A stretch of DNA of 64,000 nucleotides. It comes from an archaeon. GTDB lineage: Archaea; Nanobdellota; Nanobdellia; SCGC-AAA011-G17; PNOQ01. This document shows, one piece after another, positions 1 through 64,000 of the stretch. The translations under genes and the position numbers were made by a program. The stretch lies in contig JABHIB010000008.1 in assembly GCA_018671245.1 (NCBI GenBank), positions 6,284-70,283 of the forward strand, in the 5' to 3' direction. Each line of letters begins with the position of its first letter. Positions within the stretch are counted from its first letter, which is position 1. The notes under the pieces were generated by a model. The model was not told the DNA's origin. It searched no databases and saw only the letters and a list, made by a program, of their open reading frames with translations.

Positions 1-2051
1 CCAAATCCATGACTCAAACTAATAATTTTAGAAGCATCGTACAATCTCAAATCCTCAACCAGAACCTTATTACTTCCACCACGAACACTAACACTTTTTG
101 TAATAATTGCTAAATTAGAACTGCCCTCAAGAAACTCAATATCAAGAATCTTTGAACTCATGTTAATCTCAACATTTTGCTGATTAAAGTCATACAAATC
201 ATTGAAATAATAATTGATCTCATCAGAAGGAACGGAAACTGCACCGTAATCAAAAATATCACTAACACTATTTAACTTAAGATTATCCACATTAAACATA
301 TCTCCCATAACAAGAGATTTAGGAGTTCCCTGTTTTAGCTCATGTAAATCTGTAATCATCTCGCCATATCTCTGAGCTTTCAAAACGGCACTAAGATTAG
401 AATATCTAATTGAACTAAAATTACTAAGTAAATTATTAAACGAAACATTTGAAGCCTCTAAAACACTAGGATAGTCAAGCAAATAATAACTCTCATTCAA
501 ATCTCCACTCAAACCAGAAAGAGAACTGATCGCATATTCAATCTCACTAACAGCTAAAGGCAACTCAATCTCAAGATGATCCTCTGCAGAAACAACACTA
601 ATGCTCTTAACAACACTACCCATCTGACCGGCGCTATCAGTAACATTCAAAACAACCTCATAATTTCCAACACTAGTATATGTGTGAGAAACCATAGCAC
701 CTTTAGCAGAGCTATCATCACCAAAATCCCAACTATAATCCATTATTGTTAAATTACTAGATTCTGAATCTTGACCAGAAAATTCGACAGCAAGATTTAC
801 AGGAACATAACTAATAGAATCAATTACAGCGACAGGCAAAGCACTCACATTAAAACGACTTATAGCTTCCTCTCCTGAAAATTCAATCAACAACCTACAG
901 TCATCATCAACTCTAGACGGAGTGACCAAAGAGCTAAACTTATCCAGAGGGATTGCCAACCCACTCAAATTAAATTCATTCATTGTTTCACTCACATCAT
1001 AAAAATAATGATCCTCAGTAGAACCATAAGCTAAATTTAGAGAATTTAAATTAACAGAACCTTCACTTTCTAAATACAATCTAATCGGAACTAAGCACCA
1101 ACTCTCACCAGCACAATCAGAGTTCCTATAACTACTAACAGCACTTTTCAAAACACTGTCATTGACAACTTTCAAAGCACCCAACTCATCACTATGTCTA
1201 GCACTCTGTAAACTTATAAAATAATAATCATATCCAGAAGTTCCAGGATATCTAGGTAATCTGAAATTATCATTATCTGCACTAACTCTAACCTCAAGAT
1301 TCATCGGATTCATCAAAGCATTCACGCTAACATCGCAGGAAACACTTTCCCAACTAGAACCAATATAATCATTAATAATGCACTCCTGACTACCCACTCT
1401 GACAACCAACTCACCAGCACCTTCAGGCTCCATCTTCTTAACTATAAGATTAACTCTGAGATCCAACTCACCAAGCAAACCAGAATGTTCTACTTCAATA
1501 AACTCTCTAGCGAAATTCTTAGGATTAAATTCAGAAACCCCATCTTCAATATCAAAAGAAGAACACTCTTCATTGGGATAAAATGGAGAAGACCATCCTA
1601 CAAAATCTCCGACATACTGCCAATCAATACCATCGTCACCAACATCAACTTTTAAAGGTCCGCCAGAGCCGGAAACACTAAATCTAAAATCACTAACCAT
1701 TCCACTAGTCGCCATATACAAACCGATTAAATATTCGCTAGAATCAAAACTCACACTCGTACTTCCACTTCCTTTTTCATAACTGTACTTTGGTTCGTTT
1801 GTCAAACTCGAATTAACTAAGAGTTCATACAGGCCAATGTTCTTCTCACTATAACTTCCGCAAGAAGAAATATCTGCAGAAAACTCTTCATCGCCAGCAA
1901 CTAAAGAATCACTTGAAAAATAAAGATTGCCTAAAAAATTAGTGTCAAGGCCGTAATTAAATTTACTTAAATTAATCTCTAAACTATCGCCCGCACTAAC
2001 AAAACTAATACAGAATAAAAATACTACCAAAACTGAAATTATTTTTAGCAT
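1..2051 (-). CDS. Secreted PKD-domain surface protein, partial (C-terminus beyond window edge)
   Basis: It is not in the ORF track because it runs off the edge. My manual translation of the minus strand is open from the ATG (2049-2051) to position 1. The N-terminus MLKIISVLVVFLFCISFVSAGDS looks like a Sec signal peptide. A PKD-like signature DYSWDFGDDS..HTYTSVGNYEVVLNVTDSAG is encoded at about 595-750. Confidence 0.7.
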   Translation of the reverse strand, partial: MLKIISVLVVFLFCISFVSAGDSLEINLSKFNYGLDTNFLGNLYFSSDSLVAGDEEFSADISSCGSYSEKNIGLYELLVNSSLTNEPKYSYEKGSGSTSVSFDSSEYLIGLYMATSGMVSDFRFSVSGSGGPLKVDVGDDGIDWQYVGDFVGWSSPFYPNEECSSFDIEDGVSEFNPKNFAREFIEVEHSGLLGELDLRVNLIVKKMEPEGAGELVVRVGSQECIINDYIGSSWESVSCDVSVNALMNPMNLEVRVSADNDNFRLPRYPGTSGYDYYFISLQSARHSDELGALKVVNDSVLKSAVSSYRNSDCAGESWCLVPIRLYLESEGSVNLNSLNLAYGSTEDHYFYDVSETMNEFNLSGLAIPLDKFSSLVTPSRVDDDCRLLIEFSGEEAISRFNVSALPVAVIDSISYVPVNLAVEFSGQDSESSNLTIMDYSWDFGDDSSAKGAMVSHTYTSVGNYEVVLNVTDSAGQMGSVVKSISVVSAEDHLEIELPLAVSEIEYAISSLSGLSGDLNESYYLLDYPSVLEASNVSFNNLLSNFSSIRYSNLSAVLKAQRYGEMITDLHELKQGTPKSLVMGDMFNVDNLKLNSVSDIFDYGAVSVPSDEINYYFNDLYDFNQQNVEINMSSKILDIEFLEGSSNLAIITKSVSVRGGSNKVLVEDLRLYDASKIISLSHGF

Positions 2052-2160
2052 TGCACCTCTAAAGAACTATTTAAATTTATGATATATAAACCTTATCTTT
2101 TATACAAGTCAAAACTGCCAAACAAAAAACCTTTTAAATCCAACTGAAAACAAAAGATAG

Positions 2161-3054
2161 ATGACAAAAACTAGAATTGAGAACTTTTACAATAATAATT
2201 ATAAGAAGTTACTAATCGTTCCGTTAATACTTCTAATATTTGCAATATCAACTCTAACAATTCAACAAACTACAACAGGTTCTTTTGTTAATAGAGATGT
2301 AACACTACAGGGTGGAATCTCTGCAACAATCTACTCTACACAAGAGATAGACAAAGAATCTTTAGAACTAGCACTAATAGGTAGTTTTCCAAACTCTGAC
2401 ATATCACTAAGAGAGTTAGCAAGTTTCACAGACAAAGAAAGGACAGGAATAATAATTGAAGCAACAGAACTAACAAATGAAGAACTAAAACCTTTCTTGG
2501 AAGAAACACTGAACATAGAACTAACAAGAGATATATACTCCATTCAAGAAATCGGTTCAGCTTTAGGTGAATCATTCTATAGAGAGATGTTGATGGCAAT
2601 CGCTTTTGCATTTTTATTAATGGCATCAGTAGTATTCATAATTTTCAGAAAATTAATTCCTTCTCTAGCTGTAGTACTATCTGCAATTTTAGATCTAGGA
2701 GTTACACTAGCAATTGTAAGTCTTTTAGGTTTGAAACTTTCATCTGCAGGAATCGCAGCATTCCTAATGGTTATCGGTTACTCAATCGATACAGACATCC
2801 TACTAACAACAAGAGTTCTAAAAAGAAAACTTGGAACATCATTCGAAAGAACATACGGAGCTTTCAAAACAGGAATCACAATGACTCTAACAACACTAAC
2901 AGCTTTGACTACAGCATTCCTAATAACAAACTCTCCGGTACTAAAACAAATGTTCGGAATAATAATTATAGCATTGATGGTAGACATAATAGCAACATGG
3001 TGTATGAACGCACCAATACTAACTTGGTACACAAACAAAAATGGCAATAAGTAA
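2161..3054 (+). CDS. secF: Protein-export membrane protein SecF
   Basis: 297 aa. It has an N-terminal TM, an extracytoplasmic loop and a C-terminal multi-TM block with the SecD/F-type motif VIGYSIDTDILLTTRV. It overlaps and precedes secD. Confidence 0.8.
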   Translation: MTKTRIENFYNNNYKKLLIVPLILLIFAISTLTIQQTTTGSFVNRDVTLQGGISATIYSTQEIDKESLELALIGSFPNSDISLRELASFTDKERTGIIIEATELTNEELKPFLEETLNIELTRDIYSIQEIGSALGESFYREMLMAIAFAFLLMASVVFIIFRKLIPSLAVVLSAILDLGVTLAIVSLLGLKLSSAGIAAFLMVIGYSIDTDILLTTRVLKRKLGTSFERTYGAFKTGITMTLTTLTALTTAFLITNSPVLKQMFGIIIIALMVDIIATWCMNAPILTWYTNKNGNK

Positions 3055-4600
3055 AATATTCAAAAAAACTAGAGTACTAATTCTACTCTTCTTTGTAATA
3101 ATCAGTATTGTAGCAATCAATCCTCAATTTAATGCACACGGAGTGATAATAAAAGGCATACAAGAAGATAGCCAGGCATCCTTCGCAGGATTTGTACCAC
3201 CAACTTCAGATACATCACCAACAAACTACGAAAGAGTATTAGAAATAAATGATGCGACAATTAAAAATCTAGCAGATTACACAAACAAAATATCTCAAAT
3301 TCAAATAGATGAAACAATTAAAATAACCACAGACAGATCAGAGTACACTCTATTAAAAACAGAATCAATCGGATTAATAGTTCAAGAAGTTCCAACATCA
3401 AACATAAGAAAGGGATTAGAACTTCAAGGTGGAACGAGAGTAATTCTAAAACCGGAACTAGAAGTTACAGATCAAGAGAGAGATGAACTAATCCAAGTTA
3501 TGACTTACAGACTAAACACTTACGGTCTTTCAGATGTTAAAATAAAGAAAAGTGATGACCTTCTAGGAAATAAATACATACTAGTAGAACTAGCAGGTGC
3601 AACAGAACAAGAAGTTAAAGAACTAATAGCATCACAGGGAGTTTTCGAAGCAAGAATAGCAAACGAAACTGTATTTGGTGGAGGTTCAGAAGACATAACT
3701 TTTGTATGTAGGAATGATGGAACCTGTGCAGGAATAAGAGACTGTTCACCAAACTCAGAAGGAACATCATGTAAATTCGAATTTCAAATTCAACTAACTC
3801 AAAAAGCTGCAGAAAATTTTGCAACAGCAACAGGAAATCTAGAAATAAACAATTCAGAATCTGGAGGACAATATCTTTCAGAACCAATAGAACTATACCT
3901 AGACGATCAACTTGTTGACTCACTAAATATAGCTTCAGACCTAAAAGGAGTTGCAGCAACAAAGATAGTAATCTCAGGTCCAGGATTCGGAGAGACAGAA
4001 CAAGAAGCAATCATGAACTCCCTGGATAGCATGAACAAGCTTCAAACAATACTAATAACAGGATCATTCCCATTCAAACTAGAGATAGTAAAACTAGATA
4101 CAATATCTCCAGCACTAGGAAATGAATTTGTTAATAACGCACTACTTGCAGGACTATTTGCAATCCTTGCAGTAACAGCAGTAATATTTATCAGATTTAA
4201 AAAATTAAAAATTTCAATACCGGTATTTGTGACACTAATCTCAGAACTAATTATCATCTTAGGTTTTGCAGCAGTATCAAAACAAAATCTAGATCTAGCA
4301 GCAATAGCAGGTATTATTGCAGCAATAGGTACAGGAGTAGATGATCAAATAGTTATTATTGACGAAGTTATCTCTAAACACACAGAATATTTCTATAAAT
4401 GGAAAGAAAGAGTCAAAAGAGCTTTCTTTATTATTATGGCAGCATACATAACAACACTAGTTGCAATGCTTCCACTATTCCGAGCAGGAGCAGGCCTAAT
4501 AAGAGGTTTCGCTTTGATCATTATTGTAGGAATAACAATAGGTGTATTCTTAACAAGACCAGCATTCGCAGCAATGATGGAAGTTTTGAATGAAGAATAA
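3041..4600 (+). CDS. secD: Protein-export membrane protein SecD
   Basis: 519 aa. It has an N-terminal TM, a large extracytoplasmic domain and a C-terminal 5-TM block with GTGVDDQIVIIDEV. It overlaps secF by 14 nt. Confidence 0.8.
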   Translation: MAISKIFKKTRVLILLFFVIISIVAINPQFNAHGVIIKGIQEDSQASFAGFVPPTSDTSPTNYERVLEINDATIKNLADYTNKISQIQIDETIKITTDRSEYTLLKTESIGLIVQEVPTSNIRKGLELQGGTRVILKPELEVTDQERDELIQVMTYRLNTYGLSDVKIKKSDDLLGNKYILVELAGATEQEVKELIASQGVFEARIANETVFGGGSEDITFVCRNDGTCAGIRDCSPNSEGTSCKFEFQIQLTQKAAENFATATGNLEINNSESGGQYLSEPIELYLDDQLVDSLNIASDLKGVAATKIVISGPGFGETEQEAIMNSLDSMNKLQTILITGSFPFKLEIVKLDTISPALGNEFVNNALLAGLFAILAVTAVIFIRFKKLKISIPVFVTLISELIIILGFAAVSKQNLDLAAIAGIIAAIGTGVDDQIVIIDEVISKHTEYFYKWKERVKRAFFIIMAAYITTLVAMLPLFRAGAGLIRGFALIIIVGITIGVFLTRPAFAAMMEVLNEE

Positions 4601-4635
4601 AAAGCCTTATATATTTCTAGAATAAATTTAACCTT

Positions 4636-4749
4636 ATGGAACAAACAAATTTACTCTTATACATTATGCTAGGAATTTTAGTTGGTGTACTTTATGCACT
4701 TAATAAAATACTACTTAATCAAAAATTAATTCTTAAGAGAAAGAAATAA
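4636..4749 (+). CDS. Possible 37-aa single-TM micro-protein
   Basis: ATG..TAA ORF read by hand: MEQTNLLLYIMLGILVGVLYALNKILLNQKLILKRKK. It has a hydrophobic helix followed by a basic tail and fills the secD-tRNA gap. No other support. Confidence 0.2.
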   Translation: MEQTNLLLYIMLGILVGVLYALNKILLNQKLILKRKK

Positions 4750-4754
4750 GAAAA

Positions 4755-4881
4755 CGCAGGGACTGGGATTTGAACCCAGACACCTATAAAGGTCCGGTTC
4801 TCTCTACATTTTTCATTTTAATTAAACTATTTGAAAAAGTTTATTCGAGACCGGTGCAATACCAGATTATGCGATCCCTGC
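4755..4881 (-). tRNA. tRNA-Ser (anticodon CGA) with 44-nt intron at the canonical 37/38 position (intron 4800-4843)
   Basis: Hand-folded cloverleaf. Acceptor is GCAGGGA/TCCCTGC and the anticodon stem is CCGGT/ACCGG with loop CT-CGA-A..A. The long variable arm is ACCT-TTAT-AGGT and the T-arm is CTGGG-TTCAAAT-CCCAG. It is nearly identical in D and T arms to the second tRNA-Ser at 41629-41711. No CCA is encoded. Confidence 0.85.
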
Positions 4882-4935
4882 ACTAAAAGAAAAATATTAG
4901 TTAGGTTTATATATATTTCCAATCAAAATATAATC

Positions 4936-6369
4936 ATGGGAGAATTGAAACAGAGAGTGTTAAAAAATGTGGGATATAATCTAACGAATACACTAATCCT
5001 AAAATTTGGAGCATTCTTATTTACAATAATAGTAGCAAGACTACTTCAACCAGAACTTTTTGGACTTTATTCCCTGGCCCTAACAATAGGAATAATAGCA
5101 ATTGGTTTAGCTGATGCAGGAGTTAATGCGACCCTAATATATTTTGTCTCATCCGCATTAGGAAAAAACCAAAAAAGTATGGCAAGAGGTTATTTTTCAT
5201 TTCTATTAAAATTTAAGATTTTACTAAGTGTAATAATTGCAATATCCATATTTTCATTATCAAAAATTATATCAGAATCCATATTCCACAAACCTGAATT
5301 AACCCCATTACTAAAGATCATAGCAGTGTATATAATTTTTCAATCATTATTCGAATTTTTTAAAGCTTCTTTTTATGCAATTCAAAAACTAAAATATATA
5401 ACTATCACTCAATCGATATTTCAAACACTGAAATTAATGATAGTTTCAATACTATTAATCCTAGGATATTCTGTATTTGGTGCAATAACAGGATTACTAA
5501 TCTCAACAATAATAGCAACAATTATACTATTCATATTTTTCTATAAAAAATGCCATTTCTTTATGGAAGAAGGAATAAAAAAAATAAACAAAAAAAGAGT
5601 TTTAAAATATTTTTCATATCTATTGATAATCTCACTTTCAGGTATATTTTTTGGATATGTGGACATAGTTATGATTGGTGCACTTCTCCCATCTATAGAA
5701 GTAGGATTCTATAAAGCCGCACAAGCTATTGTTTTTTCTGTAGCAGCATTATTGAGTGTTACTGGAGTTTTGTTACCAGTATTTACACAATTAGATGAAG
5801 AAAAATTAAAAACAATGTTTCAAAAAACATTCCATTATTCTGCAATGGTATCCATACCTGCAGCATTTGGACTTATATTCATATCAAAACAATTTATAGA
5901 GATAATTTATGGAATAGAATATCTTCCAGCAGCAATTGTACTGATCCCCCTATCACTATTAGTGATTGTACAAGCAACAGGATCATTTTTTTCGAATATA
6001 TTTGCAGCAAAAGAAAAACTAAAATGGCCAGCAATAATCATGATTATAGCAACTATACTTAATATAACTCTAAACTATTCTATGATCTTAGCTTATGGGA
6101 TTCTTGGTGCAGCAATAGCAACAGTAATCTCAAGTTATTTTAATGCGATCTCGTTAGGAATATTAGCTAGAAAAAAGATTGGAATAAAAATTCAGTTCAA
6201 TTCAATTTTAAAACCAATGGTTGCCACAACAGTTATGGTAGGATTTTTAATATGGTTTAATGGATATTTTGGGTTAATATTTCCACTATCGATAATAGAA
6301 ATAATACTAGCAACAATAATATACTTTATAACTCTATTTTTAATAAAAGGGATTAAACTAAAACAATAA
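4936..6369 (+). CDS. Wzx/MOP-family oligosaccharide flippase (polysaccharide biosynthesis protein)
   Basis: A polytopic protein of about 477 aa (about 12-14 hydrophobic helices) with the size and layout of Wzx-type flippases. The track start (4831) overlaps the tRNA, so I moved it to ATG 4936 (MGELKQRVLKNVGYNL). Confidence 0.6.
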   Translation: MGELKQRVLKNVGYNLTNTLILKFGAFLFTIIVARLLQPELFGLYSLALTIGIIAIGLADAGVNATLIYFVSSALGKNQKSMARGYFSFLLKFKILLSVIIAISIFSLSKIISESIFHKPELTPLLKIIAVYIIFQSLFEFFKASFYAIQKLKYITITQSIFQTLKLMIVSILLILGYSVFGAITGLLISTIIATIILFIFFYKKCHFFMEEGIKKINKKRVLKYFSYLLIISLSGIFFGYVDIVMIGALLPSIEVGFYKAAQAIVFSVAALLSVTGVLLPVFTQLDEEKLKTMFQKTFHYSAMVSIPAAFGLIFISKQFIEIIYGIEYLPAAIVLIPLSLLVIVQATGSFFSNIFAAKEKLKWPAIIMIIATILNITLNYSMILAYGILGAAIATVISSYFNAISLGILARKKIGIKIQFNSILKPMVATTVMVGFLIWFNGYFGLIFPLSIIEIILATIIYFITLFLIKGIKLKQ

Positions 6370-7369
6370 TAACTGCAATTATTGCTAAAAATAATTCAAA
6401 TGAAATAAAGCTCCAAACAACATCTTTTTCATAAGCACTTCCCTTAAATTTATTTAACAATTTTATAATGATATGACTAACTTTGTAACTCTTTTTTCTA
6501 GGAGTTACTAATCTATCACTTTCATTAGGTTTACCAAAAGCTTCAACTAAACCAGATCTATCAACAACAAGCCCCTTAATCTGTAAGAAAGCATCAATAA
6601 AATATGGGAAAAATAAAAACACTGCAACCTTCTCCATATCTCCGAGGATTGCAAAAATTGCTATTAGCGCCCCAACAGAATGAGTAAATGAATCTCCAGG
6701 AAATATTTTCGCAGGATACCAATTAAAAATCAAAAAGGCAAATAAAATAACACAAATTAATGCCCCAATAAAAGCCAACCAAAGATTATCGGTTATAGCT
6801 GCAACAACACTCAAAGTACCAAGAATTATAAGGCCTAGACTCACTTCAAGTCCATTATATCCTGCAAGCATATTAAACCCATTTGCTGCACCAATGATTG
6901 CAATAGGGATTATTACCAGAGGATATAAAAGGCCAAATTCAACAGGTCCAAAAAACGGAATACTTGCAATAGAATGTCCTGCATCAACAACCATCAGAGG
7001 AATAGCTACTGGAAAAGTGAATATAACTTTCTGCCATATCCTTAATCCAATTTTCCATCCAAGGATATCATCAATAAAACCGAGTAAACATGCAAGTAAC
7101 ACAGAAGTCAGGATAGCAAAACTTTCAATAACATGTTCAGTATTTTTTAAATAAAATACCTTAACAAAAATGTAAAGTAATAGAGCAAAAGATATTCCAA
7201 AAACCACTGGCAATCCTCCACTTTCTGCAACAACTGGCCGATTGAATTTATTCATATCTCTACCAACAAATTTCATCTGCCTAGCACTCTTAATCCACCA
7301 AAATATCAAAATATAAGTAAAAAAGAAACAGATCAAACCAAGACCAATTAAACTTAAAATATTTTCCAT
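6353..7369 (-). CDS. Dolichyl-phosphate HexNAc-1-phosphate transferase (MraY/WecA/AglH family)
   Basis: 338 aa, polytopic. Family motifs are FIDDILG, NGFNMLAGYNGLE and NWYPAKIFPGDS. The start codon lies 3 nt after the aglB stop. Confidence 0.75.
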   Translation of the reverse strand: MENILSLIGLGLICFFFTYILIFWWIKSARQMKFVGRDMNKFNRPVVAESGGLPVVFGISFALLLYIFVKVFYLKNTEHVIESFAILTSVLLACLLGFIDDILGWKIGLRIWQKVIFTFPVAIPLMVVDAGHSIASIPFFGPVEFGLLYPLVIIPIAIIGAANGFNMLAGYNGLEVSLGLIILGTLSVVAAITDNLWLAFIGALICVILFAFLIFNWYPAKIFPGDSFTHSVGALIAIFAILGDMEKVAVFLFFPYFIDAFLQIKGLVVDRSGLVEAFGKPNESDRLVTPRKKSYKVSHIIIKLLNKFKGSAYEKDVVWSFISFELFLAIIAVIIVLV

Positions 7370-7371
7370 TT

Positions 7372-10017
7372 TCAGTAATATCCTTTTTGAGGTAGTTTAA
7401 CAATATTAGGATAATCAATACTTAAATACTCTTCCTTAAACTCAATACCTTCGGGATATTTGATCTCCCAAATTTTCATAGGGCCTATTAATCTGCCATT
7501 ATATAATGCAAGAGGCATACTATCAGAATCATCATAAACTAATTCAAAGTTATCGGTCTGTTTATCAAATAAAAATAAATCAGTCCAAAGTGCAGACATC
7601 CCTCTTTCAGATAAATAAAGTCCTGCACCAAGAGCATTTTGTTTATTTCCACCTATAGCAGGGATAACTTTGAAACAACCGCCAATGCCATCTCCTTCAA
7701 ATCTAGCAAACTGGCCGTTTAAATTAATACAATTCAATGGAATAATTGCCTGTTTTCCTTTATAATAAACTACTGCAGAAGGTTTCTTAATACTCATGCT
7801 CTCATTATCTGAATCTATAGGGACGATAAATCCAATTATAGCTGCATCTCTCCTAGGATAAACATTTCCATTATAAACCAAATCTTCATCTAGAGCATAT
7901 GCCCCAGTATATACATAATTAGTTCCATTTCTAGTCTTTTGAGTTTGAGAAGTACTCATAACAAAAGTATTAATCCAACTATAACGATCATAATTTTCAT
8001 CAGAACCAATACTAGAATATGCAGGATATTTGCCAACCTCATCACTGATAATTAAAAGATGTGTCGCATTATGAACTTTCAAAAATTCGAGAGCTTCATT
8101 TTCATTTTTGGCAGTTAATACGTGCCTTCCAAGGAGATAATTCCAATAACCAAGAGCATTGCCTCCGTCTAAAATAGTAGCCCTATTGGCACCAGTTTGA
8201 ACCCAATACCCATAATCCCACCAATGTGCAAAGACTGCATCTTCTTCAGTATTTTCCCTAACCCATTCCATACCATACTGCCATTGAGCATTATAACTAG
8301 GACCTGTGTATTTAGCAGTATTATGACTAGTCTGGGCAAAACTTAACAAACTTCCACTAACCGGGAGAACCAAAAGTAAAATGATTCCTAAAACCATTGA
8401 GTATTTATACAATTCACTTTTTATTTTCATAGATTTATCGAATATATCACAAACAAAATAAGCTCCGAGTAAGGAGATTATTGGACTAAAAATAAAAAGA
8501 TTCCTGACAGCACCCCTAGCAGACACAAGCATAATTAAAAACCAAGAAAAAACAAAAATATGCCTTTTATCAATTTTTGAGATATTATGAACAAGTGTTT
8601 TATCTTTATTATAAATCTTCAAATAAAGGAAAATTAGTAATCCAGCAAAATACATCAAAGAGCCAATATATAATAAATTAGATAAGAAACTATCTCCATT
8701 CAATATAGAGTTTGAAGAATATTTACTAAAGATAAATGGGATTATGAAAATTATATAAGCAAAAGTTAACTGGATTCTTTTTGTCTTAATTGATTTTAAC
8801 ATATTATAAAATAATAAAATAGAACCAAGGATAAACATCCAAAAGAATAATAATCCAAAATTAGAAATCCACTGAACAACATAAGGTGAATTATTTTCTG
8901 CAACAGTTAAAGCATGCCTACTTCCACCAATAGGATCCAACATTGTTCTAAGAATCTCACTCAACTGATTAAGGATTGCAGAGGGACTAAAAACTATCGA
9001 AGATGAAATAAAAAGCAAAATGATAGTAGAAATGAATGTAATAATCACCGAAGGAACTTTTTCAGAAATATCTCCGCTAAATCTCTTTAATTTTGTTTTA
9101 AACAACAATAAATCTACAAACATTAAAAGGACTGCAAAAACTGCTAACCCTATAGTAAATGAATTTAACAATCCAAAAAACCCACCATATCTAATAGTGA
9201 ATAAACTTAAAATAAACAAAGAAACAAACAACCATACAGAATAAGAAAGAATATCTTTTTTCTTAACTTTTCCAAAAAACCATTCAATAAGTCCAAATAA
9301 TCCAAATATGGCCATTATGAATACATATCCCCCCCAAGTTAACCCCATTAATCCTGTTGATAATCCTGCCAATGAACTAAATAAAATAACAAAACTAATC
9401 TTTTTAGTCTGCCAAGAAACAACAAAGAAATAAAATGCTAAAAACATAAAAAACACTGCAAGAGATTCCTTATCAGAAAAACCTGCCATAGTTCTATACA
9501 AAAAAGTTGGAATGAAAGAAAGAAATGCTGTGGCCAATACTGCAACTTTCAAATCAAACAATCTTCTAATTAAAAGGAAAAATACAAACATAGATAATGC
9601 GAAAAAGATTACAGGATAAATAACATGAACAAACTCAAAACTAATTGAATCCGAGAACAAATGAATAATTTTATAGATGATTACATTAACTTTAGACACT
9701 AAGATAAGTTCCCCTGCAGTTTCATAACCCACAGGAACATATCTCAAAACATCTTTAATCATTAAATTGCCATGTTCAAGAATTTGTAGACCATATCTTA
9801 AAAATACAAATGGATCCAATGCTAAAGGAAGATATTTTCCAGTAGTAATATCCTTAAGTAAGGGGAGATTTGCTAACCTAATATATGAACCAAAAAATAT
9901 CGCAAAAATTAATAAAAGATAATAAACATAATTAATTTTCAATTTTAGATATCTGATTAAATCTTTTTTTCTCTTTGATGCAATCAAGTTTATATCTTGT
10001 CCTAAATTATCTTCCAT
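7372..10017 (-). CDS. aglB: Archaeal oligosaccharyltransferase AglB (STT3 family)
   Basis: An N-terminal block of about 13 TMs is followed by a soluble C-terminal domain carrying the WWDYGYW motif (HWWDYGYWVQ). The track start at 10101 is TTG, so I moved it to the first ATG (10017, MEDNLGQ). This leaves an 89-nt divergent promoter region. Confidence 0.85.
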   Translation of the reverse strand: MEDNLGQDINLIASKRKKDLIRYLKLKINYVYYLLLIFAIFFGSYIRLANLPLLKDITTGKYLPLALDPFVFLRYGLQILEHGNLMIKDVLRYVPVGYETAGELILVSKVNVIIYKIIHLFSDSISFEFVHVIYPVIFFALSMFVFFLLIRRLFDLKVAVLATAFLSFIPTFLYRTMAGFSDKESLAVFFMFLAFYFFVVSWQTKKISFVILFSSLAGLSTGLMGLTWGGYVFIMAIFGLFGLIEWFFGKVKKKDILSYSVWLFVSLFILSLFTIRYGGFFGLLNSFTIGLAVFAVLLMFVDLLLFKTKLKRFSGDISEKVPSVIITFISTIILLFISSSIVFSPSAILNQLSEILRTMLDPIGGSRHALTVAENNSPYVVQWISNFGLLFFWMFILGSILLFYNMLKSIKTKRIQLTFAYIIFIIPFIFSKYSSNSILNGDSFLSNLLYIGSLMYFAGLLIFLYLKIYNKDKTLVHNISKIDKRHIFVFSWFLIMLVSARGAVRNLFIFSPIISLLGAYFVCDIFDKSMKIKSELYKYSMVLGIILLLVLPVSGSLLSFAQTSHNTAKYTGPSYNAQWQYGMEWVRENTEEDAVFAHWWDYGYWVQTGANRATILDGGNALGYWNYLLGRHVLTAKNENEALEFLKVHNATHLLIISDEVGKYPAYSSIGSDENYDRYSWINTFVMSTSQTQKTRNGTNYVYTGAYALDEDLVYNGNVYPRRDAAIIGFIVPIDSDNESMSIKKPSAVVYYKGKQAIIPLNCINLNGQFARFEGDGIGGCFKVIPAIGGNKQNALGAGLYLSERGMSALWTDLFLFDKQTDNFELVYDDSDSMPLALYNGRLIGPMKIWEIKYPEGIEFKEEYLSIDYPNIVKLPQKGYY

Positions 10018-10106
10018 CTCAAAAGGATATAATCTATAACTTATAAGATTTACTAAAATTAAAGTGAAATAAACAGATTTAAAAGGGAATAATATAACCA
10101 AAATTT

Positions 10107-10883
10107 ATGGATATTGTAATATTTTGTGGTGGAAGAGGAACCAGGTTAAGTGAAAAAACAAAAGAAGTTCCAAAACCTTTAGTAGAAATTGGAAATTTTC
10201 CAATTATATGGCACATCATGAAAATCTTTGAACATTATGGTCACAATAGATTTTTACTAGGGCTAGGATATAAGGGAGATATGATAAAAAAATGGTTTTT
10301 GGACTATAGATTGAGAAGATCATTCGAGTTAAACTTTAAAAAAATCAAATTACCACAAAGCTTGGAAGATTGGAAAATACTATTTAAAAATACAGGATTT
10401 AGTTCCGGAACTGCTACTAGACTAAAATTACTTAAAAAAGATATAAAATCTAAAAGGTTTATAATCACATATGGGGATGGCCTTGCAAACATCAATATTA
10501 AAGAATTAATAAAATTTCATGAAATCCAAGTTAAAAAACACGGAGTAATAGCAACAATGAGTACTTTTCAACCAAACTCGCAGTATGGATTAGTCAAACC
10601 AAGTAAAAATGGATTAGTCGAAAGTTTTGAAGAAAAATCGAAAATTGATGAATGGATTAACATAGGATTCATAGTTTGTGAAAAAGAAATTTTTAAATAC
10701 ATACCAAACAAAATATCTGCTATGCTTGTTAAAGATGTATTCCCAATATTAGCAAATGAAAAGAAACTTGCAATGTATAGGCACAATGGAGAGTTTTATT
10801 CAATGGATACATACAAAGACTATCAAGATTTAAATAAAATGTGGAAAGAAGGTATAGCTAAATGGAAAGTTTGGAAAAATTAA
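10107..10883 (+). CDS. rfbF: Glucose-1-phosphate cytidylyltransferase
   Basis: 258 aa. The N-terminus MDIVIFCGGRGTRLSEKTKEVPKPLVEIGNFPIIWHIM is typical of RfbF/DdhA. It is followed by the CDP-glucose dehydratase gene. Confidence 0.8.
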   Translation: MDIVIFCGGRGTRLSEKTKEVPKPLVEIGNFPIIWHIMKIFEHYGHNRFLLGLGYKGDMIKKWFLDYRLRRSFELNFKKIKLPQSLEDWKILFKNTGFSSGTATRLKLLKKDIKSKRFIITYGDGLANINIKELIKFHEIQVKKHGVIATMSTFQPNSQYGLVKPSKNGLVESFEEKSKIDEWINIGFIVCEKEIFKYIPNKISAMLVKDVFPILANEKKLAMYRHNGEFYSMDTYKDYQDLNKMWKEGIAKWKVWKN

Positions 10884-11920
10884 ATTTTTGGAAAAATAAA
10901 ACAGTACTTATTACAGGCCATACGGGTTTTAAAGGGACATGGCTAACTATCTGGTTGAATAAACTTGGAGCAAAAGTTATTGGATACTCTCTAGAAGAAT
11001 ATCCAAATGATGAATTTTTTAATTCGACAAATATTCATAAAAAAATAACTGATTGTAGAGGAAATATTTGTAATTTTAACAATTTGAAATCAGTTTTCGA
11101 TAAATACTCTCCAGAAATTGTTTTACATTTGGCAGCACAGCCAATAGTAAGAAAATCTTATGATGAACCCTTAGAAACCATTAATACGAATATCATGGGG
11201 ACTACAAATGTATTAGAATGTATTAGATTATCAAATTCTGTCAAAGCTTCTGTGATAATCTCGTCAGATAAATGTTATGAAAATAAAGAATGGATTTGGG
11301 GGTATAGGGAATCAGACGAATTGGGAGGCCATGACCCATATAGTTGTACAAAGGGATGTATTGAACTTCTTGTTAGATCATATAGAAACTCATTTTTTAA
11401 AAAACAATCAAAATTTGTTGCAACTGCAAGAGCAGGAAATGTTATTGGTGGTGGAGACATGTCTGAAGATAGATTGATACCAGATTGTATCAAATCTTTA
11501 AAAACTAACAAAAAAATAATCATAAGAAATCCTCAATCTACTAGACCTTGGCAACACGTACTAGAACCACTTAATGGATATATGTTATTAGCAGAAAAAC
11601 TATTTATTGAAGAAAAATATGATAGTGCGTGGAATTTTGGACCAAATATAGAATCAATAAAACCTGTTAAAACTATAGCAAAAATATTAATTGATAGATG
11701 GGGAGAGGGAGAATTAGAACTTCAATCTTTGAAAAGTTCAAAACACGAATCCAAATCTTTGAGTTTAGATATTTCAAAAGCAAGTTTCCTATTAAATTGG
11801 AAACCTAGATTAAATTTTAAAGAAACTATCCCCTTAGTAGTAGAATGGTATAAAAAATTCGATGGAAACAACTCTTACGAGTTATGTTATAAACAAATTG
11901 AAGAATATGAAAAAAAATAA
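10862..11920 (+). CDS. rfbG: CDP-glucose 4,6-dehydratase
   Basis: 352 aa SDR. It has FWKNKTVLITGHTGFKGTWL, a YSCTK catalytic Tyr/Lys and the RPWQHVLEP motif typical of RfbG/DdhB. Confidence 0.8.
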   Translation: MESLEKLNFWKNKTVLITGHTGFKGTWLTIWLNKLGAKVIGYSLEEYPNDEFFNSTNIHKKITDCRGNICNFNNLKSVFDKYSPEIVLHLAAQPIVRKSYDEPLETINTNIMGTTNVLECIRLSNSVKASVIISSDKCYENKEWIWGYRESDELGGHDPYSCTKGCIELLVRSYRNSFFKKQSKFVATARAGNVIGGGDMSEDRLIPDCIKSLKTNKKIIIRNPQSTRPWQHVLEPLNGYMLLAEKLFIEEKYDSAWNFGPNIESIKPVKTIAKILIDRWGEGELELQSLKSSKHESKSLSLDISKASFLLNWKPRLNFKETIPLVVEWYKKFDGNNSYELCYKQIEEYEKK

Positions 11921-12863
11921 AATTTTAGTTACTGGTGCGACAGGATTTGTTGGTTCAAATCTTGTTAGAAGATTAGTTGAAGACAATAATAATGAAATTT
12001 ATATTACCCTAAGAGAGTCTTCAAATATTTGGAGAATTAAAGATATTTTTTCAGATCTAAAAAGTGTATATTGCGATATCTCAATCGATAAACAAGTTAA
12101 AGAAACTATAAATAAGATTAAACCTGATATAGTTTATCATTGTGCAACATATGGTGGATTTCCAATCGAAAAAGATTTTGATAAAATAATACAAACTAAC
12201 ATTATCTCAACAATAAATTTAATAAATAACTGTGATTACAAAGAACTTAAGGCATTTATTAATCTAAGTAGTTCTTCAGAATATGGAATTAAAAATAAAC
12301 CAATGTTAGAAGATTCAGAATTAAATCCCTCTAATTCATATGGTTTATCAAAAGTTGTTTCAACTTCATATGCTAGTAAATATGGCAAAATAAATAATAT
12401 GCCAATAATAACATTTAGATTATTTTCCCCGTTTGGATATTATGAATCCAGATCAAGACTGTTTCCAACATTATTTTTATCAGTTATTAATAACCAATCT
12501 CCGAGATTAGCCTCTCCAGAATCTTCAAGAGATTTTATTTTTATTAAAGATGTGGTAGATCTTTTGATACATTCGACAAGATTTGCTAAAAAATATGCTG
12601 GAGAAATATTTAATATTGGTACTGGCAATCAATATTCTGTAAAGGAAATTGCAGATATGATAATAAAATCAAGTGGAAAAAATATTGAACCAAACTATGC
12701 CTCAGTTAATAAAAGAGAATATGATAATAATTATTGGATTGCTGATATGAAAAAAACATTTGAATCATTTAATTGGGAACCGAAATATTCAATCAAAGAA
12801 TCAATAAATTTGATGCTTAAATGGTTCGAAGATAACAAAGGAGATTATGAAGATGGATCTTGA
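11907..12863 (+). CDS. NAD(P)-dependent sugar epimerase/reductase (extended SDR)
   Basis: It has KILVTGATGFVGSNL (Rossmann) and YGLSK (YxxxK). The start was moved to ATG 11907 (MKKNKILVTG). Confidence 0.7.
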   Translation: MKKNKILVTGATGFVGSNLVRRLVEDNNNEIYITLRESSNIWRIKDIFSDLKSVYCDISIDKQVKETINKIKPDIVYHCATYGGFPIEKDFDKIIQTNIISTINLINNCDYKELKAFINLSSSSEYGIKNKPMLEDSELNPSNSYGLSKVVSTSYASKYGKINNMPIITFRLFSPFGYYESRSRLFPTLFLSVINNQSPRLASPESSRDFIFIKDVVDLLIHSTRFAKKYAGEIFNIGTGNQYSVKEIADMIIKSSGKNIEPNYASVNKREYDNNYWIADMKKTFESFNWEPKYSIKESINLMLKWFEDNKGDYEDGS

Positions 12864-13662
12864 AATCCTCGAGAACAAAGCAAGGAAATTAAGAAGAGAT
12901 ATTCTCAAGGTAGTAGCTTCTGCAAAATCTTCTCATGTAGGTAGCATGCTTTCCATAATAGAAATTTTAACATATCTTTTCTATGAAAAAATGGAGTTTA
13001 ATAGATCAAATTATAAAAATAAGGATAGAGATAAATTTATACTAAGTAAGGGTCATGCTTCACTTGCTTTGTATTCGATTCTTGCAGATAAAGATATAAT
13101 CGATAAATCTCAACTTGAAACTTATTGTAAAAATGGTGGAAAACTCATTGGACATCTAGACCATAGTGTTGAAGGAGTTGAAATTTCTACAGGTTCACTA
13201 GGGCATGGACTCCCCATTGCAACAGGAATTGCATTAGCCAATAAATTGGATAAATTGAATAATAAAACTTATTGTTTAATAGGTGACGGAGAATGTAACG
13301 AAGGTTCGATCTGGGAATCATTTATATTCATAGCAAATAATGATCTAAAAAACTTAGTTGTTTTCATAGATGCTAATAAATTGCAAGGTTATGATTTTTG
13401 TGATAAAATCCTACCAGAAAATAGATTAATTAATCTATTAAAAAGTTTAGATTTAAATTTCTATGAAATTGATGGTCACAATTTTTCAGATTTACAAAAA
13501 ACTTTTGAAAAGATTTCTAGTTCAGACAATAACAAAGCTTCCATAATTCTTGCACACACTACTAAGGGAAAGGGAGTCTCTTTTATGGAGAATAAACTCG
13601 AATGGCATTATAAAAGTCCAAATGTAGAAGAATTGAAAAATGCGTTGGAGGAACTAAGATGA
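12847..13662 (+). CDS. Transketolase, N-terminal (ThDP-binding) subunit
   Basis: 271 aa. It has SKGHASLALYS and the GDGECNEGSIWE ThDP motif (GDG..NEG). Confidence 0.8.
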   Translation: MKMDLEILENKARKLRRDILKVVASAKSSHVGSMLSIIEILTYLFYEKMEFNRSNYKNKDRDKFILSKGHASLALYSILADKDIIDKSQLETYCKNGGKLIGHLDHSVEGVEISTGSLGHGLPIATGIALANKLDKLNNKTYCLIGDGECNEGSIWESFIFIANNDLKNLVVFIDANKLQGYDFCDKILPENRLINLLKSLDLNFYEIDGHNFSDLQKTFEKISSSDNNKASIILAHTTKGKGVSFMENKLEWHYKSPNVEELKNALEELR

Positions 13663-14591
13663 GGAATACCTTCATAAAAGAATTAGAAAAACAGGCAGAA
13701 ACAAATGAAGATATAGTAGTACTTGTTGGAGATTTAGGATTTTCTGTTTTTGATAATTTTAGAAAGAAATTTCCAGATAGATTTTTTAATATGGGGATAG
13801 CAGAACAAAATATGATGTCTGTTGCTGCAGGATTAGCCTTAAATGGGAAAAAAGTTTTTGTATATTCCATAATCCCATTTGTCACAGCTAGATGTATTGA
13901 ACAAATAAAGAATGATATTTGTTATCCAAATCTAAATGTAGTGATAGTAGGGGTAGGTTCAGGAGTTTCATATGGCTCTGCAGGATTTAGCCACCATGCT
14001 ATTGAAGATATTGCACTTATGAAAAGTTTATCAAATATGACAGTTTTAACTCCATCAGATCCTTACGAAGTTAGAAAATTAGTTTCTGAATGTTGTAAAT
14101 ATGTCACACCAACATATCTAAGACTTGGTAAAAATAATGAAACTACTTTTAATGATGAAAACCAAGAAATAATTATCGGGAAATCACATTATATCAAAGA
14201 AGGAAAAGATATTGCTATAATCATAAATGGGAACATAATAGAAGAAGCAATGATAGCCCGAAAACTATTAGAATCTGAACAGATTAATCCAGCTATAATA
14301 TCTGTGCCTACTTTAAAACCACTTGATAAACTCTTTTTTAATGATATATTTAAAAAATATAAATTTATTTTTATAATAGAAGAACATAATAAAACTGGAG
14401 GACTGGGAGATAGTTTATTTGCTTTGAATAAAGAGAATAAATATGAAAATTCAATCGAGCATATAGCAATAAACGATTCATTTATCAAAACTGTAGGCGA
14501 TAATAAATACATACGTAAATCATTAGGATTAGATGCAAACTCTATATTTAATAAAATAAAAAAGAAATTTGAGGAACATGATGAGAACTAA
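13659..14591 (+). CDS. Transketolase, C-terminal (pyrimidine-binding) subunit
   Basis: 310 aa. It has FFNMGIAEQNMMSVAAGLA and an ATGA overlap with the N-terminal subunit gene. Confidence 0.8.
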   Translation: MRNTFIKELEKQAETNEDIVVLVGDLGFSVFDNFRKKFPDRFFNMGIAEQNMMSVAAGLALNGKKVFVYSIIPFVTARCIEQIKNDICYPNLNVVIVGVGSGVSYGSAGFSHHAIEDIALMKSLSNMTVLTPSDPYEVRKLVSECCKYVTPTYLRLGKNNETTFNDENQEIIIGKSHYIKEGKDIAIIINGNIIEEAMIARKLLESEQINPAIISVPTLKPLDKLFFNDIFKKYKFIFIIEEHNKTGGLGDSLFALNKENKYENSIEHIAINDSFIKTVGDNKYIRKSLGLDANSIFNKIKKKFEEHDEN

Positions 14592-15888
14592 AGAAGAAAT
14601 TAAAAAAGAAATTAATAGGAATCTTAAAGAATATTATGAATCATATTTAGGTAATGAACGAAAAAATATACCGGTTTCTGGTAAAAAATATGATGAAAAA
14701 GAATTAATTTCTGTAGTAGATGCACTCTTAGATGGAGTGTGGACAGAAGGAAAAGTAACTTCAGAGTTTGAAGATAAATTTGGAAAATTTCTTGGAATCA
14801 AATATGTTGCAATTGTTAATTCTGGGTCTTCTGCAAATCTTTTAGCATTAAAATCATTAACATCATCAAGATTGGGAGACCGTAAATTATCCAAGGGAGA
14901 CGAAATTATAACTGTAGCAGCAGGATTCCCTACAACCATCAACCCAATAATTGAATGTGGATGCATTCCAGTTTTCTGTGATGTGGATATAGAGACATAT
15001 AATATTGATATTGAACAATTAAAGGATGCAATCTCGCCAAAAACAAAGGCTATCATGCTCGCACACACATTAGGAAATCCATTTAATATTAACGAAGTTA
15101 GGAGAATTTGTAAAGACCATAATCTCTGGTTAATTGAAGATGCTTGTGATGCATTGGGTTCTAGATACAACAAAGGTTTAGTCGGAACTTTTGGAGATCT
15201 AGCAACATTTAGTTTTTACCCTGCACACCATATAACTATGGCAGAAGGTGGAGCAGTAGTAACGAATAATCTATTATTGATGAAAATAGTTAAATCGATT
15301 AGAGATTGGGGTAGAGATTGTTGGTGTAAACCTGGAGTGGATAATACTTGTAAATCACGATATAGTTGGAAACTCGGAGATCTACCGCAAGGATATGATC
15401 ACAAATACATCTATTCAGAACTAGGATATAATCTGAAAAACACAGACCTTAATGTGGCTATAGGACTAGCACAACTAGATAAATTAAATGATTTTATTGA
15501 GAAAAGAAAAGAAAATTTTAAAATGCTCTATAAAGGTTTAGAAAAATTCGAAGAATATTTTTATTTACCTAAACAAACTACAAATTCTGAACCTTCTTGG
15601 TTTGGATTTTTATTAACTATAAAGGACCATGAAAAATTTAAAAGAGAAGATATACTAAAACACTTAAATTCAGAAGGGATAGATACCAGATTATTATTTG
15701 GAGGAAACATAATTAAACAACCTTATTTTATAAAAAATAATCCGAAATTTAGAATTGTTCAAAATTTAAATAATACTGAAAAAATAATGAATGATACATT
15801 CTGGGTAGGAATCTGCCCACTAATAAATGAAGAAGATATAAATAAGATTATATTATCTATAGGATCTTTTATAAGCCAAATAATCTAG
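14578..15888 (+). CDS. rfbH: RfbH/DdhC-like PMP-dependent CDP-4-keto-6-deoxyglucose 3-dehydrase (DegT/DnrJ/EryC1 family)
   Basis: About 436 aa. It has IPVSGKKYDEKEL, NSGSSANLLA and the Cys-containing stretch RDWGRDCWCKPGVDNTCKSRY typical of RfbH-type dehydrases. The track start is TTG (14569), so I used ATG 14578. Confidence 0.7.
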   Translation: MMRTKEEIKKEINRNLKEYYESYLGNERKNIPVSGKKYDEKELISVVDALLDGVWTEGKVTSEFEDKFGKFLGIKYVAIVNSGSSANLLALKSLTSSRLGDRKLSKGDEIITVAAGFPTTINPIIECGCIPVFCDVDIETYNIDIEQLKDAISPKTKAIMLAHTLGNPFNINEVRRICKDHNLWLIEDACDALGSRYNKGLVGTFGDLATFSFYPAHHITMAEGGAVVTNNLLLMKIVKSIRDWGRDCWCKPGVDNTCKSRYSWKLGDLPQGYDHKYIYSELGYNLKNTDLNVAIGLAQLDKLNDFIEKRKENFKMLYKGLEKFEEYFYLPKQTTNSEPSWFGFLLTIKDHEKFKREDILKHLNSEGIDTRLLFGGNIIKQPYFIKNNPKFRIVQNLNNTEKIMNDTFWVGICPLINEEDINKIILSIGSFISQII

Positions 15889-15901
15889 TTAATTCAATAG
15901 A

Positions 15902-16510
15902 ATGAATAATAAAGAAATAATAGAGAATATCATAATAAAAAAGGACAAAAAATTAGTTATATTCGATTTTGATGGAGTAATAGGAAAATTGAATATAGAT
16001 TGGATTAAAAGTAGAAAAACTGCAAAAGAACTTTTAAAAAAAAACTACAACTTTATGATTGAAGAAGATTTAAGATTGGATCAAATAGAATATTTAGTAA
16101 ATGAAAAATTTGGAGAGGACATACTAAAAGATATTCTGAAAATAAGGGAACAATTCGAAGAACAGGGTATACATAATTCTGATATCAATAAAGATGTAGT
16201 CCAATTAATAACTGACCTTAATAAAATTGGTACAACATTAACTGTATGTAGCAACAACTTAAGTATTACAATAGAAACATTCCTCAGATTATTCAAATTA
16301 GAAAAGTTTTTTAAATGTATAGTTGGTGTAGATAATGCTATTGCACCAAAACCTTCAATAAAAGGCTGTGAACAGATATTGCATAAATATCCGATAGATA
16401 AAAAACAAATATTATTTATTGGAGACCAAAGAGATATAGATGAAGAAGTTGCTAAGAAAATGAACATAGATTATATTAATAGAGATAGATTCAATGATTT
16501 TAATTATTAA
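15902..16510 (+). CDS. HAD-superfamily hydrolase (phosphatase)
   Basis: 202 aa. It has the DFDGV nucleophile motif (VIFDFDGVIG) and a late GDQRDID motif. Confidence 0.6.
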   Translation: MNNKEIIENIIIKKDKKLVIFDFDGVIGKLNIDWIKSRKTAKELLKKNYNFMIEEDLRLDQIEYLVNEKFGEDILKDILKIREQFEEQGIHNSDINKDVVQLITDLNKIGTTLTVCSNNLSITIETFLRLFKLEKFFKCIVGVDNAIAPKPSIKGCEQILHKYPIDKKQILFIGDQRDIDEEVAKKMNIDYINRDRFNDFNY

Positions 16511-16512
16511 AA

Positions 16513-18267
16513 ATGGAAAAAAATAAATTCGAAAACGTGAAGGTTCTTGACTGTTCGATCAGAGACGGCGGGCATTTAAATAAATGGAAATTCAGTAAAG
16601 AATTTGTAAAATCATATTATAATTCAGTAAAAGATTCAGGTATTGAATTTATCGAGATAGGATATAGGACAAGTCCAAATTTAATGAAAGAATGTGGAAT
16701 CTGGAGATTTACTCCAGAATCTTTAATTAAAGAAATCTTAGATGATGATAACAAAATAAAACTAGCCATAATGGTTGATATTGGGAAAATAAATGAAGAA
16801 GATTTTTCAGAGAAAAAAAACAGTAAAATAGATCTTATAAGGATAGCATTTTACAAAACTCAAATAGATGAAGCAATTGATTTATCAAAAAAATTAAACC
16901 AGAAAGGGTACCTAACAACATTTAACATGATGGGGATATCACATTATACAAAAGAAGAATTAGATATAGCAATAGAAAAAATGAAAACTTCTCCAGTAGA
17001 TGTAGTTTATATCGCAGATAGTTTTGGTTCTCTTTTAACAGAAGATGTTAAAGATTTAATAAATAAATTAAAAGAAACAAATAAAGAAATAGGATTCCAC
17101 CCCCATAATAATCTTCAAATGTCGTTCCCAAACACCCTTGCAGCAATAGAATCAGGGGCAACTTACATCGATGGCACTGTTAATGGCATGGGAAGAGGTG
17201 CAGGAAACCTCCCATTAGAAATGATACTGCCATTTTTAAATAAATTTAAAAAAATTAAATATAATCCAATTCCAATATTCGAATTTATAGAAACAGATTT
17301 AATTGAAACAAAGAATAAATTAAACTGGGGATATCATATGCCTTATTTATTAACAGGTTTTAAATCATGTCATCCAAATTACTCATTAACTTTGAAAAAA
17401 AGAGGATATTCAATAGGTCAAATTGATTCTATATTGAATCTTGTTGACAGTGAAAAATCCGTAGGATTTGATTTAGATATATTAGAATCTGCAATAAAAA
17501 AATATGAAAGTTCCAACCTTGAGAAATTAGGAGAGGAAGGTAGAATCCCTGTAATTGCAATATTACCCTGTAGAGCAGGATCACAAAGAGTTAAACAAAA
17601 AAACATAAGAAAATTTGGAGGACAATCTCTTTTAAGAATTAAATTAAATCAACTACTTAGGGTTCCTGAGCTAGATAAAATTATTGTGACAACTGATGAC
17701 CCTGTAGTAATGGAGATATGTCAAAAAATAGATAGTCCAAAAATATTCATAAATCAAGAAATAAGGCCAAAAGAAAGTTACAAAAATACTGATGAATTAA
17801 TTAAATATGTTGCGGGAATATCTAAAGAAAATGAACACATACTCTGGACCCACGTAACATCGCCATTTATCGATGAACAAACTTATAGCAAGGCAATAAA
17901 TACTTATCTGAAAAACTTAAAAGACTACGATAGTTTGATATCAGTTCAAAAATTAAACTCATTTATTTGGAATAAACAAAGAGAACCAATAAATTATGAT
18001 AGAAACGATTCAAAATGGCCAAGAACTCAAAACATCGAACCACTATATGAAATAAATTCTGGAATATTCCTGATTAATTCATCACTGATGAAACAACTAA
18101 ATGACAGAATTGGAGAAAATCCATACTATTTTGAATGCAATAGTATAGAAAACCTAGATATAGATTGGCCAGAAGATTTTAAACTAGCAGAAACTTTATG
18201 GGAAGCATTATCAGAAAAATATCCGAAAGGATTTAAAAATAGATTAGATGGATTTTCAGATATGTGA
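16513..18267 (+). CDS. Bifunctional fusion: DmpG/HMGL-like pyruvate aldolase domain + CMP-sugar (NeuA/KdsB-type) cytidylyltransferase domain
   Basis: The N-terminal half has LDCSIRDGGH and HPHNNLQMSFPNTLAAIESGATYIDGTVNGMGRGAGNLPLE (4-hydroxy-2-oxovalerate aldolase/HMGL signature). The C-terminal half has IPVIAILPCRAGSQRVKQKNIRKFGG (CTP_transf_3-type P-loop). Confidence 0.65.
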   Translation: MEKNKFENVKVLDCSIRDGGHLNKWKFSKEFVKSYYNSVKDSGIEFIEIGYRTSPNLMKECGIWRFTPESLIKEILDDDNKIKLAIMVDIGKINEEDFSEKKNSKIDLIRIAFYKTQIDEAIDLSKKLNQKGYLTTFNMMGISHYTKEELDIAIEKMKTSPVDVVYIADSFGSLLTEDVKDLINKLKETNKEIGFHPHNNLQMSFPNTLAAIESGATYIDGTVNGMGRGAGNLPLEMILPFLNKFKKIKYNPIPIFEFIETDLIETKNKLNWGYHMPYLLTGFKSCHPNYSLTLKKRGYSIGQIDSILNLVDSEKSVGFDLDILESAIKKYESSNLEKLGEEGRIPVIAILPCRAGSQRVKQKNIRKFGGQSLLRIKLNQLLRVPELDKIIVTTDDPVVMEICQKIDSPKIFINQEIRPKESYKNTDELIKYVAGISKENEHILWTHVTSPFIDEQTYSKAINTYLKNLKDYDSLISVQKLNSFIWNKQREPINYDRNDSKWPRTQNIEPLYEINSGIFLINSSLMKQLNDRIGENPYYFECNSIENLDIDWPEDFKLAETLWEALSEKYPKGFKNRLDGFSDM

Positions 18268-19608
18268 TCCTTTTGTTTTATTCTTGATAATTTTTTTATA
18301 TATTTCAGAGACACTATCATTAGAGGGTTGGAAAAAACAGTTTTTATAATCTTTTTTGTGTAGTCTTAATACTTTAGAGTAAGTTATAGGATCAAATAAG
18401 GATTCAAAAGAATCTTTTAACTCCACAAAATTCACAAAATTATTTGAAAAAACCAGCATATCTTTCATATCGTCCCCATTATATCTGAAGATAGGCAAAG
18501 CATATGCAAGAGCTTCAATCAAGATAGTACTATTATACATAATAATAAAATCAGATTTTCTCAATAACTCTTCTTTTGTGCAACTATTGTTAAAAATATA
18601 AAAAAGATTTTTGCCATCAAGAAGTTTGGCAAGCTCTGATTCATTATTATCAGGATGTGCATTAAATTGAAATTTAATATGCGGATATTCTCGAGAAAAC
18701 TTATCCATAATATCAATAATATTCAAATTACTTTTTTTAAAATTAGGATGACTCAAAAAAATTGTACAAACTTTTGGATCAAATCTTTTGATAGGCTTTT
18801 TAATAATTCCTTCATATAATGGATTCCCACAAATAATAAGTTTATTTTTTTCCAAATGTTTTTTTAAAGTGTCATAACTAGATTTTCCCCACAAAAGAAA
18901 ATAATCTGAGATCATATTTTCATAAGTGATAGTTTCATAGTCAAATCTTTTGAATTTGGGTATGATATAATTTTGAAAAGTGAATGTACTTTTATTTATT
19001 GCATTGACAAGTTGTGTTAAAATAGTTTCATCATTATTTCTATAACTACTATATGCTACATAAGATCTAGGAACATACTCGTCAACTATCCCTGAAAGAT
19101 AATCTATTTTTTTAAATTGAAAATAAATCTGAGTTATAAAATAAATGTGATCCAATCTAGATCCTACTATTAATCTATGTTTTTTAAAATGTTGATGAAT
19201 CCCATATATTTTAAAAAAATTTGGAAAAGATATGGAAAACCGATTTAATATGCTCAAGATATCTCTCCTCCCATTTTGAAAGGAGTCCAAGATTATTAAG
19301 TCTGTTTTATTAAACTTGGATAAACAAGATTTCCAAAGATTGTGGTGATCTTTTCTATCTATCAAGAAAGAAACTAAAATTTTATTTTTTTTATCGCCAA
19401 TAACATTAAATTTCTCTTTAAAAAAAACAAACTTAAATATTCTTAAAATTTGAAATAGAGTTGTACCCATAGTTTTGTTATGAATAAAAAAATATGCAGA
19501 AGGGGCCATACTTGGCCATAATTCTAAATTTTTATAATTTAAATCCAATAAAACTTGTTTTATTTTATTTAATTTAGGAATACTATCGGAGTACTTTATA
19601 GATTTCAT
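18256..19608 (-). CDS. Hypothetical protein, possibly GT-B-like polysaccharide transferase (TagF/KpsS-like)
   Basis: 450 aa, soluble. The C-terminal third (IICGNPLYEG .. FLSHPNF .. MYNSTILIEALAYALPIF) resembles the nucleotide-binding half of GT-B/capsule-synthesis enzymes. The resemblance is weak. Confidence 0.3.
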   Translation of the reverse strand: MKSIKYSDSIPKLNKIKQVLLDLNYKNLELWPSMAPSAYFFIHNKTMGTTLFQILRIFKFVFFKEKFNVIGDKKNKILVSFLIDRKDHHNLWKSCLSKFNKTDLIILDSFQNGRRDILSILNRFSISFPNFFKIYGIHQHFKKHRLIVGSRLDHIYFITQIYFQFKKIDYLSGIVDEYVPRSYVAYSSYRNNDETILTQLVNAINKSTFTFQNYIIPKFKRFDYETITYENMISDYFLLWGKSSYDTLKKHLEKNKLIICGNPLYEGIIKKPIKRFDPKVCTIFLSHPNFKKSNLNIIDIMDKFSREYPHIKFQFNAHPDNNESELAKLLDGKNLFYIFNNSCTKEELLRKSDFIIMYNSTILIEALAYALPIFRYNGDDMKDMLVFSNNFVNFVELKDSFESLFDPITYSKVLRLHKKDYKNCFFQPSNDSVSEIYKKIIKNKTKGSHI

Positions 19609-19643
19609 AAGTCATAAGGTATTTATTAGATATTTATTACTTT

Positions 19644-20192
19644 CTATTTTTTTATAAGAAATTCGAAAATATGATTTTGCCTAGTCCTATATGCCGAAGG
19701 ATACCCATTAAATGAAACTGGAGAGAATAATGAAAAATTCTTCAAACTTCTTGGTTTGATAGGGTTTTTGTCAACTATATCACTCCAATTAAGAATTAAT
19801 AACCCCTTTTTTTTTAAAACTTTTGAACAATTTTCTAAGGTTTTCTCAGCACCTTGCACATCATTTAAACCATATCCAAAAATACCAAGTAATAAAATCG
19901 TATCAAAAGATTCTTTAGGAAAGAATTTGTCAACATCTGAAATATCTCCAACTATATGATGTTTGGCACCAAATCTAGCAACAGAAGGATTAATATCTAA
20001 TGTATATAAATCATTTGTCTTCAACAGTTTTGGATAGTTTTCAGTATAGTATTCTACTCCTACTAATAAAACTTTTTTATTTTTTATTTTAGGGAATATC
20101 TTCTTTTCGATAATATATCTTACTTCTAATCTCCACTTCAATACTATTCCCCGAATAAATCTCCTAATTGGATTTTTAAAATTTAATACCAT
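19644..20192 (-). CDS. Hypothetical protein, degenerate class-I methyltransferase-like
   Basis: 182 aa. It has a Rossmann-like pattern VLLVGVEYYT .. TLDIN .. GDISD .. ILLLGIFGYG without a clean GxGxG. Confidence 0.3.
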   Translation of the reverse strand: MVLNFKNPIRRFIRGIVLKWRLEVRYIIEKKIFPKIKNKKVLLVGVEYYTENYPKLLKTNDLYTLDINPSVARFGAKHHIVGDISDVDKFFPKESFDTILLLGIFGYGLNDVQGAEKTLENCSKVLKKKGLLILNWSDIVDKNPIKPRSLKNFSLFSPVSFNGYPSAYRTRQNHIFEFLIKK

Positions 20193-20258
20193 CTTATGAT
20201 TGAATCATATATGAAATAAAGTTTAAATAAGTTTCTTTTTACAAAAAATATAAGTATA

Positions 20259-21038
20259 TCATAATTTAAATTCTGAGATTTTGGCAGATTCATAATTAGA
20301 TAAAGACTTGATTAATTTTTCAAACAATCTAAAATTATCTATATATGCCATAGTTGCAGGATGTAATAACAATACACTAGGAATCCCATTTTTTTCATTA
20401 TTATGTACTCTATCTAGTACTATCCCTAACCACTCTTCAGGATTTATTCTACCTTTTGTACATCCTGCAAAGGGGCTTCTGTTCTCAGTATTTAATATTG
20501 GACCAAATGCAATAGTACTCTGATCCACAGGTATATTTATAGGTATATGAATAATCCCTTTTTCACAAAAAGGTTTTGTACATCCTAACAAATCAGAAAC
20601 ATATTTCACACCATTTTCTTGTAAAATCTCAAAAGTTTTATCACTAGATCCAAAAGCATGGGTCCTCCAAGAACTCATCTTTAATCCGAATTTTTCAAAA
20701 GATATCCTAGTTTTCTTTATATCATTTTTTTGATAAAAACTAGGACCATAAACACAATTAAAGAATTTCCTGTTGATATAACTTTTAAATATATTAAATT
20801 TATTATTTCCAAAGTTATCATAAGTATGTCCGCCAAATTCAACATCAAAATCTAATAATTTTCTGATATCTTTTTCTTCATCATCTAAACAAATACCATT
20901 TACAAAAAGGGTACTTGAAAGTCCATATTTTTTCAAAATTTCTAAATATCTTATTGAAGTTTTTGCATTCGAACCATAACCTTCATGTTCCCAACTAAGC
21001 AAATTTTTTGAATGAACATCGCCAGTTATATAAATCAT
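20259..21038 (-). CDS. Putative polysaccharide deacetylase-like (CE4-like) protein
   Basis: 259 aa. It has ITGDVH, GGHTYDN and LLLHP motifs reminiscent of NodB-type metal sites. The assignment is tentative. Confidence 0.35.
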   Translation of the reverse strand: MIYITGDVHSKNLLSWEHEGYGSNAKTSIRYLEILKKYGLSSTLFVNGICLDDEEKDIRKLLDFDVEFGGHTYDNFGNNKFNIFKSYINRKFFNCVYGPSFYQKNDIKKTRISFEKFGLKMSSWRTHAFGSSDKTFEILQENGVKYVSDLLGCTKPFCEKGIIHIPINIPVDQSTIAFGPILNTENRSPFAGCTKGRINPEEWLGIVLDRVHNNEKNGIPSVLLLHPATMAYIDNFRLFEKLIKSLSNYESAKISEFKL

Positions 21039-21057
21039 TTTAAATATTTCATACCTC

Positions 21058-21858
21058 TCAACTTATATATTTTATCCCTTCTTCTAATGAAACCTTGGGC
21101 ACCCAGGATAATAATTTTTTTGCTTTCGAAATATCTGCATAAATATCACTTTCAACCATAGATAAATCACTAAAATTAACTTTTTTATCTGTAATTTTTT
21201 TAACTAATTCTTTTACACAATAGCTAGTACCTGTTCCAATGTTTATAATATTGAACTTGTTTAAATCCAAACTTTTATCTATAGCATCAACTAAATCATC
21301 AATATAAATATAATCTCGTTTTTGATAAGGATTCCCCAGATTAATTTCAGATTCACCTAATTGAGACAGAATATCAGGAATTAAAAATCCTTCAGTTTGA
21401 TTTGGCCCATAAGGGTTGAATATTCTTAAAATGGTATTATTGACAGAAAAATTATCATAATAAAATTTACACAGCTCCTCGCCCAATTTTTTTGTTATAG
21501 CATAATATGATGAAGGATTTAGATTTGATGTTTCAGTTATAGGAGATTCAATATTCCCATATACTGCAGAAGATGACGCAAAAATCAGATTAGCACCACT
21601 ATTCTTACAAAACTCTAACACATTGAAAGTGCCATTCACATTCACATCAAACATCTCAAAAAGATTATCAGATCTAGTTATGGCAGCCAAATGAATTACA
21701 TAATCAACATCCAAACCTTTGAAACTTTCTGGATTAGTAATATCTCGATTAAATTTTTTATCAAATAAAGTCAAATCATATTTATTTTCAAATTTCTCTA
21801 TCAATCTGCTTCCAACAAATCCCTCAGAACCAGTAATCAATATTTTTTTCACCATCAT
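21058..21858 (-). CDS. NAD-dependent sugar epimerase/dehydratase (short SDR)
   Basis: 266 aa. It has ILITGSEGFVGSRL and YAITK (YxxxK). It has an ATGA-type overlap with the upstream nucleotidyltransferase gene. Confidence 0.7.
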   Translation of the reverse strand: MMVKKILITGSEGFVGSRLIEKFENKYDLTLFDKKFNRDITNPESFKGLDVDYVIHLAAITRSDNLFEMFDVNVNGTFNVLEFCKNSGANLIFASSSAVYGNIESPITETSNLNPSSYYAITKKLGEELCKFYYDNFSVNNTILRIFNPYGPNQTEGFLIPDILSQLGESEINLGNPYQKRDYIYIDDLVDAIDKSLDLNKFNIINIGTGTSYCVKELVKKITDKKVNFSDLSMVESDIYADISKAKKLLSWVPKVSLEEGIKYIS

Positions 21859-22550
21859 TCCTCAAATTGTTTCAACTCTTCATTTTGAACTTTTTTATAA
21901 TCTTCAATACGTCCTATATCTATCCATTTTCCATCATAAGAAAACTTCAAAACATTACCACCTAATTTGATAACCTTTTCAATCAGATCTGGCATATCAT
22001 ATTTTTGATCTTTTGGGATATATTTTAAAACAGAACTATTTAAAATGTAAATTCCTGTACTTATTTCAGAACTTAAAGAAGGTTTTTCTCTCCAACCAAT
22101 AACTTTATTTTCCTCAGTTTTAACCATACCATAATCCAAAGGGATATCTATATTTTTTGTTACAACTGTTATATCTGAAGAATTTTTTTTGTGATATTCT
22201 ATTAACTTTTTGATATCAAGATCGGTTAAAACATCCCCATTCATAACAATAAAATCTCCCTTTAGATTATCTTCTATTAACTTTAATGGACCTACAGTAC
22301 CAAGCGAATTTTCTTCTTTAGAGTATTTTATATCTACTCCAAGATCAGAACCATCTGAAAAGAATATTTCTAAAAGAGAAGACTTATAATTTGTTGCCAA
22401 AATGATTTCATTTATCCCCTGATTTTTTAATTTAGTTAATATAATTTCTAAAATAGGTTTACCATTAATTGGTAAAAGAGGTTTTGGAAAAACATATGTG
22501 TATGGTCTTAATCTCTTCCCTTTTCCACCAACTAAAATAACTGCTTTCAT
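21855..22550 (-). CDS. Sugar-1-phosphate nucleotidylyltransferase
   Basis: 231 aa. It has the MKAVILVGGKGKRLRPYTYVFPKPLLPI signature (G-G-x-G-x-R-L). Confidence 0.8.
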   Translation of the reverse strand: MKAVILVGGKGKRLRPYTYVFPKPLLPINGKPILEIILTKLKNQGINEIILATNYKSSLLEIFFSDGSDLGVDIKYSKEENSLGTVGPLKLIEDNLKGDFIVMNGDVLTDLDIKKLIEYHKKNSSDITVVTKNIDIPLDYGMVKTEENKVIGWREKPSLSSEISTGIYILNSSVLKYIPKDQKYDMPDLIEKVIKLGGNVLKFSYDGKWIDIGRIEDYKKVQNEELKQFEE

Positions 22551-22552
22551 AA

Positions 22553-23542
22553 TTATAAATTATCCCTCTCTGAATCATATCTATTCAAATTTTCACGAAC
22601 ATAAGATATAACTTCAGTTATCCCCTCATTAAGTGAAACAGAAGGTTTCCATCCTATCATATTTCTAGCCTTTTCATTATTACATAACAAAATATCGACT
22701 TCACTTTTTTCAGGCCTTATTTTTTCTTCTATTTCTTCGATAATAAGTTTTTTATCTAACATTATTCCAACTTTCTCAACTAATTCCTGAATGGAAATAG
22801 TTTTTCCATTTCCAATATTTATAATTTCTCCAACACTTTTTTCAGATTCTGCAATTTTAATAAATGCCAAAACTGTATCTCTAACAAATGTCAAATCTCT
22901 TTGAGGAGTTAATGAACCAAGTTTTAATTTATCTTTAGTTAATGCCTGATAAATTATTGCAGGTAAAACTGCCCTCATAGATTGCCTAGGCCCATAGGTA
23001 TTAAATGGCCTAATTATTGCAACTGGTAAATCAAATGATTTGAAGAAACTTTCTGCCAATTTATCTGCAGAAATCTTTGATGCAGAATATGGAGACTGTG
23101 CTTGAAGTGGATGGTTTTCATCCATCGGAGTATATATAGCAGTACCATAAGTTTCAGAAGTTGAAGTAATAATTATTTTTTTTGTATTAAAATTCTTAGC
23201 AGCATTCAAAATGTTTAAAGTGCCAGTTATATTAGTTTCAACAAAATCTCTTGGATCAAGATAAGAATATGGTATCGAAATGAGTGCACCCAAGTGGAAG
23301 ATTACATCAACATCCTTGACAGCCCTCAAGACACTATCATAATTTTTCAAGTCTCCCCTAACAATCTCAATTTTTTTTAATAAATCTGTAGATAAATGTG
23401 ATAACTCCCCAAGATTACCATCAGACGTGTACCTAACAAACACCCTAACATCATAACCTAAATTAACTAACTCTTCAGTTAGATGACTACCAATAAATCC
23501 ACTTGCACCAGTGATTAATAATTTTTTTCCTTCCAAATCCAT
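22553..23542 (-). CDS. NDP-sugar 4,6-dehydratase/decarboxylase-type extended SDR
   Basis: 329 aa. It has LLITGASGFIGSHL, STSETYG and YSASK. Confidence 0.75.
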   Translation of the reverse strand: MDLEGKKLLITGASGFIGSHLTEELVNLGYDVRVFVRYTSDGNLGELSHLSTDLLKKIEIVRGDLKNYDSVLRAVKDVDVIFHLGALISIPYSYLDPRDFVETNITGTLNILNAAKNFNTKKIIITSTSETYGTAIYTPMDENHPLQAQSPYSASKISADKLAESFFKSFDLPVAIIRPFNTYGPRQSMRAVLPAIIYQALTKDKLKLGSLTPQRDLTFVRDTVLAFIKIAESEKSVGEIINIGNGKTISIQELVEKVGIMLDKKLIIEEIEEKIRPEKSEVDILLCNNEKARNMIGWKPSVSLNEGITEVISYVRENLNRYDSERDNL

Positions 23543-23628
23543 GAAACCATTAATAATTCTTATTATTTAAAGATAACTAATCTTAGATTTTTGAAAAAGT
23601 ATATAAATTAATCATTTAATATACATAT

Positions 23629-24663
23629 ATGAAAAAAAGAATTTGTTTTGTTACAACTTATTATGATTTTTCAAGAGCGAGAATGTTAAGATCTTATGAG
23701 AAAATCCTACCAAAAGATGTAGAAATTTACTTAATCTGTCAAAAAGATGAAAAAATAAAGTTTAAAACAACAAGAGTAAAGAAATTTGAATATTCTTCTA
23801 AAAAACCATTAGTAATGTTCGAGTTAAATAAATTTTGTAAAAAAAATAAAATAGATATTTTAACCAATTTATCAGGTGGACCAGCAATGGCACTAACTGT
23901 GGGGATTGGAACAATATTTAATAAAACAAAAAACATATTTTACGACCATGGAAATCCGAAAAAAAAGACTTTACTATCCCTATTGTTCTTTCAATTCATT
24001 TTAGATAAAATATTAGTTTGTTCTCCCGATTTCTTAGATAAAACTAAGAAATATTTATTCTTAAAAAAAAATAGGATTTTTCATCTTTCAATACCTACCA
24101 ATATTGATTTTTTCAAACAAATAGACAAAAAAAAGATAAGAACAGAATTAAATATGAAATTAACAGAGGATATAATAATCTCTGTTGGAAGAATAGAATA
24201 TCAAAAAGGATCAGATTTTCTTTTAAAAATAATGAAAAATAATCCAAAAAAGAAATTTATCCTCGTTAGTAATGATATAGCAACCGAATTTAAAGAAAAA
24301 TTAAAAGAATTGAAAAATTATATTATTTTTTCAAATATTTCAACAAAAGAATTAATTAAATATTACAATGTTGCAGATATATGTATCCTCCTGAGTAGGA
24401 GTGAAGGATTATCATATGTACCTCGGGAATCGATGTCATGTGGAACTCCGTGTATAGTTTCAGAGATAGAATCATTAAGATTGATGGAACCTGCAATAAA
24501 AGTACCTTTTGAAACAGATACTATCCAAAACAAGTTGGATGAATTTTTTAATTTATCAGAAAAAGAAAAAGAAACTTTATCAAAAAAAAGTAGAAAATTT
24601 ATTATTGAAAAATTTTCAGAAGAAACATTAAGAAAAAACCATATAAAATATTTATTAAGCTAA
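23629..24663 (+). CDS. Glycosyltransferase, GT-B fold (family 4-like)
   Basis: 344 aa. It has the C-terminal E-x7-E-type region SRSEGLSYVPRESMSCGTPCIVS. Confidence 0.65.
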   Translation: MKKRICFVTTYYDFSRARMLRSYEKILPKDVEIYLICQKDEKIKFKTTRVKKFEYSSKKPLVMFELNKFCKKNKIDILTNLSGGPAMALTVGIGTIFNKTKNIFYDHGNPKKKTLLSLLFFQFILDKILVCSPDFLDKTKKYLFLKKNRIFHLSIPTNIDFFKQIDKKKIRTELNMKLTEDIIISVGRIEYQKGSDFLLKIMKNNPKKKFILVSNDIATEFKEKLKELKNYIIFSNISTKELIKYYNVADICILLSRSEGLSYVPRESMSCGTPCIVSEIESLRLMEPAIKVPFETDTIQNKLDEFFNLSEKEKETLSKKSRKFIIEKFSEETLRKNHIKYLLS

Positions 24664-24665
24664 CA

Positions 24666-25157
24666 CTATTTTTTAACTTTGAGATCTACTATTATTATTC
24701 CAATAAGACCACCAATAAAAATAGGCAATTTTTCTCTAATAAATTTCGGAAAAATCCTTCCAACAACAGTAGGTTTTAGTTCCAATAATTCAATTTCAAA
24801 TTTTTTCTTTTTTTCCAATCTGACTGTTTCATTTACAAAATGTTTAAAAGTTTCATCAGAGAAATAATGTAAATGTTCCATATCATTATATGACCCTTTA
24901 TTATTGTAATAACTTGTTATAACTCTGATTATAGCACCCTCCTTACAAATCCTATGAAGTTCATGTAAAACTAAATCTGGTTTCTCTAAATGTTCTATAA
25001 TCATCCTCATATAGATATAATCATATGTGTTTGATTTAATTGGATATGGAATTTTATTAAAACTGAAACTATTGGTTAATCTCTCATCAGTTTGAATATC
25101 TATATTGTCCCATCCTTTCTTTATATCCAATCCACAACCAAAATTTAATTTTTTCAT
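24666..25157 (-). CDS. Class I SAM-dependent methyltransferase
   Basis: 163 aa. It has MKKLNFGCGLDIKKGWDNIDI plus MRMIIEHL, the typical Methyltransf_11/23 pattern. Confidence 0.6.
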   Translation of the reverse strand: MKKLNFGCGLDIKKGWDNIDIQTDERLTNSFSFNKIPYPIKSNTYDYIYMRMIIEHLEKPDLVLHELHRICKEGAIIRVITSYYNNKGSYNDMEHLHYFSDETFKHFVNETVRLEKKKKFEIELLELKPTVVGRIFPKFIREKLPIFIGGLIGIIIVDLKVKK

Positions 25158-25214
25158 GAGATGTAAGAAATACCGTTACCTTTTTAAAAATAGGAGTATA
25201 TTATACATTAAATA

Positions 25215-26327
25215 ATGAAATCCAAAAAAAAAATATTGATCCTAGTCCCATTCTCAGCAGGAATATGTGGAGTTTGGCAAAGAGCCAAAATTGAAGCAAT
25301 AGAATTTAAAAAAAGAGGCCATGATGTAAAAATATTTTCTAGTAATGCTACAAAGGGTAGTAAGGAGAAAGCAAATAAAAAAGAATTATATCAGGGAATT
25401 GAAATAAAGAGATTCCCTTACATAAAATTAGGTGGAGAAAGTTACTTTAATTGGAATTTTGAAAAAGATGCTACTCAATTCAATCCAGATATAATAATAG
25501 CCCATAACTATAGGCAGATTCACACAGAAAAAGCATTAAAAATTGCTAAAAAAATAAAAGCAAAATGTTATCTTGTCACACATGCACCATTTATCAAGAA
25601 TAGACCACTAATCCCTAGAATAGTTGTCGCAATTAAAGACCTAATAAATCCATTGAATAAATTCGACAAAGTTATTACTATAAGTAAATGGGAAATACCT
25701 ACATTATTAAGATTAGGGTGTAAACGAGAAAATATAGCCCATATACCTAATGCAATACCTTCAAGATTTTTTTCACAAAAAAAAGAAAAAGAACAAAAAA
25801 AAATATTATATCTTGGAAGAATCCACTCAAGAAAGGATATAGAGATCCTTATGAAAAGTTTCAATAATTCAAATTTAAGAAACACATATGAACTAGAAAT
25901 AGTCGGGCCTAGAGAAGGAAAATATTATGAAACATTAATTAATCTAAAAAATAGACTTAAATTAAAGGCCAATTTTTCAGGGCCGATATTTGATTTAAAG
26001 AAAAAAATAGAAAAGTATGATAGTGCAGAAATATTTGTTCTGCCCTCAAAATTTGAACCATTTGGTATAGTATTTTTAGAAGCTATGGCAAGAAGTAAAG
26101 TAATCGTAGCAACAAATACTCAAGGAGCAAATGAATTGATTGAAAGAAATAAAAGTGGAATAATCTTTCAAATTGGTAATGAGGAGCAATTAAGAAATAT
26201 TTTTAATAATCTATCCACAGATAACTCTAGCAAATTTAAAAAAATTCTGAAGAATGGAGCAAAAGAAAGAGCTAAACAATTCGAGATATCAAAAATAGTT
26301 GACAAATGGGAAAACTTATTTTTTTGA
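25215..26327 (+). CDS. Glycosyltransferase, GT-B fold (family 4-like)
   Basis: 370 aa. It has LPSKFEPFGIVFLEAMARSKVIVATNTQG (E-x7-E motif). Confidence 0.75.
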   Translation: MKSKKKILILVPFSAGICGVWQRAKIEAIEFKKRGHDVKIFSSNATKGSKEKANKKELYQGIEIKRFPYIKLGGESYFNWNFEKDATQFNPDIIIAHNYRQIHTEKALKIAKKIKAKCYLVTHAPFIKNRPLIPRIVVAIKDLINPLNKFDKVITISKWEIPTLLRLGCKRENIAHIPNAIPSRFFSQKKEKEQKKILYLGRIHSRKDIEILMKSFNNSNLRNTYELEIVGPREGKYYETLINLKNRLKLKANFSGPIFDLKKKIEKYDSAEIFVLPSKFEPFGIVFLEAMARSKVIVATNTQGANELIERNKSGIIFQIGNEEQLRNIFNNLSTDNSSKFKKILKNGAKERAKQFEISKIVDKWENLFF

Positions 26328-27038
26328 ATTCTCTGCCTTAGCTAAACTAATTACTGTGGAAGAACTCAAATGATAGAACAATTTTACTAAATTAACATAA
26401 ATCTTACGTCTGGAATATTGGAATAATCCTATCTTACCCTTCTCATGTTTACTTTCATGTTTCGATACATCAAAATCAAATTTATAATTTTGAACATTGA
26501 GAAAATCAGTAAGTTTTTCTAATTCAGAATTTTTTCCACTATTTAATCCCTCTAGAGACAAAACATAAACCTTTGAAAAATATCTCTTGTAGATTCCAAT
26601 ATAGTGATCAAAATTACTATACTCCTTATAATCAGAGTATATTTCATTCCATTTTGACATAGTACTCCAAACAGACTTATTGAAATCTTCTTTATTTCTA
26701 GTAATAAAAATTATTTTTATATCTCCAAGTTCTTTTTTTACTCTCTCAGCACTCGAAATATCCAAGGCAGACAATATTGAAAAATCCATCACTACACCTT
26801 TATTAGTTTTAAAAAAATCATAATACCACTTTTTAGATTTAAAATATCTAGGATTTATTATTTCTGGATTTCCTAAGAAAAAATGATCTTTATTGAAATA
26901 ATTTATTTCTTTTATTTTTGGAATGTAAATCTCAGGATGTTGGGTTAAAAGATGGTATAAAAAAGTTGAACCCGATCTAGGAAATCCTGCAACTAAAACA
27001 TTTGGTTTTTTATATTCATTTGAATCCAATCTAATCAT
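26316..27038 (-). CDS. Sulfotransferase-family protein
   Basis: 240 aa. It has the N-terminal PAPS 5-prime-phosphosulfate binding loop VAGFPRSGSTFLYHLL and later ITRNKEDF (3-prime-PB-like). Confidence 0.6.
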   Translation of the reverse strand: MIRLDSNEYKKPNVLVAGFPRSGSTFLYHLLTQHPEIYIPKIKEINYFNKDHFFLGNPEIINPRYFKSKKWYYDFFKTNKGVVMDFSILSALDISSAERVKKELGDIKIIFITRNKEDFNKSVWSTMSKWNEIYSDYKEYSNFDHYIGIYKRYFSKVYVLSLEGLNSGKNSELEKLTDFLNVQNYKFDFDVSKHESKHEKGKIGLFQYSRRKIYVNLVKLFYHLSSSTVISLAKAENSKK

Positions 27039-27088
27039 TATTAAATGTCAAATCATTTATAAAATAGTCGTATAATGAATCTTATAAA

Positions 27089-27460
27089 TCACTCTGCAGA
27101 AGCATGATTCATCTTTATATCCTTAAATCCACTTCCAGTTTCTTCAGTTATTTGATTTTTTATAGAAACTCTTTGTTGATTGATATTTCTAATTTCTATT
27201 GCCCTTCTTCCAACCTCTTCTAATCCTAATTCATTCTCTTTTCCCTTCCTTATATCTGATTCTAAATCCCATATCTTCCTATTTGTCTCATATAATCTTG
27301 AAAACCATTCATCTTTAATTTTAATGCCCTTTTTTTCAAATTCTTTTATTGCAATTTCATACTCCTTATACTCCTCTTCTAGGTGAGATTCTCCAATTCT
27401 TTCTATTTTCAATTTTACTATAGTCATCCTATCTATTATTTCTGATAAATGCATTTCCAT
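27089..27460 (-). CDS. Hypothetical helical protein
   Basis: 123 aa, charged, predicted helical. The segment NRKIWDLESDIR .. IEIRNINQQR vaguely recalls DUF4254-type proteins. Confidence 0.3.
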   Translation of the reverse strand: MEMHLSEIIDRMTIVKLKIERIGESHLEEEYKEYEIAIKEFEKKGIKIKDEWFSRLYETNRKIWDLESDIRKGKENELGLEEVGRRAIEIRNINQQRVSIKNQITEETGSGFKDIKMNHASAE

Positions 27461-27514
27461 TTTAGTATTAATTGCTATCCAAATATTTAAATATCTTTGT
27501 GTAGTTTAATTATC

Positions 27515-28402
27515 ATGTTAAGTATAATAATAACTTCTTTCAAAGAACCAAATACTATTGGAAAGGCTATAGACTCATTTTTACAACAAAAAACTAATAT
27601 TGACTATGAATTAATTGTTTCTGCTCCAGACAAAGAGACTCAAGAGATTGTTGAGATTTATGCTAAAAAATACAACCAAGTTAGATTGTTCAAGGATCCC
27701 GGAAAAGGGAAAAGTTATGCACTTAATTTATTATTGCCTAAGGTAAGAGGAGATATAATTATTTTGAGTGATGGTGATGTTTATATTGGAGAAAATAGCA
27801 TAGTTCCAATATTAAATGAGTTTAAAGATGAAAATGTTGGATGTGTTACTGGAAAACCTGTTTCCTCAGATTCTCGTAAAAACAAATTTGGATATTGGTC
27901 ACATTTATTATGTCATGCTGCACACAGATTAAGACTGAAAAAAGCAAGAAAAAATGAATTTATCGAATGTTCCGGATATTTGTGGGCATTCAAAAATGGG
28001 ATCATTGATAAATTTCCAAAAGGTGCTGCAGAAGATACAATCATCCCAGTACTATTCTATCTCAAAGGATTTAAAGTTAAATATGCCACTCAATCTAAAG
28101 TATATGTTAAATTTCCAACAAATTTTGAAGATTTTTTAGAACAAAAAAATAGAACTGCAAAAGGGCATGAAAGCCTATACAAGTATGTAGATATAACTAA
28201 AGTACCTAGAATGAAAACATTTAGAAATGAATTTATTGGAGGATTTGAATTATTTAAATTTCCAAAAAATATCAAAGAATTTTGGTGGACATTTTTACTA
28301 TTTCCACTTAGACTATATACTTGGACATCAGTATTCTATCAAACCAAAGTAAAAAAAGAAGAATATAAAGATGGTTGGAAACGTATTGAAAGCACGAAAT
28401 GA
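27515..28402 (+). CDS. Glycosyltransferase family 2
   Basis: It has LSIIITSFKEPNTIG and ILSDGDV (DxD) motifs. The track start is TTG (27497), so I used ATG 27515. Confidence 0.7.
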   Translation: MLSIIITSFKEPNTIGKAIDSFLQQKTNIDYELIVSAPDKETQEIVEIYAKKYNQVRLFKDPGKGKSYALNLLLPKVRGDIIILSDGDVYIGENSIVPILNEFKDENVGCVTGKPVSSDSRKNKFGYWSHLLCHAAHRLRLKKARKNEFIECSGYLWAFKNGIIDKFPKGAAEDTIIPVLFYLKGFKVKYATQSKVYVKFPTNFEDFLEQKNRTAKGHESLYKYVDITKVPRMKTFRNEFIGGFELFKFPKNIKEFWWTFLLFPLRLYTWTSVFYQTKVKKEEYKDGWKRIESTK

Positions 28403-28416
28403 TTGAGACAAAAACC

Positions 28417-29355
28417 TTAATAAATTTTATTGATAAATCTTTTTTTAAGTTTAGGTGATAAAATAATTAACATTAAACCGAGCATAACATAGTTAGCCAA
28501 GATTATAAGGGAATAAACAGAAAGTACAAGAGTTAAATCCACATTCAATTTTGCATAAAGTAATAATACGAAAAACTCCCTAACCCCTACACCATTTGAA
28601 GTTATTGGGACAATTGATGTGAGTATTCCTATTGAAGTTATGAAAAATATGAAAAAGAAGTTAATAGATTGATTAAAAAAGAAATTGAAAAACAAATAAA
28701 AAATACTCGCATTCAATAAAAGTTTGAAAATTGTAATAAACATATTCAAGGATATATGTCTTTTTTTAGTTTTTAGATAATTAAAAAAAGTACTATGAAA
28801 TCCCTTGAAGAAAATAGAATATTTTCTTAAAATAAACTTTCTAATAAACTTTCTAATCCGCCAAGAAGAAAGAACAACGAAAAAAAGTGCAATTAATAAA
28901 ATAAGGATAATTAAAAGTAAAAGAGAATTGAGTACTCCAAAAAAAATCAAAAATCCAATAACTGAAAATATCCCAAGAATGCTTAATGTTATCAATTTGT
29001 CTAATAGGAAAACAGTAGTAGTTTTTTTTGGTGAAACTTTATCTCTTAAAAAATAAACTAAAGAAGACTCACCAAGTTTTCCTGGAACTAGAAAAGACAA
29101 TATCCAACTATAAATATATGAAGAAAATAAAACTCTGAACTTGAGGCTGTTAACAAGTGGACGCAATAAAACTTTTAGATTAATTGCTGCAATTAACATG
29201 TCTAAAAAAACAAATAAAAAAAGGATAATCAAAAACGATATTGGGACAGTCAATAGGACCTCATAAACCTCTGAAAATCCAATTTTATAAAACAATAATG
29301 CTACGATTATGAATCCTATTAATACCCTTAGCGATTTAAACATTCCATTTTTCAT
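28417..29355 (-). CDS. Polytopic membrane protein, LPG-synthase-TM/flippase-like (UPF0104-like)
   Basis: 312 aa with about 8 TMs. The N-terminus LRVLIGFIIVALLFYKIGFSEVYEVL is typical of this family, which commonly accompanies GT2 polyprenyl-phosphate glycosyltransferases. Confidence 0.45.
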   Translation of the reverse strand: MKNGMFKSLRVLIGFIIVALLFYKIGFSEVYEVLLTVPISFLIILFLFVFLDMLIAAINLKVLLRPLVNSLKFRVLFSSYIYSWILSFLVPGKLGESSLVYFLRDKVSPKKTTTVFLLDKLITLSILGIFSVIGFLIFFGVLNSLLLLIILILLIALFFVVLSSWRIRKFIRKFILRKYSIFFKGFHSTFFNYLKTKKRHISLNMFITIFKLLLNASIFYLFFNFFFNQSINFFFIFFITSIGILTSIVPITSNGVGVREFFVLLLYAKLNVDLTLVLSVYSLIILANYVMLGLMLIILSPKLKKRFINKIY

Positions 29356-29455
29356 GATTTAACTATATAAGAACAATTTTTAAACCTTCTTAATAATAAA
29401 TATAACTAGATACAATAAATTTAAAAGTAAACATTAAAACAAGATTATATAAAAA

Positions 29456-30160
29456 ATGAAATACGACCTAGCATTAATTATCCCATTTTATAATGAAGAA
29501 GATTGTGCAAGAGAAGTCATAGAAGACTTAGTCCGAGTATTAGAATCAAATTCCACTAATTATGAACTTATCCTTGTAGATAATGGATCTAGTGATAAAA
29601 CTTTAAAAATTTTACAAGATTTATCAAATGAAAAATTAAAGGTTTTAAAATTAGATCCAAATAGAGGTTTTGGAGGAGGGATACTCGAGGGATTGAAAAT
29701 CTCAAATGCAAACTATTTAGGATTTACTTGTGGAGATGGCGAGGTATCGCCAGAAGATACATATAAGGTTTATAACCAATTAATAGCCGGAAATTCGGAA
29801 ATCTGTAAGGCAATAAGAGCTTCAAGAACAGATAATTTTCTAAAAATAATATATTCCAAATCTTATAATACTCTTGTGAAATTGTTTTTCAATCTTAAGA
29901 TAAGAGATATTAATGGATATCCCTTAATAATGAAAAAAACAGCATATGAATCTTTAAGTCTGAAAGAAAAAGATTGGCTATTTAATCTAGAAATTTTATA
30001 TCAAGCCAAAAAACAAAACCTAAAAGTTGACGAAATAATAATAAAACACAGAAAAAGAGCTAGTGGAAAAAGTAGTGATTTCTCATTTTCTAACCTCTTA
30101 AGGCCAATTCAACCTGTTTTATTAATGTATTATTTTTTAAAATATAGATTAAAAAATTAA
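29456..30160 (+). CDS. GT2 polyprenyl/dolichyl-phosphate glycosyltransferase (DPM1/ArnC-like)
   Basis: 234 aa. It has LALIIPFYNEEDC and LVDNGSSDKT. It is short and soluble with a C-terminal amphipathic tail. Confidence 0.7.
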   Translation: MKYDLALIIPFYNEEDCAREVIEDLVRVLESNSTNYELILVDNGSSDKTLKILQDLSNEKLKVLKLDPNRGFGGGILEGLKISNANYLGFTCGDGEVSPEDTYKVYNQLIAGNSEICKAIRASRTDNFLKIIYSKSYNTLVKLFFNLKIRDINGYPLIMKKTAYESLSLKEKDWLFNLEILYQAKKQNLKVDEIIIKHRKRASGKSSDFSFSNLLRPIQPVLLMYYFLKYRLKN

Positions 30161-31692
30161 TCATATACAAATCCATAGATATTTATCAGCAAAGAATCTG
30201 AATTAGTAATCTGTGTAACTAATTCAACCATTTCACTATGGACCTCTGGAAAATTATAGGCATATTCTGGAGATTTTTGGAAATTTGAAATCATAAAAAA
30301 TTTAGGTTTTAACTTATTTATTTGATATACAAATTCTTGATCATCATCCCTACCGTTCATAGAATAAGGTTCTCCTAGAGTATGATACATCCCCATCTGA
30401 TCAAATTTATCTTCAGGAAATTTATAAGTTTCTCTCTCAGAATAATATGCAACCTGAGGATGACTGCTTGTATAAATTATATCGCGTTCATTTGAATGTT
30501 CCTTCATCCATAAAGCAGCTTCTTTTACTGGAAGATATGAATCTTTTTTTGAAATAATCGAATTATTTGTAAGTGTGAGATGTTGATAGGATCCAAGAAC
30601 AAAAAGAACCAAAATTAGAGAAATAGCTACATGTTTGTTATACTTTTTTAAAAAATTATAAAATATCAACGTACCAATTGCAACAATATAAAATACTGCA
30701 GGAAGAGAATAAATAAAATATCTTGGTTCAACTCCCCATGCAGTAGAGAAATAAGCATAAGGAACAAAGAATAACAAAACAACAACAAAATGCCTCCTAA
30801 GTTTTTTTATTCGTCTTATATTACCATATCCAAAAATAAGATCTGAAAATATAGTAAGAACTCCAATTATAAAGAACAACATAAATGCATGAAAATTCCC
30901 AAAAATTGGACTAAATAAATAATGTGCAGGCAGCAATTTTAGATAATCTATGAAAAGAAATGAATGTTCGAAATACTGAGAAGGTTCAAGTATGCCTATT
31001 CCTCCGAATCTGAAGTAATACCATATAAAATAAGGTAGCATAACTAGAACAGAGATTACAACAGATATCCATAAATCTTTATTTTTTATAAATTTTAATC
31101 CCTCTTTCAACAAAACATAACACAAAAAAACGACAGCAATAATTGCAGTTGGGAACCTCATCAAAATACTCAATCCTACTGCTACTCCCATCAACCACAG
31201 ATTATATTTAGATTTCTTTTGAACATATCCTCTCCAAAACAAATAGAATGAGAGTAACCATAAGGTTAAACTTGGTAGTTCTGTCATCAACCTAGCAGTA
31301 TAAAATAAATACAAATAAGAAATAGATGATAAAAATGCAGCAATCAGGCCAATTTTTTTATTATATAATTGTATACCAATTAAATAAGTTAATAAAATAG
31401 TTACCATTGAAGTGAACAGTTCAAAAACTCTTAGAGAAAATTCTCCAAGACCTATCTTAAAAAATATTGAAGCAATAAATGGGAACAAAACGGGACGAAC
31501 AAAATGAATTTCGAATGGAATACTGTGAGACCAATGTTTAGCCATAGATAAATATTCTGCCTCATCCCACCAAATAGCAGAATTCATATTGAAATATTTT
31601 AATCGTATAATGAAAGCAAACAAAAAAATCATAAAAAATAGGATATTGTATTTATTACTAACTATTTTCTTTAATTTTGAAACAAATACCAT
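30157..31692 (-). CDS. GT-C fold membrane glycosyltransferase (GT39/GT83, PMT/ArnT-like)
   Basis: About 511 aa, polytopic. The first extracytoplasmic loop carries WWDEAEYLSMAKHW (the DE/acidic motif of ArnT/PMT enzymes). The track start is TTG (31704), so I used ATG 31692. Confidence 0.7.
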   Translation of the reverse strand: MVFVSKLKKIVSNKYNILFFMIFLFAFIIRLKYFNMNSAIWWDEAEYLSMAKHWSHSIPFEIHFVRPVLFPFIASIFFKIGLGEFSLRVFELFTSMVTILLTYLIGIQLYNKKIGLIAAFLSSISYLYLFYTARLMTELPSLTLWLLSFYLFWRGYVQKKSKYNLWLMGVAVGLSILMRFPTAIIAVVFLCYVLLKEGLKFIKNKDLWISVVISVLVMLPYFIWYYFRFGGIGILEPSQYFEHSFLFIDYLKLLPAHYLFSPIFGNFHAFMLFFIIGVLTIFSDLIFGYGNIRRIKKLRRHFVVVLLFFVPYAYFSTAWGVEPRYFIYSLPAVFYIVAIGTLIFYNFLKKYNKHVAISLILVLFVLGSYQHLTLTNNSIISKKDSYLPVKEAALWMKEHSNERDIIYTSSHPQVAYYSERETYKFPEDKFDQMGMYHTLGEPYSMNGRDDDQEFVYQINKLKPKFFMISNFQKSPEYAYNFPEVHSEMVELVTQITNSDSLLINIYGFVYD

Positions 31693-31726
31693 ATAAAAAT
31701 ACAAAATAACAAATTTATAAATCTAA

Positions 31727-32578
31727 CTAAAATAATACTGGTGTAATAAACACCTCAATCAATGCGGCTACAACTAAAATAAGTACAGCTATCAAACTCA
31801 AATTAACTGAATCCATCATGATCCTATTAAAATTATTAGTTTCTAAGTCCCTATTTATCATAGCAACAGAAATTATACCTCCTGCAAGACCACCAACAAA
31901 ATATGCTGCAATCTCAGGGATTCCATGCAAACTATATCTTAACAAACCTAAAGAAAATGCTTGAATATAATTACCTGCACCAGCAGGACTGGCCATAACA
32001 ACTCCTGTACCCAGATTAAGTTTAACAAAGTCCCCTATAGCAGTAGCAATAACTGAAGCGTTCCAAGTTAATATGAAAATCGCGCCAGCACCGTAAAAGA
32101 ATGCAAATAATAGACAGAATAAAAGCACCTTAAAATTATTTAAAAATATCTGCATAAATATAGCAATAGGATTAACAACATCTCCAACCACATCAGAATT
32201 TATAGTTTTTATAGTCTCAGATTGTGTAGCAAATAAATTTTGAGCAGCTTCAGCAGGTAAAACTAAATACCAAAAAGAATACGCAACAACAAATCCAAAA
32301 AATAAGAATAACATGAACCTAATAACTTTGGCATGCCTTTTCAAAAGTTTTAATTCATCTTTAATTCTGACATCCAGAGCTTCTTCCATCTTCATAGTCT
32401 TATACATCAGAGGAACAGTAGCTATAACAGTAAGAAATACCATAACTAAACTAGAGTGATTTCTAAAAATTATTGCCGAAAGAAATACTGCAATAGTTGC
32501 ATAAACAAATCCTACAAAAAACATATACCAGGGCTTCTCAACTGCCTTAAACGGATTAATTAAAGATTCTAGAGTCAT
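31727..32578 (-). CDS. SpoIIM-like (DUF95) membrane protein
   Basis: 283 aa with about 6 TMs. It has LHGIPEIAAYFVGGLAGG, typical of the stage II sporulation protein M family. Confidence 0.5.
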   Translation of the reverse strand: MTLESLINPFKAVEKPWYMFFVGFVYATIAVFLSAIIFRNHSSLVMVFLTVIATVPLMYKTMKMEEALDVRIKDELKLLKRHAKVIRFMLFLFFGFVVAYSFWYLVLPAEAAQNLFATQSETIKTINSDVVGDVVNPIAIFMQIFLNNFKVLLFCLLFAFFYGAGAIFILTWNASVIATAIGDFVKLNLGTGVVMASPAGAGNYIQAFSLGLLRYSLHGIPEIAAYFVGGLAGGIISVAMINRDLETNNFNRIMMDSVNLSLIAVLILVVAALIEVFITPVLF

Positions 32579-32662
32579 AGATATAGTTCTGCCAACTTAA
32601 TTTAAATAGTTTTTGTTATTTCTTTCCAAAAACTTTATATAAACAAAAAACAAAAAACACAT

Positions 32663-33463
32663 ATGACGTTCGAACAAATCTACAAAGACATAAAAACCTT
32701 GAAAATTCAAGGAGCAACAAACGTTGCAAAATTTGGACTTAAGGCATTGAAACTAAAATTTGATGCACCTTCTATTAAAAAAATTCAAAGTGCTAGACCT
32801 ACAGAACCCTGTTTAATTAATGCAATTAAGTTTGCAAAAGAAACAGATGTAGATACAGCATTCGCATATCTAAGCAACATGCAAAAAAGAACAGTTTTAG
32901 TTGGAGCAATCATAATAAAAAATAAACAAAACGTTTTCACACACTGCCATTCATCAACAATAGTAGACTCATTAAAATCTGCTAAGGATCACAAGAAAAA
33001 ATTCAAAGTATACAACACAGAAACAAGGCCCCTACTACAAGGGAGAAAAACAGCAAAAGAATTAGCAAGAGCAAAAATCAAAGTTGAACACTATGTAGAT
33101 TCAGCAGCAGACGAAGCAATAAAAAATTCAGACATTGTCCTATTAGGGGCAGATTTTATAACAAAAGATGGAGATGTGTACAATAAGATTGGAAGCTATT
33201 CAATATCAGAATTAGCAAAAAAACATAAAAAACCACTATATATAATTACAAACTCTTGGAAATATTCTAACAAATCTCTAAAGATTGAAAAAAGGGATCC
33301 TAAAGAAGTCTGGGACACAAACTCAGAAAACATAAAAATAAACAATCCAGCTTTTGAAAAGATACCTAGACAAAATATCTCGAAAATTGTATGTGAACTA
33401 GGTGCACTAAAGCCAAGAAAATTTCTACGAAAAGTTCATAAAACGTATCCTTGGATAAAATGA
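32663..33463 (+). CDS. eIF-2B alpha/beta/delta-family protein, candidate ribose-1,5-bisphosphate isomerase
   Basis: 266 aa. It has IQGATNVA near the N-terminus, TETRPLLQGRKTAKEL and LLGADFITKDGDVYNKIGS. It sits in an overlapping operon with RuBisCO. Confidence 0.65.
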   Translation: MTFEQIYKDIKTLKIQGATNVAKFGLKALKLKFDAPSIKKIQSARPTEPCLINAIKFAKETDVDTAFAYLSNMQKRTVLVGAIIIKNKQNVFTHCHSSTIVDSLKSAKDHKKKFKVYNTETRPLLQGRKTAKELARAKIKVEHYVDSAADEAIKNSDIVLLGADFITKDGDVYNKIGSYSISELAKKHKKPLYIITNSWKYSNKSLKIEKRDPKEVWDTNSENIKINNPAFEKIPRQNISKIVCELGALKPRKFLRKVHKTYPWIK

Positions 33464-34101
33464 TAATATGCTTTGATTTAGACGGGACATTAATTGATAC
33501 AGAAGACTGGATAATTAATTCTTTAAAGGAAGCATACAAAAACAATAATAAGAAAATCCCAACAAAAAAACAAATTCTAGCTAACTGGGGAAATATTTCA
33601 ACAGTTATAATTAGAAAATCTTCACAAGAAAAACTAACCAAAAAAGAAGTAGAAAATATAAGGGTCGAATTTTACAGAATAAGAGATCAATCAATTAGCA
33701 AGGTAAAACCATTTAAAAATACAAAAAGAGTTCTAAACCAACTAAGTAAAAAATACAAAATAGCACTAGTCTCAAATAATAATCATAAAGAACTATTAAA
33801 ACTTCTAAAAGCTACGAAAATAGACAAAAAGATATTCAAAACAATTATTGGAGATGACGAAGTAAAGAGGGCAAAACCATTTCCAGATGAAATTTACACA
33901 GCAGAGAAAAGACTAGGCAAAAAGGTTAAATTCATGATTGGAGACAGTATACAAGACATAAAAACTGCTAAAGCTGCAAAAGTAAAATCAATAGTGATTA
34001 AAACCGGACCTAAAGAAACTTGGAAAAACTTAAAAAAAGCAGATTTCATAATTAAAGATATAAAAGAAATTCCTAAACTTATAAAAGAGGCCAAACAATG
34101 A
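33460..34101 (+). CDS. HAD-superfamily phosphatase (phosphoglycolate-phosphatase-like)
   Basis: It has MIICFDLDGTLIDT, a VSNN motif, K..PFPD and GDSIQDI. There are ATGA overlaps at both ends (33460-33463 and 34098-34101). The track start is TTG (33451). Confidence 0.65.
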   Translation: MIICFDLDGTLIDTEDWIINSLKEAYKNNNKKIPTKKQILANWGNISTVIIRKSSQEKLTKKEVENIRVEFYRIRDQSISKVKPFKNTKRVLNQLSKKYKIALVSNNNHKELLKLLKATKIDKKIFKTIIGDDEVKRAKPFPDEIYTAEKRLGKKVKFMIGDSIQDIKTAKAAKVKSIVIKTGPKETWKNLKKADFIIKDIKEIPKLIKEAKQ

Positions 34102-35390
34102 TTTACGGAAACTGTGAATTTGTAAATAAAAAATACAAACCAAAAAAAACCGATCTAATTGTAATGTACAGAGTAGAACCAATAAAAGGAGTCTCTCTAG
34201 AAAGAATCTGCGAACTACTAGCAGGAGAATCATCAATAGGCACCTGGACAAAGATTTCTACAATGAATCCAAAAATAGCCAAAAGCTTGAAACCTAGTGC
34301 ATTCTACATAAATAAGAAAAAGAACTTAGTAAAAATAGCATATCCTGAGAAACTATTCGAAAAAAAGAATATGTCGGGCATACTCTCTTCAATTGCAGGA
34401 AACATATATGGGATGAAAGAAGCAAAAAAACTGCGATTAGAGGACATAACCTTCCCAAAAAGCATAATAAAATCATTTCCAGGACCAAAGTATGGAATCA
34501 AGGGTGTTAGGAAAATTTCAAAGGTTAAGAAGAGACCTTTGATAGGAACAATAGTAAAGCCAAAAATCGGGTTAACCGAAAAACAACATGCAAAGGTAGC
34601 TTATGAATCCTGGATAGGAGGATTAGATGTAGTAAAGGATGATGAAAATCTAACTTCGATGGAATTTAATAATTTCTACAAAAGAATAAATCTAACTTTC
34701 AAAGCTAGAGATAAGGCAGAAAAGAAGACTGGAGAGAAAAAGATCTATTTACCAAACATAACTGCAGAGTATGAAGAGATGAAAAAGCGTGCAGAACATG
34801 TAAAAAAGAAAGGTGGAGAATTTGTTATGATAGATATCTTAACAGTAGGTTGGAGCGCACTAGCATCTATGAGAAAGGTTACAAATAAACTGAAATTAGC
34901 AATTCACGCACATAGAGCAATGCACGGAGCACTAACAAGAGATCCAAAACACGGAATATCGATGTTAACACTAGCAAAAATTTCTAGATTGATGGGAGTA
35001 GATCAACTCCACATAGGAACTGCAGGAATAGGTAAAATGCACGGCTCAGCATCAGAAGAACTATCAATAGAAGAAGAGATAGAAGAACAAAAGATTAAAG
35101 CAAATCCTAAAACTAATAGATTAGAACAAAACTGGTATGGTATGAAACCAGTATTAGCAGTAGCTTCTGGAGGAGTTTCGCCCTTACAAATTTCAGAAAT
35201 AGTAAAAACCATGGGAACTGATATTGTAATTCAAGCAGGAGGTGGAGTTCACGGCCACCCTAATGGAACAGAATCAGGAGCAAGAGCGATGCGTCAAGCT
35301 ATTGAAGCAACTATGAAAAAAATTCCACTAAAAAAATACTCAAAAACACACAAAGAATTAGAACAAGCTTTTGACAAATGGAAAAACTAG
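34098..35390 (+). CDS. rbcL: Ribulose-bisphosphate carboxylase large subunit, form III-type
   Basis: 430 aa. Catalytic motifs are TIVKPKIGL, GGLDVVKDDENL (carbamylated Lys), HAHRAMHGA and GGGVHGHPNG. No small-subunit gene is present. Confidence 0.85.
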   Translation: MIYGNCEFVNKKYKPKKTDLIVMYRVEPIKGVSLERICELLAGESSIGTWTKISTMNPKIAKSLKPSAFYINKKKNLVKIAYPEKLFEKKNMSGILSSIAGNIYGMKEAKKLRLEDITFPKSIIKSFPGPKYGIKGVRKISKVKKRPLIGTIVKPKIGLTEKQHAKVAYESWIGGLDVVKDDENLTSMEFNNFYKRINLTFKARDKAEKKTGEKKIYLPNITAEYEEMKKRAEHVKKKGGEFVMIDILTVGWSALASMRKVTNKLKLAIHAHRAMHGALTRDPKHGISMLTLAKISRLMGVDQLHIGTAGIGKMHGSASEELSIEEEIEEQKIKANPKTNRLEQNWYGMKPVLAVASGGVSPLQISEIVKTMGTDIVIQAGGGVHGHPNGTESGARAMRQAIEATMKKIPLKKYSKTHKELEQAFDKWKN

Positions 35391-36049
35391 ATCTCTGCTT
35401 TCTCAACAATTAATTTTCCAGTACATTCATTCTCAAGCAAATTCTTAGACTCAATTATCCTTAATCCATTCTTGAACAAAGGGCAATCAACAACTAAACT
35501 TTCATACTCTCCACCCTCTCCACCAATATGAATATTTAATTTCTTTATATCTTCCAAAAATTTAGCATCAATCACTCTACCTAACCAACTCTCATTAAAA
35601 CCATCTGCAGCGATACCAACAATAATCACTTTAAATTTATCTCTAATTAAACTATTAATATATTCTTCAGAATCAATATGCCATAATGGAGAAACACTCT
35701 TGATACCTAAATCCTCACAAATCTTTTCAATCCTATCTTTTTGATAACTACTTGCTAAAGCTCCACTAAAAATTCCTTCAATACCATACTTTTCCTTAGC
35801 TTCAATAATAGCATTCTTTAGATCTTCCAGTTCCTCTTCCTTGACCCCTTCAGTCTTTCTATATAGGATAGGGACACCCATCAACTCAGCTTGCAACTTA
35901 ACTAACTCTATATTAGGCACATGAAACATCCAACTCTCATCACTCTTAGATTCGAGACTAATCAAACAACTAATTTCATGTTCTTGCTTTGCTAAATAAC
36001 TAGCATAAACAGAATCCTTCCCTCCACTAAATAAAACTGCTACTTTCAT
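35387..36049 (-). CDS. dph6: Diphthine-ammonia ligase-like ATP pyrophosphatase (MJ0570/Dph6 family)
   Basis: 220 aa. It has the MKVAVLFSGGKDSVYA PP-loop and GGEGGEYESLV near the C-terminus. Confidence 0.7.
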   Translation of the reverse strand: MKVAVLFSGGKDSVYASYLAKQEHEISCLISLESKSDESWMFHVPNIELVKLQAELMGVPILYRKTEGVKEEELEDLKNAIIEAKEKYGIEGIFSGALASSYQKDRIEKICEDLGIKSVSPLWHIDSEEYINSLIRDKFKVIIVGIAADGFNESWLGRVIDAKFLEDIKKLNIHIGGEGGEYESLVVDCPLFKNGLRIIESKNLLENECTGKLIVEKAEI

Positions 36050-36083
36050 AGCATGACTAACTAAATTTTCTTTATAAATATTC

Positions 36084-36608
36084 TCATATCAATTTTTTAA
36101 ACTCTTTATAGAAATCTTTTATAGATAATTTCGGAGAAGCAACATAAGTTATGAATCTCAAAATCACAAGCAGCATCATTATTGCAAAGAATAAATATAT
36201 CAAATAAATTAAAGGACGATCTAATAAAATAAATGATATTGAAGAAGCTATAGCTGGCGGATGAGAAGCATCAAATAAAAATAAAGAAAATCCTACTAAG
36301 AATATTAACAAAAACAAATTAATTGATGTGTGTAATGTTACAATTGTATTCAAAAGATATACTAATGAAGAAATGACTATTGCAATAAAATAAGCTGTTA
36401 TTATAGTTTTCAACTTAAACAGATGATGAGATCTTGTATTTGTCAGAATAATTGCAGACGCTCCGACACTAGCAAACAAAATAATATTAGATATAGTTAA
36501 ATTATAAAGAAATGATAAAACTGCCACAACTACTGCCGCAATTAAAGAAGGAATGAAATGATTATGCCATAAAATCCTCTTCCTTTTCATCCACTTTTTG
36601 AAATCCAT
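36084..36608 (-). CDS. HPP-family membrane protein
   Basis: 174 aa with about 5 TMs. It contains DASHPPAIASS (HPP motif). Confidence 0.55.
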   Translation of the reverse strand: MDFKKWMKRKRILWHNHFIPSLIAAVVVAVLSFLYNLTISNIILFASVGASAIILTNTRSHHLFKLKTIITAYFIAIVISSLVYLLNTIVTLHTSINLFLLIFLVGFSLFLFDASHPPAIASSISFILLDRPLIYLIYLFFAIMMLLVILRFITYVASPKLSIKDFYKEFKKLI

Positions 36609-36652
36609 ACACTACAATATAAAAACACCCATTAAAAAAGATTTCTAAAAAA

Positions 36653-37744
36653 TTATTTTATCTCATCATTAGTTTTAACTAAAATTTTACCTTTGGTAGC
36701 TTTAACAACAACCTCTTCACTATCTTTAAATCCACTAATCTTAGTCACACTGTCTGGTAATCTTATCTTTCCAAATTTTACTTCCAAGTTAGTTATAAGT
36801 TCACTATGACCTTTTGAAGAAACTGGTTTTTTCTCAATACTTTTCAAAATATCACTATACTTTGCCCTAGAATCAACTTTCTTAAAATTCTTAGTCTGAT
36901 CATATAGAAATCTGGCCATCTTCCCAGCAACATTAACTCCACTAATATTAGTTATTCCTTGTAAACCTGGACTAACATTCACTTCAAGAACATTCATATT
37001 AACACCTTCCAACATATCAACGCCAGCAATATCTGCACCGATAGCTTTTGCAGCCTTAACAGCAAGACGTTCAGAACCACCACTCAACTCAATCTTAAGT
37101 CCTGTTCCTCCAGTATGGATATTTGCTCTAACCTCTCCACGAGTAGCCTTCCGTTTCATAGTTGCAACAACTTTATCTCCAATAACCAAAGCACGGATAT
37201 CTGTAGCACCAGTATCAATAAATTCTTGAATTATATATGCCTGTTTGAATACTTCCATAGTATCAAGAACACTTGACGCAGAAGCAAAACTCTCAGCAAC
37301 CATTACACCCTTCCCGTGTGTACCACTAGGTATTTTAATTATAACAGGATAATGTATTTTTTTCAGTATTTTTTTTGCAGAATCAATAGTCGCAGCAAGA
37401 TAAGACTTAGGCATTGAAATTCTTGCCTTTTGCAGCTCAAGAGTTGTGAGATATTTATTATGACCTGTAACAAAAGATGAAGAAGATAGAGGCATGTAAC
37501 AATCACCATTCAAAGACTCTGTAATGCTCTGTAAAACTAATGCATACTTAGAGCTACCCTTACAATAAACACAATCATAATCATCAATTTTATCACCATT
37601 ATGAAGCACCTTGACACCATCAGAACTAGCTTCTGTTTCAATCTGCCTAATATCTAATAAATCTACTTGATCAAAGTAATTTTCACATTCCTCAGCAAGC
37701 ATTTTAGTACTAATGCTTTTCAAACTAATTATCGCTAATTTCAT
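36653..37744 (-). CDS. RimK-family ATP-grasp alpha-L-glutamate ligase with C-terminal AbrB/SpoVT-like extension
   Basis: The ATP-grasp core is DIRALVIGDKVVATMKR .. RANIHTGG .. GVDMLEG..VLEVNVSPG. The last ~45 aa (KIRLPDSVTKISGFKDSEEVVVKATKGKILV) resemble a swapped-hairpin AbrB-type module. Confidence 0.7.
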   Translation of the reverse strand: MKLAIISLKSISTKMLAEECENYFDQVDLLDIRQIETEASSDGVKVLHNGDKIDDYDCVYCKGSSKYALVLQSITESLNGDCYMPLSSSSFVTGHNKYLTTLELQKARISMPKSYLAATIDSAKKILKKIHYPVIIKIPSGTHGKGVMVAESFASASSVLDTMEVFKQAYIIQEFIDTGATDIRALVIGDKVVATMKRKATRGEVRANIHTGGTGLKIELSGGSERLAVKAAKAIGADIAGVDMLEGVNMNVLEVNVSPGLQGITNISGVNVAGKMARFLYDQTKNFKKVDSRAKYSDILKSIEKKPVSSKGHSELITNLEVKFGKIRLPDSVTKISGFKDSEEVVVKATKGKILVKTNDEIK

Positions 37745-38069
37745 TTTTTAATGGATCTATCAAAAATCCTTGTTTAAGAATCTCTTGTCCAATTAAAACA
37801 GGATATTTAAGATTTTCTCTGTTAGTAATTGTAAATGACCCCTCTACTTTTTTTCCAGCTATAAGAACATTCGCCTTAACAACAGGTCTAAGCTGTACGC
37901 CGTGAGAACTTTTTATTCTAACAGACTTTATTACAGGACCAAGTTTTAACTTAGAAGCTAATTTTATATGGATAGAACTCCTAGAAGCACCACTATCTAT
38001 CTTAGCCATAACCTCTTCTTCGTTTAGTCTAATCTTCTCAATTAAACCTAAAACAATCTTGTTTTCCAT
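37725..38069 (-). CDS. Retropepsin-like aspartic protease (PF05618 'ATP-dependent Zn protease'/RimB-like)
   Basis: 114 aa. It has AKIDSGASRSSIH (D-S-G-A), SSHGVQLRPVV and YPVLIGQEIL..FLIDP. It overlaps the RimK gene start by 20 nt. Confidence 0.65.
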   Translation of the reverse strand: MENKIVLGLIEKIRLNEEEVMAKIDSGASRSSIHIKLASKLKLGPVIKSVRIKSSHGVQLRPVVKANVLIAGKKVEGSFTITNRENLKYPVLIGQEILKQGFLIDPLKNEISDN

Positions 38070-38158
38070 ATAAACTTGAATAACTCGGAGTGTTTTAAAC
38101 CTTTCGAATTAAACAAAATATTTATAAACATAAATGTTCAGATTCAATTAAAGTGGAT

Positions 38159-39160
38159 ATGAAATTAACAGATTATAAAAAATATTTAGTTATAGCAATA
38201 ATTTCAATGTTACTATTCTTATCTTACAAAATAGTTTCATCATTTGTATCTTCACTAATAGTTGCAGTAATTCTAGCGATAATTTTCAATCCACTTTACA
38301 AGAGAATACGCAAACTAGTTAAGAAAAAAGTAATAGCTTCCGGAATAACAATTTTCCTTATATTCTTAATCTTAATCATACCTTTATTATTCCTAACAGG
38401 ACCAATAATCAGAGAAACAACCACTATTCAGAATACATTCAATCAACTAGATTTCACTTCACTCTCTCAAAAAATACAGGATATAACTCACACTGGAGTA
38501 AACCTTAATACATACGCAAAAAGTTATTCTGCGAAACTATCGGGATTCTTTATTAATGCAACATCGAATATTTTCTTAACAGTAATGAGTGGAATACTCT
38601 CCATATTCATAGTAGGTTTTACAATGTTCTTTATCTTCATGAACAGCCCAGCAATACTAAGAAAAATTAGAGAACTGATCCCATTAAACAGGGAAAAGAA
38701 AAACAGACTATTCAAAGATATTCAAAATACAACTAATGGGATTATTTTCGGATTAGTTATTTCAGGAATGCTCCAAGGTATTGCAGGAGCAATAGGTTTC
38801 TTTATACTAGGAATACCAAACGCAATATTCTGGGGAATCATAATGACTATCTTAGCTATTTTACCAGCAATAGGAGCAACAGCAATCTGGGTTCCAACAT
38901 CTATATATCTCCTTGCTACAGATAGCATGGTTAGAGGAGTGCTACTATTCTTATATGGACTTTTCATAATCAGTTCAATAGAAAACATACTAAAACCAAA
39001 ATTAATAGGAAGAAAGGCAAATATCCATCCAATAGTAATACTACTTGGATTACTTGGAGGGCTGAAAGTCTTTGGATTTGCAGGACTTCTGATAGGACCT
39101 TTAATTCTATCATTACTAGTAGTATTTTATAGAACAATTGAAGATAAAAATGAAACTTAA
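38159..39160 (+). CDS. AI-2E family transporter (PerM/UPF0118)
   Basis: About 333 aa with 7-8 TMs. The C-terminal motif IENILKPKLIG..ANIHPIVILLGLLGG is typical of the family. The track start is GTG (38153), so I used ATG 38159. Confidence 0.65.
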   Translation: MKLTDYKKYLVIAIISMLLFLSYKIVSSFVSSLIVAVILAIIFNPLYKRIRKLVKKKVIASGITIFLIFLILIIPLLFLTGPIIRETTTIQNTFNQLDFTSLSQKIQDITHTGVNLNTYAKSYSAKLSGFFINATSNIFLTVMSGILSIFIVGFTMFFIFMNSPAILRKIRELIPLNREKKNRLFKDIQNTTNGIIFGLVISGMLQGIAGAIGFFILGIPNAIFWGIIMTILAILPAIGATAIWVPTSIYLLATDSMVRGVLLFLYGLFIISSIENILKPKLIGRKANIHPIVILLGLLGGLKVFGFAGLLIGPLILSLLVVFYRTIEDKNET

Positions 39161-40622
39161 AGTAAAAGATGTGAATCTCTCAACAGGTGGACCGTTGATT
39201 GTAATTCTGAATTATAAAGATGCAAAAAAATTAGACATTCATAGTGGAGACAGAGTTCTATTAAAAAAAGGGAGAAAAGAGATTATAGCTGCACTGAATG
39301 TATCTGAGATTTCAAGAAGTATAAAGCACAAAGAGATAGGATTATTAGAAGAGGTAATGGAAGTACTAAAAATCAAAAAGGGCGAGGAATTGGAACTAAA
39401 GCCTACCCACACACCAGCTTCAATAGAGTTTATTAGAAAAAAACTAGATGGTGAAAAACTTTCTAAAAAAGAAATTAAAATTATAGTAAAAGATATGACT
39501 GAAAACGATCTAACCGATGTAGAACTAGCATATTTTGTTTCGGCTTGCTACAAAAACAGACTATCTCATGATGAAGTCGAAAATCTAACTAAAGCAGTTT
39601 TAGAAAATGGAGAAAAAATAAAATTAGGAAAAAAGATTATCGCAGATAAACACTGTTTGGGAGGAATACCAAATAATAGAACAACTATGTTAATCACTCC
39701 AATACTTGCAGCCGCAGGACTAACTATTGCTAAAAGTTCATCAAGATCAATAACCAGTGCAGCAGGTACTGCAGACACTATGGAAGTTCTTTCCAAAATT
39801 GCATTTACTCCAGAAAAAATAAAAAAGATAGTAAAAAAAGCCAACGGATGTATAATATGGGGTGGAGCAATGGAACTGGCAGGAGCAGATGATAAACTAA
39901 TAAAAGTCAGATACCCATTAAGACTAGATCCTGAGGGTTTAATGATATCTTCAATACTTGCAAAAAAAGCAAGTGTGGGATCAACACATGTTTTAATAGA
40001 CATCCCAATAGGAGAAACAGCAAAAATAAATTCTAAGAAAAAAGCTAAAAGTCTAAAAAGAAAATTCATCCATTTAGGAAAAAGATTGGGAATGAATATC
40101 AAGGTTATAATCACAGATGGTTCACAACCAATAGGAAACGGAATAGGTCCAAACCTTGAAGCCAGAGATGTGTTATATATCTTAAGAAGAGATAAAAAAG
40201 CTCCAAAAGATCTAGAGAAAAAATCAATAATGATGGCTGACAAAATCTTCAAATTAACAAAAACTAAAGCATCTGCAAAAATAATTTTAGAATCAGGACT
40301 AGCCTATACAAAGATGAAAGAAATTATAAGATTACAAAATGGTAAGTCTTCAATAAAACCAGAAGATATAGAACTAGCAAAGTACTCATATAATGTTAAA
40401 TCCACTCGAAGAGGAAAAGTATCATTCATAGACAATAAAAAAATAACAAAGGTAGCAAGAATAGCAGGAGCGCCAGAAGATAAGAGAGCTGGAGTTTACC
40501 TTTACAAACATCTGAAAACCAAAGTTAAGAAAAATGAAATTCTTTATACTATTTATTCAGATTCTGAAGATAAATTGAAATATGCTAAAGCAATTTCTAA
40601 AGACTCTGTGAAAATTAGTTGA
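39150..40622 (+). CDS. AMP phosphorylase (archaeal thymidine-phosphorylase family, DeoA-like)
   Basis: About 490 aa. The N-terminal extra domain MKLKVKDVNLSTGGPLIVILNYKDAKKLDIHSGDRV is characteristic of AMP phosphorylases. The core has HCLGGIPNNRTT and SSRSITSAAGTADTME. Confidence 0.8.
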   Translation: MKLKVKDVNLSTGGPLIVILNYKDAKKLDIHSGDRVLLKKGRKEIIAALNVSEISRSIKHKEIGLLEEVMEVLKIKKGEELELKPTHTPASIEFIRKKLDGEKLSKKEIKIIVKDMTENDLTDVELAYFVSACYKNRLSHDEVENLTKAVLENGEKIKLGKKIIADKHCLGGIPNNRTTMLITPILAAAGLTIAKSSSRSITSAAGTADTMEVLSKIAFTPEKIKKIVKKANGCIIWGGAMELAGADDKLIKVRYPLRLDPEGLMISSILAKKASVGSTHVLIDIPIGETAKINSKKKAKSLKRKFIHLGKRLGMNIKVIITDGSQPIGNGIGPNLEARDVLYILRRDKKAPKDLEKKSIMMADKIFKLTKTKASAKIILESGLAYTKMKEIIRLQNGKSSIKPEDIELAKYSYNVKSTRRGKVSFIDNKKITKVARIAGAPEDKRAGVYLYKHLKTKVKKNEILYTIYSDSEDKLKYAKAISKDSVKIS

Positions 40623-40631
40623 AAAGTAGTT

Positions 40632-41579
40632 TCAATACACACAATAATCATCAACTATAATCATCCCTGGTTCTGGGCAACAATATTCAGACCCTTTAAC
40701 TTCATACCATCCGTCAGAACATTCAGATTCCTCTTCTTCAAAAAAATTTGGGAAATTACAATCTCCTGGGACAGTACCATTAGAATAAGTATACATTAAA
40801 CAAGAAATATATTCTTCATCAATCTTAGTTATTTTACATTTTCTTGAAGAATCGGCAGAATAGGGAAACATGATACTATTAGTTTTAGGATTATGAGAGA
40901 TATCAAAAAGATGGAGTATCTCATGAACTTCGAGAACAGGATATCCTGTTGAACAGATAGCGCCTTGGCCATAAAACTCTATTTTCCCCTTAAGTATCAA
41001 ATTTTTTGAAAGATCTAATTCAGACTTAGTTGCAACCCCGAGGGCATATTCTCCCGAACGGTCATAAACTGAAGGTTTGAAATATATTGAAATATCTGGA
41101 TCTTCAATAACTTCTCTAAACCAAATTATTTCAGAAGTTTCATCTTCAACTTTTTTAAAAGCAGACCTTGTCAAATTAACCTGCCTACTATAATTACTTT
41201 CAAAATCATAATTCTCAAATTTATAAGTAATAGGCATGTGACTCCAGTGCAAAATTTGAGCATTTGAAAAATTATCAGTTTCTTCGAACTCGCCATCCGA
41301 AGAAAAATTATCATAAGATTCATTCATGACATCAATAGGAATATCATCACCAGATATAAAACCAATAATAACTGAACTAAATAAAATAAAACAAATAATG
41401 GACCCTAAAACAATTCCAACAATAGCCATACTTTTTCCACCAATTTTTTTATTTTTATTTATCTTATTTAATGCGATTATTCCAAAAATTATTGCTAAGA
41501 TTGCACCAATTATAGTAATGCCAAATATTCCTAAAACTAATGATGCTATTGCAAATCCAGTAGTACGAGATTTAGACAT
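40632..41579 (-). CDS. Membrane-anchored metzincin-like zinc metalloprotease with Cys-rich C-terminal tail
   Basis: It has an N-terminal double-TM anchor (GFAIASLVLGIFGITIIGAILAIIFGIIALNKI, DUF4190-like). It has HEILHLFDISH (HExxHxxxxxH) followed by SIMFP (a Met-turn candidate). The tail is CNFPNFFEEEESECSDGWYEVKGSEYCCPEPG..DDYC. The track start (41678) overlaps tRNA-Ser, so I moved it to ATG 41579. Confidence 0.6.
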   Translation of the reverse strand: MSKSRTTGFAIASLVLGIFGITIIGAILAIIFGIIALNKINKNKKIGGKSMAIVGIVLGSIICFILFSSVIIGFISGDDIPIDVMNESYDNFSSDGEFEETDNFSNAQILHWSHMPITYKFENYDFESNYSRQVNLTRSAFKKVEDETSEIIWFREVIEDPDISIYFKPSVYDRSGEYALGVATKSELDLSKNLILKGKIEFYGQGAICSTGYPVLEVHEILHLFDISHNPKTNSIMFPYSADSSRKCKITKIDEEYISCLMYTYSNGTVPGDCNFPNFFEEEESECSDGWYEVKGSEYCCPEPGMIIVDDYCVY

Positions 41580-41628
41580 GAGAAAAAAATGAACTTTCAG
41601 ATATATAAAACTAACTAAAAATATAAAA

Positions 41629-41711
41629 CGCCGCAACTGGGATTTGAACCCAGATGCCCTTGCGGGCCCGGCTTTCAAGGCCGGTGCAATACCAGGTTAT
41701 GCGATCGCGGC
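41629..41711 (-). tRNA. tRNA-Ser (anticodon UGA), no intron
   Basis: Hand-folded. Acceptor is GCCGCGA/TTGCGGC (one G-U) and the anticodon arm is CCGGC-CTTGAAA-GCCGG. The long variable arm is GCCC-GCAA-GGGC and the T-arm is CTGGG-TTCAAAT-CCCAG. Confidence 0.85.
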
Positions 41712-41756
41712 ATAATAAAAAATAAAAGAAGTTCCACCTTTTTAAAATCTTCTGAT

Positions 41757-42395
41757 TTATAATACTCCAAGCAAATGATAAACTAATGCAGTTGCAGCCT
41801 TCATACTTCCATCACTATCAGAATATTCTAAAATAACACAATCATTCTCAACATACAAAGAGTTTTCATTACCATATCTTAACGAAATCACTCCGATATC
41901 AGCACTTGAATCTTCGCAAGTTACTATCTCAATCTCTCCACTATACCCCTCATACTCTTCACTAATAGCAATATTTGCATGAAGATTATGTACCGGACGA
42001 ATATCTTTATTGATCAATCTAGTAATTGTTACAGGAGTTATAGCAGCCCTACCTTTCAAAATCAAACTATCTTCAGGATTCTGAATAACATAAATAAAGT
42101 CTTTATCAAAAATATAATCACTAACTTCATTATTGTATCCAATACTCTCAAGCTCTTCAGGGCCAAACTCAAAAGGGATATTATCTATATTTCCTTTAAT
42201 ATCTTTTAATTTAATCAAATGAAATGTGACTGCAGGATTTCTATCATCAACTCTAAATGCAAAACTACCAGCAGGACCTTCCCAATCATAAGATTCAGGT
42301 AATCCTGAAGTATATATTCCCCCAATTAAAGCAACTAATGAAACTATCAAAATTATAATGAAAATATCTATTGTCTTTCCAGTTTTCTCATCCAT
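41757..42395 (-). CDS. Hypothetical membrane-anchored/secreted protein (paralog of 42397-42912)
   Basis: 212 aa. It has an N-terminal TM (IDIFIIILIVSLVALIGGIY). The C-terminal motif is VTCEDSSADIGVISL..LYVENDC..ALVYHLLGVL. Confidence 0.5.
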   Translation of the reverse strand: MDEKTGKTIDIFIIILIVSLVALIGGIYTSGLPESYDWEGPAGSFAFRVDDRNPAVTFHLIKLKDIKGNIDNIPFEFGPEELESIGYNNEVSDYIFDKDFIYVIQNPEDSLILKGRAAITPVTITRLINKDIRPVHNLHANIAISEEYEGYSGEIEIVTCEDSSADIGVISLRYGNENSLYVENDCVILEYSDSDGSMKAATALVYHLLGVL

Positions 42396-42396
42396 T

Positions 42397-42912
42397 TTAC
42401 ATAACTCCTAAAATATCATAACAAATCCTATTAACAGATTTGATAAAATCTCCAGAAACATAAGTACACTTATCTACTTTATAAATTTTTTCTTCACCAT
42501 TAATAAATCCAATTACATTATCACTTTCACAACTGACAACAGGTATATCTGGACAATTCTCTTCACCTAAACAAGCGATCTGAGAAAACTCTCCCCTATA
42601 TGCTAAAAAGTTTCTTAATTTACTTATAGCATAATTCATATCATCATTTAATTCAGAAGGAGTGTATGCAATATATAGATTTGTTAAATCAATATGGCCT
42701 GAATCATAATCCATATCTTCAAGATCACTAGGTAAATAATCAAAAAGATATTGTTTACCTTCAATATAAGTTACCCATCCAGTATTAACTTTGGTAAATG
42801 TATAATCTCCATAATGTTCACTATCATAGCTCTCTCCACCCATAAAACCTATAGTACTACTAATCATAATAGCTACAACAAATAGAGGTAAGAATAATTT
42901 TCGTTTTTTCAT
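42397..42912 (-). CDS. Hypothetical secreted protein (paralog of 41757-42395)
   Basis: 171 aa. It has the signal/anchor MKKRKLFLPLFVVAIMISSTIGF. The C-terminal motif is VVSCESDNVIGFING..IYKVDKC..RICYDILGVM. Confidence 0.5.
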   Translation of the reverse strand: MKKRKLFLPLFVVAIMISSTIGFMGGESYDSEHYGDYTFTKVNTGWVTYIEGKQYLFDYLPSDLEDMDYDSGHIDLTNLYIAYTPSELNDDMNYAISKLRNFLAYRGEFSQIACLGEENCPDIPVVSCESDNVIGFINGEEKIYKVDKCTYVSGDFIKSVNRICYDILGVM

Positions 42913-42962
42913 AAGATTTTGGAGTAATACTTAGAATAAAAAGCTTTCTATAAGTTTAAAAT

Positions 42963-42985
42963 AAAAAGAAAAAAAAGAAAAAAAA
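42963..42985 (-). terminator. Oligo-T terminator downstream of the S-layer gene
   Basis: On the minus strand, 11 nt after the TAA stop, the sequence reads T8-C-T8-C-T5. Archaeal termination uses oligo-T tracts. Confidence 0.5.
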
Positions 42986-42996
42986 TAGGTGTAGAA

Positions 42997-45363
42997 TTAC
43001 TCTACACTTATTGCGTCAACAGTTAGACCAGTTCCAGAAACTGAAACTAATTCTTTACCAGACAATGCAAATGCACTAGGATTAGCTGCAACTACTGCTG
43101 CTCTCTTAGTATCATCAACACTCCATCCAGCTACAACCATAGCTACGTTGTCACCATTCTCAAACATCTTTAGGTAACCAACATTCTCAGAGTAACCTGA
43201 ATCCAATCCACATGAACCTGCACCTACACCTTCAAAAGAAGCTGTTAAGCTGTTTACACAAGGTCCACCTACAAGGATTAAGTTGTAATCTGCTGCAGTT
43301 GTTACTTGGCTGTCGTCTAAGATAGCTGCACTTGTTGATTCAGTTGTTGCTGCACTTGATGAGATATAAACTCCAGCTGAAACTTCATCACCATGGTATA
43401 TCAATTCTACACTATTTTGACCTGAACTAGGCTTACTCTCCAAAATTTCAGTTGCAAGTGCAGAGTATGTGAAATCTCTCCAAATATCTGTATTACCAAT
43501 TTCTACAGCAGTAACATCAGCAACTTCAGTACTATACGTGCTAACTTCAACTTCAGGAGTTGTAGATGAATCCCAACCAATAGTTAGATTTATCTGATCA
43601 CCATCTGCATGTGCCTTGTTACCATTTTTATCTTCCTCATTTGTTACTAAATAAAAACTAGTAGCATTATGACCAACTCCTGCTCCAGCATCAGTAAAAT
43701 TTACTGCACCTGGCGCAGCACTAGTATTTGCAGCTAAAAATGGTAATTGGACTTTAAATCCTTCTTTTGACCAAAGTTCATTGAAGTTAGTGTTAGCACT
43801 ATTGTTTGTTAAAACAACAGTTCTCGTACTACCAGCCTTAGCAACCGTAGTAACACTAAGATCTACATTTCCAACAGAAAATGTATCTGCATCTTTAGCA
43901 CCAGTCTTCGCATCTACCCACGAACCATCTTTGTAATATTGGAAATCTGTTTTATTATTAGATCCATCAATCACAAAATTTGTTGCCTTCATCAAATAAG
44001 ACTCAGCATCACTATCGTCAGTCCAAGATGCAACAAAGTAATCATCAGTAGATGCATCAAAAGTAAGAGCTGCACCATCTGCTGCAGTAACTAGCCTGTT
44101 ATTAGCATCTTTACCAAATCCTGCAAATGCTTCTGAAGTAGTCGCATACAAAAAGTTAATATCTGCAACACCACTCTTTAATGGAAAATCTTCAAGAGTA
44201 GCATATAAGTCTCCACCCTGTTGAACTAAAATACTTTCTTCTACAGGATAAACTAACCCATCATAAGACATAGATACTGCCCCAAATCCTGGCATAGTTA
44301 TCATAGTGTCCTCAGTAATAAATAAGTCTTCATCAGCATTCCACTCAATAACCATATTAGTTAATTTTCCAGTTGAACTAGTCCATGCACCGGTCGAATT
44401 AGTAAAATAAGCTGAAAGTCCTGAAATAGACTCGTCATTAAGTTTTATTTCTGACCCGCCTGTAAGAGTTAACTTTCCAGAACCAATACTAAATTCTACC
44501 TTGCTAATACCAGAATCTCTAGAATCATACATTATATCTTTAATTCCGACATATGCTTCATCACTCAATTTATATGTCTCTCCTTCCTGTAAACTATTAG
44601 TTATTTCTCCATTAACTGTCAACTTTACTTCAGTAGCACTGATATAATCTACACTAGAAAGATAACTAACTCCTCCAGAAACCAAAGTACTAGATTCACC
44701 CTCTGATAAGATTGTATCTTCAGCAGAATCTAAAAGTGTCAACACAAGATTAGTACTTGATGTAGAATTACTCAACACATAATAATCATCACCCATAAAT
44801 GGGAAATTAGTAGTTGATAAGTCCATAACTAAAGGTTCATCACTAAAATCAAGTGTATAATTTAACACATTTTCTCCTGATGCGATTCTGACACCTAATG
44901 TAGGAGAATCTGCCTTATAATCATTATCGTCGAACATACTTACTTCAACAGACACACCAATTTCAATTTTTTGAGTGTAATCAAACTCGTCATTGTCATT
45001 GTCAATAAATTTACCACTTACTAAAAGTTCCGGCAATTCATCATCGTCAAGACTAGATGTTATCACTTCTGTGACATTATCACCTAAATGGAATTTAGTT
45101 GATGTTTTTTCAAATTTGTAAGAATCTCCGTCTCCACTAACAGTTGTAGCAGTTGCTAAACCATTCATATATGTCTGTATTGTACTTCTTGCATCAGCAT
45201 CGTCAGAACCAGCACCAATAACCATTGCTACGTTTACGTAAGCATCGGAAGCCACAAAAGGCTCAGGTAAAGTTCCTAAATCAGCTGCAAGAGCACCTGT
45301 CATTGTAGCTCCAAGCATGGCTATACCAGTACCCACAGCTGCAATTTGTTTTATAAATTTCAT
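42997..45363 (-). CDS. S-layer protein (Methanococcales-type S_layer_N/S_layer_C architecture)
   Basis: About 788 aa, acidic and Thr/Ser-rich. The signal peptide is MKFIKQIAAVGTGIAMLGATMTGALA. The mature N-terminus is ADLGTLPEPFV..VNVAMVIGAGSDD and the C-terminal motif is DYNLILVGGPCVNSLT. The track start (GTG 45375) lies inside the Shine-Dalgarno sequence, so I used ATG 45363. Confidence 0.75.
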   Translation of the reverse strand: MKFIKQIAAVGTGIAMLGATMTGALAADLGTLPEPFVASDAYVNVAMVIGAGSDDADARSTIQTYMNGLATATTVSGDGDSYKFEKTSTKFHLGDNVTEVITSSLDDDELPELLVSGKFIDNDNDEFDYTQKIEIGVSVEVSMFDDNDYKADSPTLGVRIASGENVLNYTLDFSDEPLVMDLSTTNFPFMGDDYYVLSNSTSSTNLVLTLLDSAEDTILSEGESSTLVSGGVSYLSSVDYISATEVKLTVNGEITNSLQEGETYKLSDEAYVGIKDIMYDSRDSGISKVEFSIGSGKLTLTGGSEIKLNDESISGLSAYFTNSTGAWTSSTGKLTNMVIEWNADEDLFITEDTMITMPGFGAVSMSYDGLVYPVEESILVQQGGDLYATLEDFPLKSGVADINFLYATTSEAFAGFGKDANNRLVTAADGAALTFDASTDDYFVASWTDDSDAESYLMKATNFVIDGSNNKTDFQYYKDGSWVDAKTGAKDADTFSVGNVDLSVTTVAKAGSTRTVVLTNNSANTNFNELWSKEGFKVQLPFLAANTSAAPGAVNFTDAGAGVGHNATSFYLVTNEEDKNGNKAHADGDQINLTIGWDSSTTPEVEVSTYSTEVADVTAVEIGNTDIWRDFTYSALATEILESKPSSGQNSVELIYHGDEVSAGVYISSSAATTESTSAAILDDSQVTTAADYNLILVGGPCVNSLTASFEGVGAGSCGLDSGYSENVGYLKMFENGDNVAMVVAGWSVDDTKRAAVVAANPSAFALSGKELVSVSGTGLTVDAISVE

Positions 45364-45374
45364 ATTAAAATTCA

Positions 45375-45381
45375 CACCTCC
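45375..45381 (-). promoter_or_regulatory. Shine-Dalgarno sequence GGAGGTG for the S-layer gene
   Basis: The minus strand reads GGAGGTG-tgaattttaat-ATG. This is the clearest SD I noticed in the window. Confidence 0.6.
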
Positions 45382-45488
45382 AAAGTGTAAAAATTTTAAC
45401 CTCTTTTTTTATGCCAAGATCTCTGTCGTCAAAACATCCTAAGTCACTGTATATTATCATTATTACTAAATTCAAACCTATTTTGGCG

Positions 45489-45498
45489 TTTTATAAAC
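45489..45498 (-). promoter_or_regulatory. Candidate TATA box (GTTTATAAAA) for the S-layer gene, implying a ~100-nt leader
   Basis: It is the best TTTAWAWA-like match in the 201-nt intergenic region. Other A/T-rich candidates exist closer to the gene. Confidence 0.3.
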
Positions 45499-45564
45499 AT
45501 TTGTACACTTCAGAACATTAATAAGCCCTAAACCCTAGAATTCGGGCAATACAGCCCATTTTAA

Positions 45565-45987
45565 CTACTTTCTACACAAAATAGCCCTAATTTCGTACCC
45601 ACCGGGGATAAAAACGCTACTAGAACCCACTCCTTCACTACAATCACCGACGACAGGAAGACATTCAGCACCGCCAGAGAATTTTAACTCAAACCCTACA
45701 TTTTCATCAACCATCGAATTAAGAGTGGCATTCACAAAATCACCAACCTTCAAACAATCAATCGAATTCCCATCACAACAACTAATAGCAAGAGTTTCGA
45801 AACTCACAGGGCCCAAATCAGCACGATAAATAGCATTAACTAAATTATCAATTTTAACACTATAATAAACATCCAGATCTCTCCCACTATCTTCACGAGA
45901 ACCCAATTTAAAAGCAATTAGACCAATAACTATAATCAAAAATACAATAATAACTAATCCTATCATCTCTATCTGACCCTTCTTCAT
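45565..45987 (-). CDS. Class III signal peptide (type IV pilin-like) protein, 140 aa
   Basis: The N-terminus is MKKGQ-IEMIGLVIIVFLIIVIGLIAF. There are 7 Cys in the mature part. It has an ATGA overlap with the upstream gene. The track start is GTG (45999). Confidence 0.6.
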   Translation of the reverse strand: MKKGQIEMIGLVIIVFLIIVIGLIAFKLGSREDSGRDLDVYYSVKIDNLVNAIYRADLGPVSFETLAISCCDGNSIDCLKVGDFVNATLNSMVDENVGFELKFSGGAECLPVVGDCSEGVGSSSVFIPGGYEIRAILCRK

Positions 45988-46427
45988 TCTAAACACCACC
46001 TCACTTTAAGTTCAGAAACAGAATTTCTCTTAATACTAGGATCATACAAACTTACAGGACTACTAATTACTCTCTGTTCAGAGCAGGAAACAAAATCTGA
46101 ATAAATCACATACTCCATCCCAGACCTTGTAAAACTAATCCTCTTATCCTTAAACAATTTATAATCAGAAACACTCGAATTGAATGCCAAAAGTTTCAAC
46201 CAATCAAGACACTCGTCCTCGTGCATTAGATGAGAACATTTAAACTCTGCCATATTCGGAATAACTTCTATCAACTGTCTGAATCTAAACTCTTCATATT
46301 CATTAGCAGAATTTTCTATACCTTTGAAAGTTGAGTTGTAGAAAAAAACCATACCAATCAATATTAAAATCATCACTAAAAAAATAACAATTATACTCTC
46401 TTGCATCTGCATCTGTCCACGCTTCAT
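45984..46427 (-). CDS. Class III signal peptide (type IV pilin-like) protein, 147 aa
   Basis: The N-terminus is MKRGQ-MQMQESIIVIFLVMILILIGMVFF. It abuts the stop of the upstream gene. Confidence 0.6.
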   Translation of the reverse strand: MKRGQMQMQESIIVIFLVMILILIGMVFFYNSTFKGIENSANEYEEFRFRQLIEVIPNMAEFKCSHLMHEDECLDWLKLLAFNSSVSDYKLFKDKRISFTRSGMEYVIYSDFVSCSEQRVISSPVSLYDPSIKRNSVSELKVRWCLE

Positions 46428-47264
46428 CTAGAAAACCACCTCACATTCAAAATTACTCAGTGCCAAGTTCTCAGATTCAAGAGCGCTAGAATCATCAACA
46501 CTTAAACTACCTAAAGCAGAGATAATAGGAGAATAATTACAGCCGCCTAAGTTCTGTGCCTTATACAAATAACTCGATTTCATAAACTCAAATCTCTCAA
46601 TCAATTTATCATAATTACACTTATACTGAAAAGCATCATTAGAAAAAATTGCAGCATAAATAAATTCGTCAGAGTGGTGTGAAAACTCCGAACCTTCCTC
46701 GACAAACTTAACAGAAGATGAACTAACTACTATCTCACTACCCGGATAAATATTACCAACATCAATAGGAAGAACAACAACATCAGCATCCGAAGGATTG
46801 CTAACAATCAAAAACTTTTCTTCCATCAAAGAACTGAGTGAAGCAAACGAAGGATCAAAATAATACTTCCTAGAAACATCACTAACATAAACAAAATTAT
46901 CAACTCTAAACGGAGCATACCAACTCTTGCTCCAGATAACATAATCACTAGACAAAGCATTGCTTCCAAAAACAATACCAAACACTCTCAAACTAACATC
47001 ATCATTAATCCAAAAAGTACTACAGTCATCAAGATCGAAAAATAATTTAAAAGGAGGAATATTAGGACTATAGGATAAATACTGCTCACTACTTTTTGCA
47101 CTAGTTACAAGGTTGTTAAAATTTCTAGCTATAGCAGCACTCTCTTTAGTTTCTTGTAGATCCATATACTTAACACCAAATCCCATAAAGAACATGAAAA
47201 TAATCATTCCTGCAAACACTGCGAATACCCAACTGAACTGAGCACCCTGACCTCTTTTATCCAT
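46428..47264 (-). CDS. Class III signal peptide (type IV pilin-like) protein, 278 aa
   Basis: The N-terminus is MDKRGQ-GAQFSWVFAVFAGMIIFMFFMGF. Confidence 0.55.
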   Translation of the reverse strand: MDKRGQGAQFSWVFAVFAGMIIFMFFMGFGVKYMDLQETKESAAIARNFNNLVTSAKSSEQYLSYSPNIPPFKLFFDLDDCSTFWINDDVSLRVFGIVFGSNALSSDYVIWSKSWYAPFRVDNFVYVSDVSRKYYFDPSFASLSSLMEEKFLIVSNPSDADVVVLPIDVGNIYPGSEIVVSSSSVKFVEEGSEFSHHSDEFIYAAIFSNDAFQYKCNYDKLIERFEFMKSSYLYKAQNLGGCNYSPIISALGSLSVDDSSALESENLALSNFECEVVF

Positions 47265-47343
47265 AACCTAAAAATCGAATCAGAAGTTTAAATAATTTGT
47301 GTTATATCACAAAGATAAAATTCACAGATTTTGAAATTAATAC

Positions 47344-47832
47344 CTATATTAATCTAGCAATAATCTCAGTTCCATTATTAAAAAACTTAACATCAAAACT
47401 GCCATCGAAAGTAACATCACATAGAGGGCTACTCTCTAAAACAAGAAGAGGAATAAAACCATAGCTCAATTCATCTCCAGAGAAATAAACATTATCACTA
47501 CTACCGTGACTAGAAGTAATATTCATATAAGTTGCAAGAGTCTCATCCAAAACAGAGCTAAAATCCTGCTCCAAAGAATGATCAATTATACAGATCTCAT
47601 CAATCCCAGAAGGAATAGATATAGAGTTAGCATAAACAACACTACCATAATTATCGCTATAAACCTGATCAACTTTACCTTCTAGATCACTAATAAAAAC
47701 ACTATACTCTACACTATCTCCACTATCAATAACTCCAGCTATCCACTTAGCTCCTATCAATAATACAAGCACAGCTACAATGATATAGAATAAATAAATA
47801 AATGGTTGGCCTAATATCTGTCCTCGTTTCAT
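47344..47832 (-). CDS. Class III signal peptide (type IV pilin-like) protein, 162 aa
   Basis: The N-terminus is MKRGQ-ILGQPFIYLFYIIVAVLVLLIGAKW. It has an ATGA overlap with the giant gene's stop. Confidence 0.6.
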   Translation of the reverse strand: MKRGQILGQPFIYLFYIIVAVLVLLIGAKWIAGVIDSGDSVEYSVFISDLEGKVDQVYSDNYGSVVYANSISIPSGIDEICIIDHSLEQDFSSVLDETLATYMNITSSHGSSDNVYFSGDELSYGFIPLLVLESSPLCDVTFDGSFDVKFFNNGTEIIARLI

Positions 47833-50800
47833 GGATAGATTGTAAAGCTCCCTATATTATCAAAATCATCTTGACACTTAATGTAATAAACATTAGATCC
47901 TAGAGGAGCATAATGAACTAACCTATCAAAACCTGAAGACTGCATAGCATTTCCCTCTGTTTCGAACGCAAAATTAGAAACTTCATTATCATACTTACAA
48001 TTAGCTGCCTCATTCAATACAAGATATAAATAATTTTGACCAGTATAGATACTCAAAGGTTCTGGCACATCTTCATCAGACACAACATAAAATGCAGAAC
48101 TAGCACTCACTATATTATCTGCAATATCCTCACAACTAACAACAAGATTATGTAAAGTTCCGAAAGGACTTCCACTCAAAATCTCAGAATGTTCTAAAAC
48201 AAAACTAGGTCCAGCAACCTCATCGAATTCATAACTCTGACCATCCAAAGTATAGCTACACATTGTTCCACCAATCACACTCTCTGCAAACACTTGAATT
48301 AAAGGTGTTGAATCGTAAGTTAAATTCCCATCGGCAGGACTATCTATAGTAACATTGAAAGTAGGTACAATATTAAAAGATGCATTCAATGAATCAAACT
48401 GAAGATTTCCTTGGACAAGACCTTCATTACCACTATTATCTTTACATGCAAACTGATACAAATAAGTTTCAACTCCATCAAATTCAAGATCAGGAGCTCC
48501 ACTAAATACTAGATTTGTATTAAATATCTGACAATCCGTACTCTCGCTTCCAGGACAAGAAATCGGAGTTCCTCCACTAAATGAATTTTCCATAGTAGCA
48601 TACTCAGAGTTATCTTGAGAATATTTACATCCAGCTACACCATTTGAAATGTCTCCAACAATAATATTCCAGTTAACAGAGTTTGTACCTTCAGGTCTAT
48701 ATATTCCATTAGGCGGACTCATACTCAAAAACACAGGAGGTAAATAATCAGGCCTATCTCCGAACTTAACCTGTACGGAATAATAATCTTCACTAACTCC
48801 TTGATGATTTTCACTTAAATCTTCACACTTAATATAATAAGTAGCACCGCCACCCTCCTTATCAGACTCACCAAGATCAAACAAAATATCATTATTAAAT
48901 GGGAAATCAGATCTACTAAATAGAGTCATTTCACTGTACTCCATTCCACTAGCATCACCATATCTACAATTAGCCCTCTCAGATTCACCAGCATCATTAG
49001 TTGTATTGACACTTATCTTAATTGAACCTACATCTTCCCAATCATAAACTCCAGAAAGAGGAGCAATTAAATTATTCATATTATTGCTCTCAACACTCTC
49101 TAAATATTCAACATAATTACCTTCTAAATCATAAACATCTAACCTAATATAACTTACATGTGGCTCTTCTGCATCTCCAGAATCAATCGCAACACACGCA
49201 CCATTTCCAGGTTCATCATTATTTTGTATATACACGCAGTGATCATTATCTGCACCAAGAATATTACATCTATCCTCGCTACATTCCCACTGTCCTTCTG
49301 GTCCACCACATTGCCAACAGTGATCATTATTAGTATATGATTGTTCAGGAACACAACTTCCAGCATTAACACCTTCAGCAAGTTGATATATAGTGTACAT
49401 AATTCCCAAAGTTCTCAAAGCAGTATTCATGAAACTTCCAGACTCTGCAGCAACCTCATCAGAAACACTCTCAGTAAACTCATCAGTTATCCCATCTAAA
49501 TAATAATCATTATTAGGATTAACAATTTCCCAATCACCCGGACCTACTTGCACTCCATCAGCACCAAAATTAGAAACATAAGAAGAACCATATTGAGTAG
49601 AATAATCACTGACCACACCATTTGCAGCATCAAATGCTTCTTGACCACTTAATCCACTAACAGCACCAAGTATATCTCTACCCAGAGATCTTTGAATGAA
49701 AAATCTTCCAATAGCTACAGAACTCATCGCACCTTCAGAACTAAGAAGCAATCTAGCAATATCAACAATTCCTTCACCTAGATCAAACCTTCCACCTGTA
49801 GAAACCTCACTAGCCTCAAGAACTCCCTCATCATTAAAAGTTTTAGCCATAGCGAGAGTCTTAGCTAAATCTGCTTTGCCATCATCAGTCTCAGCAGAAA
49901 AATCATACTGTTCAACCTCAGCATTAACACGTTCAACATATCCACCAACACTACCTACAACTCCCCAAAATAAACTATTACCAAACATGGACCAAATAGT
50001 CTGACCAACACCGCTCAAAAATCCAGCATTATTAGGATCACAGAATGGAGCAATCTGACAGATAACATACATACCTACAGCAGTACCTACAGCAGTACCT
50101 ACAACACCACTCGCAGCATTAACAAGAGATTCCCAATTAGCACCTTCAGGAATAAAATCACAATCACCAATTAAATTACACTCTTGTTCAGTACAAATAT
50201 TAGTATAAGGATCACCACCAGCACCACAAATATTACATCTTTCTTCTAAAGCACTATCAGCAACATGCGGAGAATACTCAGGTTTAGGATTACAAGAACC
50301 CAGAGGAGACCATGCAAAATCATGATCATAATCACAAAGTTTTAACCCTTCAGCATTCTCAATATTTTCACAATCATCAGGACTACAATACTCTCCAACT
50401 AGAGGAAGTACAAGATTTCTACCAATTCCAGGAAGATAACCAAAAACATCTATCAAATGTCTTGCCTCTCCACACTCAAAACAAGCATCAGCACCATTAG
50501 TTATGAATTTGGCATTTCTTCTATCAAACTCACCAAAATCTTTTACAGTGCTTATACAAATTTTTTCACCATGAGCATAATCTTCAATAGCCTCAACTTC
50601 ACCATTCTGACATTCCAAAATATACTCTTTCAAAAACTTACTTTTCTGATCACTAGAAAAAGAACCACTATACATAGTTAAACAAAGCTGCTCGCCATTC
50701 TTAAATTCTATAGGATCGCAATCAGGACAATCAGGAACACACGCAGTAGTTATACACTCTGCATCCTCGCTGCCTCCATCTCCATCAGAATCAAAACAAG

Positions 50801-51524
50801 TGTAATCAGGATAACCACAATCATCAATAAGATCATCTCGGTTTCCATCACTATCATACCAAAATAATTTATGAATATCTCCTTCTTCAAGAGATCCACA
50901 ATTCAAACTAGTGTGACCATCAGAATCACTTAACCTAGCCGAACAAGAACTAACAGAGCTACACTCTGTATTAGCATGCCACATAATAGGATTGACACAC
51001 TGACTATTAAAATTAAATTCACAGCTACCTGCCATCTCACAACAACCAACTTGATTATCAACACACTCATTATCACAAACAGCATTATTAGTAATCATAG
51101 AATCGTGTTCACCAGAACAAATATTTTCTTCAACAACATTACAAAGGCCATTACTTTCACAACAACCTAATTTACATGCCTGAACATTTTCTTTTGGTTG
51201 AGCATAAGGAGTTCCGCCCTCTGCACTACACTGAACTCTAGGATAATTAGAAAGACATGTACCAACAGCAGGAACACAAGTATCTAGTTCGCAACTATCA
51301 TCACCATAACTACCTAAATCAGAACAGCTAGTATACTCAGCAAAACTATCACAAACACCTACATCCGCAACATCAACACAATAATCTCCATTTGGATGAG
51401 TAATACAACATCCATCTGCTGCATAAACAGGTTCACTCTCAAGAACTATTGCAAGATTAAAGATAGCAAAAATTACCAAAGCAGAAAGAAATACACTAAT
51501 CCCTTTTTTATGATTAACTAACAT
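47829..51524 (-). CDS. Giant (~1231 aa) cysteine-rich surface/membrane protein of unknown function
   Basis: The N-terminus is MLVNHKKG-ISVFLSALVIFAIFNLAIVL..VYA-ADGCC. I counted about 62 Cys by hand, about 44 of them in the first ~460 aa. There is a central Gly-rich hydrophobic pair and four C-terminal Cys-framed modules. The track start is TTG (51542), so I used ATG 51524. Confidence 0.7.
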   Translation of the reverse strand: MLVNHKKGISVFLSALVIFAIFNLAIVLESEPVYAADGCCITHPNGDYCVDVADVGVCDSFAEYTSCSDLGSYGDDSCELDTCVPAVGTCLSNYPRVQCSAEGGTPYAQPKENVQACKLGCCESNGLCNVVEENICSGEHDSMITNNAVCDNECVDNQVGCCEMAGSCEFNFNSQCVNPIMWHANTECSSVSSCSARLSDSDGHTSLNCGSLEEGDIHKLFWYDSDGNRDDLIDDCGYPDYTCFDSDGDGGSEDAECITTACVPDCPDCDPIEFKNGEQLCLTMYSGSFSSDQKSKFLKEYILECQNGEVEAIEDYAHGEKICISTVKDFGEFDRRNAKFITNGADACFECGEARHLIDVFGYLPGIGRNLVLPLVGEYCSPDDCENIENAEGLKLCDYDHDFAWSPLGSCNPKPEYSPHVADSALEERCNICGAGGDPYTNICTEQECNLIGDCDFIPEGANWESLVNAASGVVGTAVGTAVGMYVICQIAPFCDPNNAGFLSGVGQTIWSMFGNSLFWGVVGSVGGYVERVNAEVEQYDFSAETDDGKADLAKTLAMAKTFNDEGVLEASEVSTGGRFDLGEGIVDIARLLLSSEGAMSSVAIGRFFIQRSLGRDILGAVSGLSGQEAFDAANGVVSDYSTQYGSSYVSNFGADGVQVGPGDWEIVNPNNDYYLDGITDEFTESVSDEVAAESGSFMNTALRTLGIMYTIYQLAEGVNAGSCVPEQSYTNNDHCWQCGGPEGQWECSEDRCNILGADNDHCVYIQNNDEPGNGACVAIDSGDAEEPHVSYIRLDVYDLEGNYVEYLESVESNNMNNLIAPLSGVYDWEDVGSIKISVNTTNDAGESERANCRYGDASGMEYSEMTLFSRSDFPFNNDILFDLGESDKEGGGATYYIKCEDLSENHQGVSEDYYSVQVKFGDRPDYLPPVFLSMSPPNGIYRPEGTNSVNWNIIVGDISNGVAGCKYSQDNSEYATMENSFSGGTPISCPGSESTDCQIFNTNLVFSGAPDLEFDGVETYLYQFACKDNSGNEGLVQGNLQFDSLNASFNIVPTFNVTIDSPADGNLTYDSTPLIQVFAESVIGGTMCSYTLDGQSYEFDEVAGPSFVLEHSEILSGSPFGTLHNLVVSCEDIADNIVSASSAFYVVSDEDVPEPLSIYTGQNYLYLVLNEAANCKYDNEVSNFAFETEGNAMQSSGFDRLVHYAPLGSNVYYIKCQDDFDNIGSFTIYP
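50072..50107. repeat. In-frame 12-nt tandem repeat (tacctacagcag x2 plus one degenerate copy)
   Basis: Read directly from the sequence. It encodes the GTAVGTAVG part of the first hydrophobic segment of the giant protein. Confidence 0.8.
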
Positions 51525-52360
51525 AGTTTCAACAAGACACAAAATCTTACGTCCTCTCCTCCCTCAACAGGTATATCAACATACTGAAATTCTTCACAGG
51601 CATTCAAGCCATTACTACTAAATGTTAATTGATTGGCATAATTTATCTCTCCTGCTGAATAACTATATCCATAGCCAGAAAAAGGTATACCATTAATATT
51701 ACAAAATAAATTATAATCAGGATATCCAGAATAATCTCCACTATAACAACTAACGATTGCATTTCCTGCTCTCAAAGCTCTTCCCACAGGAATTTCAACT
51801 ACCGCTAAAAGACTATCTATATTTCCAACATAATCTCCTCTACTTAATTCAATAGGATAACTAATCGACTGCTTCAAACCATTGTCTGTTACTAACGGAG
51901 CTTCTAAAACCATTTCACTAATCTCATTAATAGAAAGTCCCACTCCTTCAAAAGAATTAAACACCTCATCAATACAACTATCAAGATCTAAATCTTCTTC
52001 CATGAAATTTCTAATTTCATTACCAACTCTTTCAACACTCGGTAAATAAGTTCGAGGAATACTGCCATCATAAGCAAAAGCAATATTGGTATCGTTCCAA
52101 GAAAGGCTGATCTCATCCAAAGGAGAATTTATTCCGCCTCTCAACATCACATGTCTTGCAGCTCTAAGCAAACTCTCTTCAGCACAAGATTCAATCCCAA
52201 ATCTAACAGGTTCAATCTGTGCAGAAACGAATCTCTCAGCCTCTTCTCCAGTCAACTCATCAGGAAAAATATTGCCACGTAACTGAAAAAGAAGTCCTAC
52301 AATAGCCAAAACAACAATACCTAAGATAATAAAAATCGTCACCTGTCCTCTTTTATTCAT
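51518..52360 (-). CDS. Class III signal peptide (type IV pilin-like) protein, 280 aa (first gene of operon)
   Basis: The N-terminus is MNKRGQ-VTIFIILGIVVLAIVGLLFQL. The mature part contains Cys. Its 3-prime end overlaps the giant gene's ATG by 7 nt. Confidence 0.6.
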   Translation of the reverse strand: MNKRGQVTIFIILGIVVLAIVGLLFQLRGNIFPDELTGEEAERFVSAQIEPVRFGIESCAEESLLRAARHVMLRGGINSPLDEISLSWNDTNIAFAYDGSIPRTYLPSVERVGNEIRNFMEEDLDLDSCIDEVFNSFEGVGLSINEISEMVLEAPLVTDNGLKQSISYPIELSRGDYVGNIDSLLAVVEIPVGRALRAGNAIVSCYSGDYSGYPDYNLFCNINGIPFSGYGYSYSAGEINYANQLTFSSNGLNACEEFQYVDIPVEGGEDVRFCVLLKLC

Positions 52361-52382
52361 AGGACGGAAATGTTAAAAGAAA

Positions 52383-52390
52383 TTTATAAA
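52383..52390 (-). promoter_or_regulatory. Candidate TATA box (TTTATAAA) for the pilin-like operon; spacing predicts a leaderless mRNA
   Basis: 22 nt separate the box from ATG 52360, so the box centre is about 26 nt upstream of the A of the ATG. No SD is present. Confidence 0.4.
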
Positions 52391-52416
52391 GCTTTCGTAT
52401 ATAAAACAAGAAATAA

Positions 52417-53166
52417 TTATTTGTTTTCAACTCTCGGAGCAAGAATTGTAAACATTTGTAATCTATCTGTAACTCTGTACTCAATTTGTAAAGGATAATC
52501 TTCGCCAAATTTCAAACTAACATTATCGCAAAGTTTACTTCCTTTAATTATTTTTTTAAGATACTCTACAGAATATTTTGATTTAACCTTATCTTCACCT
52601 TCAACAATTATAGAAGTTTCTTCACTCTTACCAATATTTATTTTAGCATCACTAGTATTTCCTTTAGCAAATATCTCTAATTTTTCACCTTCGGCAATTA
52701 AACCTATTGAATCTGAAATTATATCCATATCTTCTACAGCTTCATTAAAAATAACAGAGCTCATATTAATTTTTGCAGGGAATTCCAACTCAGGAATTTT
52801 TTGTTGTGCATCCTGAAGCTCTATCAATCCAAGATTAAACTTCCTAACACTCTCTCCACGAAGTTGAATATTCAATCTATTCTTTTCAGAATCAAGTTCG
52901 AGAGTAATACTATCAGAAGGTCTAGCCCTTCCAAGAATTTGTTTTAAACTAGAGAGATTAACAGAAATTATTTCTTCCCCTTCAACCTTATACTCGACAA
53001 AAGAACTGCTTAACAACCTAAGAACAATCATAGCAACATTTGCAGGATCCATTGCAACAATCTCTAACTTGTCGGAATCGAACTTCATTCTAACATCGCT
53101 AACTAATTCTGACAATACACCTACACTGTCTTTTAAAAATCTTGGTTCAGTTAATACAACTTTCAT
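52417..53166 (-). CDS. pcn: DNA polymerase sliding clamp PCNA
   Basis: 249 aa. It has the typical archaeal PCNA length and N-terminus (..FLKDSVGVLSELVSDVRMKFDSDKLEIVAMDPANVAMI) and C-terminal LAPRVE. Confidence 0.85.
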   Translation of the reverse strand: MKVVLTEPRFLKDSVGVLSELVSDVRMKFDSDKLEIVAMDPANVAMIVLRLLSSSFVEYKVEGEEIISVNLSSLKQILGRARPSDSITLELDSEKNRLNIQLRGESVRKFNLGLIELQDAQQKIPELEFPAKINMSSVIFNEAVEDMDIISDSIGLIAEGEKLEIFAKGNTSDAKINIGKSEETSIIVEGEDKVKSKYSVEYLKKIIKGSKLCDNVSLKFGEDYPLQIEYRVTDRLQMFTILAPRVENK

Positions 53167-53229
53167 TATTAATCAAGAGTGGTAGTATGATTTTGTTTTT
53201 AACTATTACTATCCTAAAGAATATAAAAG

Positions 53230-53547
53230 TTAGTAATCTCTCCAACGATGTGAACATTTAGTACACTCAAAAAATCTTGTTTCTGCCTCATCTCCGGACC
53301 TTGTTTGAACTAACCAATAATATGAATATGCATTATTACATTTCTCGCATTTATTTTTTATCTTCGGTAAAGTCTCAATCTTCTTTCCGCCATGCACTTC
53401 GATCTGTTGATTTTTTTCAAGCTCAACTTTTTCTTTCATAACTATCTTAGAAGGTTTACCCCTAGGAGTATATCCACATTTAGGACAATTTAATTTACCA
53501 ATCTCTCTATCGAGGACCATAAGTCCACCACATTTTTGACAAAACAT
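53230..53547 (-). CDS. tfs: Transcription factor S (TFS, TFIIS/RpoM-like)
   Basis: It has an N-terminal Zn ribbon CQKCGG..CPKCG and a C-terminal Zn ribbon CEKC..QTRSGDEAETRFFECTKCSHRW with the acidic hairpin. The start is ambiguous (ATG 53547, 53556 or 53559). The track start is TTG (53592). Confidence 0.8.
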   Translation of the reverse strand: MFCQKCGGLMVLDREIGKLNCPKCGYTPRGKPSKIVMKEKVELEKNQQIEVHGGKKIETLPKIKNKCEKCNNAYSYYWLVQTRSGDEAETRFFECTKCSHRWRDY

Positions 53548-53555
53548 TTCATTCA

Positions 53556-54140
53556 TCATCTTAGTATCTCCACAAAAAAGATTTTGATCCAACCAAGGTA
53601 AGGCACTTTGAAAATTGATTTACCAATAACTCGTTCTTCACTAATCTCTGTCTCACCAAGCGAATCATAACTATCTCCGTTATTATCGCCTTTTGTTTTC
53701 AAAAACCACTCCTCTTCATCTTTCCACTTATCTACAACTCTATGGATTATAGGGTAGTGCGAATTTGATTGAAAAACAATTACATCTCCCCTATTTATAT
53801 CTTTCGATTTGGAGCCATACAGCACTATTATATCACCTTTATTGAATCCATTCTTAAAAATCCACTCAGAATAATCACCTTTAGTTATTCCCCGTTTCTC
53901 ATACCATCCTTTATTCTCTTCCCACCAAATCTCAGAACCAATTCCTTCATGTTCCATGCTTCCAGAAACAACAGCAACAACAGGATGACTAGTACCACCT
54001 AGAACTAATCCCAATCCAGGATAAATAAGAAACTTAACTAACACAAATGCAATAACAAGAGAAACTATCCATGAAGCAGGACTATCACTATACCATAGAA
54101 ATTTCCAGGTTTTTTTAAGAAGAGGTTTATATTTCTTCAT
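53556..54140 (-). CDS. Signal peptidase I, archaeal/eukaryotic S26B type
   Basis: It has a single N-terminal TM, SGSMEH (catalytic Ser box), IIHRVV (His box) and KGDNNGDS (GDNN box). The track start is GTG (54149), so I used ATG 54140. Confidence 0.8.
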   Translation of the reverse strand: MKKYKPLLKKTWKFLWYSDSPASWIVSLVIAFVLVKFLIYPGLGLVLGGTSHPVVAVVSGSMEHEGIGSEIWWEENKGWYEKRGITKGDYSEWIFKNGFNKGDIIVLYGSKSKDINRGDVIVFQSNSHYPIIHRVVDKWKDEEEWFLKTKGDNNGDSYDSLGETEISEERVIGKSIFKVPYLGWIKIFFVEILR

Positions 54141-54157
54141 CAAGTTCACCTAAACTA

Positions 54158-54433
54158 TTATTTCTTGATCTTCAACTGATCAAGCAAATCATTATTATTT
54201 TTCTGTATCCTCTCAACTGCTGCCAACAAAGCCTTTTTAGGGTCTTCCTTACCATCAGTCTCAACGATTAAAATTGGACTTCCAATCTGAGGATGTTTAA
54301 CATCATAACCAGAAACTTTTATGTGAGAATCATTCCACAATTCTTTTCTAATTATATTAGCTAGAGTATGATCTTCACCAATTAATTCAATTTTAATTTT
54401 GTTTTTTTCCGATTCCAGTATTTTAATTTCCAT
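54158..54433 (-). CDS. rpoL: DNA-directed RNA polymerase subunit L (Rpo11)
   Basis: 91 aa. It has IELIGEDHTLANIIRKEL..VSGYDVKHP. Confidence 0.85.
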   Translation of the reverse strand: MEIKILESEKNKIKIELIGEDHTLANIIRKELWNDSHIKVSGYDVKHPQIGSPILIVETDGKEDPKKALLAAVERIQKNNNDLLDQLKIKK

Positions 54434-54463
54434 CTTAAGAAAGATTAAGAAATAAGCCCTATT

Positions 54464-55072
54464 TTAAAGCTTTCGTTTTAGCACCCAACAACCAACTCTA
54501 ACTGCATATTCGCCTTTTTTATGAAATTGCATAGTTTGTTTCAAAATAAATTTGAATTCCATTACACCTTCAACAAGAAAGTCATGGTCTTTACTAAGTG
54601 CCTTTATGAAATTTCCACTCTCAATTTTATGTAAAGAGTAAATTTTATCAGAAAGTTTCATAGCCTTTTCCAAAAATACCTTATCTGCATGCTCATTTTG
54701 GACACCGAAAGGAGGATTCATTAGAACACAATCTACTTTCTCAGAAAATTCGGATATATCCTTATTAACAAATACTCCTTCAACCTCACTATCTTCGGAG
54801 TTCTTCTTAGCAACCTCTATAGAATTTTTATCAATATCCACAAAATAAACTTTTTTTGCTCCGAGAATTAAAGCGCCTATACCAAAAATTCCATTACCAC
54901 AACCAAAATCTGCAACAACTTTATCTTCTATGTCTCCAGACATATAAGCGTGCCACAAGATATGTGCAGCACTATCTGAATCAGTAGGATACTGTTCCAA
55001 GCTCGCACTCACAGATTCTTGTTTTTTTAGTTTGGATAAAAAAATAGCCAAAGATTTTTTATTTAATTTCAT
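54464..55072 (-). CDS. METTL5-like N6-adenine RNA methyltransferase
   Basis: 202 aa. It has LEQYPT, VVADFGCGNGIFGIGALILGA and NPPFG. Confidence 0.65.
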   Translation of the reverse strand: MKLNKKSLAIFLSKLKKQESVSASLEQYPTDSDSAAHILWHAYMSGDIEDKVVADFGCGNGIFGIGALILGAKKVYFVDIDKNSIEVAKKNSEDSEVEGVFVNKDISEFSEKVDCVLMNPPFGVQNEHADKVFLEKAMKLSDKIYSLHKIESGNFIKALSKDHDFLVEGVMEFKFILKQTMQFHKKGEYAVRVGCWVLKRKL

Positions 55073-55535
55073 CTTCTTTTAACAGATCACCAATAGTAAC
55101 CGCATCATTTTTAAAATCTATAGATTCTTCTTTCTTACTAAGATTCTGTTCAAACTGACTTATCAGAGTAATATTCAAAAAGACTTCGAGCTTTTTTGCC
55201 AACTTAAAACTTGGCTTTAATTTATTACTTTCCAATTGATGAATCACAGAAACTTTTTCAGCAATATCTTTAGCAAGATCCTCTTGTTTTAATCCTTTTT
55301 TCTCTCTAGCTTTTTTAATCTTTTCAGAATAATCATCAACAACACAATCTATCATTTCAACAATAGGTTTAGTCTTAAGCTCTTTCTCACGCTCTATCTT
55401 TTTATCAACAACCGGCTGATTTATAGTCACAACATGACCATAACTAGAACACTCTAAACACACTTGCATATTAGCTCCTTCAACAATAGAATCGACCAAA
55501 TCTCCCACTCTCCCACACATTTCACAGATTGCCAT
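55059..55535 (-). CDS. mbf1: Multiprotein bridging factor 1 (aMBF1), Zn-ribbon + HTH
   Basis: 158 aa. It has CEMCG..CLEC at the N-terminus and a Cro/C1-type HTH (GLKQEDLAKDIAEKVSVIHQLE). Confidence 0.8.
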   Translation of the reverse strand: MAICEMCGRVGDLVDSIVEGANMQVCLECSSYGHVVTINQPVVDKKIEREKELKTKPIVEMIDCVVDDYSEKIKKAREKKGLKQEDLAKDIAEKVSVIHQLESNKLKPSFKLAKKLEVFLNITLISQFEQNLSKKEESIDFKNDAVTIGDLLKEDEIK

Positions 55536-55573
55536 AGTATCTAGTAGTTAATTAAAAATTAAAAAGATTATGG

Positions 55574-56230
55574 TTATAGAAAATACTCTATATCTTCAAG
55601 TTCAGCGAATCCACGAATAACATCGTCATTTATTACCATGCTCGGGAAGCTATCTATACCATATAATGACTTCAGAATTCCTACCTCTTCAGACTCAAGA
55701 TCATAATCAAATGAATACACTCTCACAGAGGAAGGGTTTTCACTTTTTATATAACCTAAAATGAAACCTTGTCTCTCACAATCATCACATAAGGTATTAC
55801 CTTGAGAATCTTCTTTATTGGAATAAAAGTACAGAATAAGGTCATAGTCTGAACCACATTTCTCTTTAATATTCTTATAATGTAACCAATCATAAATCTC
55901 TAAAAGAGTATAATACTTTTTCAAATCCTTAACTTTCTGATGATTCTTTCCGAGTTTAGTTTCTAATTGCATTATCTCTGCAGAAACATAACCAAACTCA
56001 TCCTTCACAAAAGAATCAAACTCATACTCACAAATTCTATCCTCAAGAAGGGCACTCCTTAATTCTAATCTAAACAAATCATATCTAGTCTCATCATTAA
56101 ATTTATCAACATGTTCAACAAACATTCGATCAGCAACCATACCAAATAAAAATGCAACAACAAAAATTAAACCAGTTATAACAAACGCTAGAATGTAATT
56201 CTTTTTTGTAACTGTTCTTTTAACTACCAT
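55574..56230 (-). CDS. Membrane-anchored thioredoxin-fold protein with CxxC (CDDC)
   Basis: It has an N-terminal basic stretch plus one TM (positive-inside implies an outside domain). The Trx-like order is LILYFYS - CDDC - .. - FPSMVIND (cis-Pro loop candidate). Its start overlaps the upstream GT2 gene's stop by 7 nt. Confidence 0.45.
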   Translation of the reverse strand: MVVKRTVTKKNYILAFVITGLIFVVAFLFGMVADRMFVEHVDKFNDETRYDLFRLELRSALLEDRICEYEFDSFVKDEFGYVSAEIMQLETKLGKNHQKVKDLKKYYTLLEIYDWLHYKNIKEKCGSDYDLILYFYSNKEDSQGNTLCDDCERQGFILGYIKSENPSSVRVYSFDYDLESEEVGILKSLYGIDSFPSMVINDDVIRGFAELEDIEYFL

Positions 56231-57477
56231 TTTTGTTTTTTACCAAATATCATATCTATTAGGATTCCCAGCCAAACAAATACCAGGAACAAACCATATA
56301 CAACTAAGTATAATGGAAGGAGTATCCACTTTTCTTTAAATAACTTTTCCCCATGATGATTTATTGCAGAAAACAACAATACCATCAAGGTGGATGTAGC
56401 AAAAATCATCAAAAGTATATTTGAATACTCTATACTAAACCACCAAAACTCTGAAAAATCAATAAAATGTAAAATATCAAAATTGATATCGTACAGATTA
56501 ATAAAAAAATCATAAGTAGTACTAATTAATTTTGCAATACCTATCAGCATCAATGCCAAGACTAACCACCCCATAGCAAAAAATGCAGGAAACTGCAGCA
56601 ATCCAAAATCTCCATACTGTTTATTAAATATTAATGACCTATATTTCAAAGTATTATAGAATCCACCTTTATACCATCGATTTCTCTGTTTGTAAAAACT
56701 TTTCCAAGTTTCAGGAGCAGAAGTCTCAACAACAACTTTATTATTTTGACGTATCCTCTTATGATGTTTCTGTAAATTTAAACTCAGTTCTAAATCCTCA
56801 GTCAAATTATCCTCATCAAACCCACCGATCTCTTCAATATCCTTTTTCTTATAGACACTAAAAGGTCCGGGAGAGACAGGAATACAATCAACAAAATCCA
56901 TAATATATTTATAAAAAAATGTTACAAGATACTCTATCCATTGATATTTTAAAAGACTATTATGAGGATCTCTAACTTTTATAGCTGGAAGAACACACGC
57001 AGTTTCCTTATCAGCAGAAAAAACTGGCAACATTACCATTAAAGCATTTTTTCCAACTGTAGAGTCTGCATCAAAAACAACAAAGAACTCACCATTTGAC
57101 ATCTTAAGAGCTACATTTAAAACAGCACCCTTACCCTTGTTTGGTTTACTAACTAAAGTTATATTTCTATCTTTATGTTCCTTAATAAGTTTCTCAACAA
57201 CTTTTTTAGTGCCGTCCGAACTTCCATCATCCATAACAAAAAGTTCAATTTTATCACTAGGATAATCTAAATTCAAGACCGAGAGAATAGTTTTCTTAAT
57301 TCGTTTCTCTTCATTATAAGCAGGAATAGCAATACTAACGAGAGGAAACTTTTTCAGATTATTTACTGCCAAAGGTTTAGCACTCTCTTTATCGAAATAT
57401 GTGAGTAACCAAAATATCAATAAATACAAACTGATAAAAGTCACAAACCAATAAAATAACATATATGTCGACATCAT
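56224..57477 (-). CDS. Processive-type GT2 polysaccharide synthase (NodC/PgaC/IcaA/cellulose-synthase-like)
   Basis: 417 aa. It has an N-terminal TM, a GT2 core and 3-4 C-terminal TMs. All signature motifs are present: DDGSSDG, FDADS (DxD), TEDLELS (TED) and QRNRWYKG (QxxRW). Confidence 0.7.
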   Translation of the reverse strand: MMSTYMLFYWFVTFISLYLLIFWLLTYFDKESAKPLAVNNLKKFPLVSIAIPAYNEEKRIKKTILSVLNLDYPSDKIELFVMDDGSSDGTKKVVEKLIKEHKDRNITLVSKPNKGKGAVLNVALKMSNGEFFVVFDADSTVGKNALMVMLPVFSADKETACVLPAIKVRDPHNSLLKYQWIEYLVTFFYKYIMDFVDCIPVSPGPFSVYKKKDIEEIGGFDEDNLTEDLELSLNLQKHHKRIRQNNKVVVETSAPETWKSFYKQRNRWYKGGFYNTLKYRSLIFNKQYGDFGLLQFPAFFAMGWLVLALMLIGIAKLISTTYDFFINLYDINFDILHFIDFSEFWWFSIEYSNILLMIFATSTLMVLLFSAINHHGEKLFKEKWILLPLYLVVYGLFLVFVWLGILIDMIFGKKQKW

Positions 57478-57509
57478 GTAAATTCAAGAATTACTAAAAA
57501 CTTTTAAGA

Positions 57510-57848
57510 CTATCTAACAATAAAATAAATCCCAGAAAGGATCAAAAAAACACCAAACCAATTAAACATATTAATTTTTTCTCCCAAAAATACTGTGGCA
57601 AATATCATTACCCAAATATAACTAGTAGCAATCACTGGATAGAGTAAAGAAACCTCTCCAAATTTTAAAGCAAAGATGAATAAGACTGTGGCGAGGGCAT
57701 ACAAAAATAATCCCAACAATATATGGTAATTAGTTAATATACTAAGATCTAATTTTGCACTAGGTGCACCAAGTTTGAAGAAGATCTGACCTACAGCACC
57801 AAGAAAGGCACAGAAAGCTACAAATAAAATCAAAATATATTTCTCCAT
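57510..57848 (-). CDS. Small EamA/SMR-like 4-TM protein (ArnE/ArnF-like flippase subunit candidate)
   Basis: 112 aa with four hydrophobic helices. It is positioned between two GT2 genes. Confidence 0.5.
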   Translation of the reverse strand: MEKYILILFVAFCAFLGAVGQIFFKLGAPSAKLDLSILTNYHILLGLFLYALATVLFIFALKFGEVSLLYPVIATSYIWVMIFATVFLGEKINMFNWFGVFLILSGIYFIVR

Positions 57849-57854
57849 CTTAAA

Positions 57855-58547
57855 TTAGTTAGGATACCTACCTTTTAAATTATTTCCCATTATCTTGAAA
57901 AGTTCAAAGAGAGTTATAAGGTAATGAATAGGTTTGACTTTGCTCCCTTCTACATTTTTCCAAACAACAGGAACCTCTTTGATTTTAATCTTGTCTTTTT
58001 GTGCTAAAAATAGAATTTCAAAATCAAAACCAAATCCTTCAATAGTTTGCTTACTAAATAAATCCTTAGCCACATCAGATTTGTATAATTTAAATCCACA
58101 CTGAGTATCTTTTATTCCCTTAACAACAGATCGGATTAATAAATTTCCAACACGACCAAGTAATTTTCTAAAAATATTATTTTGAACCTCAGACTCTGCC
58201 AAAGCTCTCGACCCAATAACAACCGAATAAGAATCAACATACTTTTTCAACTTATCAAACTCTTCAATAGGCGTAGATAGATCTGCATCACTAAATAAGA
58301 TTAAATCACCACTTGACATAGCAACTCCTTCTTTTACAGAATAGCCCTTACCTTTATTCTCTCTTTTGTTATTTAATTTAATAGAACTGAACTTCTTAAC
58401 AACCGAACGAGTACCATCACTACTACCATCATCTACTACAATAATTTCACAATCTTGATCCTTAAAGAACTCACTAATCTTTTCAAGAGTACTAACTATC
58501 CTTTTCTCTTCATTATATGCAGGGATTATTATTGAAACTTTAGACAT
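57855..58547 (-). CDS. GT2 polyprenyl/dolichyl-phosphate glycosyltransferase (DPM1/ArnC-like)
   Basis: 230 aa. It has VSIIIPAYNEEKRI, VVDDGSSDGT and FSDADLS. Confidence 0.75.
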   Translation of the reverse strand: MSKVSIIIPAYNEEKRIVSTLEKISEFFKDQDCEIIVVDDGSSDGTRSVVKKFSSIKLNNKRENKGKGYSVKEGVAMSSGDLILFSDADLSTPIEEFDKLKKYVDSYSVVIGSRALAESEVQNNIFRKLLGRVGNLLIRSVVKGIKDTQCGFKLYKSDVAKDLFSKQTIEGFGFDFEILFLAQKDKIKIKEVPVVWKNVEGSKVKPIHYLITLFELFKIMGNNLKGRYPN

Positions 58548-59907
58548 TTTTATTCCTCAAAACATACTCATCACACCAGCTTGAATTATCATAAAAAACA
58601 ACATCATAATATCTTTTAAAATAATCTAATGGGAATACACCTTCATAATCGCAGGAAGAATAGAATATACAATCAATACTATTAACTTGAGATTTTATCT
58701 GAGGAGTAGTCCAAGAACCATAATAAGGTTGAACATTATTCCAATGAACAGCAGCCAAAGGACTAGAACTGGCAACCCTTACATTCTCGGGACAAAATTC
58801 TAACAGTTCAGGAACATTCTCTTCAGCATAGAATGGAAGAACATCATTAGTATAAGGTAAGAAACCGAAAGTAGTGAACGAAACAACCAAATAAAGTGCA
58901 AGTAATATGTATCTAACTTTTTTAAATTTAAAATTGACAAACCCTAAACCAATAATTAGACAGATAGCAAATAAAATTGGAGTAGTATATCTCTCTTCCC
59001 TCATAGAAACAAAAAGCTGGAGAAACCCTCCGAAAATCAACATAGGCAATAAAACAAAAAATAATTTTTTCTCATTCATCTTCTTAAAAAAATGATAGAG
59101 CCCATTTACAAAAAATACTAATAGAAAATTGAAAAATAAAAATAAAAATACTATATAGAACCAATCATACTGAGTTATCAAAACTGGCACACCATGATTA
59201 GTAGATATTGATGACAAACCAGCTTTCAGAGAAATAAAAGCATCTCCAAATTTAATATAATTATAATATAAATACACACCAAGCATAGCAAACGCAGTTA
59301 AATTAAATCCTAAAAATCTACGAATAGATTTTGCTCTTCTTTTAATAACATCCCACCCAAGTTTCAAACTAAGTGGGATTAATAAGAATGCGACAGGATA
59401 TCTTATCAGCATTGCAAAACCAGCCAAGAACCCTGCCAAAACAGAGTTCCTAAATCCTCCTTTTAATATAAGATAATAAGCAAAGAGAATGAAGAACGTA
59501 GCAGGAATGCTAGAGTATAGTCTAAAACCTAAAAAGAAAAACAAAGCATTGAAGGCCAAAACAAAACTAGCAACTAACGCAACTCTCTTATCAAAAATTT
59601 TCTTACCCAATAAATAAACTAAATAAATAATTCCAAGATTACAAATGACCTCAAAGATCTTGCCAACAAAAACCACATCTAATCCAAGTTTCCAGAAAAT
59701 ACCAAAAATAAATGGTAAACCTATAGGTCTTAAAAATTCCCAGAACCCGAAAGTTCCAAACATACTTTTAGCCATCCCGATATACACTGCAGAATCCCAC
59801 CAGATACCATTGAATCTATTAAAAAAAACTAATCTAAGAATAAGAGTGGATATGAGGATGAAAAATATGAATTTATTTTCAATAAAAAATCTCTTTAACT
59901 TAACCAT
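58540..59907 (-). CDS. GT-C fold membrane glycosyltransferase (GT39/GT83, PMT/ArnT-like)
   Basis: About 455 aa, polytopic. The first loop carries WWDSAVYIGMAKS. It is a paralog of 30157-31692. The track start is TTG (59931), so I used ATG 59907. Confidence 0.7.
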   Translation of the reverse strand: MVKLKRFFIENKFIFFILISTLILRLVFFNRFNGIWWDSAVYIGMAKSMFGTFGFWEFLRPIGLPFIFGIFWKLGLDVVFVGKIFEVICNLGIIYLVYLLGKKIFDKRVALVASFVLAFNALFFFLGFRLYSSIPATFFILFAYYLILKGGFRNSVLAGFLAGFAMLIRYPVAFLLIPLSLKLGWDVIKRRAKSIRRFLGFNLTAFAMLGVYLYYNYIKFGDAFISLKAGLSSISTNHGVPVLITQYDWFYIVFLFLFFNFLLVFFVNGLYHFFKKMNEKKLFFVLLPMLIFGGFLQLFVSMREERYTTPILFAICLIIGLGFVNFKFKKVRYILLALYLVVSFTTFGFLPYTNDVLPFYAEENVPELLEFCPENVRVASSSPLAAVHWNNVQPYYGSWTTPQIKSQVNSIDCIFYSSCDYEGVFPLDYFKRYYDVVFYDNSSWCDEYVLRNKNV

Positions 59908-59911
59908 CGAA

Positions 59912-60406
59912 TCACTCCGAAATATCTCCAAACTTTGATTTTAATTCTTCTTGTACTACGTCAAAATAATCATAGAATTTCTGAGTTAATTTTAAAAGTT
60001 TTGTTCTCCCAAATTTTTCAGAAGTAACAAATCCTTCTTCTTTTAATTTCCTAATGTGATCATAACATTTATTTCCGCGAACAGAAACAACATCACACTG
60101 GATTGCAGGCTGTTTATATGCAACCACTGCCAAAGTTTTTTGAGTAGGCATATCAAGTTCAGCATTATCCAATAATTTTTCAGTTAAATATAGGTAACTT
60201 TTCTTTATGTTTAATTTCCATTTACCTGCATCTTCAATTATTTCCAAAGAAGATTCCCTCTCATCATAATCTTTTTGAACTTCTTTAATCAAAGTTCTCA
60301 GATATCCTGCACTGCCAATACCACACAAGGTACTAAGCTCTTCCAATTTCAAGAATCTACCAGTCGTAAAAAGTACAGCCTCTATTTTATTTTTGTCATT
60401 AGACAT
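59912..60406 (-). CDS. scpB: Segregation and condensation protein B (ScpB)
   Basis: 164 aa. It has IEAVLFTTGRFLKLEEL and tandem winged-helix spacing (..LAVVAYKQPAIQCDVVSVRG..). Confidence 0.7.
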   Translation of the reverse strand: MSNDKNKIEAVLFTTGRFLKLEELSTLCGIGSAGYLRTLIKEVQKDYDERESSLEIIEDAGKWKLNIKKSYLYLTEKLLDNAELDMPTQKTLAVVAYKQPAIQCDVVSVRGNKCYDHIRKLKEEGFVTSEKFGRTKLLKLTQKFYDYFDVVQEELKSKFGDISE

Positions 60407-60439
60407 AATTCAGAAATAGCAAGAAGGTATTTAAATAAT

Positions 60440-61531
60440 TTACTGAAGTTCATACCTTAAGAATGCTGCAACCTTCCCAATGTTTCTTAATTGTTCACCC
60501 TCACGAGTATCAACAGAAATCATCATAATCTCAGCACCAGTATCTACAGCTTTTTGTTCAAGTTTATCAATTAAGTCTTGATCTGTTTTCTCAGAAACAA
60601 GAATTTTTTTAACTGCAGCTTTATCTAAAGCGTCAATAACATCTTTTTCACCATAACGGACTTTCTTTGAACCCTTTGCAAGCTCAGAAAAAAAATCTTC
60701 CATAATCTGTTTCTCTTCAATTATACTCTCTTCAGCAAGAGCCTCACTACTCTTATCAACAAGTTCATTCAACCCGAACTCTCCAGTATAACTAAGATCC
60801 TGAACACTCTTTATTTTAGCCTTAATCCTAGTATCCATATAATATCCATCTATGAAATACTCTTTAGTTGGACCAGGTCCACCAACCAAAAGTCCCTTCA
60901 TATCTTTCAGCTCTAAAAACTCTTTATTTACAGCATCACCAATTCTCTTAAAGAATTCATGCATTGCTTCTTCTCTTAATCTTGCATATCTCTGTTGACT
61001 CTGACCACCTTTTGTTGTTTTTCCAGGAACATTTGAAGTAAAACTAGCCAGCTCGACAATTGCAGTTCCCTTCAACATACCAATATTACCTTCACGCCTA
61101 TCAACAACAAGCAGACCATAAGATTCTTTATGCTCCATCATATCTTTAAGAATATTAGTAACGAATTTTTGATCACACCTATACAATCTAGTCTGTAAAG
61201 GTTGTGGAGGTTCAACATGAAAAACCTCTATCTTAATTTGACTCTCATTTTTTGAAACATTTCCTGCGAATACAGCAAGACCATTTTCTGGAGTTTTTTT
61301 GTATAATCTAAGATGACGAATAACTTTCTCAATACTATCTATAACATTTTTCCGAGTTCTAGCATCTTTAATATTCGTAGCAGTGTGTTGCTCTTGAAAA
61401 AGATGTTCAATAATTTTATGAAGAGAATAACCTGTAGGGATATAATAAGTAACCAACTCGGTATGTCTACCCTTAGTTGAATCTAATTCATTAACAAATT
61501 TTTTCAACTTTAATTTTTCTTTTGTATCCAT
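60440..61531 (-). CDS. prf1: Peptide chain release factor aRF1
   Basis: 363 aa. It has GGQSQQRYARL (GGQ) and TATNIKDARTR in place of the canonical NIKS loop. The C-terminus is AFLRY. Confidence 0.85.
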   Translation of the reverse strand: MDTKEKLKLKKFVNELDSTKGRHTELVTYYIPTGYSLHKIIEHLFQEQHTATNIKDARTRKNVIDSIEKVIRHLRLYKKTPENGLAVFAGNVSKNESQIKIEVFHVEPPQPLQTRLYRCDQKFVTNILKDMMEHKESYGLLVVDRREGNIGMLKGTAIVELASFTSNVPGKTTKGGQSQQRYARLREEAMHEFFKRIGDAVNKEFLELKDMKGLLVGGPGPTKEYFIDGYYMDTRIKAKIKSVQDLSYTGEFGLNELVDKSSEALAEESIIEEKQIMEDFFSELAKGSKKVRYGEKDVIDALDKAAVKKILVSEKTDQDLIDKLEQKAVDTGAEIMMISVDTREGEQLRNIGKVAAFLRYELQ

Positions 61532-61532
61532 C

Positions 61533-63926
61533 TTAAAATAACACTCTTAATTTACTTCCTATTTCAATATCTTTAGCGCAACTAACCGATTTTAAGTCAC
61601 CTAAACTATCTCTCAACAGACTTTCATCATCTGCACAAAGAGTTAAAGAAATCTCTGCTTTTAAAGATTTGTTATGTTTCGCCTTAGTCTGTCTAATCTC
61701 GGTGATTATCTCAACAAATCTGTCCCACACACCTTCATTATGTTCATCTTTCAAGTTTTTATCATATTTACTAAACTCGGAAACATGGATACTTTCAAAA
61801 TCTTCAAATTTATATAAGTGATAAATCTCCTCAGTAATATATGGCATAATTGGAGCAAATAATTTCAAGCTATTCAAAATTAAATACCTCAAGGTATACT
61901 GTGCACTTCTTCTTGAACTATCGCCACGACTATCAGGATTGTATAATCTATCCTTGGCAATCTCCAAATAATTATCACAAATCTGATTCCAAAAAAAAGA
62001 CTCAGCAAGAGATTTTGCTTTAGAATATTCATAGTTTTCAAAAAACTCATGCACTTCTTTTACCATATTATTAAACTTAGATAAAATTCCTTTATCAATA
62101 GAATCCAATTTCACAGGTTTATTATCAAAATCTTCAAGATGCATAATAGAAAATTTAGAAGCGTTCCACAATTTATTGATCATCTTTACTCCAGTCATAA
62201 CATCATCTTCAAGATAAGAATAATCTTTCCCTAAAGATGAACCTGATGCCCAAAACCTCATAGCATCCGCACCATACTTATCTAATATCTCTCGAGGATT
62301 AACCACATTACCTTTTGATTTTGACATTTTCTCTTTATTTGGATCAAGAACAAATCCAGAGATAGCAACATCTTTCCAAGGGATCTCGCCACAATTATAT
62401 ATTCCTTTTACAATAGTATAAAATGCCCAGGTTCTAATTATATCATGTGCTTGTGGCCTCAAAGACATAGGATACATTTTTTCAAATTTAACATCTTTAT
62501 AATCTTCACTTTCATTTTCTGCCCAATTTAAAACAATCTGAGGAGTTAAAGAAGAAGTTGCCCAAGTATCCATAACGTCAGGTTCAGGAACAAAATTATC
62601 AGAACCACAAGAACATTTCTTCAAAGGTTTATCTTTAAACGGATCTACAGGTAATTGTTTTTCATCGGCAATAATCTCGGAACCACAATCCTCACAATAC
62701 CAGAGAGGGAAAGGAATACCATAAAATCTCTGTCTAGAAATCCCCCAATCCCAACTTAAGTTTTTTACCCAATTAACATATCTTGTTTTCATAAATCCTG
62801 GATACCAATTTATTTTATCAGCAGCCTTAATTAATTTAGTTTTATTCTTAAGAACTTCAATGAACCACTGTTTTGAAGCTAGAAACTCTATCTCAGTTCC
62901 ACACTTATCATGTACATTAACAGCATGCTCAATAGATTTTTTATCAACCAATAATTTTTCTTTTTCTAAATCTTCTAAAATCTTCATCCTAGCTTCTTTT
63001 AATTTTAAACCAGAATAAGGATTAGCAAGATCATTCATTTTACCTTCTTTAGTTAAGACAATACGTGGATCTAAATCTCTTTTAGTAATTGCTTCCACAT
63101 CATACTTATCACCATAGCTACAAATCATCAAAACACCTGTACCCTTTTCAGGATCAGCAGATTCATCAGCAAAGATAGGAACTTCATAATCAAATAATGG
63201 CACTTTTGCACTCTTACCTATAATCTTTTTATATTTTTTATCTTCAGGATTTACATAGATACAAACACATGCAGGAATTAATTCTGGACGAGTAGTAGAA
63301 ACTACCAAATCTTTCCCATCAACTTTGAAAACAATATCATTAAAACTTGATTTAAAATTCTTATCTTCTAACTCAGCTTGAGCAATAGCAGTTTTACAAT
63401 TAACACACCACATAGTTGGTGCAGTTTTTAATTTGACTAATTTTTTCTTATACAGATCAATGAAAGATTTTTGTGAAGTTTTCATAGAGTGATCATCAAT
63501 TGTGGAATAAGTTGTATCGAAATCACAACTCATACCTATATTCTTCCAATCTTGAATAAAATCAGGTTTAACTTCCTTAACAGTTTTTTGACACAGTTTA
63601 ACAAACTCAGATTTAGTCATAGAGTTATGCCTAACTCCCTTTAATCTTTCAATTAATTTTTCGGTAGGTAAGCCATTATCATCAGTACCAAAAGGAAAGA
63701 AAACATTCTTACCATTCATCCGATGGTATCTAACAAGAAAATCTTGTTGGGAATATGAAAATGCATGTCCAATGTGCATATCTCCAGAAACAGTCGGAGG
63801 AGGAGTATCTACAGAATAAATTTCCTTTTTGCTCTTTGGATCAAATTTATAGATTCCTTCTTCCTTCCAAAATTCATCCCATTTCTTTTCAGAAACTTTA
63901 AAATCATATTTTTTAGGTAACTTCAT
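61533..63926 (-). CDS. valS: Valine--tRNA ligase (class I aaRS)
   Basis: About 797 aa. It has TPPPTVSGDMHIGHAFSY (HIGH), KMSKSKGN (KMSKS) and an editing-domain-sized insertion. The Val versus Ile/Leu assignment comes from the PPPxxSG..H.GH context. The track start is TTG (63938), so I used ATG 63926. Confidence 0.7.
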   Translation of the reverse strand: MKLPKKYDFKVSEKKWDEFWKEEGIYKFDPKSKKEIYSVDTPPPTVSGDMHIGHAFSYSQQDFLVRYHRMNGKNVFFPFGTDDNGLPTEKLIERLKGVRHNSMTKSEFVKLCQKTVKEVKPDFIQDWKNIGMSCDFDTTYSTIDDHSMKTSQKSFIDLYKKKLVKLKTAPTMWCVNCKTAIAQAELEDKNFKSSFNDIVFKVDGKDLVVSTTRPELIPACVCIYVNPEDKKYKKIIGKSAKVPLFDYEVPIFADESADPEKGTGVLMICSYGDKYDVEAITKRDLDPRIVLTKEGKMNDLANPYSGLKLKEARMKILEDLEKEKLLVDKKSIEHAVNVHDKCGTEIEFLASKQWFIEVLKNKTKLIKAADKINWYPGFMKTRYVNWVKNLSWDWGISRQRFYGIPFPLWYCEDCGSEIIADEKQLPVDPFKDKPLKKCSCGSDNFVPEPDVMDTWATSSLTPQIVLNWAENESEDYKDVKFEKMYPMSLRPQAHDIIRTWAFYTIVKGIYNCGEIPWKDVAISGFVLDPNKEKMSKSKGNVVNPREILDKYGADAMRFWASGSSLGKDYSYLEDDVMTGVKMINKLWNASKFSIMHLEDFDNKPVKLDSIDKGILSKFNNMVKEVHEFFENYEYSKAKSLAESFFWNQICDNYLEIAKDRLYNPDSRGDSSRRSAQYTLRYLILNSLKLFAPIMPYITEEIYHLYKFEDFESIHVSEFSKYDKNLKDEHNEGVWDRFVEIITEIRQTKAKHNKSLKAEISLTLCADDESLLRDSLGDLKSVSCAKDIEIGSKLRVLF

Positions 63927-64000
63927 ACTATTAATCAAATCTCAAAGTTTTTATTTAAAACTTTCTAATATATAACCTACAGAACTAAAAATTCATAGTT

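Follow-up and report, generated by a model that had tools for sequence, protein, structure and literature searches.

A conserved operon of class III signal proteins around a giant cysteine-rich protein in a small marine DPANN archaeon

In a 64-kb stretch of DNA (the window) from a small marine DPANN archaeon of the Woesearchaeota type, an unannotated and deeply conserved six-gene operon raises the question of what could be built from five proteins with prepilin-like N-termini (P1 to P5) and one giant, cysteine-rich partner. The genes overlap and run co-directionally on the minus strand between 45565 and 52360 (Table 1). Their coordinates, proposed in a sequence-only reading of the window, agree with the list of open reading frames and with independent gene calls on public contigs, where the same six products recur. 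The junctions are also as that reading described them: the P1 and giant genes share 7 nt (51518-51524), the giant and P2 genes and the P4 and P5 genes each overlap by an ATGA (47829-47832 and 45984-45987), and the stop of P3 abuts the start of P4 (46428/46427). The TATA-like box TTTATAAA lies where it had been placed and is a candidate promoter of a leaderless transcript; this octamer occurs in the window at chance level (12 observed vs. 11.3 expected). It is not the single box that had been claimed, since the 79-nt spacer between P2 and P3 contains a second TATA-like sequence, TATTTAAA, and the six genes may therefore form two transcription units. The surrounding "11-gene run" of exported proteins consists of 10 protein genes and a tRNA-Ser.

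Table 1. Positions of the operon genes and of adjoining features in the window.
Feature	Position	Strand	Description
Signal peptidase I, archaeal	53556-54149	-	TIGR02228, 78.9 bits (cut-off 51.85)
TATA-like box TTTATAAA	52383-52390	-	~23-30 nt before the P1 ATG; evidence is positional
P1	51518-52360	-	280 aa; N-terminus MNKRG|QVTIFIILGI...; alpha/beta head (predicted); partner of the giant
Giant	47829-51524	-	1231 aa counted from ATG; 62 Cys
P2	47344-47832	-	162 aa; class III-type N-terminus MKRG|QILGQPF...
P3	46428-47264	-	278 aa; class III-type N-terminus MDKRG|QGAQFSWVF...; spacer upstream
P4	45984-46427	-	147 aa; class III-type N-terminus MKRG|QMQMQES...
P5	45565-45987	-	140 aa; class III-type N-terminus MKKG|QIEMIGLV...
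S-layer(-like) protein gene	42997-45375	-	PF05124, E 2.3e-10; immediately downstream of the operon

Class III signals and unfamiliar heads

The five N-termini, which had been quoted correctly, follow the pattern M-x(0-2)-[KR]-[KR]-G-Q and continue with about 20 hydrophobic residues; among the ORFs of the window, only P1 to P5 have [KR][GA]Q and a hydrophobic stretch just after the start codon. In orthologues from at least 20 genomes position -1 is almost always Gly or Ala and position +1 almost always Gln, and [KR]-[GA]-Q is nearly invariant even in orthologues at about 20% identity, in families that are otherwise 18-40% identical, which upholds the proposal of class III signals. The P1 N-terminus is nearly invariant across 45 homologues, the Q-x-Q-E of P4 is kept in Woesearchaeota-type orthologues, and position +3 of P5 is acidic (Glu, or Asp in three orthologues). 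Likeness among the five proteins is confined to the first 30-55 residues (P2 and P5, like P3 and P1, have the N-terminus alone in common), the pattern of unrelated pilins. With Lys/Arg at -2, Gly at -1 and Gln at +1, the signals are by their sequence of the EppA class III type, for which Gln at +1 is required for processing in Methanococcus (PMC4390842).

Behind these N-termini the proteins had been described as resembling nothing recognizable, and database searches bear this out: the heads are unlike any known pilin, with no PF04021 match in Pfam and no significant sequence match in the PDB, and the structure model of P1 has no Foldseek match. The P1 profile matches 9,723 representative proteins (at least 9,700 clusters at 50% identity), and the family has no Pfam or NCBIfam model; all four source names looked at were "hypothetical". 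A pilin-type design of N-terminal helix and globular head is predicted with high confidence for P1 by AF2 (pLDDT 89.5, pTM 0.80), with a helix at residues 4-29, a low-confidence break at residues 30-37 and a head in which a long helix packs against beta-strands. Other P1 paralogues bear Ig-like passenger domains and can be likened in this to modular bacterial pilins.

The giant and its pairing with P1

The giant is as rich in cysteine as had been claimed (5.0% vs. roughly 1% for most other genes of the window). Its N-terminal part comprises a predicted Sec signal, with cleavage at about A35|A36, and a Cys-rich domain with GCC repeats, followed at about residues 465-720 by a Gly-rich hydrophobic/helical region. 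The C-terminal ~450 aa are predicted to fold into beta-sandwiches arrayed in tandem, much as in cadherins and large bacterial adhesins, with about four Ig-like repeats that carry the motif C..Y..M...YYIKC.D..N. The window giant has no Pfam, NCBIfam or PDB sequence match, and its structure model is poor overall (pLDDT 50); repeats of some relatives match Big_13, Y_Y_Y or DUF4625. A "KKG" in the giant was considered as a class III signal and rejected. KKG is not conserved in orthologues, while an AxA-type site is kept just before the first CC motif, so the N-terminus is, judged by this conservation, an ordinary Sec/SPase I signal. The archaeal signal peptidase I gene, conserved in position two genes upstream of the operon, encodes the likely processor of the Sec signals on the giant and the S-layer protein. 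A central hydrophobic hairpin is present in most stand-alone giant orthologues, and the giant probably contains a central membrane hairpin, its own segments in the window being just moderately hydrophobic (1.6-1.7). Sec signal and hairpin together suggest that the giant is permanently membrane-anchored rather than fiber cargo.

In the loci compared, the giant is always preceded by P1, and the pair is duplicated in tandem in eight of them (L030, L035, L060, L062, L064, L070, L074, L089). Five proteins (P0106, P0108, P0166, P0172, P0174) are colinear fusions of P1 and giant, matching the P1 profile at about 1e-47 to 1e-50 and a giant profile built from stand-alone giants alone at 8e-65 to 2e-95. 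Such fusion into one polypeptide in other lineages links giant and pilin-like P1, and comparative sequence analysis indicates that the two are functionally paired. Of the "pilin-mounted giant" proposed earlier, the link between pilin and giant is thus borne out by translational coupling, tandem co-duplication and fusion; the mounting would be a further step, because the giant comes with a Sec signal of its own and with a probable central membrane hairpin.

Gene neighborhood, assembly machinery and known systems

The order PCNA-P1-giant-P2-P3-P4-P5-S-layer gene is kept in MAGs of Woesearchaeota, Pacearchaeota and "Nanoarchaeota", so that conservation of the neighborhood in related DPANN genomes, from Woesearchaeota to Pacearchaeota types, is strong. 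The adjacency of the S-layer gene is conserved as well, and the special link that had been read into it is not upheld: it is no tighter than that of PCNA and may merely reflect frozen gene order. The S-layer gene has its own TATA-like box (45490-45497) and a 190-nt spacer from the operon, which points to a separate transcription unit. Another DPANN MAG, recovered from samples of Saanich Inlet, the source site of one contig bearing the window sequence, contains a further ten-gene run of such proteins, including small pilin-like ones.

Gene calls of the 64-kb window contain no FlaI/PilB-like ATPase, FlaJ/PilC- or TadC-like platform protein or prepilin peptidase, in line with the sequence-only reading. 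Pfam listings of gene calls over ~84 kb of the genome likewise yielded no T2SSE/FlaI-type ATPase, TadC/FlaJ or A24-type peptidase, nor did crude motif screens with spot Pfam checks find these types within ±10 kb of the P1 genes at 96 loci. The operon is also without an obvious major pilin. Type IV pilus components have been stated to be missing from DPANN genomes (10.1101/2020.05.14.094862), and FlaI/J/K homologues are among the genes annotated in Woesearchaeota (PMC8407392).

The layout had been regarded as unlike archaellum, Aap, Ups or Epd loci, but System-1/Epd-type pili provide a precedent (PMC4858521; bioRxiv 10.64898/2026.04.22.720090). These archaeal System-1/clade-1 pili, reported also in DPANN (PMC4858521; PMC4390842; 10.64898/2026.04.22.720090), have been modeled with at least five minor pilins and large adhesins, Gln at +1 and pilin genes elsewhere (PMC4858521; 10.64898/2026.04.22.720090). 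Like System 1/Epd of Methanococcus maripaludis and relatives, the operon has Gln +1 class III signals typical of EppA substrates and combines five or more minor-pilin-like genes with large adhesin-like proteins. Exported components rich in Cys, and a possible separation of pilin genes from those of the machinery, are further points in common. It differs in that ATPase, paired TadC genes, EppA and a MinD-type ATPase are absent in or near the operon (96 loci), that it has no PF04021/DUF361 or DUF2341 PilY-like domain match, that its globular domains are unrelated by sequence, and that its giant has a Sec signal and central hydrophobic hairpin.

By analogy only, the operon resembles the bacterial FimU-PilV-PilW-PilX-PilY1-PilE set of Pseudomonas and Myxococcus, in which several minor pilins surround a large non-pilin protein. 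In this type IVa tip module, the non-pilin protein of ~1,100-1,200 aa has a Sec signal, docks on a minor pilin and is an adhesin. The giant resembles PilY1 in neither sequence nor fold and is without vWA and beta-propeller domains, and unlike the bacterial priming/tip module (cited also in PMC4858521) the operon is archaeal, with Gln rather than Phe/Met at +1 and no Glu at +5. Members of the P1 family fused to a whole giant or to Ig-like domains recall the modular pilins of the Streptococcus sanguinis PilB/PilC type, in which a pilin module carries a functional passenger (concept, PMC8179133); in the window, however, module and passenger are separate genes, and the passenger domains are unrelated. 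Pilin-like N-termini are further shared with the ArlF/ArlG (FlaF/FlaG) stalk and the Sulfolobus bindosome, whose proteins stay in the envelope, contact the S-layer and form no long pili (PMC4425475; 10.64898/2026.04.22.720090). Sequence similarity to these is absent, and they are encoded with their own ATPase and platform genes and have no known giant partner.

A probable fiber or stalk that displays an adhesin

The best explanation, to which we give about an even chance, is that the operon encodes the minor-pilin and adhesin module of a System-1/Epd-like type IV filament whose machinery is encoded elsewhere. Counting against it are the machinery genes missing from the stretches screened, the published statement on DPANN, heads unlike known pilins, the break behind the P1 helix, the lack of an obvious major pilin in the operon, the giant's Sec signal and hairpin, and the poor structure model of the giant. 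Its main rival, tentative and clearly less probable, is a fixed envelope complex comparable to the ArlF/ArlG stalk or bindosome, in which the class III-type proteins, cleaved or as anchors, form a short pseudopilus-like stalk in the gap that separates membrane and S-layer, while the central hairpin keeps the giant in the membrane of its own cell; the whole would tether or organize the S-layer or be a fixed surface spike. Between one and three central hydrophobic segments (Kyte-Doolittle up to 3.1) are indeed present in most stand-alone giants, whereas the P1::giant fusions, which already have a pilin-type helix, are without them and skip that part of the profile; the segments of the window giant are moderate, though. 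The operon always adjoins the S-layer gene and those of two small exported proteins, and as would suit a core component of the envelope it sits in a conserved housekeeping block and is single at each locus; no assembly ATPase is linked to it at the 96 loci. Yet the S-layer gene is set off by its promoter-like box and spacer, and its adjacency, no tighter than that of PCNA, may be frozen gene order. Class III signals on non-pilus envelope proteins of archaea are established (bindosome, 10.64898/2026.04.22.720090; FlaF-S-layer, PMC4425475), but duplication and fusion of the P1-giant pair and the varied Ig-like passengers suit diversifying adhesins better than a structural anchor.

It is improbable that the signals are uncleaved anchors and the six genes membrane-tethered, lineage-specific envelope proteins unrelated to type IV filaments. 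The peptidase and ATPase missing from the sequences screened, heads without sequence or fold match to known pilins and the reported lack of pilus components in DPANN (10.1101/2020.05.14.094862) would fit, but FlaI/J/K homologues are reported from Woesearchaeota (PMC8407392), and positive charges before the helix would suffice for anchors. Such anchors leave unexplained why five unrelated families keep Gly/Ala at -1 and Gln at +1 nearly invariant over deep divergence, and why the leaders are very short (4-6 residues), and the ten-gene run of the Saanich Inlet MAG also speaks against such anchors. Bacterial Com (ComGC-GG) and T2SS (GspG-K) sets comprise five pilin-like genes each, the number found here, and major pilins are often acidic at +5, with which the acidic +3 of the small P5 may be compared. 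A transport pseudopilus of this kind, with one major and four minor pilins, would take up DNA or host material or secrete through the S-layer, with the giant as accessory, and would suit an organism predicted to depend on imported metabolites (reduced, AMP-salvage type metabolism in the window). It is the least probable reading, since Com and T2SS operons include the ATPase and platform genes absent from this one, the P1-giant coupling and Ig-like array indicate surface binding, and Pfam and NCBIfam reveal no DNA-binding or secretin-like feature.

The six-gene operon thus most likely produces a fiber or stalk that displays an adhesin. In the minor-pilin and adhesin module, P1 to P5 would enter the membrane and be cut after Gly by a prepilin-type aspartyl peptidase, leaving Gln at +1, and their hydrophobic N-terminal helices would bundle into a short fiber or into the tip or priming complex of a type IV filament; genes for the ATPase, platform protein and peptidase, and probably one for a small major pilin, would lie elsewhere. 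The disulfide-rich giant would be exported by Sec, cut by signal peptidase I, folded oxidatively outside the cell and docked on P1, which would put its adhesin-like Ig array on display level with the S-layer or farther out. Contact with a host through these products is speculation, but the operon is a candidate means by which these uncultured symbionts hold other cells.

Operon layout and N-terminal signals

The six genes of the operon encode five type-IV-pilin-like proteins (P1 to P5) and a cysteine-rich giant protein, and identical products are found in the gene calls of independent public contigs. The junctions read from the sequence agree with the tight coupling described in the sequence-only reading: the P1 and giant genes overlap by 7 nt, giant/P2 and P4/P5 are joined by ATGA overlaps, and the stop of P3 abuts the start of P4. 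The spacer between P2 and P3 is 79 nt long and contains a TATA-like TATTTAAA. A single TATA-like box had also been proposed upstream of the operon. This TTTATAAA box at 52383-52390 is suitably placed, 23-30 nt before the P1 ATG, but the same octamer occurs 12 times in the AT-rich window, which is chance level, and its position is the sole argument for a promoter. Six of the 12 copies (27056, 31714, 36071, 38121, 45490, which covers 45490-45497, and 52383) fall within short spacers between genes, immediately ahead of a gene, which suggests that TTTATAAA is the local TATA-box consensus despite its chance-level total count.

Location of the operon genes and of two neighboring genes in the window, and of insertions in the operons of relatives
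Feature	Position	Strand	Length	Remarks
P1	51518-52360	minus	280 aa	ORF
Giant	47829-51524	minus	1231 aa, counted from ATG	ORF
P2	47344-47832	minus	162 aa	ORF
P3	46428-47264	minus	278 aa	ORF
P4	45984-46427	minus	147 aa	ORF
P5	45565-45987	minus	140 aa	ORF
Signal peptidase I	53556-54149	minus		TIGR02228, 78.9 bits; Pfam S26 just below cut-off
CxxC (CDDC) protein	55574-56230	minus	218 aa	N-terminal membrane anchor; CDDC in C-terminal part
Operon insertion, locus L009	14189-15206
Operon insertions, locus L011	14938-15732, 17734-20015
Operon insertion, JGI 3300072015 locus

Prepilin-type peptidases require Gly or Ala at position -1. All five pilin-like proteins of the window have a short basic leader with Lys or Arg at -2 and Gly or Ala at -1, a pattern that is kept in the orthologues, with Ala for Gly in several, and the combination of a start codon, [KR][GA]Q and a hydrophobic stretch is confined to P1-P5 in the whole window. 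In orthologues from syntenic loci, the leaders of the five families are 4-8 residues long with Lys or Arg ahead of Gly/Ala, the position before the hydrophobic helix is occupied by Gly, or by Ala in several distant genomes, and Gln at +1 is nearly invariant across all five families. About 20 hydrophobic residues follow directly past the cleavage site, with hydropathy peaks of 2.5-3.4 at residues 7-35, and the orthologue alignments contain no conserved AxA, the signal peptidase I (SPase I) site, after the helix. The post-Gln signature of P1 is QVTIFIILGI, while from the Gln on the signatures are Q-x-x-GQPF in P2, QG-x-QFNW in P3, Q-x-Q-x-QE in P4, and Q-x-E-x-x-GL in P5. Outside the N-termini, orthologue identity falls to 18-40%, and in profile-profile comparison the five families are alike in their first 30-55 residues only. 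With Gly/Ala at -1 and Gln at +1 near-invariant while the rest diverges, the N-termini behave, as far as sequence can tell, like the class III signals that had been proposed, and uncleaved signal anchors are the less likely reading of them. In Methanococcus maripaludis, Gln at +1 is needed for processing by the pilin-specific peptidase EppA (PMC4390842). The Pfam model PF04021 (Class_IIIsignal/DUF361) matches none of the five proteins at E <= 1, and its motif Q-x-S-x-E-x-x-x-L is missing from the alignments of the P1-P5 families examined.

The AlphaFold2 model of P1, built on a 45-sequence alignment (pLDDT 89.5, pTM 0.80), has an alpha/beta head and two helices, at residues 4-29 and 38-73 (the latter of 36 residues), which are separated by a low-confidence break at 30-37. 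The predicted shape is compatible with a pilin-like lollipop and has no significant Foldseek match: against PDB and BFVD nothing scored below E 0.001, the best hit had an E-value of 0.066, and no pilin was matched. Profile searches of P2, P3, P4, P5, and the giant against PDB likewise returned nothing significant, the best pilin being PilE1, matched at the N-terminus only (E 0.13-1.1), and Pfam and NCBIfam scans of all six proteins gave noise only. An exhaustive HMMER search over representative proteins (50% clusters) sizes the P1 family at 9,723 representatives at E <= 0.001 and 3,035 at E <= 1e-30. No Pfam model covers the P1 domain in the 40 members scanned, and the source names seen are 'hypothetical protein'. 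There are also P1 paralogues with extensions of at least 400 aa, some of which bear Ig-like domains. The closed 737-kb Woesearchaeota chromosome CP066683.1 has a P1-family paralogue as well.

The giant protein and its pairing with P1

The unusual Cys content reported for the giant is borne out, at 5.0% compared to ~1% for most other window genes. The giant as a sixth class III protein was considered and rejected, as orthologues have RKS or KKRM in place of its KKG but share an SPase I site. A small-x-small site directly ahead of the first Cys-Cys motif is conserved in the orthologues, and the signal of the giant is therefore of the Sec/SPase I type. The N-terminal ~430 residues are Cys-rich with repeated GCC motifs and have no detectable relatives in Pfam and PDB profile searches, and the middle is a variable region with Gly-rich hydrophobic segments. 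The structural model of the giant is poor (pLDDT 50, seven sequences); in it, the last ~450 residues are predicted as four beta-sandwich repeats. Fold searches with this C-terminal part found cadherins, large bacterial adhesins, and the Aureispira grappling-hook protein (E 1e-9 to 1e-6), and the repeats of some relatives match the Ig-like Pfam families Big_13, Y_Y_Y, and DUF4625. DUF2341 was not found in the giant or 30 relatives, where Ig-like families were found instead, and for a PilY1-type vWA domain or C-terminal beta-propeller in the giant there was no Pfam match, the fold search returning tandem Ig/cadherin-like arrays only.

Two word-indexed homologue searches for the giant returned only 7 proteins and missed known orthologues; the family was made visible solely by purpose-built HMMs on loci fetched around P1-family genes. 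Across all the loci examined, the gene ahead of a stand-alone giant is P1 or, for split giants, the N-terminal half of the giant itself. Eight loci have tandem copies of the P1-giant pair, followed by one P2-P5 set where the locus extends that far. Moreover, the P1 profile retrieved five proteins (1057-1282 aa) in which P1 is followed colinearly by a complete giant. Against the P1 profile these fusions reach ~1e-47 to 1e-50 over positions 1-253, and against a profile of stand-alone giants alone 8e-65 to 2e-95, with additional support from BLASTP; a profile of the six closest giants missed them, while a broader giant profile detected them. Most stand-alone giants have a central hydrophobic region (Kyte-Doolittle up to 3.1), which the fusions lack. 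Given the gene overlap, gene order, tandem repeats, fusions, and the loss of the hydrophobic region from the fusions, P1 and the giant belong together. From these sequences we infer that the giant requires a tether to membrane or fibre, which would be either its own hairpin together with P1, or direct fusion to the P1 helix.

In seven loci (L017, L021, L035, L062, L065, L074, and L080) the giant is divided between two consecutive ORFs, the break lying at the central hydrophobic region, and in all four lineages checked (L035, L062, L065, and L074) the second half begins with its own hydrophobic N-terminus. These could be real splits or assembly frameshifts.

Chromosomal setting and assembly machinery

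The DNA of the window recurs on dozens of metagenomic contigs of up to 197 kb, including a Saanich Inlet 200-m sample and MAG GCA_018693515.1, and close relatives carry the label Candidatus Woesearchaeota. The G+C content is 31%. Conservation of the gene neighborhood in relatives, on which the sequence-only reading would depend, was found as an identical order in all seven neighborhood look-ups of giant and P1 homologues. This order begins with an IleRS/LeuRS-type synthetase, eRF1, ScpB, a glycosyltransferase, the CxxC protein, HTH, (methyltransferase), and RpoL, and continues with signal peptidase I, TFS, PCNA, P1, giant, P2-P5, the S-layer gene, and two small exported proteins. A one-genome-per-species scan with the P1 profile yielded 80 loci, from Woesearchaeota, Pacearchaeota, 'Nanoarchaeota/Nanoarchaeia', one Diapherotrites, and a few probably mislabelled bins, and with purpose-built HMMs the order PCNA-P1-giant-(P1-giant)n-P2-P3-P4-P5-S-layer was recovered deep into this set. 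Seven MAGs with P1-family genes are labelled 'uncultured Methanosarcinales archaeon' (L034, L039, L044, L046, L048, L072, and L076; 29-39% G+C) and probably represent taxonomically mislabelled DPANN bins. In some relatives, toxin-antitoxin or defence-type genes (nucleotidyltransferase/HEPN, PIN/RHH, Fic, AAA_14) are inserted in the operon with its order undisturbed.

The neighboring S-layer gene (42997-45375) matches PF05124 S_layer_C with 40.8 bits vs. a curated cut-off of 23.9; its adjacency was down-weighted as functional evidence, since adjacency to PCNA is equally conserved. The signal peptidase I gene, two genes upstream of the operon, is conserved in all relatives and has no Pfam family in public gene calls. 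The CDDC protein, conserved in synteny, has thioredoxin as its lone and non-significant family match (E 0.14), and may be an extracytoplasmic thiol-disulphide oxidoreductase serving Cys-rich exported proteins. The rest of the window contains SecDF, AglB/STT3, a large glycosylation island, PCNA, TFS, and translation genes. Genes for form III RuBisCO, a ribose-1,5-bisphosphate isomerase-like protein, and AMP phosphorylase (32663-35390, 39138-40622) represent the nucleotide-salvage pathway typical of DPANN. On the minus strand, an ORF with DUF4190 and a matrixin (M10) metallopeptidase domain is listed at 40632-41712; because its TTG start overlaps tRNA-Ser(TGA) at 41628-41712, the true start must lie downstream (315 aa in public gene calls). 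The stretch that adjoins the start of the window (locus L096, 1-9891) encodes a second cluster of exported proteins, which are Cys-rich and have ordinary Sec signals; the 849-aa PKD protein of this stretch extends into the window (1-~1945). Three small paralogues of the cluster (132-159 aa) end in CC[SN][VL], and another member, longer than 990 aa, is truncated; none of these has a family assignment.

As the sequence-only reading had stated, FlaI/PilB, FlaJ/TadC, and prepilin peptidase are missing from the Pfam listings of the window's gene calls. No pilus machinery is found in the ~8 kb past each end, with ribosomal and tRNA genes on one side and the Sec-signal exported cluster on the other. 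The screen was extended to 96 loci (±10 kb, 1.57 Mb including overlaps) by motif screens and spot Pfam checks. In these loci, T2SSE-type Walker A motifs occur only in SRP54/FtsY/AAA proteins, there are no polytopic GxGD peptidase candidates, and the multi-pass membrane proteins that were spot-checked belong to the SpoIIM, AI-2E, and Na/Ca exchanger families. A gene for a PibD/FlaK/EppA-type aspartyl peptidase is found neither in ~84 kb of the source genome nor in the 96 loci, and the set of System 1/Epd, the archaeal type IV filament type of M. maripaludis and relatives (secretion ATPase, two TadC-like genes, EppA), is not linked to the operon in the window or in the 96 loci ±10 kb. The literature on type IV pilus genes in DPANN is divided: FlaI/J/K have been reported in Woesearchaeota (PMC8407392) and System 1 in DPANN (10.64898/2026.04.22.720090), while a contrary preprint states that DPANN lack type IV pilus components (10.1101/2020.05.14.094862). 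In another DPANN MAG from Saanich Inlet samples (L052, 4417-11409, minus strand), a run of ten class III-like genes lies beside a P1 paralogue and includes proteins of 93-139 aa with ..RKGQSNMFWIIIG.. and ..KKAQSQMFWILMV.., which, judged by sequence, look like major pilins; no machinery gene is seen before this locus ends.

Interpretation and significance

The best-supported interpretation of the operon is a structural module of the type IV filament type. An EppA-like peptidase would process the five pilin-like subunits, which would bundle via their N-terminal helices, and P1 would hold the disulphide-rich, Ig-like giant, displayed at the surface. Such a module resembles the model of System-1/clade-1 archaeal pili with at least five minor pilins and large adhesins (PMC4858521), the operon having five class III-type proteins and one giant, and its design mirrors the bacterial FimU-PilVWX-PilY1-PilE operon by analogy only. 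However, PF04021, DUF2341, PilY1 domains, and locus-encoded machinery were each looked for and not found, and the operon is not a demonstrable member of either family. The main competing model has a fixed stalk that spans the S-layer and a giant that its own hairpin would anchor. This model accounts better for the hydrophobic hairpin and for the missing linked motor, but less well for the duplication of the cassette and the diversity of its passengers. A transport pseudopilus is a less likely reading of the operon. We also regard as improbable a DPANN-specific attachment device without a classical type IV pilus motor, in which an S-layer-embedded pilin-like bundle would carry the giant, whose Gly-rich hairpin would enter the partner membrane. 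Cryo-ET of cultivated Nanobdellota revealed an envelope-embedded 'attachment organelle' and a filament, the organelle proteins being explicitly unknown (PMC11420986). If the motor-independent device were true, P1, the giant, and P2-P5 would be candidate components of the Nanobdellota attachment organelle.

The theme of pilins combined with an adhesin is already known. New are an unannotated family of pilin-like proteins that is very large, with thousands of members, and confined to DPANN as far as sampled, its obligate partnership with a giant Cys-rich protein, including duplication, splitting, and fusion, and a six-gene set that is deeply conserved at a single chromosomal position, away from motor genes in the loci screened. 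Pili are not mentioned in comparative genomics of Woesearchaeota (PMC8421398) or of oxygen-deficient-zone DPANN (PMC10936187), and pili and pilins are likewise unmentioned in the further DPANN literature examined. Few uncultured archaea are as widespread as Woesearchaeota and Pacearchaeota. For these lineages the operon is a concrete, conserved, and testable protein set, which its fixed chromosomal position makes easy to locate in any MAG and whose named proteins give targets for proteomics, complex structure prediction, and cryo-ET. The operon could extend the catalogue of archaeal type IV filaments by a variant in which the structural genes are never linked to a motor.
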